47,622 nucleotides of DNA, taken from contig JAGCYN010000021.1 in NCBI GenBank assembly GCA_017960745.1, positions 1 to 47,622 on the forward strand. Reading direction: 5' to 3'. The notes under the pieces are model-generated. The model saw only the letters and a list, made by a program, of their open reading frames with translations. It searched no databases and was not told where the DNA came from. Position numbers and translations under genes: made by a program. Of this stretch, positions 1 to 47,622 are shown piece by piece. The DNA comes from Alphaproteobacteria bacterium. GTDB taxonomy: Bacteria > Pseudomonadota > Alphaproteobacteria > RF32 > CAG-239. Position 1 is the stretch's first letter. Each line of letters begins with the position of its first letter.

Positions 1-32
1 ACAAAAAAGGCGGGATAAAACCACCCGCCTTT
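1..32 (-). terminator. Rho-independent terminator downstream of the giant Cys-rich gene
   Basis: Inverted repeat AAAGGCGGG (6-14) / CCCGCCTTT (24-32). On the minus strand the stem runs into a T-run (complement of the A-run at 3-8). It lies 27 nt past the TAA at 59-61. Confidence 0.7.
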
Positions 33-58
33 GATGTTTCTACTTAAGCACATCGACT

Positions 59-3000
59 TTATTCATACTCACTTTGCAAGTCGCCGATGTTGACTTCACT
101 GTATGCCGGGCAAGCCGTACCGCTCTTGATACAGAGGTAACCGACACTCGAACATACTCTGGTCGAATTACCGCTTGAATGACATTCCGGAACTACACAG
201 CAGTGTCTGCCTTCTCCCGGATAATCACTATCGCAGTTTCTGTCACCGCAAGTTGAAGAACCGGATGTCTGACCTGCCGTACCGTTCGACATCGCGAAGT
301 CAAACGAGAAGTCAAACGAGAAGTCATACGAGAAGTCATACGAATAGCTGTCGTAGCTGTAGTTGTCACCGCCACCGGTGCCGGAACCGCCGCCGGAGCC
401 GCCGCCACCGGAACCGCCGGAACCACCGGAACCACCGGAACCGCCGCTACTGCTATTGGTACCGCAGTAACAGTTTGCACCACTGCCTTTGACAACTTGA
501 CCACTGCCACAGCTTAAGGTTTTAGACTTGTAACAGGTACCCGTACCGCATTTTTGCGGCTGGGTATCCCAACAACCGGATGACGGTTTGGTTATACTAT
601 ATCCGCTATCACAAAAGGCTTCCCTTTTAATGTAGCAAATATTACCGTCCGCAAGATCCTCTTTCTTCTCGTAGCATGTGGTATCCGGAAGGCTTGCCCC
701 CTTGGTCCAACTTGAATTGCTACATGTGGAAGTCGCACAATCATATATCGAACCAATCGGATTACAACCGGACATATGACCGTAATCTGACGGTTTTGCT
801 ACATTTGGTGCACAACATACATCCGTACACTTCCCTGCCGGACTGACAACCGAGATATGCGTATATCTGATTGGTCTCTCACCGGAACAGGTATTGCTAA
901 TCTCGCATCTGATGCAGTCTTTACCATCAGATTTGGCACCGACAGGAACCGGTGTATAACCCTGATTACATGTTCCGCCGGCTAAGCTGCCGTCCGGACA
1001 CGGCTTTACAGTGCATCTCCAGTATGGATATTGCTTATCACCAATCGTGCACGCTTCGCAAGTATAGCCATCTGCTGACTTATCTTGATCAAAGTTATAC
1101 CCTATTCTTGCACAGGCATCTGCTTGTGTCAAGCAACGACCGCCCATCTCAATCTTCGGTGATTTACAAGTCATATTCTTGTATTTACCGTAGTTCGGGT
1201 TGCCGGCTTGTGTACACGGTCCCGTACAGTCATAACCGGCTGCAGACGTACAAACATTGTACTCACCGACGCATTGGTTTTCTTCGCAGTAGCCGTTCGA
1301 CATAACCTTGCCTGACGGGCAGTAACATTGACAGGTACCTTCATTCAAAACCATACCGTTGGTACAGCTCTTGTTACAGTTACAGCTGCAGTTTGACTGA
1401 TTGAAGACAAAGCCGTCCGAGCAAGAGTCTGAATACATATCGCAGACTGCCGTATTCTGTACACAGCTCGTGCCTTCCAGGTGTGTGCCTGACGGACATG
1501 AGCAGTTCTCATACATACCCTGTTTCGGTCCAGGCTGTTCGCATCTGTTATGACACTGCATACCCATTGCTCTTTCCATGTTACCCCATGTCGTTGCATT
1601 CGGGCACAGGTCTTCTGCACAGGTACCGTTTGATTCAAACTTCGGTGCTTCGCATGAGCAGTCATAGTAGGTCTTTCCTTCGCAGGTGGCAACCTTCTGA
1701 CAGTCATAGCCCTTGCTCGTCTTATCAATCAGCGAGTAACCGCCGAACTTAACGTCATCCGGACACTTCAGCTGTTTACACTTATATTTATAAGCATTCG
1801 GTGAGTTAAAGCACGTACATACTTCGCACTCATAACCTTCTGACGGTTCCGACTTCCACGTATAGTCTTTACACGTATCCGTACATGCGTGACCGCCTGA
1901 TGCACCGTCACTGTAACCGCCGCCGGAGATTAAATCTTCGTAGCAGTCCGTACACGGTACACATCTTTGTTCCGCATCACTCCACATACTGCCTTCGCAG
2001 TAGCAACGTGTCCATTGATCCGAGAACGGACAGGTCGGACAATACATACCGTATTGCGGAGCCGCCTTCGGATTATTCTTGGTATAACCCCAACGTCTAC
2101 AAATTGCGTCAACTTCACACTTGTAGTATTCCGAGTTATACGAACACTTCTGGCACCACGAGTTTGCCGTGTTGGTATCAACGCCCCATTCGCTCAAGGA
2201 CTTATAACCGTCTACGCGGCACATATCTCCCGTCGTTTCAACCGATGTGCCTTTGTAGCGGCATGCATAGTATTGGTTCGTCACATCTACCGGACAACGT
2301 ACACAACCCGTATTCGTTATCGAATAACCGTCGCTGTACCCGAACGAGTAAGCATTCGCCGACGTCGTTTCAAGCGCTTTGATTTTGTTGTATATATCAG
2401 AACCGTAGCTAACGTTATACTTGCCGACACCGTCGTTAATCGCCGGACATTGCGTCTGCGTGATTTCGCCGTTGCCGCTTCTTTGGGCGTGACGACACTT
2501 ATAGAAGTTCTCAGAGCCTTCCGTTTCTGACGGACATTGTTCGCAAGTATATACTTTTGAACCGCCGTAGTACAACAAATTCGCTCTGTTAATTCGACTG
2601 CGGAAGTTGTTGCCGTATACAGAACCGTTCTTATCTCTCGATCCAGTATCCGTTAACGCCTTCGTCAAGTCAATCACATACCCGGCTGTCGCACAGCTGC
2701 CGTACGTACAACGATACTTGTTGTATTGGCTGTCAACATACCCCAGCGGACATTTCGCACATTTATAGCCTTGCGCCGTCTTCGTTTGCGCTTCGCTCTC
2801 GCTCAATGTGTATTCCGAACAGTTGCCGCTTACCGTACACTTATATTTGCTCTGCGTGCATTGCGTATCGCTCAGCATCGTCGCATAGCTACATAAGCTG
2901 CAGCCGCCGCTCAAGCCCTGTTCTTTTACCGCTGTATTCAACGCCGAAATCGCGCCGGTACCGCCGCTGACAAATGTATAACCTTCATCTGCCGTCGCCG

Positions 3001-4831
3001 ATACATCATATTTATATCCCAACGCCGAGCACAACTGGTTCTGCGATGTAATATTCACGCCGTTCAATACACATTTATACAACGATGATCCGCTGCGGCA
3101 CAAATCACATGTTCCGCCTTCTTTCTTCACAATGCTGATCAATGTATCCGAACAGCCGCTGCTTGAACTATCCGAGTAGCAGTCGTTGTATGCACTGCCG
3201 CCCTGTACTAAACAGGCCTCATCTGCCGAGCTCCATTCATAGCCCGGGTTGCAACTACAATCTTTCATGAAACGATTGTCATACGGACAATGCGTACATG
3301 TGCCGTACGGTGAATAGTCAATGCCCCAATCTTGGCTCGTGCCAACATGGAAGCCCATGTTATTGCACATATCCGATGCTGACGGCGGTGTGTATTGTGA
3401 TACCGCTTCCGATTGAGCATCAGATGTCGCATCCGGTACATTCGGTGCCGAACATACGCCGGAGGCATTAATGTAACTCGTCGGACAATAGCACAGATAG
3501 TTCGAGCATCCTGCCTTATAGCTACAACTGTAGTTCTTTGCTCTCAGCCCCGCTACCGCACTCGCCGGCGTCGTGTAACCCAAACAGTTCGTCGGGTCAT
3601 CCTGTATGCCGCTCGAGCTTGCATCCGATACCGTATTACCACCTGTATTTCTTAATTCACATGTCCCCAATCCGCTATTCCATACATATGGTTCAACACA
3701 GTGGCAATTCTTCATATAACGTCCATCGTCCGGACACCGAGTGCAGGAACCGCCCACCGAATAGAATATTGACCAATCCTGTGTCGTGGCAGCATGATAT
3801 CCCGAACATATCGTCGCCGGCGCCGATGATGTGCTGTCTCCGTAGCTGTAACCGCCACCGCTGCTGCAGTCAATACATGTATTGTTTGCACCGTAGCACC
3901 GATTACAATAACAACGTTGACTCTTGCCGCAGAAATTATCCGGCGATGCTTCACAGGTCCAGCCTTTCAGCTTTAATTCTCCCGCCGTTTGCGTATCCGT
4001 CGTGTAACCGTTGTTGATACACCACATCGAATCTCCCGCAGAATATTCCAATTCCGCAAACCCGACATTCGCACTGAAGCTTACCGATGACATCCGACAT
4101 TTTTTGACTTTCGTCGAACTCTTCACCGTATAGCCTTGCTTCTCACAGTCCGCTACACATGAACAGCTTCCGTCTCCGTTACGAATCTTCTGCTCGTTTG
4201 CTCCACATGTTAAGCCCGTGTTCGTGCATTCCAAACATGCACAGGTCGCCGCACTTGCCGTCTTGCCGGCCGGACAACTCAAACACGTGCCGTTGTCGCA
4301 CTTCGTATAGCCGCTGTTGCATACGCAGGTGTCTCCAACCGCGTGTGCATTCTGTTGGCATATCTTATGGCACGGACTGCCTTCATAACCGTCAACACAT
4401 GAACACCCGCCGCTGCTGTTTCGTACTTCGTGCGCACCGCATCTGACTAAGCAGGCATCCCCTTCTTTGACGTAACCGTCATTACATTGTACATAGCACG
4501 GCTTCGCTTCAACCAGTCTTCCGTTCGTCGGCGCTGTCTTAACACACTCGCCGCTGCATTCCGTATAGCCGCTTTCGCACCCGTTACATTTGTAGTAACC
4601 GCTGTCGCCGCACGCTTCACATACGTAGTGTGCCTTCGGTGCTGTTTCCGTACAATCTACATCTATCTCCGATCTCGGCGTTTCTACCATAATTCCCGAA
4701 CAGTCGTTCGACGGTAAGAAACAGGTTGATGCCTCAACCGGCTTTACCTGTGTCATACAGACCATTATACAGGCTGACAGAACCCAGTATAACCCTGTCT
4801 TTATAACACTCCCTTTATTTCTTGCGGACAT
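59..4831 (-). CDS. Giant secreted cysteine-rich repeat protein (1590 aa) with EGF-like modules, Gly/Ser linker, (S-[FY]-D-[FY]) repeats and a Cys-rich C-terminal domain
   Basis: Uninterrupted 4.77-kb ORF with SD AAGGAG upstream of the ATG. N-terminal signal peptide (MSARNKGSVIKTGLYWVLSACIMVCMTQVKPVEA|S). CSCVDGYEGSPC fits the EGF C-x-C-x2-G-Y-x4-C signature. Dozens of G-Y-x-C-x2-C...Y-[KR]-C units. Internal duplication of aa 341-408 versus aa 488-559. Confidence 0.85.
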   Translation of the reverse strand: MSARNKGSVIKTGLYWVLSACIMVCMTQVKPVEASTCFLPSNDCSGIMVETPRSEIDVDCTETAPKAHYVCEACGDSGYYKCNGCESGYTECSGECVKTAPTNGRLVEAKPCYVQCNDGYVKEGDACLVRCGAHEVRNSSGGCSCVDGYEGSPCHKICQQNAHAVGDTCVCNSGYTKCDNGTCLSCPAGKTASAATCACLECTNTGLTCGANEQKIRNGDGSCSCVADCEKQGYTVKSSTKVKKCRMSSVSFSANVGFAELEYSAGDSMWCINNGYTTDTQTAGELKLKGWTCEASPDNFCGKSQRCYCNRCYGANNTCIDCSSGGGYSYGDSTSSAPATICSGYHAATTQDWSIFYSVGGSCTRCPDDGRYMKNCHCVEPYVWNSGLGTCELRNTGGNTVSDASSSGIQDDPTNCLGYTTPASAVAGLRAKNYSCSYKAGCSNYLCYCPTSYINASGVCSAPNVPDATSDAQSEAVSQYTPPSASDMCNNMGFHVGTSQDWGIDYSPYGTCTHCPYDNRFMKDCSCNPGYEWSSADEACLVQGGSAYNDCYSDSSSSGCSDTLISIVKKEGGTCDLCRSGSSLYKCVLNGVNITSQNQLCSALGYKYDVSATADEGYTFVSGGTGAISALNTAVKEQGLSGGCSLCSYATMLSDTQCTQSKYKCTVSGNCSEYTLSESEAQTKTAQGYKCAKCPLGYVDSQYNKYRCTYGSCATAGYVIDLTKALTDTGSRDKNGSVYGNNFRSRINRANLLYYGGSKVYTCEQCPSETEGSENFYKCRHAQRSGNGEITQTQCPAINDGVGKYNVSYGSDIYNKIKALETTSANAYSFGYSDGYSITNTGCVRCPVDVTNQYYACRYKGTSVETTGDMCRVDGYKSLSEWGVDTNTANSWCQKCSYNSEYYKCEVDAICRRWGYTKNNPKAAPQYGMYCPTCPFSDQWTRCYCEGSMWSDAEQRCVPCTDCYEDLISGGGYSDGASGGHACTDTCKDYTWKSEPSEGYECEVCTCFNSPNAYKYKCKQLKCPDDVKFGGYSLIDKTSKGYDCQKVATCEGKTYYDCSCEAPKFESNGTCAEDLCPNATTWGNMERAMGMQCHNRCEQPGPKQGMYENCSCPSGTHLEGTSCVQNTAVCDMYSDSCSDGFVFNQSNCSCNCNKSCTNGMVLNEGTCQCYCPSGKVMSNGYCEENQCVGEYNVCTSAAGYDCTGPCTQAGNPNYGKYKNMTCKSPKIEMGGRCLTQADACARIGYNFDQDKSADGYTCEACTIGDKQYPYWRCTVKPCPDGSLAGGTCNQGYTPVPVGAKSDGKDCIRCEISNTCSGERPIRYTHISVVSPAGKCTDVCCAPNVAKPSDYGHMSGCNPIGSIYDCATSTCSNSSWTKGASLPDTTCYEKKEDLADGNICYIKREAFCDSGYSITKPSSGCWDTQPQKCGTGTCYKSKTLSCGSGQVVKGSGANCYCGTNSSSGGSGGSGGSGGSGGGGSGGGSGTGGGDNYSYDSYSYDFSYDFSFDFSFDFAMSNGTAGQTSGSSTCGDRNCDSDYPGEGRHCCVVPECHSSGNSTRVCSSVGYLCIKSGTACPAYSEVNIGDLQSEYE
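296..367 (-). repeat. In-frame 12-nt tandem repeat (4 near-perfect + 2 degenerate copies) encoding SFDF/SYDF units
   Basis: gaagtcaaacga x2 and gaagtcatacga x2 (296-343), then atagctgtcgta and gctgtagttgtc. Minus-strand translation is DNYSYDSYSYDFSYDFSFDFSFDF. Confidence 0.9.
368..450 (-). repeat. In-frame 9-nt-period GC-rich repeat encoding a (GGS)n linker
   Basis: Repeated ggaaccgcc/ggaaccacc units. Translation is SSSGGSGGSGGSGGSGGGGSGGGSGTGGG. Confidence 0.85.
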
Positions 4832-5059
4832 GTCTTATCTCCTTAATACACATATATGCCATTTTATTCTATCACACTTTTCGTTTTTTTCTACAACTTT
4901 TTTGTTACATTTTTGTTAAATATGTGCATAGTTTTAAAAAAAATCGGATACGAGAATGCAGACTATTTAAGCCTACGAAAAGCAAAATTTTTGTAACTAT
5001 TTAATAATGCTGTAAATTTTACCGAATGATGTATTTTATGACCGGATTATTGCCGATTA

Positions 5060-6289
5060 TCATTTTTTATGAACCGCCATCAAAACGTACGGAGTCGCAT
5101 TTTCCGAAGTCAGTTCATCAATATTTTGCCACGTAGCACCGGCTGAATCCCGACCGTCGCCGGATTGTTGCGGCAAACCGTTGATTTCAACATCATACAA
5201 TACCGCATTATGCTGTAACACCCCTGTTTCATGGCTTTGCGGCGTAAAATCGGAAAAAATAATCGAACGAAAGCGCTCATTTTCGGCACACACCGTTTCA
5301 CAACCGGTTTCTTCGCGAATTTCGCGTTTCAATGTGGTCAAAGAATCTTCACCGTGTTCCGGACTGCCGCCCGGTAAATCATACATACCGGTATACGGAC
5401 CGCGCGCCTTTTTAATCAGCAAAATCCGCCCGTTGCGAATAATGACACCGTACACGCCGAAATGAGACTTCGTCACCTGCGGGTTGCGAATCAAAACATG
5501 CTTAAACCATTGTTCTTGAAAAGCCGTCTGCGCCTCAATTTCTTCGTCAGTCATCCTGCAGTTTTCCGGCACAACAACCAATTTATCATCGTCATCATCG
5601 GTACGATGAATAACGCCGATACAGCGCCCGACGAAGTTATGCAACGGTTCTTTTACCCCCAAAACATAGGCATCCAACTCTTCCCCGTCACCGGAAACCG
5701 TATAAGGCACAAAGCCGTAATTTACCGGATATTCAAACCCGTGCTTCGGATGTTTGCTGCCCTGCGGTCGATCAATCGTAACCTGCACTTTTTGCCCGAT
5801 ATATCTTGCTGTCGGCAAATTATGCAAAACCACCGGATAATTATCCGCAGCATCCCACGGTTCATATTGCTTGGACAACGTATCAAATTCATCTTCCCGA
5901 ATATACAATTCCTGCGGATCCTCGGCAGAACGTTTCAGAATTCTTCTTTTAGCCTCATCCATCGCGCACCCGACCACATGAAACACCACATCATCGGTCA
6001 ATTTTTTGGCCTGAGCATACACTTTCTCCCGAACTTGATGTCCCCAAAAACCGTAATCCATAATGACATCGGTGCCGGTTTGAACAATTTTTGCGGCCAA
6101 ATCCCATAAAACACCGTCAACTTTTTGATAATTCGAATGAAATTCCGCATAAGGCATATTCCGGCCATAAAGCTTGACCATAAATTCATCGTGCGTTAAA
6201 CACACCGCCGACAAACGCGAAGCCATTTGCTTGGCAATTGTGGTTTTGCCAAACCCCATAAAGCCGACCATCAGATGTATTGCGGCCAT
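5060..6289 (-). CDS. Three-domain fusion: P-loop NTPase/kinase (AAA_33-like) + short inorganic-pyrophosphatase-like domain + NUDIX hydrolase
   Basis: Walker A GFMGFGKT at the N-terminus. Central DRPQGSKHPKHGFEYPVNYGFVPYTVSGDGEELDAYVLG matches short PPase-family proteins. The C-terminus has a complete NUDIX box, GSPEHGEDSLTTLKREIREETGC. SD GGGAGAA precedes the ATG. Confidence 0.75.
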   Translation of the reverse strand: MAAIHLMVGFMGFGKTTIAKQMASRLSAVCLTHDEFMVKLYGRNMPYAEFHSNYQKVDGVLWDLAAKIVQTGTDVIMDYGFWGHQVREKVYAQAKKLTDDVVFHVVGCAMDEAKRRILKRSAEDPQELYIREDEFDTLSKQYEPWDAADNYPVVLHNLPTARYIGQKVQVTIDRPQGSKHPKHGFEYPVNYGFVPYTVSGDGEELDAYVLGVKEPLHNFVGRCIGVIHRTDDDDDKLVVVPENCRMTDEEIEAQTAFQEQWFKHVLIRNPQVTKSHFGVYGVIIRNGRILLIKKARGPYTGMYDLPGGSPEHGEDSLTTLKREIREETGCETVCAENERFRSIIFSDFTPQSHETGVLQHNAVLYDVEINGLPQQSGDGRDSAGATWQNIDELTSENATPYVLMAVHKK

Positions 6290-6314
6290 TGCTTTTCTCC
6301 CTGAATTACGTTGA

Positions 6315-8489
6315 CTAAGCGGCCGCCTTCAGTTCTTCCAAAACTTCTCTCTTCAACGTGACGTTATCAATCTTGCCGGTCGCCGACATCGGAATTTTAT
6401 CACGATACAGAATGATGCGCGGCAAATACAACTCCGGATAACCGTTTTGCTTAACAAAGTCACGCAACATATCCATTGTCAGGCCCTTTTCGTTGGTTAC
6501 CAGCACTATTTGCTCGCCTTTATGTTCGTGCGGAATGGCCACGACACCGCAACAAAAATCTTCTTTTCCAGCAAAAGCTTTATTAATCATATTTTCAACG
6601 GCACGCAACGACACCATCTCGCCGCCGATTTTAGCAAAGCGCTTGATACGGTCTTTAATGCTGATAAAGCCGATTTCATCAATATCAACCACATCGCCGG
6701 TATGATACCAACCGTCTTCCGGCGGTACCAAAACCCCCGGATTATCGGCCATAATATAGCCGGCCATCACATTCGGTCCTTTAACCACCAATTCGCCGCC
6801 TTCTTCAATGCCGTCGATTTTATCTAAGCGACACTGCATTCCCGGACAAAGTTTGCCGATGGTGCCAAACTTGTTAAACACCATATTATTGCCCGCAACA
6901 GCCGGTGAACATTCGGTGGTTCCGTAACATTCCATTAAACGCACGCCCAAACGCTCGTTTAAGATATTGCGCGTGTCCAACTTAACGCCCTCGGCACCGG
7001 CATAACACAAGCGCAAGCTTCCGAAATCAAGCGGGTGCGAAATTTTAGCATAGCTGCGGAAAAACGTATCGGTTCCGATCATCACAGTCGCCCCGATTTC
7101 ATACAGCAAATCGCTGATAATACGGAAATGAAGCGGCGACGGATAAAGAAAGACTCTTGCCCCCTGATACAGTGCATAAAGCGTTCCCAAAACCAGACCG
7201 AAACTGTGGAAAATCGGCATTGAATTCAGAATAACATCCGTGCGGTTTACCGTTTCAAAAGTGGCAATCTGCCAAACGTTGGAAATAACGTTACGGTTCG
7301 ATAAAACTACGGCTTTCGGTGCCCCCTCGGAGCCGGAGGTAAACAAAATAACCGCGCGGTCATCCGGTGTTGCTTTATACGGCACATACTTTACTTTATA
7401 TTGCAACAGCGCCAAAATTTTTGCCCAAATTGAAATCTTTTTCGCTTCTTCTTCCAAATAGCAAACTTCATAGCCGTTTTCTTTAATGGCATCAACGACC
7501 TCTTCCAAACCGGCTTTTTTAACAAACATCTTTGATGTAATAACTTTTTTGCAGACCGTACTTCTAAGGCCGCTCAAAATATTTTTAACGCCGGCGCTGA
7601 AATTCAGCATAACCGGCACTTGACCATAGGCATTAAGCCCGAAAAAAGTGCAAATTGCCGCCACCGAGTTCGGCAACATAATCGCAACCGATTCTTGAAG
7701 AGCGGCGCCCTTATTGAAATGACGTCCCAAAACATAGGCGGCCAACATAATATCCTTAAAGCTTTTCGGCTTGCGTGTAATATCTTCAAGCACTTTCGGA
7801 CGCTTAAAACCGAAGGCCGATTTAGCGTGAATTTTAGCCGCTTTAATTAACTGCGTGAATACCGTTAACTCCGGATTATACATCGCCTCAAAGGCCTGTT
7901 CGCGCATAATCATGTAAATTTCATTGGAAATATGATTACGCTGATGGCGCAGTTCATCTTTAAGCTTTAACGGACGCGGGGCATCAACTACAATTTTTAC
8001 TTTCGGGAAATAGCGATGCGGCAAACGACCTCTGGTGCGCGAAAAATGACAATATTGCAAACCGTTAATCCAAATCGGAATAACCGGCGAATCGGTCTTA
8101 TCGGCCAACAAACCGGCGCCCTCGTAAATTTTCATGATATTGCCGTTGGTGGTCATACGACCTTCCGGAAACATCACACACAGCCGACCGGAATTAACAA
8201 TGGAAATCAATTGCTTAAGATCGGGAACATCAATATTGCCGTATTCCATCACATCCGCCGTTTTCATCAGCAAACGAACCCAATAACTGCGGTAAAGCTG
8301 TCCTTGCAACGCAAAAACAGGATTCCCCGGCAAAAACGCAAACAGCACAATCGGATCAACATAAGAAACGTGATTGGAAATATACAAACCCTTCTTCGGC
8401 AGCTGTGATATATCAAATCGCATTTCAAAACGAACTTTAAAAAGTCTGAAAAAACAACGCAGACAAAAACGCACAAAATCCCGCATCAT
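6315..8489 (-). CDS. aas: Bifunctional 2-acylglycerophosphoethanolamine acyltransferase / acyl-ACP synthetase (Aas-like)
   Basis: 724 aa. The N-terminal PlsC-type acyltransferase has the HX4D motif (NHVSYVDP). The C-terminus is an AMP-binding adenylating domain (TSGSEGAPKAV, GWYHTGD). Architecture and length match E. coli Aas. The stop codon is TAG. Confidence 0.8.
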   Translation of the reverse strand: MMRDFVRFCLRCFFRLFKVRFEMRFDISQLPKKGLYISNHVSYVDPIVLFAFLPGNPVFALQGQLYRSYWVRLLMKTADVMEYGNIDVPDLKQLISIVNSGRLCVMFPEGRMTTNGNIMKIYEGAGLLADKTDSPVIPIWINGLQYCHFSRTRGRLPHRYFPKVKIVVDAPRPLKLKDELRHQRNHISNEIYMIMREQAFEAMYNPELTVFTQLIKAAKIHAKSAFGFKRPKVLEDITRKPKSFKDIMLAAYVLGRHFNKGAALQESVAIMLPNSVAAICTFFGLNAYGQVPVMLNFSAGVKNILSGLRSTVCKKVITSKMFVKKAGLEEVVDAIKENGYEVCYLEEEAKKISIWAKILALLQYKVKYVPYKATPDDRAVILFTSGSEGAPKAVVLSNRNVISNVWQIATFETVNRTDVILNSMPIFHSFGLVLGTLYALYQGARVFLYPSPLHFRIISDLLYEIGATVMIGTDTFFRSYAKISHPLDFGSLRLCYAGAEGVKLDTRNILNERLGVRLMECYGTTECSPAVAGNNMVFNKFGTIGKLCPGMQCRLDKIDGIEEGGELVVKGPNVMAGYIMADNPGVLVPPEDGWYHTGDVVDIDEIGFISIKDRIKRFAKIGGEMVSLRAVENMINKAFAGKEDFCCGVVAIPHEHKGEQIVLVTNEKGLTMDMLRDFVKQNGYPELYLPRIILYRDKIPMSATGKIDNVTLKREVLEELKAAA

Positions 8490-8631
8490 GATAGCCCTCC
8501 TTTGTCAAACAGCGGTCAGTATATTATACTTTAAATCTGATGTAAAGTAGGCACTTCGGAGAAACTGCAAAACCGATGGTTATTGCCCGTCTGCAGTGGC
8601 ATTTTACCCTGTTTATTGATTGCTGTTTTCC

Positions 8632-8660
8632 AAAAAAAAAGCCGCTTTTACAAGCGACTT
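8632..8660 (-). terminator. Rho-independent terminator after tRNA-Thr
   Basis: Minus strand reads GTCGCTT-GTAA-AAGCGGC followed by T9. Confidence 0.7.
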
Positions 8661-8667
8661 TTCTTAT

Positions 8668-8743
<76 letters not shown>

Positions 8744-8793
8744 ATAAAACAAGTTATAGTTAATATACTTTGTTTTATTTTGCAAGAATTATT

Positions 8794-11238
8794 TTAATCT
8801 TTCTGCAAATCAGAGCGATCTTCTTGTTTTTTCTCACTTTTTCGGTCTTCGTTGGCCTTATCTCCGTTATAAACAACCAACTGATTGAACGGAATTTCAA
8901 TACCGTTTTCTGCAAATTTCTTAAAGATTATATAGCGCAAATCGCTCGGTCTGGTCCAAGAATCCCACAAATTTTTGATGTAAAAACGCAACTCAAAATC
9001 CAAACTGCTGGCCCCGAAATCTTGGAACAAAACATACGGCGCCGGATATTTCAAAATATCTTTACACTCTTTGACGCTGTCCAATAAAACTTGGCGCACC
9101 AATTCCGGATCGGAACCATATGAAACGCCGACTTTGACCGTTTGTCGTGCCATATTATCACCGTGCGTTAAATTGGTTACCGAACTGGAAATCAATGTGG
9201 CGTTCGGCACAATAACGCTGGTACGCTTGAATGTTTCCATTTCGGTCGAACGAATGTTGATTTGTTTGATTTTACCTTCTTCACCGTTCAAAACAACCCA
9301 ATCGCCAACTCTGAACGGACGTTCCAGCAAGATAATAATGCCGGCCACAAGGTTTTTAATTACATCCTGTAAACCGAAACCGATACCGACTGAAAGAGCA
9401 CCGGCGATGAATGCAAGGCTTGTTAAGTCAATGCCCATCGCAATAATCGCCAACAGCGTTGCCACAATAAAACCGATAAAGCTAACGCCGGAGACCAGCG
9501 AATGCTTGATGCCGTCATCAATATCAATCTTAGAAAGGATATTATCGTTAAGCTTATTTTTGATAATTTTAACAACCGTCAACGAAATAAAGAATACCGA
9601 TATACCCAGCGCAATTGCAATTAACGAAATCTGAATACCGCCAATCTTAAAACCGAATAACAATTTTTTGGCGACTTGAAGCAGAAAATCACCCGGCAAT
9701 CCCCATAAATTCAATAAGGTAAAAATAAGCATTAAACCGATGGCCGGATTGATAACGGCGCGCATCCAAAAATCTATTTTAGCCGATATTCGTTTACTGC
9801 TGCGATATTTGCGCATCCATGGCATTGAGGCAATGATTTTTTGCAAAATATCAATCAAAGAGCGGCGCAGTACTTCGAAAAGACCGCAAAGAATGAGCGT
9901 CATGATAATATGGCGCAAAATAAACAGCGACAATTCCGGATAGCCGAACAATGAAGCCGCAAAAATCGTCATACAGAAAACGTGTGATAACAAAATTAGC
10001 TTAAAACTGTGCGAAACCTCAATATCTTCATCTTCCGAACTTATATCTTCGGCAAAATCATCCTTATAGGTATCAAAGGCAATCTTGGATATAAACATTA
10101 AAAAGAACGCGATCACGGCACACGAAATAATCATCACAAAATGAATCGTTTCAACCGAATATTCCACTTCCTGCGCAATATAAACCTGAATGGAAGCAAT
10201 TGCGTTCAAGATAATAAAGGTAAAAATCAAATGCGTAAACCGTGCCGCTTTTTCGGTCGAAATATTAACCAAACGCCACTGCGGATAATTCGGGGCAAAT
10301 GTCACGCGTGAAATGGTTGCTTCAACAATAGCCAACAAGCTGGTAAATGCGGCTGTCATCAAAACCGTATCCAGCAAACTGCCGGCAAAAATCTTCGTAC
10401 TGACCATCCACAAAATACAGCCGATGATTAAAAAGGCAAAAATCAGCCCGCGCGCCGTTGCAACGGCAATCGCCGCCACCAACTTGCGGTTAAATGTCGG
10501 TTCCTTAATTTCTTCCTTATAACCGAAAGTTCTTAAAATGAAACGTCGCAAGAAAATGGCCATCGTGAGCGCAATCATCAAAATCACGCACATCAACACG
10601 ATATTAAAAATGGCATACGAACGCTGTTCTGCCGGTAAATTATTATACCAGTCTACCGGCGATTTAACTACATCCCAGAAGAAGATAACGTATGCTTTCA
10701 CACCGTTGAAAAACACCAGCGGATTGATAAATGCCGACTGTTTGGTCATCAAATCGCCATATATTTTTTGGTTACGCAAATTCAAAATCTTGCCGGTTAA
10801 ATCTTCCATTTGGATAACCAATAAATCCGCTTCCTTAAGAATTCGATCTTGCGATGCCAGTCTGAGCGAAAGCTCGTCACGTTGTTTGGTAATGGCAATA
10901 TCTTCGGGATTGCCGTCTTGAGCATCTCCCAAAGCATCAAGCTGCTTTTGTAAAAACTTTACTTCTTTTTCGATTTCTTCGTGTTTCTTGGCAATACTGG
11001 CTTCCGTGCCGGTCAAATATGAAACATACTCATCAATTTTTTCGCGGGTAACATTGCCTTTAATCTTATTTTCGATAACCGTTATTTTTTTACGAATATC
11101 CGTAAAATCAATCGTTTCCGAATCTTGTTGCACAACCGGTTTGGCCGACGGCCTTGAAGGCGGCTGCGCCGTGCCGGCCGTAACCGCCGACATCATCAAC
11201 AGGAAAGCTAAAAGCAGAATTTTTACCAATTTACCCAT
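8794..11238 (-). CDS. Large mechanosensitive channel, MscS family (MscK/MscM-like)
   Basis: 814 aa with a signal peptide, a periplasmic coiled region and about 11 TM helices. Conserved MscS core GIGFGLQDVIKNLVAGIIILLERPFRVGDWV. The start lies 5 nt after the upstream stop. Confidence 0.85.
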   Translation of the reverse strand: MGKLVKILLLAFLLMMSAVTAGTAQPPSRPSAKPVVQQDSETIDFTDIRKKITVIENKIKGNVTREKIDEYVSYLTGTEASIAKKHEEIEKEVKFLQKQLDALGDAQDGNPEDIAITKQRDELSLRLASQDRILKEADLLVIQMEDLTGKILNLRNQKIYGDLMTKQSAFINPLVFFNGVKAYVIFFWDVVKSPVDWYNNLPAEQRSYAIFNIVLMCVILMIALTMAIFLRRFILRTFGYKEEIKEPTFNRKLVAAIAVATARGLIFAFLIIGCILWMVSTKIFAGSLLDTVLMTAAFTSLLAIVEATISRVTFAPNYPQWRLVNISTEKAARFTHLIFTFIILNAIASIQVYIAQEVEYSVETIHFVMIISCAVIAFFLMFISKIAFDTYKDDFAEDISSEDEDIEVSHSFKLILLSHVFCMTIFAASLFGYPELSLFILRHIIMTLILCGLFEVLRRSLIDILQKIIASMPWMRKYRSSKRISAKIDFWMRAVINPAIGLMLIFTLLNLWGLPGDFLLQVAKKLLFGFKIGGIQISLIAIALGISVFFISLTVVKIIKNKLNDNILSKIDIDDGIKHSLVSGVSFIGFIVATLLAIIAMGIDLTSLAFIAGALSVGIGFGLQDVIKNLVAGIIILLERPFRVGDWVVLNGEEGKIKQINIRSTEMETFKRTSVIVPNATLISSSVTNLTHGDNMARQTVKVGVSYGSDPELVRQVLLDSVKECKDILKYPAPYVLFQDFGASSLDFELRFYIKNLWDSWTRPSDLRYIIFKKFAENGIEIPFNQLVVYNGDKANEDRKSEKKQEDRSDLQKD

Positions 11239-11243
11239 TGTTT

Positions 11244-12254
11244 TTATCCTTGTTTTTTAAGCATTATTTTCAACAAACCGTATGCGTTTTGTGCCGTTCC
11301 CGCGCGCAAATCATCGGCAACACTCCAAAAGCTGAAACCGTTTTCAACGGAAACATCTTGTCGTAAGCGACTGACATAAATATCGCCTTCGCCTTGAACA
11401 TCGTTGATGGAAACATAGCCGCAATCAACGTGTTTATCAAACACAACCACCCCTTTGGTATCACGCATCATATTGCGAACCTCATCAACATCAACTTCTT
11501 TTTCGCATTCAACGTTAATATAAGCGCCGATACCGATAAACGCCGGAATGACGGCGCAGTTGGCATGAACCTTAATATCTTTATTCAATATTTTTTTGAT
11601 TTCAACATTAGCCGCCCACTCACGCGCCGTTTCATCGCCGATAAATTCCCCGACTTGCGGCAAAACATTAAACGCAATCTGCTTATGAAAAATTTGTTCG
11701 TCATCAACCAACGGCTCATTCATAAAAATTTTTCGCGTTTGAGCAAACAACTCATCCATCGCTTCTTTGCCATAAACCGAAGCGGCCATGTAAGTGCTTA
11801 TAACCAAGCGCTTAATCGTCAGCTTTTCGGCAATTTTCTGCAAAGGTATCAAGGTTTGCAAAACCAGCGGCGACGGCAAAGAAATAATGCCTTTACGCGC
11901 CTCACCGATTTGTTCCGGATTGATTTCCGGAATAATCAACGGAACGTCGCTGTCTGTGGTGTAAGCGCCGGAACAATCAATAACAAAAGCGCCTTTGGCC
12001 AGCGCCCTCGGCACATAATGTTTGGAAACTTCTTCAGAAGTGCAAAAAACGACTATTTTCGCCGAAGCAAAATCAAAATCTCGCAAATTAAAGACGTCCA
12101 TATCCACGTCTTCGCCGTAAGAAATCTGCGTACCGAGCGGACAATCCGTATCAACGGCAAAAATATCGTCCGGTGATGTGTTGTTTTCTTCCAAAATGTT
12201 TAACAGCTCACGGCCGCAACTGTTCATAACCCCGATAACAGCAACTTTTTTCAT
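11244..12254 (-). CDS. asd: Aspartate-semialdehyde dehydrogenase family protein, apparently catalytically degenerate
   Basis: Full-length similarity to alpha-type Asd (VPLIIPEINPEQI, KRLVISTY, KQIAFNVLPQ, VENGFSFWSVADDLRAG). The start is set at the ATG preceded by AAGGA. The ORF also extends 6 codons upstream to 12272. Catalytic motifs are replaced (see findings). Confidence 0.75.
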   Translation of the reverse strand: MKKVAVIGVMNSCGRELLNILEENNTSPDDIFAVDTDCPLGTQISYGEDVDMDVFNLRDFDFASAKIVVFCTSEEVSKHYVPRALAKGAFVIDCSGAYTTDSDVPLIIPEINPEQIGEARKGIISLPSPLVLQTLIPLQKIAEKLTIKRLVISTYMAASVYGKEAMDELFAQTRKIFMNEPLVDDEQIFHKQIAFNVLPQVGEFIGDETAREWAANVEIKKILNKDIKVHANCAVIPAFIGIGAYINVECEKEVDVDEVRNMMRDTKGVVVFDKHVDCGYVSINDVQGEGDIYVSRLRQDVSVENGFSFWSVADDLRAGTAQNAYGLLKIMLKKQG

Positions 12255-12392
12255 CTCAAACATCCTTTGCAAATTCTGTAATCGGATGCATTGTATCGAA
12301 AAAAGATTAAAAGGTTATAAATTTTTAAGAATTTTTATAATTTTTGCTTTAAAACCGCTGAAGCGCCCTTTTTCAAGGACGCTTCATGTCGA

Positions 12393-12635
12393 TTAATGAT
12401 TACGAGTGCCGCGGCAATTGTACGCACTGGTGGCACTTGTGTTCTGAGAACGCAACTCGGTTCCCTCAGCATTTTGATTCCTTTTCTTCTTGTCGAAAGG
12501 CCCGTCGTCGGAAAATTTAATTTCCACTTCTTTGCCCGGCAGACCGACGATTTGTTCAATCACAATCTCTTTACGCTCAGGCGGCGGTACGGGGCTCGGC
12601 GTGGTGAAGAAACAGGCAAGAACTAAACTCATCAT
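12393..12635 (-). CDS. Small hypothetical protein, possible lipoprotein
   Basis: N-terminus MMSLVLAC is lipobox-like, followed by a Pro-rich stretch. There is no clear SD, and the ORF track starts it at a TTG at 12641. Confidence 0.3.
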   Translation of the reverse strand: MMSLVLACFFTTPSPVPPPERKEIVIEQIVGLPGKEVEIKFSDDGPFDKKKRNQNAEGTELRSQNTSATSAYNCRGTRNH

Positions 12636-12647
12636 ACGCAATGAATA

Positions 12648-13058
12648 TTACAGGTTAAAATAAGTTGGTGAAATCTTTGTCAGACGCTGATGCTTATCCG
12701 TGGCAACCGGCTTGTAGCGCGGCATACCGTTGATGGTATCTGCCTTGTCATAGGTAACGCCGTCGATTTTGAAGCGCCCGTTAACATTTGTCTGCGCGGC
12801 CATCTGATGATTGTTGACAACCTGCGTGGCGCCGGAAGCAACATCAACCAAAACCGCTTGTTCGCCGGCTTGCTTCACGAAGGCATAAAAAGGTTTGCCG
12901 GAAACGTGATTGAAAGCGGGCATACGGAGCACAACCTTGGAAAGCGTGACACTCTTTTCGACAGAATCGAGATTGAGGATCTTGATGATTTCGTCGGCTT
13001 TACCGTTAGCGATAAAAGCATTCAGCTTAGATGCGCAAATAGACTTCTTCTTGCTCAT
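12648..13058 (-). CDS. Hypothetical protein (136 aa)
   Basis: Clean ORF in the same orientation as its neighbours. No family recognised. Confidence 0.5.
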   Translation of the reverse strand: MSKKKSICASKLNAFIANGKADEIIKILNLDSVEKSVTLSKVVLRMPAFNHVSGKPFYAFVKQAGEQAVLVDVASGATQVVNNHQMAAQTNVNGRFKIDGVTYDKADTINGMPRYKPVATDKHQRLTKISPTYFNL

Positions 13059-13149
13059 AAATTTTAGGAATTTAGGGTTAATAAATATAAATACTTAGTC
13101 ACTGGGGACTCTTATAACATTTATTTTTGTCTAAATCAAGCAAAAGTTT

Positions 13150-14748
13150 TTATTTTTTGCATTTTGCAAATAAATCAAGGTCTTGCACATATTCTGTGGT
13201 GTGAATTCCGCCGACGCTCAGAACCGAATGGAAGAAATTATCATGCGAAATCGGCTCGGATGCCGAATCCGTTAAACATTCTTTGTCTAAATTTAAAGCG
13301 GCAAAAGTTTCATCTTCCGCCCAAATGAAAAACGGAATATCCTTTTGCTCTTGCGGCGCAATAATATACGGTGCCGAATGCAAATAAATATTGTTTTCGC
13401 CCAGCGATTCGCCATGGTCGGAAACGTAAAAAAGCATGATGTTATAATCCTTTTTATACGGCGCAACCGTTGCAATGATATCGGCAATATTTTGCGACGT
13501 GTAGTCAATTGTATTGTCGTAAACATTAATCAGTTCTTCATGCGAACACTCATCCAGCTTTTCAGTATTGCAGGCCGGCAAATACGGCGCCTTTTCCGGT
13601 TTATAGCGTTTAAAATATTTCGGGCCGTGACTGCCGATTTGGTGCAAAACAATAACGGTGTTCTGCGGCTCTTTCGGCATACTTTTGCCGATTTCCGGCA
13701 GCATCACGGCATCCAAACAATCCGCTTCCTGCGGATAGGCGCGACAAGGATACAACGTTTCGATTCGAGGGCAAATATCCTTGCAATCGCTGTTATTTTC
13801 CACCCATACCACATGATAACCGCCGCGTTTCATCACATCCAACAAATTTTCGGTATAAGCCATACTGCCGCTGACAAAATCCGCGCGTTTGTTCCTAGAA
13901 AACATACATGGTAGCGACACCGCCGTTGATGTGCCGCAGGAAACGGCGTGCGGATAGTTGATAATGTTCTGTTTATAGCCGTTTAACGGTGCATTGGTGT
14001 CGCGCTCATAGCCGTTAAACGAAAAATGATCGGCACGTGCGGTTTCGCCGACAATCAGCACCAACAGGTTCTTTTTATCGTTTTGCCAATATTTTTCAAA
14101 ACGGGCATCGCGACCGATTTCCATAAATTCATGATTTTCGCGATAATATTTTTTAACCATGCTGTTGACGGCGCTGATATAATTAACCGGTATCAGCTGA
14201 TATTTCAACGGTTTATGGCTGCGCACAAACGGCGCGGTTTTTTGAAAGCTTACGGCAATCGGCGTGACGGCAATCAAAATTAACCCCAGAATCAAAAAAG
14301 TTTTAGCTTTAACCGATGTTTTAGGCGCAAACTGCAACCGCCAAATCAATAAACACGGCAAAAAACCCAACAACAAAATATATGCCGCCCATTTCCAATT
14401 CAGCAAATCTTGAGTTTCAGCCCAGTTTGTCTGCAACGTGTTGCGCAACATTTCATCATCAATGTAAACATTGTAGGTTTTCACAAAATAAAAAACACTG
14501 CCGTTAATCAGCAAAAACAGCCACGATAACGGTTTAACGGTGTGTTTATGAAACAAGATAAAACAACACAGCGAACCGAGCGCCCATAAAACCACAAAAG
14601 AACCTATCGTAAAAAGCAAGCTGCTTTCCCGATAAACCTTTTCAAAAAACACTGTATTGAAAGCCAGCAAGTTGTATAACATGAAAAGAATGTCGTAGGT
14701 TTCCAGCCGAACGAATATCTTCTTTTTGTTTACAACTTCTTCCATCAT
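13150..14748 (-). CDS. eptA: Phosphoethanolamine transferase, EptA/MCR family
   Basis: 532 aa with 5 N-terminal TM helices and a sulfatase-fold domain. Family motifs GETARADHFSFNGYERDTNAPL and SDHGESLGENNIYLHS are present. Confidence 0.85.
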   Translation of the reverse strand: MMEEVVNKKKIFVRLETYDILFMLYNLLAFNTVFFEKVYRESSLLFTIGSFVVLWALGSLCCFILFHKHTVKPLSWLFLLINGSVFYFVKTYNVYIDDEMLRNTLQTNWAETQDLLNWKWAAYILLLGFLPCLLIWRLQFAPKTSVKAKTFLILGLILIAVTPIAVSFQKTAPFVRSHKPLKYQLIPVNYISAVNSMVKKYYRENHEFMEIGRDARFEKYWQNDKKNLLVLIVGETARADHFSFNGYERDTNAPLNGYKQNIINYPHAVSCGTSTAVSLPCMFSRNKRADFVSGSMAYTENLLDVMKRGGYHVVWVENNSDCKDICPRIETLYPCRAYPQEADCLDAVMLPEIGKSMPKEPQNTVIVLHQIGSHGPKYFKRYKPEKAPYLPACNTEKLDECSHEELINVYDNTIDYTSQNIADIIATVAPYKKDYNIMLFYVSDHGESLGENNIYLHSAPYIIAPQEQKDIPFFIWAEDETFAALNLDKECLTDSASEPISHDNFFHSVLSVGGIHTTEYVQDLDLFAKCKK

Positions 14749-14760
14749 CAGTCCGCCGAA

Positions 14761-15666
14761 TTAAGCCACCAATTCTTTCACTTTGGAAATTGCTTCATTG
14801 ATTTTGCTGACATCAACACCGCCGGCCTGAGCCATATCCGGTCTGCCGCCACCGCCTTTGCCGCCTAAAACTTCGGCAGCCGCACGCACAAAATCAACCG
14901 CGTTGTATTTATCGGTTAAATCCTGACTGACGCCGACAACCACTGATGCTTTATTATCTTTATCCGAGCATAAAACCACCACACCGGAACCGATATTTTG
15001 CATAATATCGTCCACAAACGATTTTAATTCTTTCGGATGTGTATCCGGCACCGTTTTACCGACAAACTTAACACCGTTCACAATTTCCGTTTCGTTTTGT
15101 GATTTTGCCTGACCGCCGGCCAAACTCTTTTTCAAATTAAAGATTTCGGCTTCAAGTTTCTTGCGTTCTTCCAACATGCCGTTGATACGATTTTCCATAT
15201 CGTTGATATTGGTTTTCAACATGGCGGAAACCTGATGCAGTTTATCTTCAATCGAGCGAACGTAACAATCGGCGCCGTAACCGGTAACACATTCCAAACG
15301 ACGGACACCGGCCGCCACGGCAGATTCCGAAACAATGTGGAAATAACCGATATTACCGGTTGAGCAAACGTGTGTACCGCCGCAAAGTTCGCGCGAGAAC
15401 GGCGCTTTTTCATCACCCATGGTCACCACGCGGACATCATCGCCGTATTTTTCATCAAACAGCGCCATCGCGCCGAGTTTTACCGCCTCATCTTTGTTCA
15501 TAATCACGGTATTTACCTTCAAATCACGGCAAATCTGCTCGTTGACAATATCTTCAACCTGTCGCAACTGCTCTGCCGTAACCTGTTTCGGATGCGAAAT
15601 ATCAAAGCGCATTCTGCCGGCTTCCACCGCCGAACCTTTTTGTGCCACATGATCGCCCAAAACCAT
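14761..15666 (-). CDS. alaS: Alanine--tRNA ligase, C-terminal fragment (editing-domain remainder + C-Ala/DHHA1)
   Basis: VLGDHVAQKGS...RFDISH, ELCGGTH and the GGKGGGRPDMAQAGG motifs of AlaRS. It is in frame with the upstream fragment, separated from it by one TAG and 6 sense codons. Confidence 0.85.
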   Translation of the reverse strand: MVLGDHVAQKGSAVEAGRMRFDISHPKQVTAEQLRQVEDIVNEQICRDLKVNTVIMNKDEAVKLGAMALFDEKYGDDVRVVTMGDEKAPFSRELCGGTHVCSTGNIGYFHIVSESAVAAGVRRLECVTGYGADCYVRSIEDKLHQVSAMLKTNINDMENRINGMLEERKKLEAEIFNLKKSLAGGQAKSQNETEIVNGVKFVGKTVPDTHPKELKSFVDDIMQNIGSGVVVLCSDKDNKASVVVGVSQDLTDKYNAVDFVRAAAEVLGGKGGGGRPDMAQAGGVDVSKINEAISKVKELVA

Positions 15667-15684
15667 TTTCAGAGCTTTATGAGC

Positions 15685-17391
15685 CTAGTGTGTTACCGAG
15701 TGGTTGGCACAAATACGACTACGATTGGTTTCATCAACTTCAAAATTGGCAAAAGCACCGACTTTAACCGTACCGTCTTCCAATTCGCAGACATGAACGA
15801 AAACATTGTCCAGCTTGCGTTTGCAATCCACCACTTTCGCCGTAAAATCTTTTGAGGTAATCACACCGATATCGCCGACCTGACCGCCGCATTCACCGTA
15901 AAACGGCGTTTGGTTGGCCACCAACTCGAATTTACCGCTTGTAACACTCGAAACTTCCTGACCGTTCTGAACCAACGCTTTGATTTCGCCGTCAGCTTTT
16001 AATGTGTTATAGCCGAGAAATTCCGTGGCGCCGCATTTATCCTGAATGCCGTACCAAACTTTTTCAACCCCGGCATCACCCGAACCGGCCCAGTTTTTAC
16101 GGGCTTCGGCTTTTTGTCTTTCCATGCAGGCATCAAAACCCTCAACATCAACCTCGATATCCTTGCTTTTCAAGGCATCTTGCGTTAAGTCAAGCGGAAA
16201 ACCGTAGGTATCATAAAGTTTGAACGCTGTTTCGCCGCTCAATTTGGAACCTTTCGGTAAATCAGCAATTTCTTCATCCAGCAGACGCATACCTTTATCC
16301 AGCGTGCGACCGAAACGCTCTTCTTCAATGGCAATGGTTTCTTTAATTAAATTTTCGCGGGCATAAAGTTCCGGATAAGCCTCGCCCATTTCCTTTTGCA
16401 ACACCGGCAACAACTTATAAATCATCGGATCTTTAACCCCGAGCAGATAAGCATGGCGCATCGCACGACGCATAATACGGCGCAAAACATAGCCACGGCC
16501 TTCATTAGACGGCAAAACCCCGTCGGCAATCAAAAAGCAAATGGCACGCAAGTGGTCGGCAATAACGTTATGAGAGGCTTTAAGCGGACCGTTTGGATCG
16601 GTATTTGCCAAATCGGCAATTGCTTTAATAATGTGCTGAAACATATCGGTTTCAAAGTTTGAGTGAACACCTTGCAAAATTGCCGCAATACGCTCCAAAC
16701 CCATGCCGGTATCAATAGACGGACGTTTTAAATTAATGCGCGAACCGTCAGGCAAGTCTTCAAACTGGTCAAACACCAAGTTCCAAATTTCAATGTATCG
16801 GTCACCGTCTTCTTCCGGCGTTCCCGGCAGACCGCCCCACACTTCCGGACCATGGTCATAAAAAATTTCCGAACACGGACCGCACGGACCGGTATCGCCC
16901 ATCTGCCAAAAATTGTCTTTTGTTGCAATACGGATAATTCTGTCTTCCGGCAATCCGGAAACTTTTTTCCAAATATTGTGAGCCTCGTCATCGTTATGAT
17001 AAATCGTTACCGCCAATTTTTCTTTCGGCAGACAAAATTCTTTGGTTAACAGTTCCCAAGCATACGGAATGGCATAATCTTTGAAATAATCGCCGAATGA
17101 AAAATTGCCGAGCATTTCAAAAAACGTATGGTGACGAACGTCATATCCGACGCTGTCCAAGTCGTTATGTTTACCGCCGGCGCGAACACTTTTTTGGGCG
17201 GTTGTCGCTCGCGTATAATCGCGTGTTTCATTTCCGGCAAGAATATTTTTAAACTGCACCATACCGGAATTTGTGAACATCAAAGTCGGATCATTATCCG
17301 GCACCAAAGACGAAGACGGAATAACTTTATGTCCGTTCTTGGCAAAATAATCCAAAAAAGTTTTACGAATTTCATTAACGCTGACAACCAT
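15685..17391 (-). CDS. alaS: Alanine--tRNA ligase, N-terminal fragment (catalytic + tRNA-recognition domains), ending at an in-frame TAG
   Basis: [36 protein letters not shown] and other class II AlaRS motifs. It ends ...NHSVTH-TAG, inside the conserved HxxxH of the editing domain. Confidence 0.9.
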
Positions 17392-17482
17392 TGTGATCTA
17401 TCCTTAACATTGCAACTAAATTGTTATCCGCCACAAACTAGCGCAATATTAAAGCTTTGTCCAGTATAAATTGCAAAAATTT

Positions 17483-17980
17483 TTATCCAACGTAAACAAT
17501 GCCGTTCAATTCAATGACAACCCAGTTCAAATATGAGGCAAAAAACAGCCACATCAGGTAAGGAAAAAGCATTATTCCGGCGGCGCGGCGCAGTTTATAA
17601 AATATCTCCATCATCACCAAAGTCAAAACATCTAAAACGATAATGACCGCCAGACCGGCCAAAAAATGTGCACAGGCAAAAAATACATAACACCACAGTG
17701 CCTGCAGAAACATACTGCCGATAAATAAAAAATTTGCCGCTTTTAACAGCGTTTTGTTCGGTTTTTTGACCATCAAAATCAAATAAAAAGCGTTAATCAG
17801 CAAAACATACAACACGGCCCAGACAATCGGAAACACATGATTCGGCGGCGTTAAATCAGAAAGTTTAATCAAAGAATAAAAACTATCCATGCCGATATTA
17901 TTGAAATAACTCGCAAAAACGGCGGAAACAGCCACAATGATAAAACTGTATATAAAGTTCTGCATCGGTTTGGCAAACAT
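17483..17980 (-). CDS. tspO: TspO/MBR family tryptophan-rich sensory protein
   Basis: 165 aa with 5 TM helices and the PPNHVFPIVWAVLYVLL motif typical of TspO. Confidence 0.7.
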   Translation of the reverse strand: MFAKPMQNFIYSFIIVAVSAVFASYFNNIGMDSFYSLIKLSDLTPPNHVFPIVWAVLYVLLINAFYLILMVKKPNKTLLKAANFLFIGSMFLQALWCYVFFACAHFLAGLAVIIVLDVLTLVMMEIFYKLRRAAGIMLFPYLMWLFFASYLNWVVIELNGIVYVG

Positions 17981-18122
17981 TTTTTTCTCCTTTTCACAGG
18001 CTTAAAATAATAGGCAGAGCCGACTTTTCAAGAACCGATAAAGAAATAAAATTTTTGCGAAAAAAATATTGATTTTTGTCAAAAATAGCGTATGATGATA
18101 CATATTCTGAGGAGAAACCGAC

Positions 18123-20066
18123 ATGGCAAAAACAAAACAAGGCACAAAAATTGAATTTCTGGGCGGCAATAACGAATATCGCATCGGCGCCAACAGCATT
18201 TTAATCGAACACTCTGAAAACGGCGAAGAACCGAAAAGAATAATGCTTGATGTCGGCGCTTTATTTCCGCCGGATTGGGTGCATTACGATGCTGCTTTGC
18301 CGGATATGTCCTCCTATTTTCCGAATCCGTATAATCAAGTTACCGAGCCGGTTGACGGTTTGTTTATAACCCACTGCCATGAAGACCACATCGGCGCTTT
18401 GGTATATTTATCCGCCGCCAAATATGAACTGCCGAAAGAATACACCAGCGGCTTTACGCGTGATTTTATTATGTCGCAGATGCACAAAAACAATATTCCG
18501 GAAGAATTTGTGCCGGAAATTGCCACCGTTAAACAGAGTGATACCATTGCCATTGCCGATAATTTAAAGGTTTCACCGTTTAATGTCTCACACTCCACCG
18601 GCGGCGCGCTCGGCTTCCACGTTTTAACCACCGTAGACGGCAAAAACAACGCCGGCTTGGTTTTCTCCGGCGATTATCATTTGGGTAAAGTCCCGTTCGG
18701 CGAAGGGTTTGACGAAGAAGCCTATAAAGAATTTATCCGCGACAAATTCGTTTCGCACATTTTTGTGGATTCCACCTCGGCAACCATGTCTGCCGATAAT
18801 GTCGTCACCTTTGACCAAGCAGTTGCAAACACTGTCAGAGAGTTGGAAAAACACAAAGAAAAACAAGTTTTCTCGGCTGTTATTGCCCGCAGTGTACAAA
18901 ATTTGGCCATTGACCTGAAGGCGGCCAAAGATACCGGACGCACGGTGTTGATTGCCGGTGCCGGCTTAAAACAAACCTTCAACATCTTGCAAAAACGCGT
19001 CAAAGACAATGATCCGAAAGTTTTGGAAATTTTCGGCATCGAAGACGGGCAGCGCTTTAATTTCGAAGATTTTGTTTATAAAGCTTCCGATGTTGAAAGA
19101 GCCGACCCACAGGCTTATTTAAGCAAATATCCGCCGGAACAGCGCTATATGATTATCAGCGGCGCTTTTGCCGAAGATAAAGAAGGCCGCAAATCTTGTT
19201 TGGTGTTGATGAGCGAGCAAAACAAAGCCACCGTTGACGCCAAAGGCAAAGTCAAAGGCAAAGGACAAAGCGGTCATCCGGTGTTTACGGTTGATAACAA
19301 TACGCTGTTTATGTTGCGTCAACGCCCGATTGAATCGATTAACGGCGATAAGCACCGCGCTCTGGTTTCAAGACTGCAGGCGCTGGGCTCAACGGTTGTT
19401 TTAAACGGCGATACCTTAGATACGAAATATCAGCGTACCGGCCATGCCAATAAAGCGGAAACCGAAAAATTTATCCGTTTAACAATTGAAAACTGCGCCA
19501 ACAGCAAGGAATTGCTGTCCGGCAAGCAACCGCTTTATATTGTTGCCATTCACGGTGATGCCGAGCAACTGAAAGCCAATGAAGAAAACTTCAAAAGAGA
19601 ACCGGCAAAAACCATGTTTTGTTTGAACACCGATCAAATTATGATTACGCCGGATAAGTGCGAAAAAATTGCCGGCAAATCGTTTGACGAACAACAGTGG
19701 ATTTGCATTGAAGCGCACAGTATGCGCGGATACGGCGCCAATGATATCTTCATTTTTGATATGTGCGACAAACATTTTATCAAGCAAGATAATTTGTTTA
19801 CGATTGTAAATGTCAGCGTTAAAGCCAATCGCAAGGCCGAAAAAGAAAACAACTATCGCATCAATAAAGCCATCGAAAAGGCCAAAGAGCTTGAAGAACA
19901 GGGAATTTCCGCTTCAAATATTGAAATTCGGCGTCAGGTTCGCGGCGATAAAAAAGGCGCGAAAATTGACCGTTATACGTATGAAGAAATTAAAAATCTG
20001 CGTGACAGCAAGCCGAAATCAAAAAGTAAAGCGCGCTATAAACGTGGCGGTCGCGAAGAATACTAA
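18123..20066 (+). CDS. rnj: Ribonuclease J-like metallo-beta-lactamase-fold RNase with a long Lys-rich C-terminal extension
   Basis: HxHxDH motif THCHEDHIGA, N-terminal FLGGNNEYRIGANSILIE resembling RNase J, and a beta-CASP-like middle. It is 647 aa and divergent. Confidence 0.65.
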   Translation: MAKTKQGTKIEFLGGNNEYRIGANSILIEHSENGEEPKRIMLDVGALFPPDWVHYDAALPDMSSYFPNPYNQVTEPVDGLFITHCHEDHIGALVYLSAAKYELPKEYTSGFTRDFIMSQMHKNNIPEEFVPEIATVKQSDTIAIADNLKVSPFNVSHSTGGALGFHVLTTVDGKNNAGLVFSGDYHLGKVPFGEGFDEEAYKEFIRDKFVSHIFVDSTSATMSADNVVTFDQAVANTVRELEKHKEKQVFSAVIARSVQNLAIDLKAAKDTGRTVLIAGAGLKQTFNILQKRVKDNDPKVLEIFGIEDGQRFNFEDFVYKASDVERADPQAYLSKYPPEQRYMIISGAFAEDKEGRKSCLVLMSEQNKATVDAKGKVKGKGQSGHPVFTVDNNTLFMLRQRPIESINGDKHRALVSRLQALGSTVVLNGDTLDTKYQRTGHANKAETEKFIRLTIENCANSKELLSGKQPLYIVAIHGDAEQLKANEENFKREPAKTMFCLNTDQIMITPDKCEKIAGKSFDEQQWICIEAHSMRGYGANDIFIFDMCDKHFIKQDNLFTIVNVSVKANRKAEKENNYRINKAIEKAKELEEQGISASNIEIRRQVRGDKKGAKIDRYTYEEIKNLRDSKPKSKSKARYKRGGREEY

Positions 20067-20156
20067 TCTCAAAATTTTGTGTTTTATAACGCCTTATCTC
20101 TTGTATTTTTGCAATAAATGATATATTGCAAAGATATAAGTGATGAGGAGTATTTT

Positions 20157-20957
20157 ATGCGTACAAATAACAGAGGTATTAAAATTTACGATGATCCGGC
20201 GGATTTCGAAGGAATGCGCAAAGCCGGAAAAGTTGCCGCCGAGTGTTTGGATTACATTACCGATTTTGTGCAAGTCGGCATTACAACCGGTGAATTGGAC
20301 GATTTATGCTTAAAATTTATGGAAAGCAAAGGCGCCGTCTCTGCCTGTTTAGGCTATCACGGCTATCCGAAGGCCACCTGCATTTCCATCAATCAGGTTA
20401 TTTGTCACGGTATTCCGGATTATGAACGCAAATTGGCCGATGGCGATATTTTAAATATTGACGTCACGGCGATTGTTGACGGTTATTACGGCGACACCAG
20501 CCGGATGTATTTTGCCGGCAAGCCGAAAGTCAAAGGCAAACGTTTGTGCGAAGTAACTTATGAATGCATGATGCGCGGCATTGATGTGGTTAAGCCGGGA
20601 GCACACTTCGGTGATATCGGTGCGGTTATTGAGGAATATGCCCATAAATACGGCTATTCGGTGGTGGATATGTTTTGCGGACACGGTTTAGGCAAAGTGT
20701 TCCACGATGAGCCGAATGTGCTGCATTGCGGCGTTAAAGGCACGGGACCGATTATGGAAGAAGGGATGTTTTTCACCATCGAGCCGATGATTAACATGGG
20801 CAAAAAAGACGGTGTTATTCTTGCCAACGGCTGGACGGCCGTTACCTGTGACCATCAATGGTCAGCCCAGTTTGAACACTCTATGGGGGTAACAAAAGAC
20901 GGCGTTGAAGTGTTCACTTATTCGCCGAAAGGTTTGGATAAGCCGCCTTATAAATAA
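20157..20957 (+). CDS. map: Type I methionine aminopeptidase
   Basis: Motifs VICHGIP, LNIDVTAIVDGYYGDTSRMY, GHGLGKVFHDEP, FTIEPM and QFEHS. The start is set at the ATG preceded by GAGGAG. The ORF extends to 20118. Confidence 0.9.
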   Translation: MRTNNRGIKIYDDPADFEGMRKAGKVAAECLDYITDFVQVGITTGELDDLCLKFMESKGAVSACLGYHGYPKATCISINQVICHGIPDYERKLADGDILNIDVTAIVDGYYGDTSRMYFAGKPKVKGKRLCEVTYECMMRGIDVVKPGAHFGDIGAVIEEYAHKYGYSVVDMFCGHGLGKVFHDEPNVLHCGVKGTGPIMEEGMFFTIEPMINMGKKDGVILANGWTAVTCDHQWSAQFEHSMGVTKDGVEVFTYSPKGLDKPPYK

Positions 20958-20981
20958 TTTTTATGATATAGGACGACACAC

Positions 20982-21737
20982 ATGACGGATACAACAGAAG
21001 AAGCTGAGCAACCGCTTTATTTCGGACACAGAGAACGATTACGCGAGAGATTTTTAGCCGACGAAGGCGCCAGCATGCCGGACTATGAGTTGCTGGAACT
21101 GCTGTTGACAATGGCTATTCCGCGGCGCGATGTTAAACCGTTGGCGAAGAAATTGGTGGCGCGCTTCGGCGATATTTCCGGCGTCTTGCATGCCCCGGTT
21201 CACGAATTGCGCGATGTTTGCAAATTAAGCCAAAATCCGCTCGTGTTATTAAAACTGGTCGCAGCCTGTTCCTTGCGGGCATCAGGTTCCTGTTTTTCGG
21301 ATAACGGCGGACCGATTATTGCGTTTTGGGATCAGTTTGAAGATTATTGCCGCGAGTTGATGGCTTATAAAGAAGTTGAAGAATTCCGTGTGTTTTTATT
21401 CAACGATGATTTGCGCTATTTAGGCAATAAACTGCTGACAACGGGAACCATTAACCGCACCGCGGTTCACCCGCGGGAAATTATCCGCGCCGCTATTGAA
21501 AACAAGGCGGTAAAAATCATTTTGGCGCACAATCACCCGTCCGGCGATGCCAAACCGTCCGATTTGGATAAAGCCGTTACGCAAGATATTGTGGACGCGG
21601 CGGAAATGATGGATATAGAAGTTTTTGACCACGTTATTGTTACCCGCACGGAAGTATTCAGTTTTCGTAACGCCGGCTATATCGTCGATAAAGAGAAAAA
21701 GAAAAAGGAAAAAGAAGATAATCCTTCCAAAAAATAA
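20982..21737 (+). CDS. radC: RadC-family JAB-domain protein
   Basis: GHRERLRERF start, ELLELLL, and the JAMM motif ILAHNHPSGD. Confidence 0.85.
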   Translation: MTDTTEEAEQPLYFGHRERLRERFLADEGASMPDYELLELLLTMAIPRRDVKPLAKKLVARFGDISGVLHAPVHELRDVCKLSQNPLVLLKLVAACSLRASGSCFSDNGGPIIAFWDQFEDYCRELMAYKEVEEFRVFLFNDDLRYLGNKLLTTGTINRTAVHPREIIRAAIENKAVKIILAHNHPSGDAKPSDLDKAVTQDIVDAAEMMDIEVFDHVIVTRTEVFSFRNAGYIVDKEKKKKEKEDNPSKK

Positions 21738-21787
21738 AAAAATACTTGCAAAAGAGAAAATATGGTGTAAATATAGCACTCGGTCGA

Positions 21788-21864
21788 CGGGGTGTAGCTC
21801 AGCCTGGTAGAGCGCTTGGTTTGGGACCAAGATGTCGCGTGTTCGAATCTCGTCGCCCCGACCA
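21788..21864 (+). tRNA. tRNA-Pro (anticodon TGG)
   Basis: Hand-folded: acceptor CGGGGTG/CGCCCCG, D arm GCTC-AGCCTGGTA-GAGC, anticodon arm CTTGG-TTTGGGA-CCAAG, T loop TTCGAAT, encoded CCA. One U52:U62 mismatch in the T stem. Confidence 0.85.
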
Positions 21865-21871
21865 CAAACAC

Positions 21872-21900
21872 AAAAAGCCACCATATTGGGTGGCTTTTTT
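21872..21900 (+). terminator. Rho-independent terminator after tRNA-Pro
   Basis: AGCCACC-atattg-GGTGGCT followed by T6. The stem is preceded by an A-run. Confidence 0.75.
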
Positions 21901-22032
21901 GTGTTTGTAGATTGCGTGCAATAGGTTTAGAACACGCGAGGAAGCGTGTTTGACACGGAGGCATGGCGAGACGGGAGTATCGCCGTATAAAGCCGACGCA
22001 GCGGCGCAGATTTTTTAACAAAAAATCAAGCC

Positions 22033-22051
22033 AATCTCGTCGCCCCGACCA
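22033..22051 (+). repeat. att-like direct repeat of the 3' end of tRNA-Pro
   Basis: AATCTCGTCGCCCCGACCA at 22033-22051 is identical to 21846-21864 (T-loop end through CCA). The flanking bases differ. Confidence 0.85.
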
Positions 22052-22312
22052 AACCTGACGAAAGCCTCTAGAGAGGATGTTCTCTAGAGGCTTTCTTATT
22101 GAAAATAAAGGATTTTTTCCTTCTAACAAAAAGTTCGAATAAAGCAATTTTAAAACTTTCCTTTTTTCATCAAAATTCGAACTTTCATAAATCTCAGGTA
22201 TCTTAGAAACTAACAATACCAAGTCTTCCAAGGTGTTTAGCCCTTGTTTGGTTATTTCATTATAGTGTGATAATTTTCTGTCTGTGGCTTTTAGCCGAAT
22301 ATCTGGGTGCAT
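22052..22312 (-). pseudogene. Remnant (C-terminal ~75 codons) of a recombinase gene abutting the att-like repeat
   Basis: SKIPEIYESSNFDEKRKVLKLLYSNFLLEGKNPLFSIRKPLENIL resembles the conserved C-terminal tail of large serine recombinase family proteins as I recall them. No catalytic domain is present upstream. The open frame runs on through the att copy and tRNA-Pro without a proper end. Confidence 0.45.
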
Positions 22313-22629
22313 TTGCCTTGCATAGTGAAAAAGAATTGGTAAAAAATACGCAAGAGGTGCTTTGGCCTCAAATTGTTAAAGGCTTAGCTAAACCTATAAC
22401 ACCGGAAGAAAAAACAACCGGAGCAAAAGACGGTAAGAAAGATATTCGCGATATTGCCTTTTCCGGCACATATGAAGAAATCCAAGCATATTTCAAGGAA
22501 ATGAAATGGTCTGACGGGCTGCCGATTGTGCCACCGACGGCTCAAAAAGTGAATGAATTTTTGAAATATACGCCACATAATTGGAACGAAACGATTGCCG
22601 TTCTACCAATTTCAAACAGAGAGATATAA
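22267..22629 (+). CDS. Hypothetical protein, possibly a truncated gene fragment
   Basis: 120-aa ORF with a conserved-looking stretch (MKWSDGLPIVPPTAQKV). No family confidently recognised. It lies in decayed DNA next to the recombinase remnant. Confidence 0.3.
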   Translation: MIIFCLWLLAEYLGAFALHSEKELVKNTQEVLWPQIVKGLAKPITPEEKTTGAKDGKKDIRDIAFSGTYEEIQAYFKEMKWSDGLPIVPPTAQKVNEFLKYTPHNWNETIAVLPISNREI

Positions 22630-22805
22630 TCAAGTGGAGCTCTATTGGTTGTGTGTGGCTAACAAAAAGCAGAAACTTATGCTATAAACACATTGATTTT
22701 TAGTGATAATTTAAGTATGCATAAAATGAGAATGTTTTACCAACCTCCGTCTTTCAAAAACCTCAAAATTTAATTGCTTTCTAGAGAATAGAGATATTTA
22801 GCGGC

Positions 22806-22850
22806 ATAAAAACATCCCCTCAGAAGAGTTTTCCTTCAAAGGGGATGTTC
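22806..22850 (-). terminator. Terminator after the carboxylesterase gene
   Basis: 10-bp stem AACATCCCCT / AGGGGATGTT, followed on the minus strand by a T-run. It lies 39 nt past the stop. Confidence 0.6.
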
Positions 22851-22888
22851 TTAAGTTTGTAACAGAAAACAACATTCACTTGACACAT

Positions 22889-24688
22889 TTAATGAATATT
22901 CTTTTTACTTTCAATATCTTCTGTCACCTTTTGTTTTGCTGCCAATACACCGTTTATATATCTTTGATAAACTTCCGGATAGCGCTCTGCGACAATCGGC
23001 AACTGTTCGGCAAATCCATTAATATAGCGGAACCGTTTGCCACTTTTCATCATTTTTAATGCCGCATCCACACGCTCTTTCTCCGGATTGGTTTCAACGC
23101 GCATATTGTCGCCAATCATCATTTTTTGACGCGTTTCATTATTGTAAACCGGCCAAGCATATTTTTCAGTAGACGGATCACCGGTTTTTGCAAAATTGGC
23201 TATCATTTTTTGAAATTCCAATGCCAAGTCTACTTCTTCTTTAGTCCCTTTCACATCAACTCCGTCAAATGTTCCGAACATATAGTAGCAGTCTATTGCG
23301 TGCGCTGCTCCTAAATATTCAGGATAATCATATTTCTTTTCAAAAGTATAACTGTAGCTGATGCCGCCGTTTTTAGCGTGTTCTAATGCCTGATAGGTAT
23401 TACCGATGGAAAGTGTTTTATCGTCCATATAACGGCTGGTAATTTCTTTACCGGAATAACCTAAGTTTTTCAATGCTTCTTTATATTGAGACAAATCCGT
23501 TTTAAATTCTTCTGTTTCCAGACTTTCATCCGTATCCATCCACACCTGACAAACGGCATCAAACATCTCTTCATCACCTAAAAAAACAGCTTGAAAATAA
23601 CGGAATTCATCAGCAGTATGCCCTTGCATAATGATTAAATCTTTACTCATACCATCTTCCCAAAGTTTGAAAGGATCATTTGGTATAATTTTGCCGTCAC
23701 GCACAATCAAGCTGTATAAATCTATTGCATTTTGATCCCAATACTTTTGAATTGTTTTGAAATCAATTTGCTGTAAATCTTTGACTGTTTTTGCTCCAAA
23801 TTCTTTTTTAAGAGCTTCTGGCAGGGCTAAAGTTTCTTCCATATCATTTCCCTGATTAACCGATCCGCTCATCGGGATAGCTTTTTGGAAAAGACCTTTT
23901 GCCTCCGGTAAAGTGCAAAGCGTTGAAACAGCTCCTCCGCCGGCTGATTCACCGGCAATCGTAATATTATTCGGATCACCGCCGAAAGCTGCAATATTTT
24001 CTTTAATCCATTTAAGTGATTGAACTAAATCAAAAATACTGTTATTGATTGATGTTTCATATTCTTTACCGTCAGGAAATTCGGAAAGATTCATTATTCC
24101 CATCATGCCCATACGATAGGTAACCGTAACTAATATCACATCAGGGTTGTGTTGAGCAAAAAACTGTCCGTTGTAAAGCGGGTCGGCAGTTCCGCCTTGC
24201 AGCCAACCACCCCCGTGAATAAACACCAGAACCGGTTTTTCTTTTGCGCCATTAACATTCTTCCAGACATTCAAATTTAAGCAAGCCTCGCTTTGTTCGT
24301 AAAGTGACGATCTTTCACCTGTTGGATCAATAGGTTGCATGCATGACGGTCCGAAGTAATACGCTTCATAGACCTTATCCGATGCTTCGGGATCTGTTGC
24401 CTTCTTAAAGCGTTTATCACCAACGGGTTGTGTTGCAAAAGGAATACCCTTCCATGCAATAACATCATCTTGTTTTCTGCCGACAAAAATGCCGTTCTTA
24501 CAATCAGCCGCCAAACTCTTATCATATTCACCGGTTATTTCTAAATTGGGATGATATTCCTCTATCTGGTTGATTTCTTGCCATTGTGCTTGCGTTTTAT
24601 AAGGAGAAACAGCACTATATCCGCAAGGAACATAACCGCCAATTCCTAACAATAAAGCAATTACACCTGAAATAGTTAATTTTGACAT
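22889..24688 (-). CDS. Secreted carboxylesterase, type B (COesterase family)
   Basis: Signal peptide, oxyanion HGGGW, and nucleophile elbow GESAGGG within ITIAGESAGGGAVS. 599 aa. Confidence 0.85.
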   Translation of the reverse strand: MSKLTISGVIALLLGIGGYVPCGYSAVSPYKTQAQWQEINQIEEYHPNLEITGEYDKSLAADCKNGIFVGRKQDDVIAWKGIPFATQPVGDKRFKKATDPEASDKVYEAYYFGPSCMQPIDPTGERSSLYEQSEACLNLNVWKNVNGAKEKPVLVFIHGGGWLQGGTADPLYNGQFFAQHNPDVILVTVTYRMGMMGIMNLSEFPDGKEYETSINNSIFDLVQSLKWIKENIAAFGGDPNNITIAGESAGGGAVSTLCTLPEAKGLFQKAIPMSGSVNQGNDMEETLALPEALKKEFGAKTVKDLQQIDFKTIQKYWDQNAIDLYSLIVRDGKIIPNDPFKLWEDGMSKDLIIMQGHTADEFRYFQAVFLGDEEMFDAVCQVWMDTDESLETEEFKTDLSQYKEALKNLGYSGKEITSRYMDDKTLSIGNTYQALEHAKNGGISYSYTFEKKYDYPEYLGAAHAIDCYYMFGTFDGVDVKGTKEEVDLALEFQKMIANFAKTGDPSTEKYAWPVYNNETRQKMMIGDNMRVETNPEKERVDAALKMMKSGKRFRYINGFAEQLPIVAERYPEVYQRYINGVLAAKQKVTEDIESKKNIH

Positions 24689-24839
24689 ATTATCCTCCCA
24701 TTATTTTCTATTATGGTGAAATACTATATTGTTTAATTGAAATATGCAATATTTTTATCATCTTTTTAAAAAATTTGACTGCAAAAATTATTTGATATAT
24801 AAAAGATTTTGAATTTAACAATTAACAAAAGGTGGGAAA

Positions 24840-25880
24840 ATGAAACTTTTAACTACAACTGTTTTGGTTGTTGGATTGTGCTTTGGCATTATTACAGAAT
24901 CTAATGCTTGTTCACGTGTAACATATACCTCCGAAGATGGGAGTGTTGTTACCGGTCGTACAATGGACTGGTTCAAACCGGATGATGTGAAATTAAATTT
25001 ATTTCCTAAAGGAATAGAATATTCCGGTTTAGGTAGCAACCCGCTTAAATGGACTTCAAAATATGCAAGTTTGGCAGTTACCAGTTATGGTTTTGTAAAC
25101 TCCGGTATTAATGAAGAAAATTTAGCTGTTGATGTTTTATATTTGGAAGCATCCAATTATGGTGATTTACAGCCTGAAGAAAAGACAATAACCTCTGAAA
25201 TGGTAACACGTTTCCTATTGGATAATTTTTCATCTGCTCAAGAAGTAGCAGATTATTTCGAAAATGAAAAATTTCGTGTTGTTTTAGATGAAGAAAGAGC
25301 CAAACTTTTAGGCGCCCCTATAACCATTCACTATATTGTAACGGATAAAACAGGTGATAATGTTATTATTGAATATATTGACGGCAAAGTAAAAATACAC
25401 CATCAAAAGGGACGAATTGTTTTTACCAACGATCCGGAATATGATAAAATGCTTGCTATAAAAGACTATTTTAAGGAGGCGGGAATTGAAGGAGGCATGC
25501 CGGGTTCATCATTATCGCAAGCCCGCTTTGTATATTTAACAGGATGGTTGGATCAGATGGTTAACACTCCAATACCGGAAATTACAAAAGAAATTCCGGA
25601 ATATACATTTGCCGATCAAACATCAGCTATGATACTTTCCTTAATGCGCGGTGTTTCTACACCGTATGGAATAGTTTTTGACACAGAACACTTAAATAAT
25701 ACATCAACTTTGTGGCGCACTGTATCTGATGTAAAAAATGGTGTGTTTTATTTTGACTCTTCCTTATTACCTTTAACATTTAAGGTTGATTTGAATCAGG
25801 TTGATTTTACTAAGCCTAAGGTTGTAAGTCCTTATAAAGACCATATTCCTCAGGGTGATATTACAGATTTGTTTAAATAA
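24840..25880 (+). CDS. Secreted Ntn hydrolase, choloylglycine hydrolase / linear amide C-N hydrolase family
   Basis: The signal peptide ends ...ESNA|CSRVTY, exposing the N-terminal nucleophile Cys. The family motif GRTMDW follows. SD GGTGGGAAAATG. Confidence 0.8.
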   Translation: MKLLTTTVLVVGLCFGIITESNACSRVTYTSEDGSVVTGRTMDWFKPDDVKLNLFPKGIEYSGLGSNPLKWTSKYASLAVTSYGFVNSGINEENLAVDVLYLEASNYGDLQPEEKTITSEMVTRFLLDNFSSAQEVADYFENEKFRVVLDEERAKLLGAPITIHYIVTDKTGDNVIIEYIDGKVKIHHQKGRIVFTNDPEYDKMLAIKDYFKEAGIEGGMPGSSLSQARFVYLTGWLDQMVNTPIPEITKEIPEYTFADQTSAMILSLMRGVSTPYGIVFDTEHLNNTSTLWRTVSDVKNGVFYFDSSLLPLTFKVDLNQVDFTKPKVVSPYKDHIPQGDITDLFK

Positions 25881-25925
25881 TGTGCCGCTATAAATCTAAA
25901 AGCAAATTAGATAAAAAGAAAACCA

Positions 25926-25950
25926 CCTAACTTCAATAAGTTAGGCTGTT
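25926..25950 (+). terminator. Terminator after the Ntn hydrolase gene
   Basis: CCTAACTT-caat-AAGTTAGG followed by a T-rich tail. Confidence 0.5.
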
Positions 25951-26075
25951 TAATGGTTATGCTCAATTAACAAAAAGCGGCAACTTGTACCTAATTAAAA
26001 TATTGATTTTTAATAAAAATTTTAGCCTGTATGTAATTGCGATATTTTTAACAATCTCTGACTATTAAAATTAGT

Positions 26076-26294
26076 TTAAGCACAAAACAAGATAAAAAAT
26101 ATTACAATCGTTATCAATATTAAAAAATAAATCAATGTCTGCCACAGAAGACGTTTTCCGAAACTTAAAGTTTTATTTTTATAAAAACGATTTATCAGCG
26201 GATTGCCCAAAATATAGGTTAATACAAATGATATAACGGCAAATATCCGAAAGTTATATCTTAATGTTTCTTTGTTTTTTAAATAAAACTCCAA
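26076..26294 (-). CDS. Small membrane protein (72 aa)
   Basis: Two predicted TM helices. Overlaps the upstream small ORF by 16 nt. No family recognised. Confidence 0.4.
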   Translation of the reverse strand: MEFYLKNKETLRYNFRIFAVISFVLTYILGNPLINRFYKNKTLSFGKRLLWQTLIYFLILITIVIFFILFCA

Positions 26295-26419
26295 ATCATC
26301 TCTTCAAAAGGAGTATTTTCCAGAAAAGCAAAGAACAAACCTATCGTTAGTGTAACGATTATAATCCAGTATATCCAAAATTTTGCGACATTAATCAATT
26401 TACTTCCGAACTTAGGCAT
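26279..26419 (-). CDS. Small membrane protein (46 aa)
   Basis: MPKFGSKLINVAKFWIYWIIIVTLTIGLFFAF with SD AAGGA 7 nt upstream. The longer form in the ORF track lacks an SD. Confidence 0.4.
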   Translation of the reverse strand: MPKFGSKLINVAKFWIYWIIIVTLTIGLFFAFLENTPFEEMIWSFI

Positions 26420-26438
26420 TTCAAATCCTTTCGTGCTC

Positions 26439-26951
26439 TTATCTTGATGACATATATTCATAAAACGAAACGCTGTAATCATCCGTATCCGGTGCATTTA
26501 GAGATGAGTACCCAAAATCTGCAACAGCAATACAATAAGCCAATATAAAAGCATATATTAACTTTCGGTATGGTACTAAAATATCGGATTGCCATACAAA
26601 AATCATCATTGCGTACGTTATGCATCGGAATAGTAACAGTAAACAAATGGAGAAAATTAGTTTCCAAATAAATGGTAACGTGAACGGAATAAGAAAAATT
26701 AACAATATTTCTATTTCAAACATAGCCCAAGCCAAGAAAATTATAATCGGCAATTTCCAAGTTAGAGTAATTTTTTTTATTTTCTGATTGTCTTTACCGA
26801 ACCAAATTTTCCAGATTAAATAAGGAACGATAAAACTTACATATAAAGCCGGAACAACATATAAAAGAATAGCGAAAAACAAAGGGAAAGGAATTGTTGA
26901 AATTAACAACAGAATGGTTTTGATGAGTTTTGATTTTTCTACTTTTGCCAT
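26439..26951 (-). CDS. Polytopic membrane protein (170 aa)
   Basis: About 5 TM helices. The start is set at MAKVEKSK because the longer ORF form (to 27032) would contain the terminator hairpin at 26990-27023. Confidence 0.5.
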   Translation of the reverse strand: MAKVEKSKLIKTILLLISTIPFPLFFAILLYVVPALYVSFIVPYLIWKIWFGKDNQKIKKITLTWKLPIIIFLAWAMFEIEILLIFLIPFTLPFIWKLIFSICLLLLFRCITYAMMIFVWQSDILVPYRKLIYAFILAYCIAVADFGYSSLNAPDTDDYSVSFYEYMSSR

Positions 26952-26989
26952 CTTGCTACCTGTGGTTTTATTTTTAATTTTATTCAAAA

Positions 26990-27023
26990 TATAATAAAAA
27001 GAGCCGAATGTCAATCGGCTCTT
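26990..27023 (-). terminator. Rho-independent terminator after the SAA-like / Cys-rich gene pair
   Basis: Perfect 9-bp stem AAGAGCCGA / TCGGCTCTT with a 7-nt loop, followed on the minus strand by TTTTTATTATATTTT. Confidence 0.7.
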
Positions 27024-27057
27024 GAGATTCATTTAAGCTGTAAGTTGTTTAAATTTA

Positions 27058-27444
27058 TTATTTTTCACAGCTTTTAGGATAAATCCAATCTTCACCGAGT
27101 TTATGACATTTATCCAATGTAAATTCCGTATCACATTCTCCAGTCTTTTTATTTAGCGGCAAGTTATTATTTAAGCAAATTTCGTTAAAAACTTCTTTAG
27201 CCACACAACCTGCTTGTTTATAACGACATTTTTTGAAAAGTTCTATTTGGTCATCTGTCAACTTAATGCAACCGTTAATTTTGTTCCAGGCTAAACAATC
27301 TTCACGGCAACGATTTTCGTTGTAATCCCAAACATTACCCTCATCCAAACAGCCATTTTGTTCTAAAAAAACAAAATACTTCCAACTACCAAATAACAGA
27401 ACTGCTAAAATGATACAAATTTTAATTACTTTTGAATAATGCAT
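27058..27444 (-). CDS. Small exported or membrane-anchored Cys-rich protein (128 aa, 10 Cys)
   Basis: N-terminal hydrophobic helix KVIKICIILAVLLFGSW followed by a Cys-rich domain. SD GGAG precedes the ATG, which lies 11 nt after the stop of the SAA-like gene. Confidence 0.6.
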   Translation of the reverse strand: MHYSKVIKICIILAVLLFGSWKYFVFLEQNGCLDEGNVWDYNENRCREDCLAWNKINGCIKLTDDQIELFKKCRYKQAGCVAKEVFNEICLNNNLPLNKKTGECDTEFTLDKCHKLGEDWIYPKSCEK

Positions 27445-27455
27445 AATATCTCCGC

Positions 27456-28286
27456 TTACCAATATTTCTTAGGAAAAGCCGGATTTTTATTGCGATAATC
27501 TGCACAAGCATCTTGTGCATTACGATATACTCCGGAATTTCCTCGTAATCGTCCTGTCGCATTTACACGCAAATCATAAAATCTATCTTTTTGGGCTTCA
27601 TCCTCATCTAATCCCTTATAGTACTGGTTCCAATAAAAGTCAAATTTTTCTTTTGCATCTCCCAAGGCCTTGGCAGTGTTATAACCATAAGGTCCTCGTG
27701 CTGCCGCATTGAAATTTGCTTTACAATGATGATAATCATCCAAATTTTTATAACCATGATTTTTCATTTTAAAATACTCGGATGCCATATCCATTGTACC
27801 CCCGACAATTTGATGAATTGGAGATTGTTGATTTGTTGTTTGCAATGTATCTACATTTTGATTACTCAAACCGCTTGTGTTGTTATTCTGAAAATAACTG
27901 CTTGGTTTGCCGACTAGGCTTTCGGTATTGACGGTATAATCGGAATTTGCAAAAGCTTGACCATTATTTGTACCATTACCAAATCCGCTGTTGTTCAACT
28001 GATTTGTAACGTTTTGAATATTTTGGCTTATGTTTGAAGTGCCGAAGCCGTAGTTATTTTCCGGCGAACCACCCCAAAAATTTGTGCCATACTGCGGGTA
28101 GTTTTCTTCCGCTATTCCTTGCTTGGCAAAAACTTCCGCCAGTTGATTTTCTCTGGCCAATCGCGCGCTTTGATATTCCAATTCATCACGTGTTGAAAAT
28201 CCGCTGTGGTCAACCCCATAACTGTCAACTCCGCCGTTGCCGGATTGATAGCCGGTTAATTTTTTGATTTCATCCCATATATCCAT
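27456..28286 (-). CDS. Protein with an N-terminal Q/N/G-rich low-complexity region and a C-terminal serum amyloid A (SAA)-like domain
   Basis: aa 163-276 align without gaps to vertebrate SAA: DDYHHCKANFNAAARGPYGYNTAKALGDAKE versus [31 protein letters not shown], and the C-terminus NPAFPKKYW versus RPAGLPEKY. Strong SD AAGAGGAGAA. Confidence 0.8.
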   Translation of the reverse strand: MDIWDEIKKLTGYQSGNGGVDSYGVDHSGFSTRDELEYQSARLARENQLAEVFAKQGIAEENYPQYGTNFWGGSPENNYGFGTSNISQNIQNVTNQLNNSGFGNGTNNGQAFANSDYTVNTESLVGKPSSYFQNNNTSGLSNQNVDTLQTTNQQSPIHQIVGGTMDMASEYFKMKNHGYKNLDDYHHCKANFNAAARGPYGYNTAKALGDAKEKFDFYWNQYYKGLDEDEAQKDRFYDLRVNATGRLRGNSGVYRNAQDACADYRNKNPAFPKKYW

Positions 28287-28385
28287 GGTATTCTCCTCTT
28301 AAAAGTTTTAATTACTATTCTGATTAAAACTCTAACAGAAGAAAAACGGCTTGTATATGCCCTATAGCTTGCTAACGTTGTAACT

Positions 28386-28847
28386 TTAGCCAAGCAAAAG
28401 CTTTTTAAATTCGCGATTATTTTGTTGTGCCAACTGTCTTAATTTGTTCTTTTTGTTATGTTCTACATAAGGAATTTGCATTTCTTTTACTTTATTTGCT
28501 AAATACCATTCAACAAAACTGTTTGCCGTCAGTTTGATACCGATTTGTAGCGCTTCCTTGTATTTTTCTTTTTGAATTTCCGCAAATTTCTTTCTGAATT
28601 GCGCATATTTTTTATCACGAACAACTGCGCCCCTATGCGCTTTCTCTCTGTGATGAGTTTTAATTACGGCATCCATCGTTGTTGCATGAAGCTTGCCCCA
28701 GTCTTCTCTTGCTTCTTTGAGCAATTCTACCGCCCAAGATAAAATCTGCTGTTGAAACTCCCTGTTTTGATGTAAATATTCGTTATGCAAACACATTGCA
28801 TTGAATTGGCGCAACGCCTTAAAAGGTATAATTTCTTTGTAATCCAT
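28386..28847 (-). CDS. Hypothetical helical protein (153 aa)
   Basis: ORF with SD AAAGGAG upstream of MDYKEIIPF. No family recognised. Confidence 0.5.
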   Translation of the reverse strand: MDYKEIIPFKALRQFNAMCLHNEYLHQNREFQQQILSWAVELLKEAREDWGKLHATTMDAVIKTHHREKAHRGAVVRDKKYAQFRKKFAEIQKEKYKEALQIGIKLTANSFVEWYLANKVKEMQIPYVEHNKKNKLRQLAQQNNREFKKLLLG

Positions 28848-29015
28848 CTTTGCTCCTTTCAAAATAAGAAATATATTATATAATTAGGAAGCAAAATTCC
28901 AAAACACAAGTGTCATGCTAGCTTAGACAATAAAATCTGCGACGTTGTGTGAAAATTTTTGAATCGGTTTGCAATTTTACTTCAGTGCTTTTATGTTTGA
29001 AAACAAGAGGTAGTT

Positions 29016-30056
29016 ATGAGCATAGAAGAAAAGATATTTAAACGCACGATTATAGATTTTATCCGGTTGGAAAAATTCGGTTTTACCAAATCTGACGGCA
29101 AATGGACTTATAGCGAGCTGTTTATGGCCGGCGACTTTAAGGCGGTGGTAAACATTACGCCAAAAGGCGATGTATCAGGAACAGTTTTTGAGACCGCTAC
29201 CGAAGACGAATTTTTGCCGCTGCGGGTTGAAAACATGGAGGGATTTGCCGGCGAGGTGCGCGCCGAATATCAAAAGATTTTGGATAATATCAAAGCCAAC
29301 TGTTGCCGGATTAACTACTTTGTGCACCCGCAATCTAACCGTCTGACGCAAGCGATTTTTGAAACTTATGGCGATGTGCCGGTTTTTCCGTGGGATAATG
29401 ACGATGCCGGCGTTTTCAAAAATCCGGATAACGGCAAATGGTACGCGCTGATTATGTGTATTGACCGGAGCAAGCTCAATAAAAAGCTTTCCGGCAAAAT
29501 TGAGGTGATGAATATCAAGTTAGATGAAGTGAAAATACCGGAATTGCACAAACAAAAGGGCTTTTATCCGGCGTATCATATGAATAAAAAAAACTGGATT
29601 ACAATGACGCTTGATAACACCGTGCCGGATGAGTTTTTGCTTGCGTTGATTAACGAGAGCCACGCCTTTACACTTGGAAAACACAAGCGCCATCGCGCCG
29701 GAAATAATGCGTGGTTAGTGCCGGCAAATCCGAAATTTTTTGATATTGAAGCCGCTTTTGCCAAACAAAAAGAAATTATCTGGAAGCAATCGAGCGACTT
29801 GCAGGTTGGGAATACGGCGTATATGTATGTCGGCGCGCCGATTTCGGCGGTTTTGTATAAGTGCACGGTAACGGCGGTGGATATTCCGTATGATTACGAG
29901 GATGAAAACCTCAAAATCAGCAAGGTGATGAAAATTAAACTCATCAAAAAATATGCCAAGGATTTTATGAATTTGGCCAAGCTCGGTGAATACGGCGTCC
30001 GAACCGTCCGCGGCCCGCGGATTTGCCCGCCAAATTTAGCTGATGTGTTGAAATAG
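29016..30056 (+). CDS. MmcQ/YjbR-family domain protein fused to a C-terminal PUA/EVE-like domain
   Basis: The central region (VFPWDNDDAGVFKNPDNGKWYALIM...YHMNKKNWITMTLD) matches YjbR/MmcQ. The C-terminal WLVPANPKFFDIEAAF...VGNTAYMYVGAPISAVLYKC looks PUA/EVE-like. The stop is TAG, followed by a terminator. Confidence 0.6.
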   Translation: MSIEEKIFKRTIIDFIRLEKFGFTKSDGKWTYSELFMAGDFKAVVNITPKGDVSGTVFETATEDEFLPLRVENMEGFAGEVRAEYQKILDNIKANCCRINYFVHPQSNRLTQAIFETYGDVPVFPWDNDDAGVFKNPDNGKWYALIMCIDRSKLNKKLSGKIEVMNIKLDEVKIPELHKQKGFYPAYHMNKKNWITMTLDNTVPDEFLLALINESHAFTLGKHKRHRAGNNAWLVPANPKFFDIEAAFAKQKEIIWKQSSDLQVGNTAYMYVGAPISAVLYKCTVTAVDIPYDYEDENLKISKVMKIKLIKKYAKDFMNLAKLGEYGVRTVRGPRICPPNLADVLK

Positions 30057-30067
30057 AAAAGAATAAC

Positions 30068-30097
30068 AAAGGCGGTGGCATTCCCCACCGCCTTTTT
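30068..30097 (+). terminator. Rho-independent terminator
   Basis: AAAGGCGGTGG-loop-CCACCGCCTTT followed by a T-run. Confidence 0.75.
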
Positions 30098-30236
30098 ATG
30101 AACGGCCTGTCACCCCAAGTATCTGAAGCCGGCCTCGGGTTGAGTAAAACGGGGAATACTCCCTCCTCAACGCTTCGAGCTATTATTAAAGTAGCACTTT
30201 TAATGTTCCTTGTCAATGTAACAAATTTAATAAGGC

Positions 30237-30581
30237 TTAAAACATTCCGCCGTTCCAGCCCCAGAGGTCAGCCGGATGGTAGGTTACGTAAACATTTGCG
30301 CCGTCAATACCGTAATCACTTTGCAAAATGTCACAAATCTCGCCGGTTAAGCCCTGACACGCCGATTTTGATGCCGATCCCAACAGTCGGATGGCGATAT
30401 AAGCACCTTTTTCGAGCTTTCGCTCTGCCATATACAGCGACTTATCGTCCTCAATGTTCGCCATAATATAAGCCTTCGGCTTGCCAAACGCGGCCGATAC
30501 GGCTCCGGTCAGCTTCTTTTGCAGGTCATCTTTCTGGCTTGCGTCCAGTTTAATACTCATTTTTGCTTCAATGTACGGCAT
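30237..30581 (-). CDS. MIF / phenylpyruvate tautomerase family protein
   Basis: 114 aa beginning MP (Pro1). FGKPKAYIMANI versus MIF TGKPPQYIAVHV. C-terminal WGWNGGMF versus MIF VGWNNSTF. Confidence 0.7.
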   Translation of the reverse strand: MPYIEAKMSIKLDASQKDDLQKKLTGAVSAAFGKPKAYIMANIEDDKSLYMAERKLEKGAYIAIRLLGSASKSACQGLTGEICDILQSDYGIDGANVYVTYHPADLWGWNGGMF

Positions 30582-30704
30582 TTTTTATCTCCTCCAAAAA
30601 ATTTTTATAATTTGCATTTATCGTAAACGATGAACTATGGACTTGCAAGTTATATTTAAAGGTTTATAGTTTGCAAATATCGCAACTATGAAGTATGAGG
30701 CAAA

Positions 30705-31154
30705 ATGCAGGTTATTAAGTATTATCAAGCGGAAAATCAGGCGCATTGGCGCGAAGAAATCGGCAAAGGCGATTGGTCGGCAGCGGAGTTGTTGCACGAC
30801 TGGCTGAAAGACGATAAGTTAAAGCAGATATGTGGGGATTCAACCGAAGTTTATCTGTTGACCGACGGCGATAAGCTGGTTTCGTTTGCCACTTTGGCGC
30901 CGCAAGATGAAATTGACGCGCCGGAACTGTCGCCGTGGATTGGGTTTGTATATACCTTTCCGGCCTATCGCGGCCATCGCAACGCCGGCAAACTGCTTGC
31001 CCACATATGCGAAGTCTTAAAATCTGCCGGAACCGAAAAAGTCTACATCTCCACCGATGAAGTCGGTCTTTACGAAAAATACGGCTTTACTTTTTGGCAG
31101 ACCATGACCACCCGCGAGGGCAAACCAACCCGAGTGTATGTAAAGAATTTGTAA
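30705..31154 (+). CDS. GNAT-family N-acetyltransferase
   Basis: 149 aa with the acetyl-CoA motif A region VYTFPAYRGHRNAGKLLAHI and the C-terminal YEKYGF. Confidence 0.75.
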   Translation: MQVIKYYQAENQAHWREEIGKGDWSAAELLHDWLKDDKLKQICGDSTEVYLLTDGDKLVSFATLAPQDEIDAPELSPWIGFVYTFPAYRGHRNAGKLLAHICEVLKSAGTEKVYISTDEVGLYEKYGFTFWQTMTTREGKPTRVYVKNL

Positions 31155-31229
31155 TTGAATGCAATCATACTCTTGTATTTTATTTTTTCTGAGATAATAT
31201 GCCTCCATATTTCATAAAAGGGAGAAAAT

Positions 31230-31775
31230 ATGTCATCTTTTATACAATTTATCAAACTTTTTATATCCGGAAACACGTTAAAAGGAATTAAATTCAGAAC
31301 CGTTTTATCCATCATTTTAACCTTTTCCGTTCTGATTATAGAAATTGCAATGTATTACATATATTGGGATTCTATTCCGGATATGATTCAATATGACTAT
31401 GATTTTTCCGGCACACCGAACAATATTTGCGAGAAAAAATGTATATGGTACAATATCCTGCTTCAAATATTTATTTGCGCTTTTGTGTTTGTTGTAAAAT
31501 ATCTTTCGTATAAAACGAAGCGCGTTCATAATATTGTTTATGATGAAAACAATAACCTCATTCCGATTATTGATAAGCGATTTTCGATGTTTGCATGGGA
31601 AACAGCAATGCTTTTTGTAACAACGGAACAGGGTTATATTTTTGCGCTGACCGATATTATTGAAAATCGCATGTGTGATGATGTTGTAACGTTGATATTC
31701 CTGTTTTGGCAGATTATACTTATCTTCGAATTTCGCTCCGATTTAAAAGTATTAAAAGCAAATAGCGACAATTAA
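31230..31775 (+). CDS. Membrane protein (181 aa), possibly DUF1648-like
   Basis: 4 predicted TM helices and SD GGGAGA. The first loop (WDSIPDMIQYDYDFSGTPNN) weakly resembles DUF1648. Confidence 0.5.
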   Translation: MSSFIQFIKLFISGNTLKGIKFRTVLSIILTFSVLIIEIAMYYIYWDSIPDMIQYDYDFSGTPNNICEKKCIWYNILLQIFICAFVFVVKYLSYKTKRVHNIVYDENNNLIPIIDKRFSMFAWETAMLFVTTEQGYIFALTDIIENRMCDDVVTLIFLFWQIILIFEFRSDLKVLKANSDN

Positions 31776-31813
31776 AAAAGAGCATAAAAACTTGCGTTCT
31801 TATGCTCTTAAAT
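31774..31813. terminator. Bidirectional terminator between convergent genes
   Basis: 10-bp stem AAGAGCATAA / TTATGCTCTT, flanked by an A-run on one side and T-rich sequence on the other. Confidence 0.55.
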
Positions 31814-31826
31814 AAATATTTCAGAA

Positions 31827-32126
31827 TTAATTGCAATAAACCGCAAAACTTTCTGGCGCATAAATTCCCATGGTCAAACCACCCATCAAGGAGTCATAAA
31901 AAGTCCAATGCGCATCGATGGCTTTAACGCCTCTTACCGGGCATAAATGAGCGACATCATAATCTGTTTTTTGCCACATTCCCCACAAGAAGAAATGACT
32001 TCTGCCTTCATATGTCGGTTCGGTATTTATACTTGATTGCTGACTGAGATTAAAACGAATAATATGATCACTGCCGCAAGCAGACAGCATTAAAACAAGA
32101 CCAACACAAATCAAAAGTTTTTTCAT
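31827..32126 (-). CDS. bor: Bor/Iss-family outer-membrane lipoprotein
   Basis: 99 aa with lipobox LSAC. SHFFLWGMWQ and GIYAPESFAVYC align with lambda Bor HHFFVSGIGQ and GIYTPLEARVYC. Same length as Bor (97 aa). Confidence 0.75.
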   Translation of the reverse strand: MKKLLICVGLVLMLSACGSDHIIRFNLSQQSSINTEPTYEGRSHFFLWGMWQKTDYDVAHLCPVRGVKAIDAHWTFYDSLMGGLTMGIYAPESFAVYCN

Positions 32127-32212
32127 AGATTACCTCTCATTAAGTTACAAACTATTGTTGTTTTAGAACAACCACGCCCAAATGTCAACAACGCTCAAAT
32201 CAGATTTAAGCC

Positions 32213-35200
32213 TTAAAAATTAAGCCTTAAACCCGCATTAAATTCATATGTTGTTCTGACATGACCGCCGGTTGTGGTTTCTGCCTCGCCATACACGGAT
32301 AAATTTTGATGAATATTCCATGTACCGCCGAGAGCAAATTCACCCCATGTGCCACCCAAATCTTCCCGATATTGACGGCTGGTCAGACCTTTGCTGACAA
32401 CAATTTTAGAATCACCTTTCCAATCATTTAAGACGGACGCTCGGACATAAACGCTGCCTTTTTTATCCGCAGACACCCAACCCGTCGCAATACCTAAACG
32501 GCCGACGGCACTTTTGACATCAGACTGTTTTACTTTGACGCCGCTGTCGGTAACATAGTCCGCACCATCCACATATCCGTATAAAAACTCTGTTTGCGGT
32601 TCTACGTAAAAATTCGTTCTGCCGACACCCAAGCGCCACCCGTATTCCACGGAAGCGGAATTTCCCGACGTGCTGTAACGACCGTGAGAATGATTGCCGT
32701 TTGCATTAAAACCGTAATCAGATTTCAAATGATGATGCTTCAACGTAATATCCACAAACTGCCCGTCTGCACCGAGCCAACCGCCGTAAAGCCCGTATGA
32801 ATAATTTTTATCGTCGGCTTTACCGATTTTGAGTTTTCCTTTGCCGTCGGTGTGCGAACCCATTAAACCGGCAAAGAAATTACCGAAACGATGGTCAATA
32901 CCGAATTGGAATGTTTTATAATCATTATGCAAACCCTTATATTTGCTTTGACCGGCAATAAATTTTGCCCATGCACCGCTTTCGCCCGGCATATCACGCA
33001 AATCACCCATACGCTTTTCAAGATCATTCATTTGCGCACGGAACACCTGAAAGCCGACGGAAGTAATTTTTTGCAGCGCATCAACCAAAGTATTTTTCTT
33101 TTCGTTGGCGGCAACAAGCTTCCCGTTAGGGTTAACAACAGCGTTAATTTCACCGCTGATTTCACCTTCGGCAATGTGCAAATTTAAATCCGAAGATGTT
33201 TGATTGTTGTTAATGGTTAAAATTTGTGCGCCCTGTTGAACCATTTGTTCCGTCGAATCACTTTGCAACTGATTTGCCAGATTGCTATCCAAATTCAACA
33301 CCAGATTTGAATCGTTTGTACCGGCATAAGTATCAATGGTAATCTGGTCTTTTTGAATTTTATCGGTTCTGAATTCCGCGTTTCCGGAATTTTGTAAAGT
33401 GTTGATTTCAATCGTACCGGTACCGGCATCAACGTTAAGATTGGCCTGCTTATGAACCGTTAAGTCATCAAACTGCGCCGTACCGTCCGCGGTTTTAACA
33501 ACTATGTTGCTCATTCCGCCGGCCGAAACCTTTCCGTTACCGACAAAATTGACCGCCGCTACATTACCGTTTGACAGCGCAAGTTCGGTATTTTCTTCCG
33601 TTTGCAAGGTATTCACATCAGCATTTCCGCCGTAAGTCAGCTTACCGCCGACAAGCAAAACATCAAAACCGTCAGCACTTATAATATTTCCGGCGTAACT
33701 CATTTCAAAATCCGGATCAGCATCTTCTGTGGCATTTCCCTCATCATCGGGCTCAAAACCAAAAGTCAGAAGCGTTCTGTCAGCTTCTTCTTCCGGTTTA
33801 AACAATGTCATCCCGTTACCGTAATTTCCGTAACGATTACCGGCGGAAGACCAATCGGATATAATATCACCGCTGATTTGCGCGCCGTTTAAAATGTTGA
33901 TTTCTCTGACCAACGCATTATCCGAAATATAAATTGCGGACTTACTGCCGGCAACACGACCGCTGATATCTACCTGCGCCGCCAAAGGTCCGTTGATTGC
34001 GTCAACCGTTCCGTCTTCATCAACATCGGTCCATTGGCCCGTTTCATCGTCTTTTTTAACCTGAAAATAAGAACCGCGATATTCATTTTGGTCGCCCAAG
34101 AGATTACCGCCAAAATCAAAACGCAAGGCATCGCCGCCCGAACCCATAGCCTCAACGACACCCTGAATATTCAAAACATGACTGTTACCGTAAGAAACCA
34201 ATACACCGATATTATCCTTGCCGTTGGCTTGAACCGCAACACCGTCCGGAACAATCAATGTATTTTCTTGACCGTCAATGCGAACACCGTAGGCCGCTTC
34301 GCCGCGTGTTTTAATATCGGCCGCCTGCGTTACGGTATTGTTATTTCCGTAAAGATGCAACCCTATGCCCCAATTTTGGTCACTGTCAAAACCGTTATCG
34401 TTTGTATAGGTCAGCCAATTGTTATAAATGGAAAAACCGAAAAACCGGCGTCGGTCAATATTGGTAAAACCGATATCCTGCAAAACGGCAAGTTCCGCTT
34501 CCATGAAAGTTCCCCAATTTCGATAATCCTGATGGCTCATCATGCTGTTTTGCAATTCCAAATGGCTCATTTCCGGAATCTCGACAAGTTGATCATCGTC
34601 ATCATAATCAAGCTCATAACCGTTCACGGGAATACCCTTCACCGTCAAACCGTCCAAATCTCCGTCAGGAAGCGCCAATTCGGTTGTTTGACCGTCAACC
34701 GTCAAAACCTCTTCAACATTATCGCCCCAAAAATAAGCACCGCTTTGCGAGCCGTTGTTATACTGATAAAAGCTGTCTTCATCCGGGTCGTCAACCGGAC
34801 CTTTTTCAAAAATCATGCCGGGTAGTAACTGTTGATCATAGATATCATAGAGATGGCTGCTGAATACCGAATTGTTCGGCGTTGCATAAAAAAAGGTGTC
34901 GCCGTCATCATCTTCATCATCATCAACCGAAGTGGAAATTCCCAAACCGTGCATCATTTCATGAATAATAACGGAAGACATTGCCGCACCTTCACCCTTG
35001 TTTGCCAACGAATATAAGAAATCGCCGTCTTTGTCGCCCATTTCGCCGACGTTCAAAATGCCGGTCGGTAATTGCCTATTTTTATCTTGGTCCATAAACC
35101 ATGTGCTTAAACGAGTGCCGGATATACCTTCAATTGTGCCGCTGGTGGCAGATTCAAACGAGGCGTTTTCTTCCGTATCGGCTAATGTTTCAATAACCGG

Positions 35201-35509
35201 CGCTTCCGACGGAACACCGAAAACATCTTTAATATAGCGCATTGCACCTCGGACATTGGTTAAATCCTGATCGCTGAAAGAGCGGGTAACTTCACAACTG
35301 TCGCCCTCAGAACTGTTCAAATCTTCCGCGGAAAATTCAATTTCTTGCCCCTTATCATAAATACGCAGAACAACCATTTCATCGCCGTCAACCGCAATCG
35401 GCTGTTCTTTATAGGTGTATTCGTCCGGATTAAACGCCAATGCCGCCGAAATATAGAAATTAAAAATAAAAATTGCCGATAAAGTTCTTTTTAACAATAC
35501 CTTTGTCAT
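32213..35509 (-). CDS. Autotransporter with a zincin (HExxH) metalloprotease-like passenger
   Basis: Signal peptide MTKVLLKRTLSAIFIFNFYISAALA. HEMMH at 34949-34963, acidic runs and a repetitive beta-helix-like passenger. The C-terminal beta-barrel ends ...YEFNAGLRLNF. The start is set at the ATG with SD GAGG; the ORF track extends it to 35626. Confidence 0.8.
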   Translation of the reverse strand: MTKVLLKRTLSAIFIFNFYISAALAFNPDEYTYKEQPIAVDGDEMVVLRIYDKGQEIEFSAEDLNSSEGDSCEVTRSFSDQDLTNVRGAMRYIKDVFGVPSEAPVIETLADTEENASFESATSGTIEGISGTRLSTWFMDQDKNRQLPTGILNVGEMGDKDGDFLYSLANKGEGAAMSSVIIHEMMHGLGISTSVDDDEDDDGDTFFYATPNNSVFSSHLYDIYDQQLLPGMIFEKGPVDDPDEDSFYQYNNGSQSGAYFWGDNVEEVLTVDGQTTELALPDGDLDGLTVKGIPVNGYELDYDDDDQLVEIPEMSHLELQNSMMSHQDYRNWGTFMEAELAVLQDIGFTNIDRRRFFGFSIYNNWLTYTNDNGFDSDQNWGIGLHLYGNNNTVTQAADIKTRGEAAYGVRIDGQENTLIVPDGVAVQANGKDNIGVLVSYGNSHVLNIQGVVEAMGSGGDALRFDFGGNLLGDQNEYRGSYFQVKKDDETGQWTDVDEDGTVDAINGPLAAQVDISGRVAGSKSAIYISDNALVREINILNGAQISGDIISDWSSAGNRYGNYGNGMTLFKPEEEADRTLLTFGFEPDDEGNATEDADPDFEMSYAGNIISADGFDVLLVGGKLTYGGNADVNTLQTEENTELALSNGNVAAVNFVGNGKVSAGGMSNIVVKTADGTAQFDDLTVHKQANLNVDAGTGTIEINTLQNSGNAEFRTDKIQKDQITIDTYAGTNDSNLVLNLDSNLANQLQSDSTEQMVQQGAQILTINNNQTSSDLNLHIAEGEISGEINAVVNPNGKLVAANEKKNTLVDALQKITSVGFQVFRAQMNDLEKRMGDLRDMPGESGAWAKFIAGQSKYKGLHNDYKTFQFGIDHRFGNFFAGLMGSHTDGKGKLKIGKADDKNYSYGLYGGWLGADGQFVDITLKHHHLKSDYGFNANGNHSHGRYSTSGNSASVEYGWRLGVGRTNFYVEPQTEFLYGYVDGADYVTDSGVKVKQSDVKSAVGRLGIATGWVSADKKGSVYVRASVLNDWKGDSKIVVSKGLTSRQYREDLGGTWGEFALGGTWNIHQNLSVYGEAETTTGGHVRTTYEFNAGLRLNF

Positions 35510-35714
35510 AATCAACCTCGCATTGATGTGCCATAACAGCGGTTTATTTTCGGTGTGATTGTATGAAATTTCATTTGAAAAAGCAAGATTTTTACAACAT
35601 TCACGCATATACACTAAGCAAAACATAGCGTTGCGGGGTGAAAATGCCCCGCAATTTTTTTATGCTTTGCTTTTATTGCAAATATGTGTTAAATTAACAC
35701 CGGAGAGGATACCT

Positions 35715-36899
35715 ATGAACGAAACCGATTTAAGGGAAAAATATCAGGCTTTCTGCAATGAACGCATGACGGCGGCGGTCGCGGAATTTAACAAAGACCG
35801 CAAAAAATATCGCAATATTTCGATTATCGAATATGTGATGTTGGCGGGTTTTTCCCTCATGTTTCTGTCATTGGTTCTTTATTTTCTGATGCCACGTTTT
35901 TCCTTTTTGGAAAACACCATGATAATTGCGGTGATTTCCTCTTTTGCCCTTATTGGTATAACCTTCGGCATCATGCGTGCGTTTTACCCCGATATTACCG
36001 ACCTTTCGGGTATTGATCCCGAGGCTAAGATAAAATCTGCGCTGATGCCCGATTTTATGAAACTGTTCGGCAATTTTGAATGGAAGAAAAAAAGAGAAAC
36101 GCTGGTTTATGACTATAATAAATTACAACAAACCATGATTGTTCCGCAAAATATAACGGTTGTCGGTGATGATTGCATCAGCGGCCGCTATGAAGATGTC
36201 GGCATCAACATCACCGAGATGACCGTCGGTAAAATGGCTTTCTTTTTATATATTCTGCTGTTTTCCGTTGGCGGTTTGTTGCTGTATCTTTTCATCAGCC
36301 GCCTGATTTTGCCGATTGTGCTGATGGTTATCATGGCTTTGGGGGTTTTTATTCATGCTTATATTGCTTACGCTTTGCTCGGCATTACTGTTGTTTTTGC
36401 CTTGTATTGGCTGATAAAACTGATTTATAAAATTTTTGTTCATTTCCTGACTGTCGGCTATTTCCGCGGCGCCATGATTGAGCTGGATATGCCTAAAAAA
36501 TTTTCCGGCCATACATTTTTGTTTGAAAACGCTTTCAGCGCCGGCGCCATCAAACGAAAAAATAAAACCGGCTATGAGCGTGTGATTTTGGAAGACAGCG
36601 CATTCAACAAAATTTGGAGCATTTATTCCGATAATCAGCAGGAAGCCCGCTATGTTTTAACGCCGGCTTTTATGGAGCGCCTGAAAAACATTTCGCTTGC
36701 CTTTGAAGCAAAATATCTCAGAATGTCGTTCAAAAACAATAAAATGACACTGTTGGCCGCCTCGCCGAAAGATTTGTTTGCCATGGGCAACATTTTCAAA
36801 AATACCGATAAAAGCACTTTTGACACTCTGTTTAACGAAATGCTTTCGGTGTTACAGCTTGTTGATGATTTGAAATTACGAAAGGAATACCGGCTATGA
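35715..36899 (+). CDS. DUF3137-family membrane protein
   Basis: The C-terminal ILEDSAFNKIWSIYSDNQQEARYVLTPAFMERL matches the DUF3137 signature as I recall it. It has N-terminal and central TM helices. The start is set at the ATG after GGAGAGG; the ORF track extends it to 35559. Confidence 0.65.
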   Translation: MNETDLREKYQAFCNERMTAAVAEFNKDRKKYRNISIIEYVMLAGFSLMFLSLVLYFLMPRFSFLENTMIIAVISSFALIGITFGIMRAFYPDITDLSGIDPEAKIKSALMPDFMKLFGNFEWKKKRETLVYDYNKLQQTMIVPQNITVVGDDCISGRYEDVGINITEMTVGKMAFFLYILLFSVGGLLLYLFISRLILPIVLMVIMALGVFIHAYIAYALLGITVVFALYWLIKLIYKIFVHFLTVGYFRGAMIELDMPKKFSGHTFLFENAFSAGAIKRKNKTGYERVILEDSAFNKIWSIYSDNQQEARYVLTPAFMERLKNISLAFEAKYLRMSFKNNKMTLLAASPKDLFAMGNIFKNTDKSTFDTLFNEMLSVLQLVDDLKLRKEYRL

Positions 36900-38008
36900 C
36901 TTATTCCTTGAATAAATTAGATTTAATCTGGCTGATTGACAATACCGAAGTTGCCAACGTCTGCGCGTCCATTGACGAATGCAACAGGCAAGAGTTGGTG
37001 CTGAAAGTATATCGCGCCCACCATCGGGGCAAAGTTGAAGAGATTTTTGCAGATTTCAAAACCGCGGTGCGTGTCGATAAAGATAAAAACATTTGCATCA
37101 AAATTAAAAATTTCACACCGGGCGATTTTTACGATTCCATAGAAATGCTCGGCGGCAAAATGTTCTTAAATTCCAGCGACGGCAAAATCTATTATGTGCC
37201 GCTGGACAAGCACAAAAACCGCCGCCTGTTTAACCAAACGCCGTCCAGAATTTTGGCCAACCTGCCATCGCATAAAAAACTCGAAATTCTGAAATCTTTT
37301 TCGCAAGATTGCTTTTATGAACTGAAATATAAAACCAAACATGAGCTTGCTTTGGCCAAAAAAACCGACAAGCTGTTTGCGTTGCTGCAACTTAAAATTC
37401 CTAAAGAATTTATGGACGATGAAATGCGCAAAATCCGCCTGATTACGGCGGAAATCGCCCAAATTCAGGGCATCAAGAAAAAGCTGGAAAACTTTAATCG
37501 CGTGCCGCGAGCACAGCAAAAAAGTCTGCTGAAAACGGTTTGCGAGCTGACCGCAAAATATAACCGTATCGATACCCCGAATGTAAAATTTTTGAGCCAA
37601 AAGCAAATCGATAAAGACGAGGGTTTGGATAAGTGGGTAAGCACCGAAGCATTTACATACGGAAAAAATGTATGTATCAATATGGATTATCTGGATAAAA
37701 TTGACGGAGCGCAGGCACTATCCATGGCATGGCACGAAACAACCCATGTTGCTCAAGCAACCGGCGATTATTCTCAATATCCGCTGGTTGAGGAAATGTT
37801 TGGTCGAAATTTGGATTATTTGCAAAAAATGCCGGAAACCTACCTCTTTCATCCGCAGGAACAGGTTGTTTTTGCTCTTGAAAAGCAATTTATTGAAAAA
37901 TTGGTTGAAAACACCAAAATCCGCACCAATGACAAAACTTTTGAATTTATGACGGAATATAACGTCGCCGAGCAATACTTCCATCGCGCTATACAAAGAA
38001 AAATATAA
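36896..38008 (+). CDS. Hypothetical protein with an HExxH motif (possible metallopeptidase)
   Basis: 370-aa ORF overlapping the upstream stop by 4 nt (ATGA). HETTH at 37733-37747. No signal peptide and no family recognised. Confidence 0.55.
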   Translation: MTYSLNKLDLIWLIDNTEVANVCASIDECNRQELVLKVYRAHHRGKVEEIFADFKTAVRVDKDKNICIKIKNFTPGDFYDSIEMLGGKMFLNSSDGKIYYVPLDKHKNRRLFNQTPSRILANLPSHKKLEILKSFSQDCFYELKYKTKHELALAKKTDKLFALLQLKIPKEFMDDEMRKIRLITAEIAQIQGIKKKLENFNRVPRAQQKSLLKTVCELTAKYNRIDTPNVKFLSQKQIDKDEGLDKWVSTEAFTYGKNVCINMDYLDKIDGAQALSMAWHETTHVAQATGDYSQYPLVEEMFGRNLDYLQKMPETYLFHPQEQVVFALEKQFIEKLVENTKIRTNDKTFEFMTEYNVAEQYFHRAIQRKI

Positions 38009-38075
38009 TCTGTTTAAAAAAGTAAAAGTGCCCTCCCGGACACTCTCGCTTTTGTGTTTCTGTAACTTCTCGAAC

Positions 38076-39038
38076 TTAGCGACGACGCACTTTTTTACGA
38101 GCCGGTTTTTTGTAAGCAACCTTTTTGGGGTGGTTGAACGCATATTCTATAGAATCTTCCAGATTGCGGCCATAAGGACAAGTATTAATACTGTCGCAAA
38201 CTAAAGTATTATCCGCAAAATCATTCATCGGTATAGAATAAGCGGCACCAAGCGGCTGTTCTGCGAAATTTACAGAATTTTCCAGAGAAAACTCTCCGGT
38301 GTTATCCATGATGATTTCATTAAAAAAGATTTTTTCTTCCATATATCTTCTTTTAATGAGAACATCCAATTTCTTACCTTTTGCATACACTTTCTTGTCC
38401 ATCAGTGATATCAGTTCTTTTTTACAAAATTCCTGTGCCTCGCGTGCGTCAACTTTATAATTGGAAGAATTCTCTCCGACAACCATAACTTCAACGGAAT
38501 CTGTGCAATTTTTATAAATAAAGTAACTGTCAATCACGTCTGCCATATAAGTAGGTGTACCGTCCTTTTCATGAAGAATCCCGCTGCCGCAGTTGTAGAA
38601 AAGTGAACCGAGGGCTGCAATTTCTTGCGTGGTCATTTCTGCAAGCGGTAAATATTTCTGCATATCGGGATAAATGTAATTCTCAACATGCTGTTTGAAA
38701 TATCCCAGAAGTTCTTCTTTGTCGTGTATCCTGTCTGCAGAAGTTACCTTCTTTCCGTCAGGGCGAACAGTATTGCCAATGCCGATTGTATAGCATTTGC
38801 CGTAAGGATCCCAGTAGGAATAGACTTTAACGCCTTCAAAGTGTGCAATCAAACACAACATATCGTACTCAGCTTCCTGAAACTTTTTGAAAGCAAGAGA
38901 GTCCTCGTCAGGATTGATCTCGGTATTCAGAATGACTTTGTCGAATGTATCAACAAAAGCATCTGCATTCACCCAGGTTGCATACGCAAACATTGTAAAT
39001 GCAATCATAAATTTGATCGCTCTTGATAATTTATCCAT
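38076..39038 (-). CDS. Secreted GH24 (phage-type) lysozyme family protein with a C-terminal extension and cationic tail
   Basis: Signal peptide ...ATWVNADA. IAHFEGVKVYSYWDPYGKCYTIGIGNT and ALGSLFYNCG match GH24 lysozyme motifs. The C-terminus is KKVAYKKPARKKVRRR. Confidence 0.7.
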   Translation of the reverse strand: MDKLSRAIKFMIAFTMFAYATWVNADAFVDTFDKVILNTEINPDEDSLAFKKFQEAEYDMLCLIAHFEGVKVYSYWDPYGKCYTIGIGNTVRPDGKKVTSADRIHDKEELLGYFKQHVENYIYPDMQKYLPLAEMTTQEIAALGSLFYNCGSGILHEKDGTPTYMADVIDSYFIYKNCTDSVEVMVVGENSSNYKVDAREAQEFCKKELISLMDKKVYAKGKKLDVLIKRRYMEEKIFFNEIIMDNTGEFSLENSVNFAEQPLGAAYSIPMNDFADNTLVCDSINTCPYGRNLEDSIEYAFNHPKKVAYKKPARKKVRRR

Positions 39039-39120
39039 AATACATGAGATTTTGAAGATAATAATGAATTAAGGTAGTTTTAATATAACATTTTGATATT
39101 TTTTTGTCAATAGTTAAAAT

Positions 39121-39657
39121 TTAAATATTTCGATTTTTTTTCAATAAGATATATAATGCGCCGGAACCGCCCAAACGCTCGCTCGGATGCTTGTAAATTA
39201 AAATCATGGCGCGGATTCGCGGCAGATTAAGCCAACGCGGCACCGAATGTTTCAAAACACCGTGAACCGCAAAAATATCTTCTTCCTGCTGATGAATGTT
39301 GCCCTTACCGGTAACAATAATCACACACCGCTTGCCCTCGCCGTAGCTTTGCGAAATAAAGTTGTCAACTTTGACAAAAGCCTCATCCTCTTTCAAACCG
39401 TGCAAGTCCAAAACCGCTTCCACCCGAAATTCTTCGCGCTTAAAACGCCGCAACAGCGCCTTATCAATACCTCCAAACTCATTATCTTCCAGCGCCTTGG
39501 AATTGGTGGTAAATTCCTGCATTGTCGCATAATGATGTTTTTCACGGATGGTTAACGACGGAACCTTGAGCGAAACAACCGATACTTCATTTTGAAGCAT
39601 GGCGGTATCTTTAACGGAATCCAGCCAAAAATCCTTATCTTCTTTTGAAATGTTCAT
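39121..39657 (-). CDS. Smr-domain protein
   Basis: LDLHGLKEDEAFVKVDNFI...VIIVTGKG is a Smr domain. The ATG overlaps the mltA stop by 1 nt (TAATG). The ORF track form extends to 39756. Confidence 0.8.
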   Translation of the reverse strand: MNISKEDKDFWLDSVKDTAMLQNEVSVVSLKVPSLTIREKHHYATMQEFTTNSKALEDNEFGGIDKALLRRFKREEFRVEAVLDLHGLKEDEAFVKVDNFISQSYGEGKRCVIIVTGKGNIHQQEEDIFAVHGVLKHSVPRWLNLPRIRAMILIYKHPSERLGGSGALYILLKKNRNI

Positions 39658-40853
39658 TATTTCGCTGCCACGGAATTTTTCGGAACAATCACATAATAGC
39701 GGCCGCTTGAGTTCATTCTGCCGGCCTGCTGTAATGCTTCTTCCCCGTGTCCCCAAAAATAATCACCGCGCACCACGCCTTTAATGGCGCTGCCGATATC
39801 TTGCGCAAAAACAATTTTCTGCAACGGCTTGTGATCCGGATTGGTCGTATCAAGCCACAAAACCGTGCCTAACGGAATGTAACGGCTGTCCACCGCCATA
39901 CTGCGACCGGCCGTTAAAGAAACCCCCATTGCGCCCTGCGGTCCGTCCGCATCGCTGATTTTTTGAAAGATAAAACGGTCGTTTTCTTTCATCAGCTCAG
40001 CCGCTTTTTCGGGATTTTTTTGTAACCACTCGCGAATTTTAGGCATAGACGCCTGATTTTTATCTATCAGCTTTTTCTCAATTAAAATACTGCCGATTCC
40101 TCTGAACTGGCGCCCGTTGCTGTCAGCAAAACCGATTCTGAGCTCAGCACCGTCATCCATTTTGGCAATGGCCGAACCTTGGATTTGCATAATATGAATA
40201 TCGACCAAATCATCGCCCCACATCAAAACCGGCGCATTTACACCGTTATTTTCAATATCACGACGGTTATAATACGGAACAAACTTGCCGCCTTCCACCC
40301 GACCGACCAGACGCATATTCGGCAACGAACCGTCAAAATCGCGGATATTAGCCTCAATCAAATCTTTCGGGCGACCGTAAATCGGATATTTATATTTGCC
40401 GTGTTTTTCCAGCGAAGCATGAATAATCGCCTCATAATACGAGGTAAACTTGCCGGTATATTCGCCGTCGTCCGAAACCGCGTAAACCTCAAAATTGTTT
40501 TCGATAAAGCGACGCATCTCCGCCCCGTTGCGGATGTTTGCCGCATTAAACTTTTGACACACTTTCTGATATTTTGCGGTTTCGATGGCAATAGCCGAAT
40601 CATAAATATACTGATTTTTGTTTTTCAAAATGGCCGCACAATTTCTGGCAAAAGGACTTATAACTTCGGCAAAATCATCATGTTGCCAGCCTGTCAAATC
40701 GGCAAAAGCACCGGCCTGTAAACGCAACTTACCCTGCTCGGTATCCGGTTTTTCGCTGAAACAACCGTTTAAGCCGATAAAAACACAAAACAAAAACGCG
40801 TATTTAAGCACTTTTCTTGGTAGAAACCAAAATCCAATTGTTATTTTTTGCAT
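39657..40853 (-). CDS. mltA: Membrane-bound lytic murein transglycosylase A
   Basis: Lipoprotein signal ending LNGC, an MltA-specific domain and a C-terminal 3D domain (DTGSAIKG-like DIGSAIKGVVRGDYFWG). A GTG at 40811 is an alternative start that would shorten the 50-nt overlap with the upstream gene. Confidence 0.85.
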   Translation of the reverse strand: MQKITIGFWFLPRKVLKYAFLFCVFIGLNGCFSEKPDTEQGKLRLQAGAFADLTGWQHDDFAEVISPFARNCAAILKNKNQYIYDSAIAIETAKYQKVCQKFNAANIRNGAEMRRFIENNFEVYAVSDDGEYTGKFTSYYEAIIHASLEKHGKYKYPIYGRPKDLIEANIRDFDGSLPNMRLVGRVEGGKFVPYYNRRDIENNGVNAPVLMWGDDLVDIHIMQIQGSAIAKMDDGAELRIGFADSNGRQFRGIGSILIEKKLIDKNQASMPKIREWLQKNPEKAAELMKENDRFIFQKISDADGPQGAMGVSLTAGRSMAVDSRYIPLGTVLWLDTTNPDHKPLQKIVFAQDIGSAIKGVVRGDYFWGHGEEALQQAGRMNSSGRYYVIVPKNSVAAK

Positions 40854-41463
40854 TCAGTGATCTTTCAAAAGTCCAAACATCCGTGATTTTCTGCACAAAA
40901 TTTTCATCGCCTTCCAAAATTTCTCCCTGTGCATTTCTCAGTATGTTAACTTGTTCACTCACAAATTCAACCATGATTTTAATGCTGTTTTTCAACATTT
41001 TAACATTTTTGATTTCACTTTTATCAAAACAAATAAAGTCAACCTCGGAAGAAAGATTATTTTCCTGCCGATAAGCCAAAACACTCTTAAAGGCATCATA
41101 AACCTTTTTACTCAGTAACGACTTGATATTATCCATATTTCCGCTGCTGAAAGATTGCAGAACCAATTCAAAAACCCGACAGGCGCTCTTCAAAAAACTT
41201 TCTTTATTAAACGACGGGATAGTTGCCAATATTTTATCTTGTTCGGACAAGTTTTCCACATCCTCAATTTCCGGATTCTCTACGGAAATATCATTTTCGA
41301 TATTTTCGTCTGCCATCGCCTCCATAATGGTTTTTTCCACATCCTTATCCAGCGGTTTAATGATAATCCGCATATTCTTTTCAGTGCCGTGCGAACCAAA
41401 CACGCTATACAGACGAGTTATGATAAATGCTACCAAAAACATTAAAAAAATTATATCTAACAT
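40804..41463 (-). CDS. Tim44-like domain protein
   Basis: N-terminal TM helix and a C-terminal Tim44-like fold (FLKSACRVFELVLQSFSSGNMDNIKSLL...WTFERSL). Typical neighbour of secB in Alphaproteobacteria. Confidence 0.75.
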   Translation of the reverse strand: MLDIIFLMFLVAFIITRLYSVFGSHGTEKNMRIIIKPLDKDVEKTIMEAMADENIENDISVENPEIEDVENLSEQDKILATIPSFNKESFLKSACRVFELVLQSFSSGNMDNIKSLLSKKVYDAFKSVLAYRQENNLSSEVDFICFDKSEIKNVKMLKNSIKIMVEFVSEQVNILRNAQGEILEGDENFVQKITDVWTFERSLNAKNNNWILVSTKKSA

Positions 41464-41601
41464 CGAAACCTTTTCACTTCTTTAAACACATTCAACCGAC
41501 AATATAATGACAATTAAAATTTTTATCAACATAAATTATTTGACGATTTAATATTTTAGTATTATTCATTTATCAGACTCATATTTTTTTAGGAGATAAA
41601 A

Positions 41602-42126
41602 ATGGTTAAAAAGAAAAGCGAAACCAGCAAGCCTGCTGAAACAACAGAAACCAAACAAGCTGAAACAACAGCTCAAAATCAACAACCGGCTTTGGTGATT
41701 CACAGTCAATATGTTAAGGATTTGTCTTTGGAAATTCCTTTGGCGCCGGAAATTTTTGCTGAAGCAACTCAGGCTCCGAATGTACAGATTGATTTCAGCA
41801 TCAATACCAAAAAACTTCAGAATAACACCTTCAATGTTGCTTTAACAATTAAAGTTGACGCTGATGTTGCCAACAAAAAATTGTTCATTGTTGAACTGAC
41901 TTATGCAGCCATTGCAACCTTAAACGTTCCGCAAGAAGCTGTTGAACCGCTGTTGTTCATTGAATTGCCGCGCTTGCTGTTCCCGTTTGCACGCAGCATT
42001 ATTGCCAACAACTTAACTGAAGCCGGTTTACCGCCGTTGATGTTAACACCGATTGATTTTGTTGCTTTGTACAACAGCAAAAAAGCTCAAGTTGCTGCTG
42101 CAGCTGCCGCTAAAGCTGAAAAATAA
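41602..42126 (+). CDS. secB: Protein-export chaperone SecB
   Basis: IHSQYVKDLSLE..., LFIELPRLLFPFARSIIANNLTEAGLPPLMLTPIDF. It carries a low-complexity N-terminal extension. Confidence 0.9.
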   Translation: MVKKKSETSKPAETTETKQAETTAQNQQPALVIHSQYVKDLSLEIPLAPEIFAEATQAPNVQIDFSINTKKLQNNTFNVALTIKVDADVANKKLFIVELTYAAIATLNVPQEAVEPLLFIELPRLLFPFARSIIANNLTEAGLPPLMLTPIDFVALYNSKKAQVAAAAAAKAEK

Positions 42127-42129
42127 GAT

Positions 42130-42606
42130 ATGCGCTTAGCTTTATATCAACCGGATATTCCGCAAAATACAGGCACGCTCCTTCGTTTAGGAGCGTGTTT
42201 GGATTTGCCGATAGATATTATTGAGCCGTGCGGCTTTATGTTTAATGAAAAAGCAATGCGCCGCGCCGGCATGGATTATCTGGATTTTGTAAATTATCGC
42301 CGTCATAACTCTTGGAATGATTTTTTGCAGTATCGCCAAGAACATCCGGACGAATACGGACGTTTGATTTTGCTGACAACACACGGTCAACAATCTTTCA
42401 TTGATTTTAAGTTTGAACCAAATGATATCATTTTAATGGGACGCGAAAGTGCCGGTGTGCCGGAAAATGTTCATCAACTGGCTGATGCCCAGCTTTTAAT
42501 ACCGATGAACGAACACGCTCGCTCCATCAATATGGCTGTATCCGCGGCAATGGCCGTTACTGAGGGTTTAAGGCAAACAAACGGCTTTCCGACAATCAAA
42601 AAATAA
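42130..42606 (+). CDS. trmL: tRNA (cytidine/uridine-2'-O-)-methyltransferase TrmL (SpoU family)
   Basis: 158 aa. LYQPDIPQNTGTLLRLGA, MGRESAGVP, and SINMAVSAAMAV in the trefoil-knot region. Confidence 0.85.
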   Translation: MRLALYQPDIPQNTGTLLRLGACLDLPIDIIEPCGFMFNEKAMRRAGMDYLDFVNYRRHNSWNDFLQYRQEHPDEYGRLILLTTHGQQSFIDFKFEPNDIILMGRESAGVPENVHQLADAQLLIPMNEHARSINMAVSAAMAVTEGLRQTNGFPTIKK

Positions 42607-42775
42607 AAATTTTTTTACAAGATAACATCTGCTGTTTTTGGGAAACCTCGCAAAAGTCAACCCCTTAAATGCAAAAAAAATCAAAAAAATTTTGCTTTTA
42701 CCTCTGGATTTAGTCTTAAAAATGTGCTATATTCTGTTCTGTTTTCGTTGTTAATTTGTTTTTTTGGGAGCAAAT

Positions 42776-43294
42776 ATGAGTATTAAGAAATTACCGTCAA
42801 TTAGTTTTAATGCCGGAGAATACGTTGTGTACCCGACACATGGCGTCGGTAAAGTATCTGATGTTACGAAACAAACAATCGCCGGTTCGGAGCTCGAACT
42901 GCTGGTTGTTAATTTTGACAAAGATAAAATGACCCTTCGTATCCCGACTTCTAAAATTTCTAATGTCGGTTTAAGAAAAATTTCTGACGAAAAAACCATG
43001 AGTGAAGCTTTTGAAACTTTAAAAGGCAAAGCCAAAATCAAAAAGGTTATGTGGTCCCGCAGAGCACAGGAATATGAAAATAAAATCAATTCCGGCAACC
43101 CGGTTGCCATCGCCGAAGTTATCAGAGACTTATACCGTGATGAAAATATCGCTGAACAATCGTACAGCGAACGTCAGATTTACGAACAGGCTGTTGATCG
43201 TTTGGCCAACGAGGTGTCTGTTTACAGTAATTGCTCTATTGAAGAAGCAAATAAAAGACTGCTGGATATTTTATCCAAACAAAAAGCGGTCTGA
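42776..43294 (+). CDS. carD: CarD/CdnL-family transcriptional regulator
   Basis: FNAGEYVVYPTHGVGKV..., LRIP, WSRRAQEYENKINSGN. The start is set at the ATG after GGGAG; the ORF extends to 42764. Confidence 0.85.
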   Translation: MSIKKLPSISFNAGEYVVYPTHGVGKVSDVTKQTIAGSELELLVVNFDKDKMTLRIPTSKISNVGLRKISDEKTMSEAFETLKGKAKIKKVMWSRRAQEYENKINSGNPVAIAEVIRDLYRDENIAEQSYSERQIYEQAVDRLANEVSVYSNCSIEEANKRLLDILSKQKAV

Positions 43295-43322
43295 ATTATT
43301 TGTATAATTTTATAGACTCCTT

Positions 43323-43358
43323 AAAGCGGGTGAAAAAAGTGATTTCACCCGCTTTTTT
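43323..43358 (+). terminator. Rho-independent terminator after carD
   Basis: 13-bp stem AAAGCGGGTGAAA / TTTCACCCGCTTT followed by a T-run. Confidence 0.8.
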
Positions 43359-43429
43359 GTATCATTTTCTTTATCTTTTCGCTAAAAAAATTTTTTTACG
43401 ATTTTTTTACTTTTGAACAAACATTTTTC

Positions 43430-43458
43430 TTGAACAAAAAAGTTTTGTGATATACAGT
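43430..43458 (+). promoter_or_regulatory. Candidate sigma70-type promoter for ppdK
   Basis: TTGAAC at 43430, with the same hexamer also at 43413. Extended -10-like TGATATACA at 43448-43456. Spacing is non-ideal. Confidence 0.25.
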
Positions 43459-43551
43459 CGAGGCAAATTAAAATTTTTTTGATTTTAGTTTCAGTCCGTT
43501 ATGGATTTGAAACTTGGTTTTAACTAATAGCTAACAGGAGCTTATATAAAC

Positions 43552-46233
43552 ATGAGTAAATGGGTTTATACATTTGGAAACGGCAAAGCCGAAGGCGATG
43601 CCAACATGCGTAATCTCCTCGGCGGTAAAGGTGCTAACTTGGCGGAAATGAATAAAGTTGGCTTGCCTGTTCCTCCGGGATTTACGGTAACGACAGAAGT
43701 TTGCACATACTACTATGCCAACAACAACACTTATCCGTCTGACTTAAAAGATCAGGTTAAGGCTGCTGTTGCCGGTGTTGAAGCCATTATGGGCAAAAAA
43801 TTCGGCGATTCTTCAAATCCGTTATTGTTCTCTGTACGTTCCGGCGCCAGAATTTCCATGCCGGGCATGATGGACACGGTTTTGAACTTAGGTTTGAATG
43901 ATGAAAGTGTTAAGGGTTTGGCTCAATCTTCCGGCAACGAAAGATTTGCTTATGACTCTTATCGTCGTTTTATCCAAATGTTTTCCGACGTTGTTTTGGG
44001 TGCTGATTTGGACGAATACGAAGGCGCTTTGGAAAATTTGAAAAAATCTAAAGGTTACAAGTCTGATACAGACATGACAACCGAAGATTTGAAAGAATTG
44101 GTTTCTCAATATAAAGAAATCGGTAAAAGATTAGGTAAAGTTGTTCCGCAAGATCCGTGGGAACAATTATGGCTCGGTATTGGCGCCGTGTTCGGTTCTT
44201 GGAACGTTGCCCGTGCCATTACCTATCGTAAGTTAAACAATATTCCGGGTGACTGGGGTACTGCTTGTAACGTACAAACCATGGTATTCGGTAATGCCGG
44301 TGATGATTCGGCTACCGGTGTTTGCTTCTCTCGCGATCCGGCGACAGGTGAAAACAACTACTATGGTGAATATTTGATTAACGCTCAAGGCGAAGACGTT
44401 GTGGCCGGTATTCGTACACCGCAACCGATGAGCTCTAAGGGCGAAGGCAATTCTTTGGAAGAAATTTGGCCGGATTTGTATAAGCAACTGGTTGATGTTC
44501 GTAATGCTTTGGAAGCACACTACAAAGATATGCAGGATATGGAATTCACCATTGAACACAAAAAATTGTGGATGTTGCAATGCCGTAACGGTAAGAGAAC
44601 AGCTGCTGCTGCCGTTCGTATGGCCGTTGAAATGTTTGACGAAGGTCTGATTACCAAAGAAGAAGCTATTATGCGCGTTGGTGCTGACCAGTTAGACCAA
44701 TTGTTACACCCGATGTTGGACCCGAAAGCCAGCAAGAAAGTTATCGCTACCGGTTTACCGGCATCCCCGGGTGCTGCCGTCGGTCGTGCTGTTTTCTGTG
44801 CTGAAGATGCTGAAGCTTGGGCTGCCAAAGGTGAAAGAGTTATCTTGATTCGTAACGAAACCTCGCCTGAAGATATCGGCGGTATGCATGCTTCTCAAGG
44901 TGTTATTACCGCACGCGGTGGTATGACCTCTCACGCAGCCGTTGTGGCTCGCGGTATGGGTACACCGTGCGTTTCCGGTTCTACCGATATTACCATTGAT
45001 TATAAATCTAAGACCATGACCACCAAGTCCGGCTCTTGCATTAAAGAAGGCGATTGGGTTTCTTTGGATGGTGCTAAAGGTCAAATCATTGAAGGTGAAA
45101 TCCCGACTGTTAAACCGGATACCAATTCCGGCAACTTCGGTCGCTTCATGGGTTGGGTTGATGAAATCCGCACCATGCATGTTCGTGCCAATGCTGAAAC
45201 ACCGGCTGATGCTAAACAAGCTGTAGAATTCGGTGCTGAAGGTATCGGTTTGGCTCGTACGGAACACATGTTTTTCGATGCTAAGCGTATTTCTGATATG
45301 CGTACCATGATTTTGTCTGACAATGAAGAAGGTCGTCGTGCTGCTTTGGCTCGTTTGTTGCCTTACCAAAAAGAAGACTTCAAGTCTTTATATCGCACCA
45401 TGAACGGCTTCCCGGTTGTTATTCGTTTGTTGGACCCGCCGCTCCATGAATTCTTGCCGCACACTGATGCAGAAATGCAGGAATTGGCTGATAAGATGGG
45501 TAAAACTTTGGCAGAAGTTAAGAATCGTTCTAACTCTTTGCACGAAATGAACCCGATGTTGGGTCACCGCGGTTGCCGCTTGGCTGTTACATATCCGGAA
45601 ATTTGCGAAATGCAAACCCGTGCTATTTTGGAAGCTGCTATGGAATGCCGTGAAGAAGGTGTTAAAGTTACACCGGAAATCGAAGTTCCGTTGGTCGGTT
45701 CCAAGAAAGAATTGGATATCGTTAAGAGCATCATTGATTCGACAGCTCAACAGATTTTTGCTGAAAAAGGCAAATCTATTGAATATGAAGTCGGTACCAT
45801 GATTGAATTGCCGAGAGCCGCTTTGATGGCTGAAGAAATTGCGGCTTCTGCTGCCTTCTTCGGATTCGGTACCAACGACTTAACTCAAACAACTTTGGGT
45901 ATGAGCCGTGATGATACCGGCGCAATTTTGGATTGTTACCGTTCTAAAGGTATTTATGTTGCAGATCCGTTTGCTTCTATTGATACCGAAGGCGTTGGCA
46001 AATTGGTTAAACGCGCTTGTGAATACGGCCGTCAGACCAATCCGGAATTGGTGTTGGGTGTTTGCGGTGAACACGGTGGTGATCCGAAGTCTATTGAGTT
46101 CTTCCAACAATGCGGTTTGGATTACGTTTCTTGTTCTCCGTTCCGTGTACCGGTTGCTCGTTTGGCTGCGGCTCAAGCTGCTGTTAAATACGGCAAAACT
46201 CAGAAAGAACATTCTGAAAAGAAGGCTGCTTAA
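43552..46233 (+). CDS. ppdK: Pyruvate, phosphate dikinase
   Basis: 893 aa. LLGGKGANLAEM, the catalytic His region GGMTSHAAVVARGMG, and the PEP-utilizing TIM barrel FFGFGTNDLTQ. SD AGGAG. Confidence 0.95.
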   Translation: MSKWVYTFGNGKAEGDANMRNLLGGKGANLAEMNKVGLPVPPGFTVTTEVCTYYYANNNTYPSDLKDQVKAAVAGVEAIMGKKFGDSSNPLLFSVRSGARISMPGMMDTVLNLGLNDESVKGLAQSSGNERFAYDSYRRFIQMFSDVVLGADLDEYEGALENLKKSKGYKSDTDMTTEDLKELVSQYKEIGKRLGKVVPQDPWEQLWLGIGAVFGSWNVARAITYRKLNNIPGDWGTACNVQTMVFGNAGDDSATGVCFSRDPATGENNYYGEYLINAQGEDVVAGIRTPQPMSSKGEGNSLEEIWPDLYKQLVDVRNALEAHYKDMQDMEFTIEHKKLWMLQCRNGKRTAAAAVRMAVEMFDEGLITKEEAIMRVGADQLDQLLHPMLDPKASKKVIATGLPASPGAAVGRAVFCAEDAEAWAAKGERVILIRNETSPEDIGGMHASQGVITARGGMTSHAAVVARGMGTPCVSGSTDITIDYKSKTMTTKSGSCIKEGDWVSLDGAKGQIIEGEIPTVKPDTNSGNFGRFMGWVDEIRTMHVRANAETPADAKQAVEFGAEGIGLARTEHMFFDAKRISDMRTMILSDNEEGRRAALARLLPYQKEDFKSLYRTMNGFPVVIRLLDPPLHEFLPHTDAEMQELADKMGKTLAEVKNRSNSLHEMNPMLGHRGCRLAVTYPEICEMQTRAILEAAMECREEGVKVTPEIEVPLVGSKKELDIVKSIIDSTAQQIFAEKGKSIEYEVGTMIELPRAALMAEEIAASAAFFGFGTNDLTQTTLGMSRDDTGAILDCYRSKGIYVADPFASIDTEGVGKLVKRACEYGRQTNPELVLGVCGEHGGDPKSIEFFQQCGLDYVSCSPFRVPVARLAAAQAAVKYGKTQKEHSEKKAA

Positions 46234-46249
46234 TCAGTCTTTATAACAA

Positions 46250-46288
46250 CAAAAAAACCGCATCGTTATGATGCGGTTTTTTTTTTTT
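46250..46288. terminator. Bidirectional rho-independent terminator between ppdK and rho
   Basis: A8-CCGCATC-gttat-GATGCGG-T12. Confidence 0.85.
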
Positions 46289-46297
46289 CATTTAATA

Positions 46298-47551
46298 TCA
46301 GGAATTCATGTTTTGGAAAAAGTCATTATTATCTTTGGAATTTCGTAACTTATCCAATAAAAATTCCATACCGTCGGTCATACCCATTTGCATCAGAACA
46401 CGGCGCAATACCCACATTTTGGTTAAAGTTGCCTTATCGACCAAAAGTTCCTCTTTACGCGTGCCGGAACGGGTAATATCAATGGTTGGGAATAAACGTT
46501 TATCGGTTAATTTTCTATCTAAAATGATTTCCGAATTACCGGTACCTTTGAATTCTTCAAAAATAACTTCATCCATACGCGAACCGGTATCAATCAATGC
46601 TGTCGCAATAATCGTTAAAGAACCACCCTCCTCAACATTTCTGGCGGCACCTAAAAGCCGTTTAGGACGTTGCAGAGCGTTAGCATCCACACCACCGGTC
46701 AGCACCTTACCCGAAGAAGGAACAACGGCATTGTAGGCTCTTCCTAAACGGGTTATAGAATCAAGTAAAATAACCACGTCTTTTTTATTTTCAACCAAAC
46801 GCTTGGCTTTTTCAATACACATTTCCGCAACCTGAACATGGCGTGTAGCCGGCTCATCGAAGGTTGAAGAAATAACCTCACCTTTAACCGAACGTGTCAT
46901 ATCCGTCACTTCTTCCGGACGTTCATCAATCAATAAAACCATCAAATATACTTCCGGATGGTTAACGGCAATCGCATGCGCAATATTTTGCAACATAACC
47001 GTTTTACCGGTACGCGGCGGTGCCACAATCAATCCGCGCTGACCTTTACCTTGCGGTGAAATCAAATCAATCACGCGCGTGGTATAGTCTTTATCACCGC
47101 AAATTATATCAAAATTCAATTTTTCATTCGGATACAAAGGCGTCAGGTTATCAAAATTAACACGCAGCTTTGATTTTTCCGGATCGTCAAAATTAACCGT
47201 ATTTATTTTAGTTAAAGCAAAATAACGCTCATTTTCTTTAGGTGCTCTGATTTCACCTTCGACGGTATCACCGGTACGTAACGCATATTTTTTAACCTGT
47301 TGCGGCGAAACATATATATCGTCGGCACTGGCTAAATAATTTGACTTAGAAGAACGTAAAAAACCGAAACCGTCCTGTAAAACTTCAATAACGCCATCAC
47401 CGCAGATAACTTTGTCATCTTCGGCTAATTTTTTCATAATGGCAAAAACTAAATCTTGAACACGCATGGATGATGCGTCTTCAACTCCCAAATCTTCAGC
47501 TTGAGTCAATAACTCGGTTGGAGATTTCTCTTTCAACTCTCTTAAATGCAT
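46298..47551 (-). CDS. rho: Transcription termination factor Rho
   Basis: 417 aa. N-terminal [10 protein letters not shown], the RNA-binding domain GFGFLRS, Walker [16 protein letters not shown], and the [17 protein letters not shown] region. Confidence 0.95.
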
Positions 47552-47622
47552 GATATCCTTTTATGATTATATATAAAGAAAACAAATTGAATCATTTGTT
47601 ACTACGCTTATATAAAAAGTGC

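Follow-up and report, generated by a model that had tools for sequence, protein, structure and literature searches.

Serum amyloid A (SAA) is a vertebrate acute-phase protein, and the finding of its domain in a gut bacterium raises the question of what the domain does there and where it came from. We addressed this question at a locus in a stretch of 47,622 nucleotides of alphaproteobacterial DNA (contig JAGCYN010000021.1 of assembly GCA_017960745.1; hereafter the window), where an earlier note had read a bacterial SAA-domain protein at 27459-27800. This interval is the C-terminal part of an ORF, here called the effector (Table 1), which encodes a true SAA domain. The profile PF00277 (SAA) was observed to match residues 157-257 over profile positions 4-96 of 102 with an E-value of 3.9e-15 and 56.5 bits, the curated cutoff being 30.8 bits. 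On searching the PDB sequences with phmmer, SAA chains were the sole significant matches of the effector (mouse SAA2 6dso, 1.6e-8; mouse SAA3 4q5g, 9e-8; human SAA1 4ip8, 1.2e-6); several of the SAA entries among these matches are fibril structures. The note had estimated about 21 identities in 51 positions with human SAA1, and BLAST against that sequence gave 21 identical residues out of 57 for effector residues 157-213, ungapped, with E = 2e-10. The likeness it had pointed out at the C-terminus also holds, as seen in the pairs DLRVNATGR/DQAANEWGR and FPKKYW/LPEKY.

The AlphaFold model of the domain (pLDDT ~90) has helices at residues 156-176, 183-195, 199-222 and 228-251, and a short fifth one at 257-266. 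The top seven Foldseek matches of the model were all SAA1 or SAA3 structures with a probability of 1.00 and a target TM of 0.68-0.80, and the four-helix cone with its short fifth helix is superposable on solved SAA structures. The profile search and the comparison of a model with the SAA helical bundle were the two tests that the note had itself set for its reading, and both came out in its favour.

Table 1. Coordinates of the features described, numbered from the first letter of the window.
Feature	Coordinates	Strand	Remarks
Effector ORF	27456..28286	-	276 aa; stop codon 27456-27458
Conserved N-terminal module, effector residues 1-102, presumed trafficking/delivery domain	27981..28286	-	Common to proteins with other cargo; pI 4.4
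Disordered N/T/S/G/Q-rich linker, effector residues 103-151	27834..27980	-	pLDDT 29-40; composition
SAA (Prok-SAA, Lipocone) toxin domain (predicted activity), effector residues 152-276	27459..27833	-	PF00277, fold, conserved positions
Putative cognate immunity gene, 128 aa, TM anchor and putative periplasmic domain	27058..27444	-	10 invariant Cys; linkage to SAA
c1, upstream gene; product basic (pI 9.9), helical, 153-158 aa; probable regulator	28386..28862	-	Likely true start ATG 28847
c1-effector spacer, 99 nt: stem-loop just past the c1 stop codon, T-run, AGGAG ribosome-binding site	28287..28385	-	
Terminator-like hairpin and T-run just past the immunity gene	26999..27023	-	Consensus scan
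Putative orphan immunity-type gene, multi-TM, 170 aa	26439..26951	-	Mechanical ORF to 27032 (197 aa)

Within the SAA domain, D183, Y185, H187, D238, N242 and G245 are invariant among 45 family members, and E213 is kept in at least 90% of them. H187 lies in helix 2, E213 in helix 3, and D238, N242, G245 and R246 in helix 4, where a motif of the sNxxGR type reads V241-N-A-T-G-R246. The active site proposed for this superfamily by Burroughs, Nicastro & Aravind (eLife 2025, PMC12419801; here and below, the parts of that paper available to us) comprises a His in helix 2, a Glu in helix 3, an Asp in helix 4 and the sNxxGR motif of helix 4. The positions proposed there are conserved in the effector, for which catalysis is thereby predicted, and their invariance points to an enzyme.

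The same paper has already reported Prok-SAA toxins together with their immunity proteins, and regards bacterial SAA domains as ancestors, not copies, of animal SAA, with a role as toxin warheads (PMC12419801). One protein of its Prok-SAA list, MBP5215000.1, is identical to the effector's SAA domain at 110 of 111 residues (99%). We compared the domain with the published Prok-SAA and Met-SAA sets, combined, and all of its 20 best BLAST matches were found to be bacterial, while the animal SAAs formed a separate group with an identity of 37.5% or less over full-length (>=90-residue) alignments. In a neighbour-joining tree of these sets, drawn without bootstrap, the domain falls deep within a bacterial clade of sequences from rumen and gut MAGs. 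Nesting in a bacterial clade and the low identity to animal SAAs thus give no sign of a recent acquisition from a host, and a recent transfer from a host is rejected on the BLAST ranking and the tree.

These results also bear on the proposal that the protein is directed at the host, i.e. that it is a secreted SAA look-alike which engages host SAA receptors, retinol or HDL, or disturbs SAA signalling. The similarity to vertebrate SAA1, SAA2 and SAA3 is true in sequence as well as in fold, and the habitat of the organism is the animal gut or rumen. However, the domain is nested among bacterial relatives and carries a bacterial-type insertion between helices 3 and 4, and no hydrophobic signal peptide was found on the effector by hydropathy. 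The maximum Kyte-Doolittle average over 15 residues is -0.33 within its first 40 residues, consistent with the remark in the note that no obvious Sec signal is present.

The region ahead of the SAA domain was described in the note as 160 aa of Q/N/G-rich, prion-like sequence. This description stands for residues ~103-151, the low-complexity linker, which differs in length and sequence between family members; it does not stand for residues 1-100, which contain 20-25 invariant positions, many of them other than Q or N, and are predicted to be folded (AlphaFold pLDDT 78-89). The second hypothesis of the note, an amyloid or prion-like structural or membrane-active protein whose N-terminus aggregates and whose SAA part forms fibrils, therefore appears to us scarcely credible. 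Vertebrate SAA can form amyloid, fibril structures occur among the PDB matches, and the N/T/S/G/Q-rich residues 103-151 are predicted to be disordered, but a variable linker of this kind is usual between the modules of polymorphic toxins, and it follows a conserved, folded module. The invariance of the proposed catalytic residues points instead to an enzyme, and an amyloid would leave the linkage to an immunity gene, described below, unexplained.

Relatives of the N-terminal module (N-module) were found in 224 clusters at E <= 0.001 on a phmmer search of 1.84 billion representatives, all belonging to the same narrow family. Throughout the best 150 of these clusters the module is at or near the N-terminus, and no protein among them exceeds 602 aa, a length that leaves no room for a large trafficking domain as fusion partner. 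The module occurs at 273 places in the GTDB species genomes, in rumen and gut Alphaproteobacteria, and is 80-99% identical in proteins with other C-termini. The cargo in 54 N-module proteins scanned was, besides SAA, Tlde1 in ten, GH108 in eight, YkuD in three and SLT in one, with around 30 of the 54 left without a Pfam assignment; every recognisable cargo is of a periplasm-acting kind, those other than SAA attack peptidoglycan, and none was recognised as acting in the cytoplasm. At one related locus (L095; L-numbers denote the related loci) a pesticin-type lysozyme ORF was found directly 3' of N-module matches. When only the C-terminal regions were clustered, at least 12 cargo clusters were obtained on the module, whereas clustering from residue 100, or from about 30 residues past the end of the module, gave one or a few large clusters on account of the shared linker. 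Tandem arrays of N-module effectors are present in L001, L036, L075 and other loci, as are 5'-truncated orphan effector copies among the related loci; within the window neither module of the effector has a second copy. This bacterial group uses the ~100-aa N-module as the shared carrier of many different putative toxins.

The N-module itself gave no match in Pfam, NCBIfam or PHROGs and no fold match in the PDB or BFVD. For neither the N-module nor c1 did Pfam, NCBIfam, PHROGs or PDB folds yield an already described trafficking domain, and this possibility was rejected. A double-glycine leader peptide was likewise rejected by eye, as the spacing of hydrophobic residues is unfit and the conservation spans 100 aa.

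The gene that follows the effector starts 11 nt past its stop codon. Its family comprises 33 clusters, and wherever the source is given it lies in the same bacterial group; the ten invariant cysteines are C32, C46, C50, C59, C73, C80, C90, C104, C113 and C126. The AlphaFold model (pLDDT 90.6) has a helix at residues 2-34 and strands at 38-40, 45-47, 50-54 and 58-61, followed by helices, and gave no fold match in the PDB. Being membrane-anchored and disulfide-rich, the protein is presumably periplasmic. We observed a homolog of this gene after SAA cargo in at least eight independent contexts (the window/L003, L001, L087, L088/89, L095/96, L075, L063/74 and L023), and the identities to the window pair, given as SAA/Imm in per cent, were 90/87, 81/75, 68/68.5, 67/66, 52/37 and 40/39. 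The gene was also found 3' of an SAA domain without the N-module in L088 and of a 3' SAA fragment in L023, orphan copies are present in L085/86 and L090-94, and at one chromosomal site the effector has been exchanged while the immunity gene was retained. Where the N-module carries another cargo, the gene that follows encodes a different small protein, TM or lipoprotein-like. A factor directed at the host would have no use for a dedicated periplasmic immunity gene that co-varies with it, and SAA is one of at least 12 interchangeable cargos of which the identifiable others attack peptidoglycan. Together with the bacterial placement of the domain, this interbacterial logic of the genomic context makes the note's proposal of host mimicry or interference, in our opinion, very improbable.

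Beyond the immunity gene lies a multi-TM gene whose family (cluster 3) is represented in 10 loci. In L090/91 (68% identity) and L001 (52%) a homolog is the next gene after an N-module effector that bears another cargo, and L023 shows a repeated order of SAA fragment, Imm and a remnant of the multi-TM (TM197-family) gene. No matching effector adjoins the gene within the window, and by its relatives it is a putative orphan immunity gene, directed at some other toxin that uses the same carrier. The hairpin between the two genes has a 9-bp stem with five G-C pairs followed by TTTATTATAT, and is a pattern match of the consensus scan only. On the other side of the effector, in 15 of the 18 loci with a homolog of c1 (ORF cluster 1), this gene precedes an N-module effector by 56-133 nt, and the same arrangement was seen in 31 related loci overall. 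When 15 such c1-effector spacers were aligned, they proved partly conserved and of near-constant length. In longer members of the c1 family an HTH_19/HTH_25 domain is found at the N-terminus (E = 3e-6 to 9e-6), while the copy in the window has no Pfam, NCBIfam or PHROG match; c1 is probably a regulator. A genomic island bounded by tRNA-Pro was considered and rejected, as only a 19-nt repeat 187 nt away was seen, and no repeat was found to bound the 22-29 kb low-GC stretch.

A cargo that can be exchanged on a shared N-module, an immunity gene immediately downstream whose membrane-anchored product co-varies with it, orphan copies of immunity genes and effectors in tandem together follow the logic of an interbacterial toxin. 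We consider it probable that the locus is a polymorphic toxin-immunity cassette, in which an SAA/Lipocone toxin acts in the periplasm of the target, probably against lipid-linked precursors of the cell wall. The features that mark polymorphic toxins are found here in the conserved N-terminus with variable C-termini, the toxin-specific immunity gene downstream, and the orphans and arrays; no known domain for trafficking or secretion, such as PAAR, Rhs, LXG, MuF or a signal peptide, was found alongside them. In an uncultured Alphaproteobacterium of the rumen or gut, c1, as a putative regulator, the effector and the immunity gene would be transcribed as one unit up to the terminator. The effector would consist of the N-module carrier (~100 aa), the disordered linker (~50 aa) and the C-terminal SAA-fold toxin, and this toxin would act in the periplasm of a competitor. 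There, by analogy with TelC, it may cleave a phosphate-linked head group from a lipid carrier, for instance lipid II, and wall synthesis would stop as a result. The immunity protein would block the toxin at the periplasmic face of the inner membrane of the producer or its siblings. Action on lipid head groups is predicted for the superfamily by analogy with TelC and PTDSS1/2 (PMC12419801), and by the same analogy lipid II is a candidate target of the SAA toxin.

An enzyme of this fold could also be directed at the producer itself, remodelling its lipid-linked LPS or peptidoglycan intermediates with the Cys-rich protein as partner or regulator. Many Lipocone families take part in membrane-lipid, LPS or exopolysaccharide biogenesis (PMC12419801), and in L087 the pair sits inside a bamA-lpxD-fabZ-lpxA-lpxI-lpxB cluster, between fabZ and lpxA. 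It is found as well, however, at unrelated chromosomal sites, in a prophage and adjoining integrase or resolvase genes, and the lpx position in L087 is therefore better taken as an insertion. The effector also has neither a signal peptide nor a TM segment with which to reach its own periplasm, its carrier is common to lysozymes and Tlde1-type toxins, and orphan immunity genes, truncated orphan toxins and effector swapping are hallmarks of conflict systems. On these grounds we hold a self-directed enzyme to be improbable.

Another explanation links the proteins to phages: the N-module would tether its lytic or toxic cargo to a virion or tailocin, or the proteins would have a part in the lysis or entry of a prophage. 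The array of effectors in L001, and in a similar way those in L015 and L027, comes directly after a prophage late region, which in L001 encodes a major head protein (phrog_9953, E = 1e-107), a tail protein, a Peptidase_S74 fibre protein and an endolysin. The GH108, SLT and lysozyme cargos resemble endolysin domains, and phage-head (MuF) delivery is listed for some Prok-SAA toxins (PMC12419801). Against this, no confirmed N-module match was found in 2.9 million IMG/VR contigs, the effector and c1 have no PHROG match, no BFVD fold match was found, and the single INPHARED match is an UNVERIFIED contig of 5 kb that shows only c1 and an effector; on these results the N-module as a phage or virion component was rejected. 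Phage genes were observed near only three of ~80 loci, the flanks being mostly housekeeping, and no phage structural genes lie beside the cassette in the window. The position of the array behind the endolysin gene of L001 is that of moron-type cargo, which explains the three phage-adjacent cases, and a phage-linked role is on balance improbable.

The export and import of the effector count against the reading as a toxin-immunity cassette: neither a secretion apparatus within ~3-10 kb of ~90 related loci nor a T6SS gene in their flanks or in the window was found. The neighbours in our Pfam sweeps (116 and then 10 neighbour-cluster representatives) were housekeeping genes and unknowns, the sweep of 116 covering the top 25 families, below which single T6SS matches could be hidden. 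Two Hcp probes, of low weight, gave no match in 866 kb. The route we favour, short of calling it probable, is release in the style of colicin M or pesticin followed by receptor-mediated import through the outer membrane. Transport as the cargo of a T6SS, or of some comparable machine whose genes lie elsewhere, is possible if doubtful, and some other route takes up the rest.

Colicin M/Cmi and pesticin/Pim are bacteriocins of the Enterobacteriaceae; colicin M has 271 aa, and both colicin M and pesticin place an N-terminal uptake part before a C-terminal toxin that acts in the periplasm, with no signal peptide. The toxins are a lipid II-cleaving enzyme or a muramidase, countered by a small immunity protein anchored in the inner membrane and facing the periplasm. 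The effector resembles them in size, in lacking a signal peptide, in module order, in immunity topology and in the pesticin-type lysozyme among the cargos. In T6SS cargo effectors, the N-terminus carries marker domains such as MIX, FIX and RIX. Like these, the present family combines a short conserved N-terminal marker with diverse C-terminal toxins, and its genes lie scattered as orphan pairs of effector and immunity gene, several to a genome and frequently on mobile elements; unlike them, it has no recognised cytoplasm-acting cargo and no T6SS gene near the ~90 loci. The invariant D26-H-S-G-F30 of the N-module resembles the TolB box DG[ST]GW (PMC2821528), a likeness found post hoc that about 1% of shuffles match by chance. 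No homology of the effector to colicin M, pesticin or known colicin uptake domains was detected in Pfam, and the N-module is predicted to be folded, whereas classical colicin translocation domains are disordered. We advance only as a tentative and rather unlikely proposal that the N-module is a previously undescribed, self-sufficient delivery domain peculiar to rumen and gut Alphaproteobacteria, which would be colicin-like and possibly Tol-dependent, take only periplasm-acting cargo through the outer membrane of a competitor, be released by lysis (that of a prophage included) and have c1 as its dedicated regulator.

That a gut bacterium encodes the domain of a vertebrate acute-phase protein is real, and it has already been explained (PMC12419801). 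The locus is probably a toxin of bacterium against bacterium with its antidote gene, of a class published in 2025, and the finding is not new; the delivery route is the only element that is possibly new. What the locus adds is a small, tractable two-gene example, a 276-aa effector with a 128-aa immunity protein and clear comparative evidence for their pairing, and a carrier module that Alphaproteobacteria of the rumen and gut possess in abundance. If this pair does cleave lipid II or another lipid head group, the result would bear directly on the long-unsettled biochemical function of human SAA, and an uncultured gut lineage would have yielded a new set of narrow-spectrum toxins against the cell wall. 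Were the N-module indeed colicin-like, the SAA fold would here have given rise to a bacteriocin of the colicin M type, compact and soluble at 276 aa, and to an unusually tractable system in which to ask whether SAA-fold proteins, the human one included, are lipid-head-group enzymes.

In vertebrates, SAA is an apolipoprotein of ~104 aa that stands alone and is secreted by means of a signal peptide. Its members SAA1, SAA2 and SAA3 share with the effector a homologous domain and fold and the positions D-x-Y-x-H and D-x3-N-x2-G-R. Unlike them, the effector has 276 aa, a carrier module, no signal peptide and an immunity gene, and its insertion between helices 3 and 4 is nine residues long; it is neither a standalone secreted protein of that size nor placed among the animal SAAs, as a vertebrate-type apolipoprotein would be. 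TelC of Streptococcus intermedius, which with TipC is the only biochemically characterised Lipocone toxin, belongs to the same superfamily; its toxicity is confined to the outside of the cytoplasm, where an immunity protein associated with the membrane counters it. TelC is a distant relative from a different Lipocone clade, delivered by a Gram-positive T7SS via an LXG domain (PMC12419801). We detected no direct sequence similarity between TelC and the effector. Imm-SAA, encoded next to a Prok-SAA or Min-Wnt toxin, is described as having a TM anchor, an alpha-helix, four beta-strands and four absolutely conserved cysteines (PMC12419801). The 128-aa protein is like it, by description only, in the helix, the four strands and C32, C46, C50 and C59, and has ten invariant cysteines against the four. 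The context table of that paper includes 'TM+Imm-SAA' and, for Prok-SAA, T6SS (PAAR), MuF and PGBD fusions (PMC12419801). As far as the available parts of the paper describe them, the Prok-SAA/Imm-SAA systems are without the ~100-aa N-module, the range of at least 12 cargo types, the linkage to c1 and the restriction to rumen and gut Alphaproteobacteria seen here, and they share with the effector the domain family, the pattern of the proposed active site and the NxxGR motif.

We propose that the effector gene and its downstream neighbour would form an interbacterial toxin-immunity cassette, with the serum amyloid A (SAA) domain of the effector as the toxin warhead. On Pfam analysis, residues 157-257 of the effector matched PF00277 (SAA) over profile positions 4-96 of 102; the score of 56.5 bits (E = 3.9e-15) lies well above the curated cutoff of 30.8 bits. 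When all PDB sequences were searched using phmmer, serum amyloid A chains were the only significant matches (mouse SAA2, 1.6e-8; mouse SAA3, 9e-8; human SAA1, 1.2e-6). BLAST against human SAA1 gave 21 identities in 57 ungapped positions, and the C-terminal motifs that the earlier note had likened to SAA1 aligned as well. In the AlphaFold2 model, built from 45 homologs, the SAA region (residues 156-266) is predicted to form four long helices followed by a short one, with pLDDT ~90. Its seven top Foldseek matches in PDB were exclusively SAA3/SAA1 crystal structures (probability 1.00, target-normalised TM 0.68-0.80), and beyond these nothing in PDB exceeded a probability of 0.25. Since both the PF00277 search and the fold comparison upheld it, the SAA domain proposed in the earlier note is genuine. 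H187, D238, N242 and G245 are invariant in the effector's SAA family, E213 is kept in at least 90% of sequences, and in the model each of the five lies in its expected helix. Domains of the same SAA clade also occur on five or more other N-termini, and one of these carries a PG_binding_1 domain.

Burroughs, Nicastro and Aravind (eLife 2025; PMC12419801) unite animal SAA (Met-SAA) and bacterial Prok-SAA in the Lipocone superfamily and conclude that the SAA of animals came from bacteria. They propose that the active site is made up of a His in helix 2, a Glu in helix 3 and an Asp in helix 4, together with an sNxxGR motif, and predict that phosphate-linked lipid head groups are cleaved or exchanged, as shown for TelC on lipid II. 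One entry of the published Prok-SAA list, MBP5215000.1, has a 111-residue domain that differs from that of the window at 1 position. The possibility of host-SAA mimicry had been raised earlier. The 20 best matches of the window's domain in the combined published Prok-SAA and Met-SAA set are all bacterial, and a neighbour-joining tree without support values nests it within a clade of sequences from rumen and gut MAGs, with the animal SAAs apart in two separate groups. At the sequence level these results give host mimicry by recent transfer no support, and it was rejected.

Homologs of the effector fell into two classes: some share the whole protein or the SAA part only, whereas in others the similarity (80-99% identity) is confined to residues 1 to ~100-140 and the C-termini are unrelated. 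Residues 1-100 (the N-module) hold 20-25 invariant positions, with the consensus MD..GY..G..G.DSYGVDHSGFS.RDELEYQ.AR..REN.L...QGI..ENYPQ.GTNFWG..NNYGFG.SNI, and are predicted to be folded (pLDDT 78-89). Only residues 103-151 form an N/T/S/G/Q-rich linker (pLDDT ~30). Thus, of the prion-like N-terminus described previously, the low complexity holds for the linker but not for the conserved, predicted folded module, and a prion-like protein was rejected; a signal peptide is absent, in line with the lack of an obvious Sec signal remarked on in the earlier note. Among 1.84 billion representative proteins, phmmer found N-module relatives in 224 clusters at E <= 0.001, and in the best 150 of these it is N-terminal or nearly so, in proteins no longer than 602 aa. 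Scanning one genome per GTDB species located it at 273 places, of which the best 80 are almost all in uncultured rumen or gut Alphaproteobacteria, where a single genome often has several; at many loci the genes stand in tandem arrays that include 5'-truncated copies. Searches of Pfam, NCBIfam and PHROGs and of PDB and BFVD folds gave no match to the module, IMG/VR contigs gave no confirmed one, and it is absent from the Prok-SAA contexts (T6SS with PAAR, MuF, PGBD) given in the accessible part of PMC12419801.

In a Pfam scan of 54 proteins with the N-module, the cargo was Tlde1 in 10, GH108 in 8 (4 of these also with PG_binding_3), YkuD in 3, SAA in 2 and SLT in 1, while about 30 had no recognisable C-terminal domain. 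By sequence, at least 12 cargo clusters stand behind the module, and all cargos that can be recognised attack peptidoglycan from the periplasm. In the related locus L095, a pesticin-type lysozyme ORF immediately following N-module matches is probably a further cargo, split by frameshift. Two such ORFs lie there in tandem, each with N-module matches directly 5' and a convergent 144-aa gene after it, at the site that also carries the SAA cassette, which lies downstream of both; they are probably frameshifted effectors. A carrier held in common, with exchangeable warheads, arrays and orphan copies, is the signature of polymorphic toxins.

The Imm gene, which starts 11 nt past the effector stop codon, encodes a protein with a strongly hydrophobic N-terminal helix and 10 invariant cysteines. 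Its AlphaFold model (pLDDT 90.6) has a TM helix, four short strands and then helices, and a fold search of PDB found no similar solved structure. The immunity partner described in PMC12419801 is TM-anchored, with a helix, four strands and four conserved cysteines; the toxin domain is already known from that work and so, judged by description, is the immunity type. The Imm family comprises 33 clusters, and its source-named members all come from the same bacterial group. An Imm homolog was found directly 3' of an SAA-type effector in the window and on L003, its twin contig, in an array inside a prophage (L001), and in L088/89, L095/96, L075, L063/74 and L023. In L087 the pair is a cassette inserted between fabZ and lpxA, in a bamA-lpxD-fabZ-lpxA-lpxI-lpxB cluster that is standard in all else. 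Compared with the window pair, SAA and Imm lose identity in parallel (L088/89, 90% and 87%; L001, 81% and 75%; L095/96, 68% and 68.5%; L087, 67% and 66%; L075, 52% and 37%; L063/74, 40% and 39%). Imm has the behaviour of a cognate immunity gene.

A single site in the chromosome, with CoA-transferase and L33 genes on its borders, occurs in two versions: c1 - SAA effector - Imm - 129 - 71 - 95 (L095/96) and Tlde1 effector - 118 - Imm - 129 - 91 - 95 (L085/86), the Tlde1 effector having the same N-module. Here the effector has been swapped and the SAA-type immunity gene left as an orphan; further Imm orphans were found close to genes for integrase and resolvase. The gene next after Imm in the window encodes a multi-TM protein whose family follows other-cargo effectors in L090/91 and L001. 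Since it has no partner effector in the window, it is an orphan immunity gene. Two small TM-rich ORFs 3' of it may be additional ones.

Features of the window and of two related loci
Feature	Position	Strand	Remarks
1590-aa ORF	59-4831	minus	no Pfam match at E <= 1e-4
Alanyl-tRNA synthetase gene	14761-17391	minus	split by in-frame TAG
tRNA-Pro, final 19 nt	21846-21864
Repeat of these 19 nt	22033-22051
Low-GC stretch	about 22 to 28.9 kb		G+C 0.32-0.38
Carboxylesterase-family protein	22889-24688	minus	COesterase, E = 2e-91
Choloylglycine-hydrolase-family protein	24840-25880	plus	bile-salt-hydrolase-like
Two TM-rich ORFs	26076-26497	minus	72 aa each
Multi-TM protein gene	26439..26951		mechanical ORF to 27032
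Imm gene	27058..27444	minus	128 aa
Effector ORF	27456..28286	minus	276 aa
D-H-S-G-F motif	28197-28211		effector residues 26-30
c1-effector spacer	28287-28385
c1	28386..28862		basic helical protein, 153-158 aa; 5' of effector
MIF/tautomerase-domain ORF	30237-30581	minus
Lambda_Bor-like small protein	31827-32126	minus
Autotransporter	32213-35626	minus	1137 aa
L001, prophage late region	1-9989
L001, effector array	10001-18896
L095, tandem lysozyme ORFs	1040-3671

In the window, and likewise in 15 of 18 loci from c1's ORF cluster, c1 precedes the effector at a near-constant distance of ~100 nt; c1 homologs occur in 31 of the related loci. Longer members of its family carry an N-terminal HTH_19/HTH_25 domain, which favours a regulatory role for c1 over one as secretion adaptor. 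The spacer, partly conserved and near-constant in length across its equivalents in 14 loci, has a stem-loop behind the stop codon of c1, then a T-run and a ribosome-binding site (AGGAG), and may be a regulatory element. A terminator-like hairpin lies 3' of the Imm gene. The cassette region has 32-38% G+C against 41-49% in the rest of the window, and it lies downstream of a tRNA-Pro gene among ordinary genes. The end of this tRNA gene is exactly repeated 187 nt downstream, like an att scar of an integration or excision event. The carboxylesterase and choloylglycine-hydrolase genes share the low-GC stretch with the cassette, and contig L003 has the same arrangement. The MIF/tautomerase-domain, Lambda_Bor-like and autotransporter genes adjoin; a further 6 loci (cluster 9) likewise have an autotransporter close to N-module effectors. 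Elsewhere, the TAG inside a conserved motif of the alanyl-tRNA synthetase gene leaves a 568-aa ORF (tRNA-synt_2c) and a 301-aa ORF (tRNA_SAD + DHHA1), which could reflect an assembly error, a pseudogene or read-through.

The flanks of ~90 related loci contained housekeeping genes, other small TM/Cys-rich proteins and, now and then, mobile-element or prophage genes, with no recurrent secretion apparatus. In L001, an array of at least five N-module effector genes or fragments with their immunity genes, and with a tail-collar fibre gene inside it, comes directly after the late region of a prophage, which encodes a major head protein (phrog_9953, E = 1e-107), a tail protein, a Peptidase_S74 fibre protein and an endolysin. 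The prophage link in L001, L015 and L027 is best explained by cargo (a 'moron') behind the endolysin gene. The N-module as a phage component was rejected, its sole phage-database hit being an unverified 5-kb contig with c1 and effector only.

How the effector is delivered can be stated only tentatively. A colicin-M/pesticin-like route is possible, if somewhat short of an even chance: all recognisable cargo acts in the periplasm only, the effector has no signal peptide and no apparatus nearby, c1 is regulator-like, and the cassette sometimes adjoins phage lysis genes. The invariant D-H-S-G-F of the N-module also resembles the colicin TolB box, DG[ST]GW (PMC2821528). However, this likeness was seen post hoc and arises in ~1% of composition-preserving shuffles, and the N-module is predicted to be folded, in contrast to classical colicin translocation domains. 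The scattered, multi-copy effector-immunity pairs would instead suit T6SS cargo, and T6SS association is reported for Tlde1 and some Prok-SAA toxins; we consider this rather unlikely. The N-module would then be analogous to MIX, FIX and RIX, the marker domains of T6SS cargo effectors. Some other route takes the remaining probability.

What may still be new is the carrier module, not previously described, and its delivery route, and the cassette offers a compact system to test whether SAA-fold proteins are enzymes. The locus itself represents a kind of interbacterial toxin-immunity cassette published in 2025, and a near-identical domain is present in that dataset.
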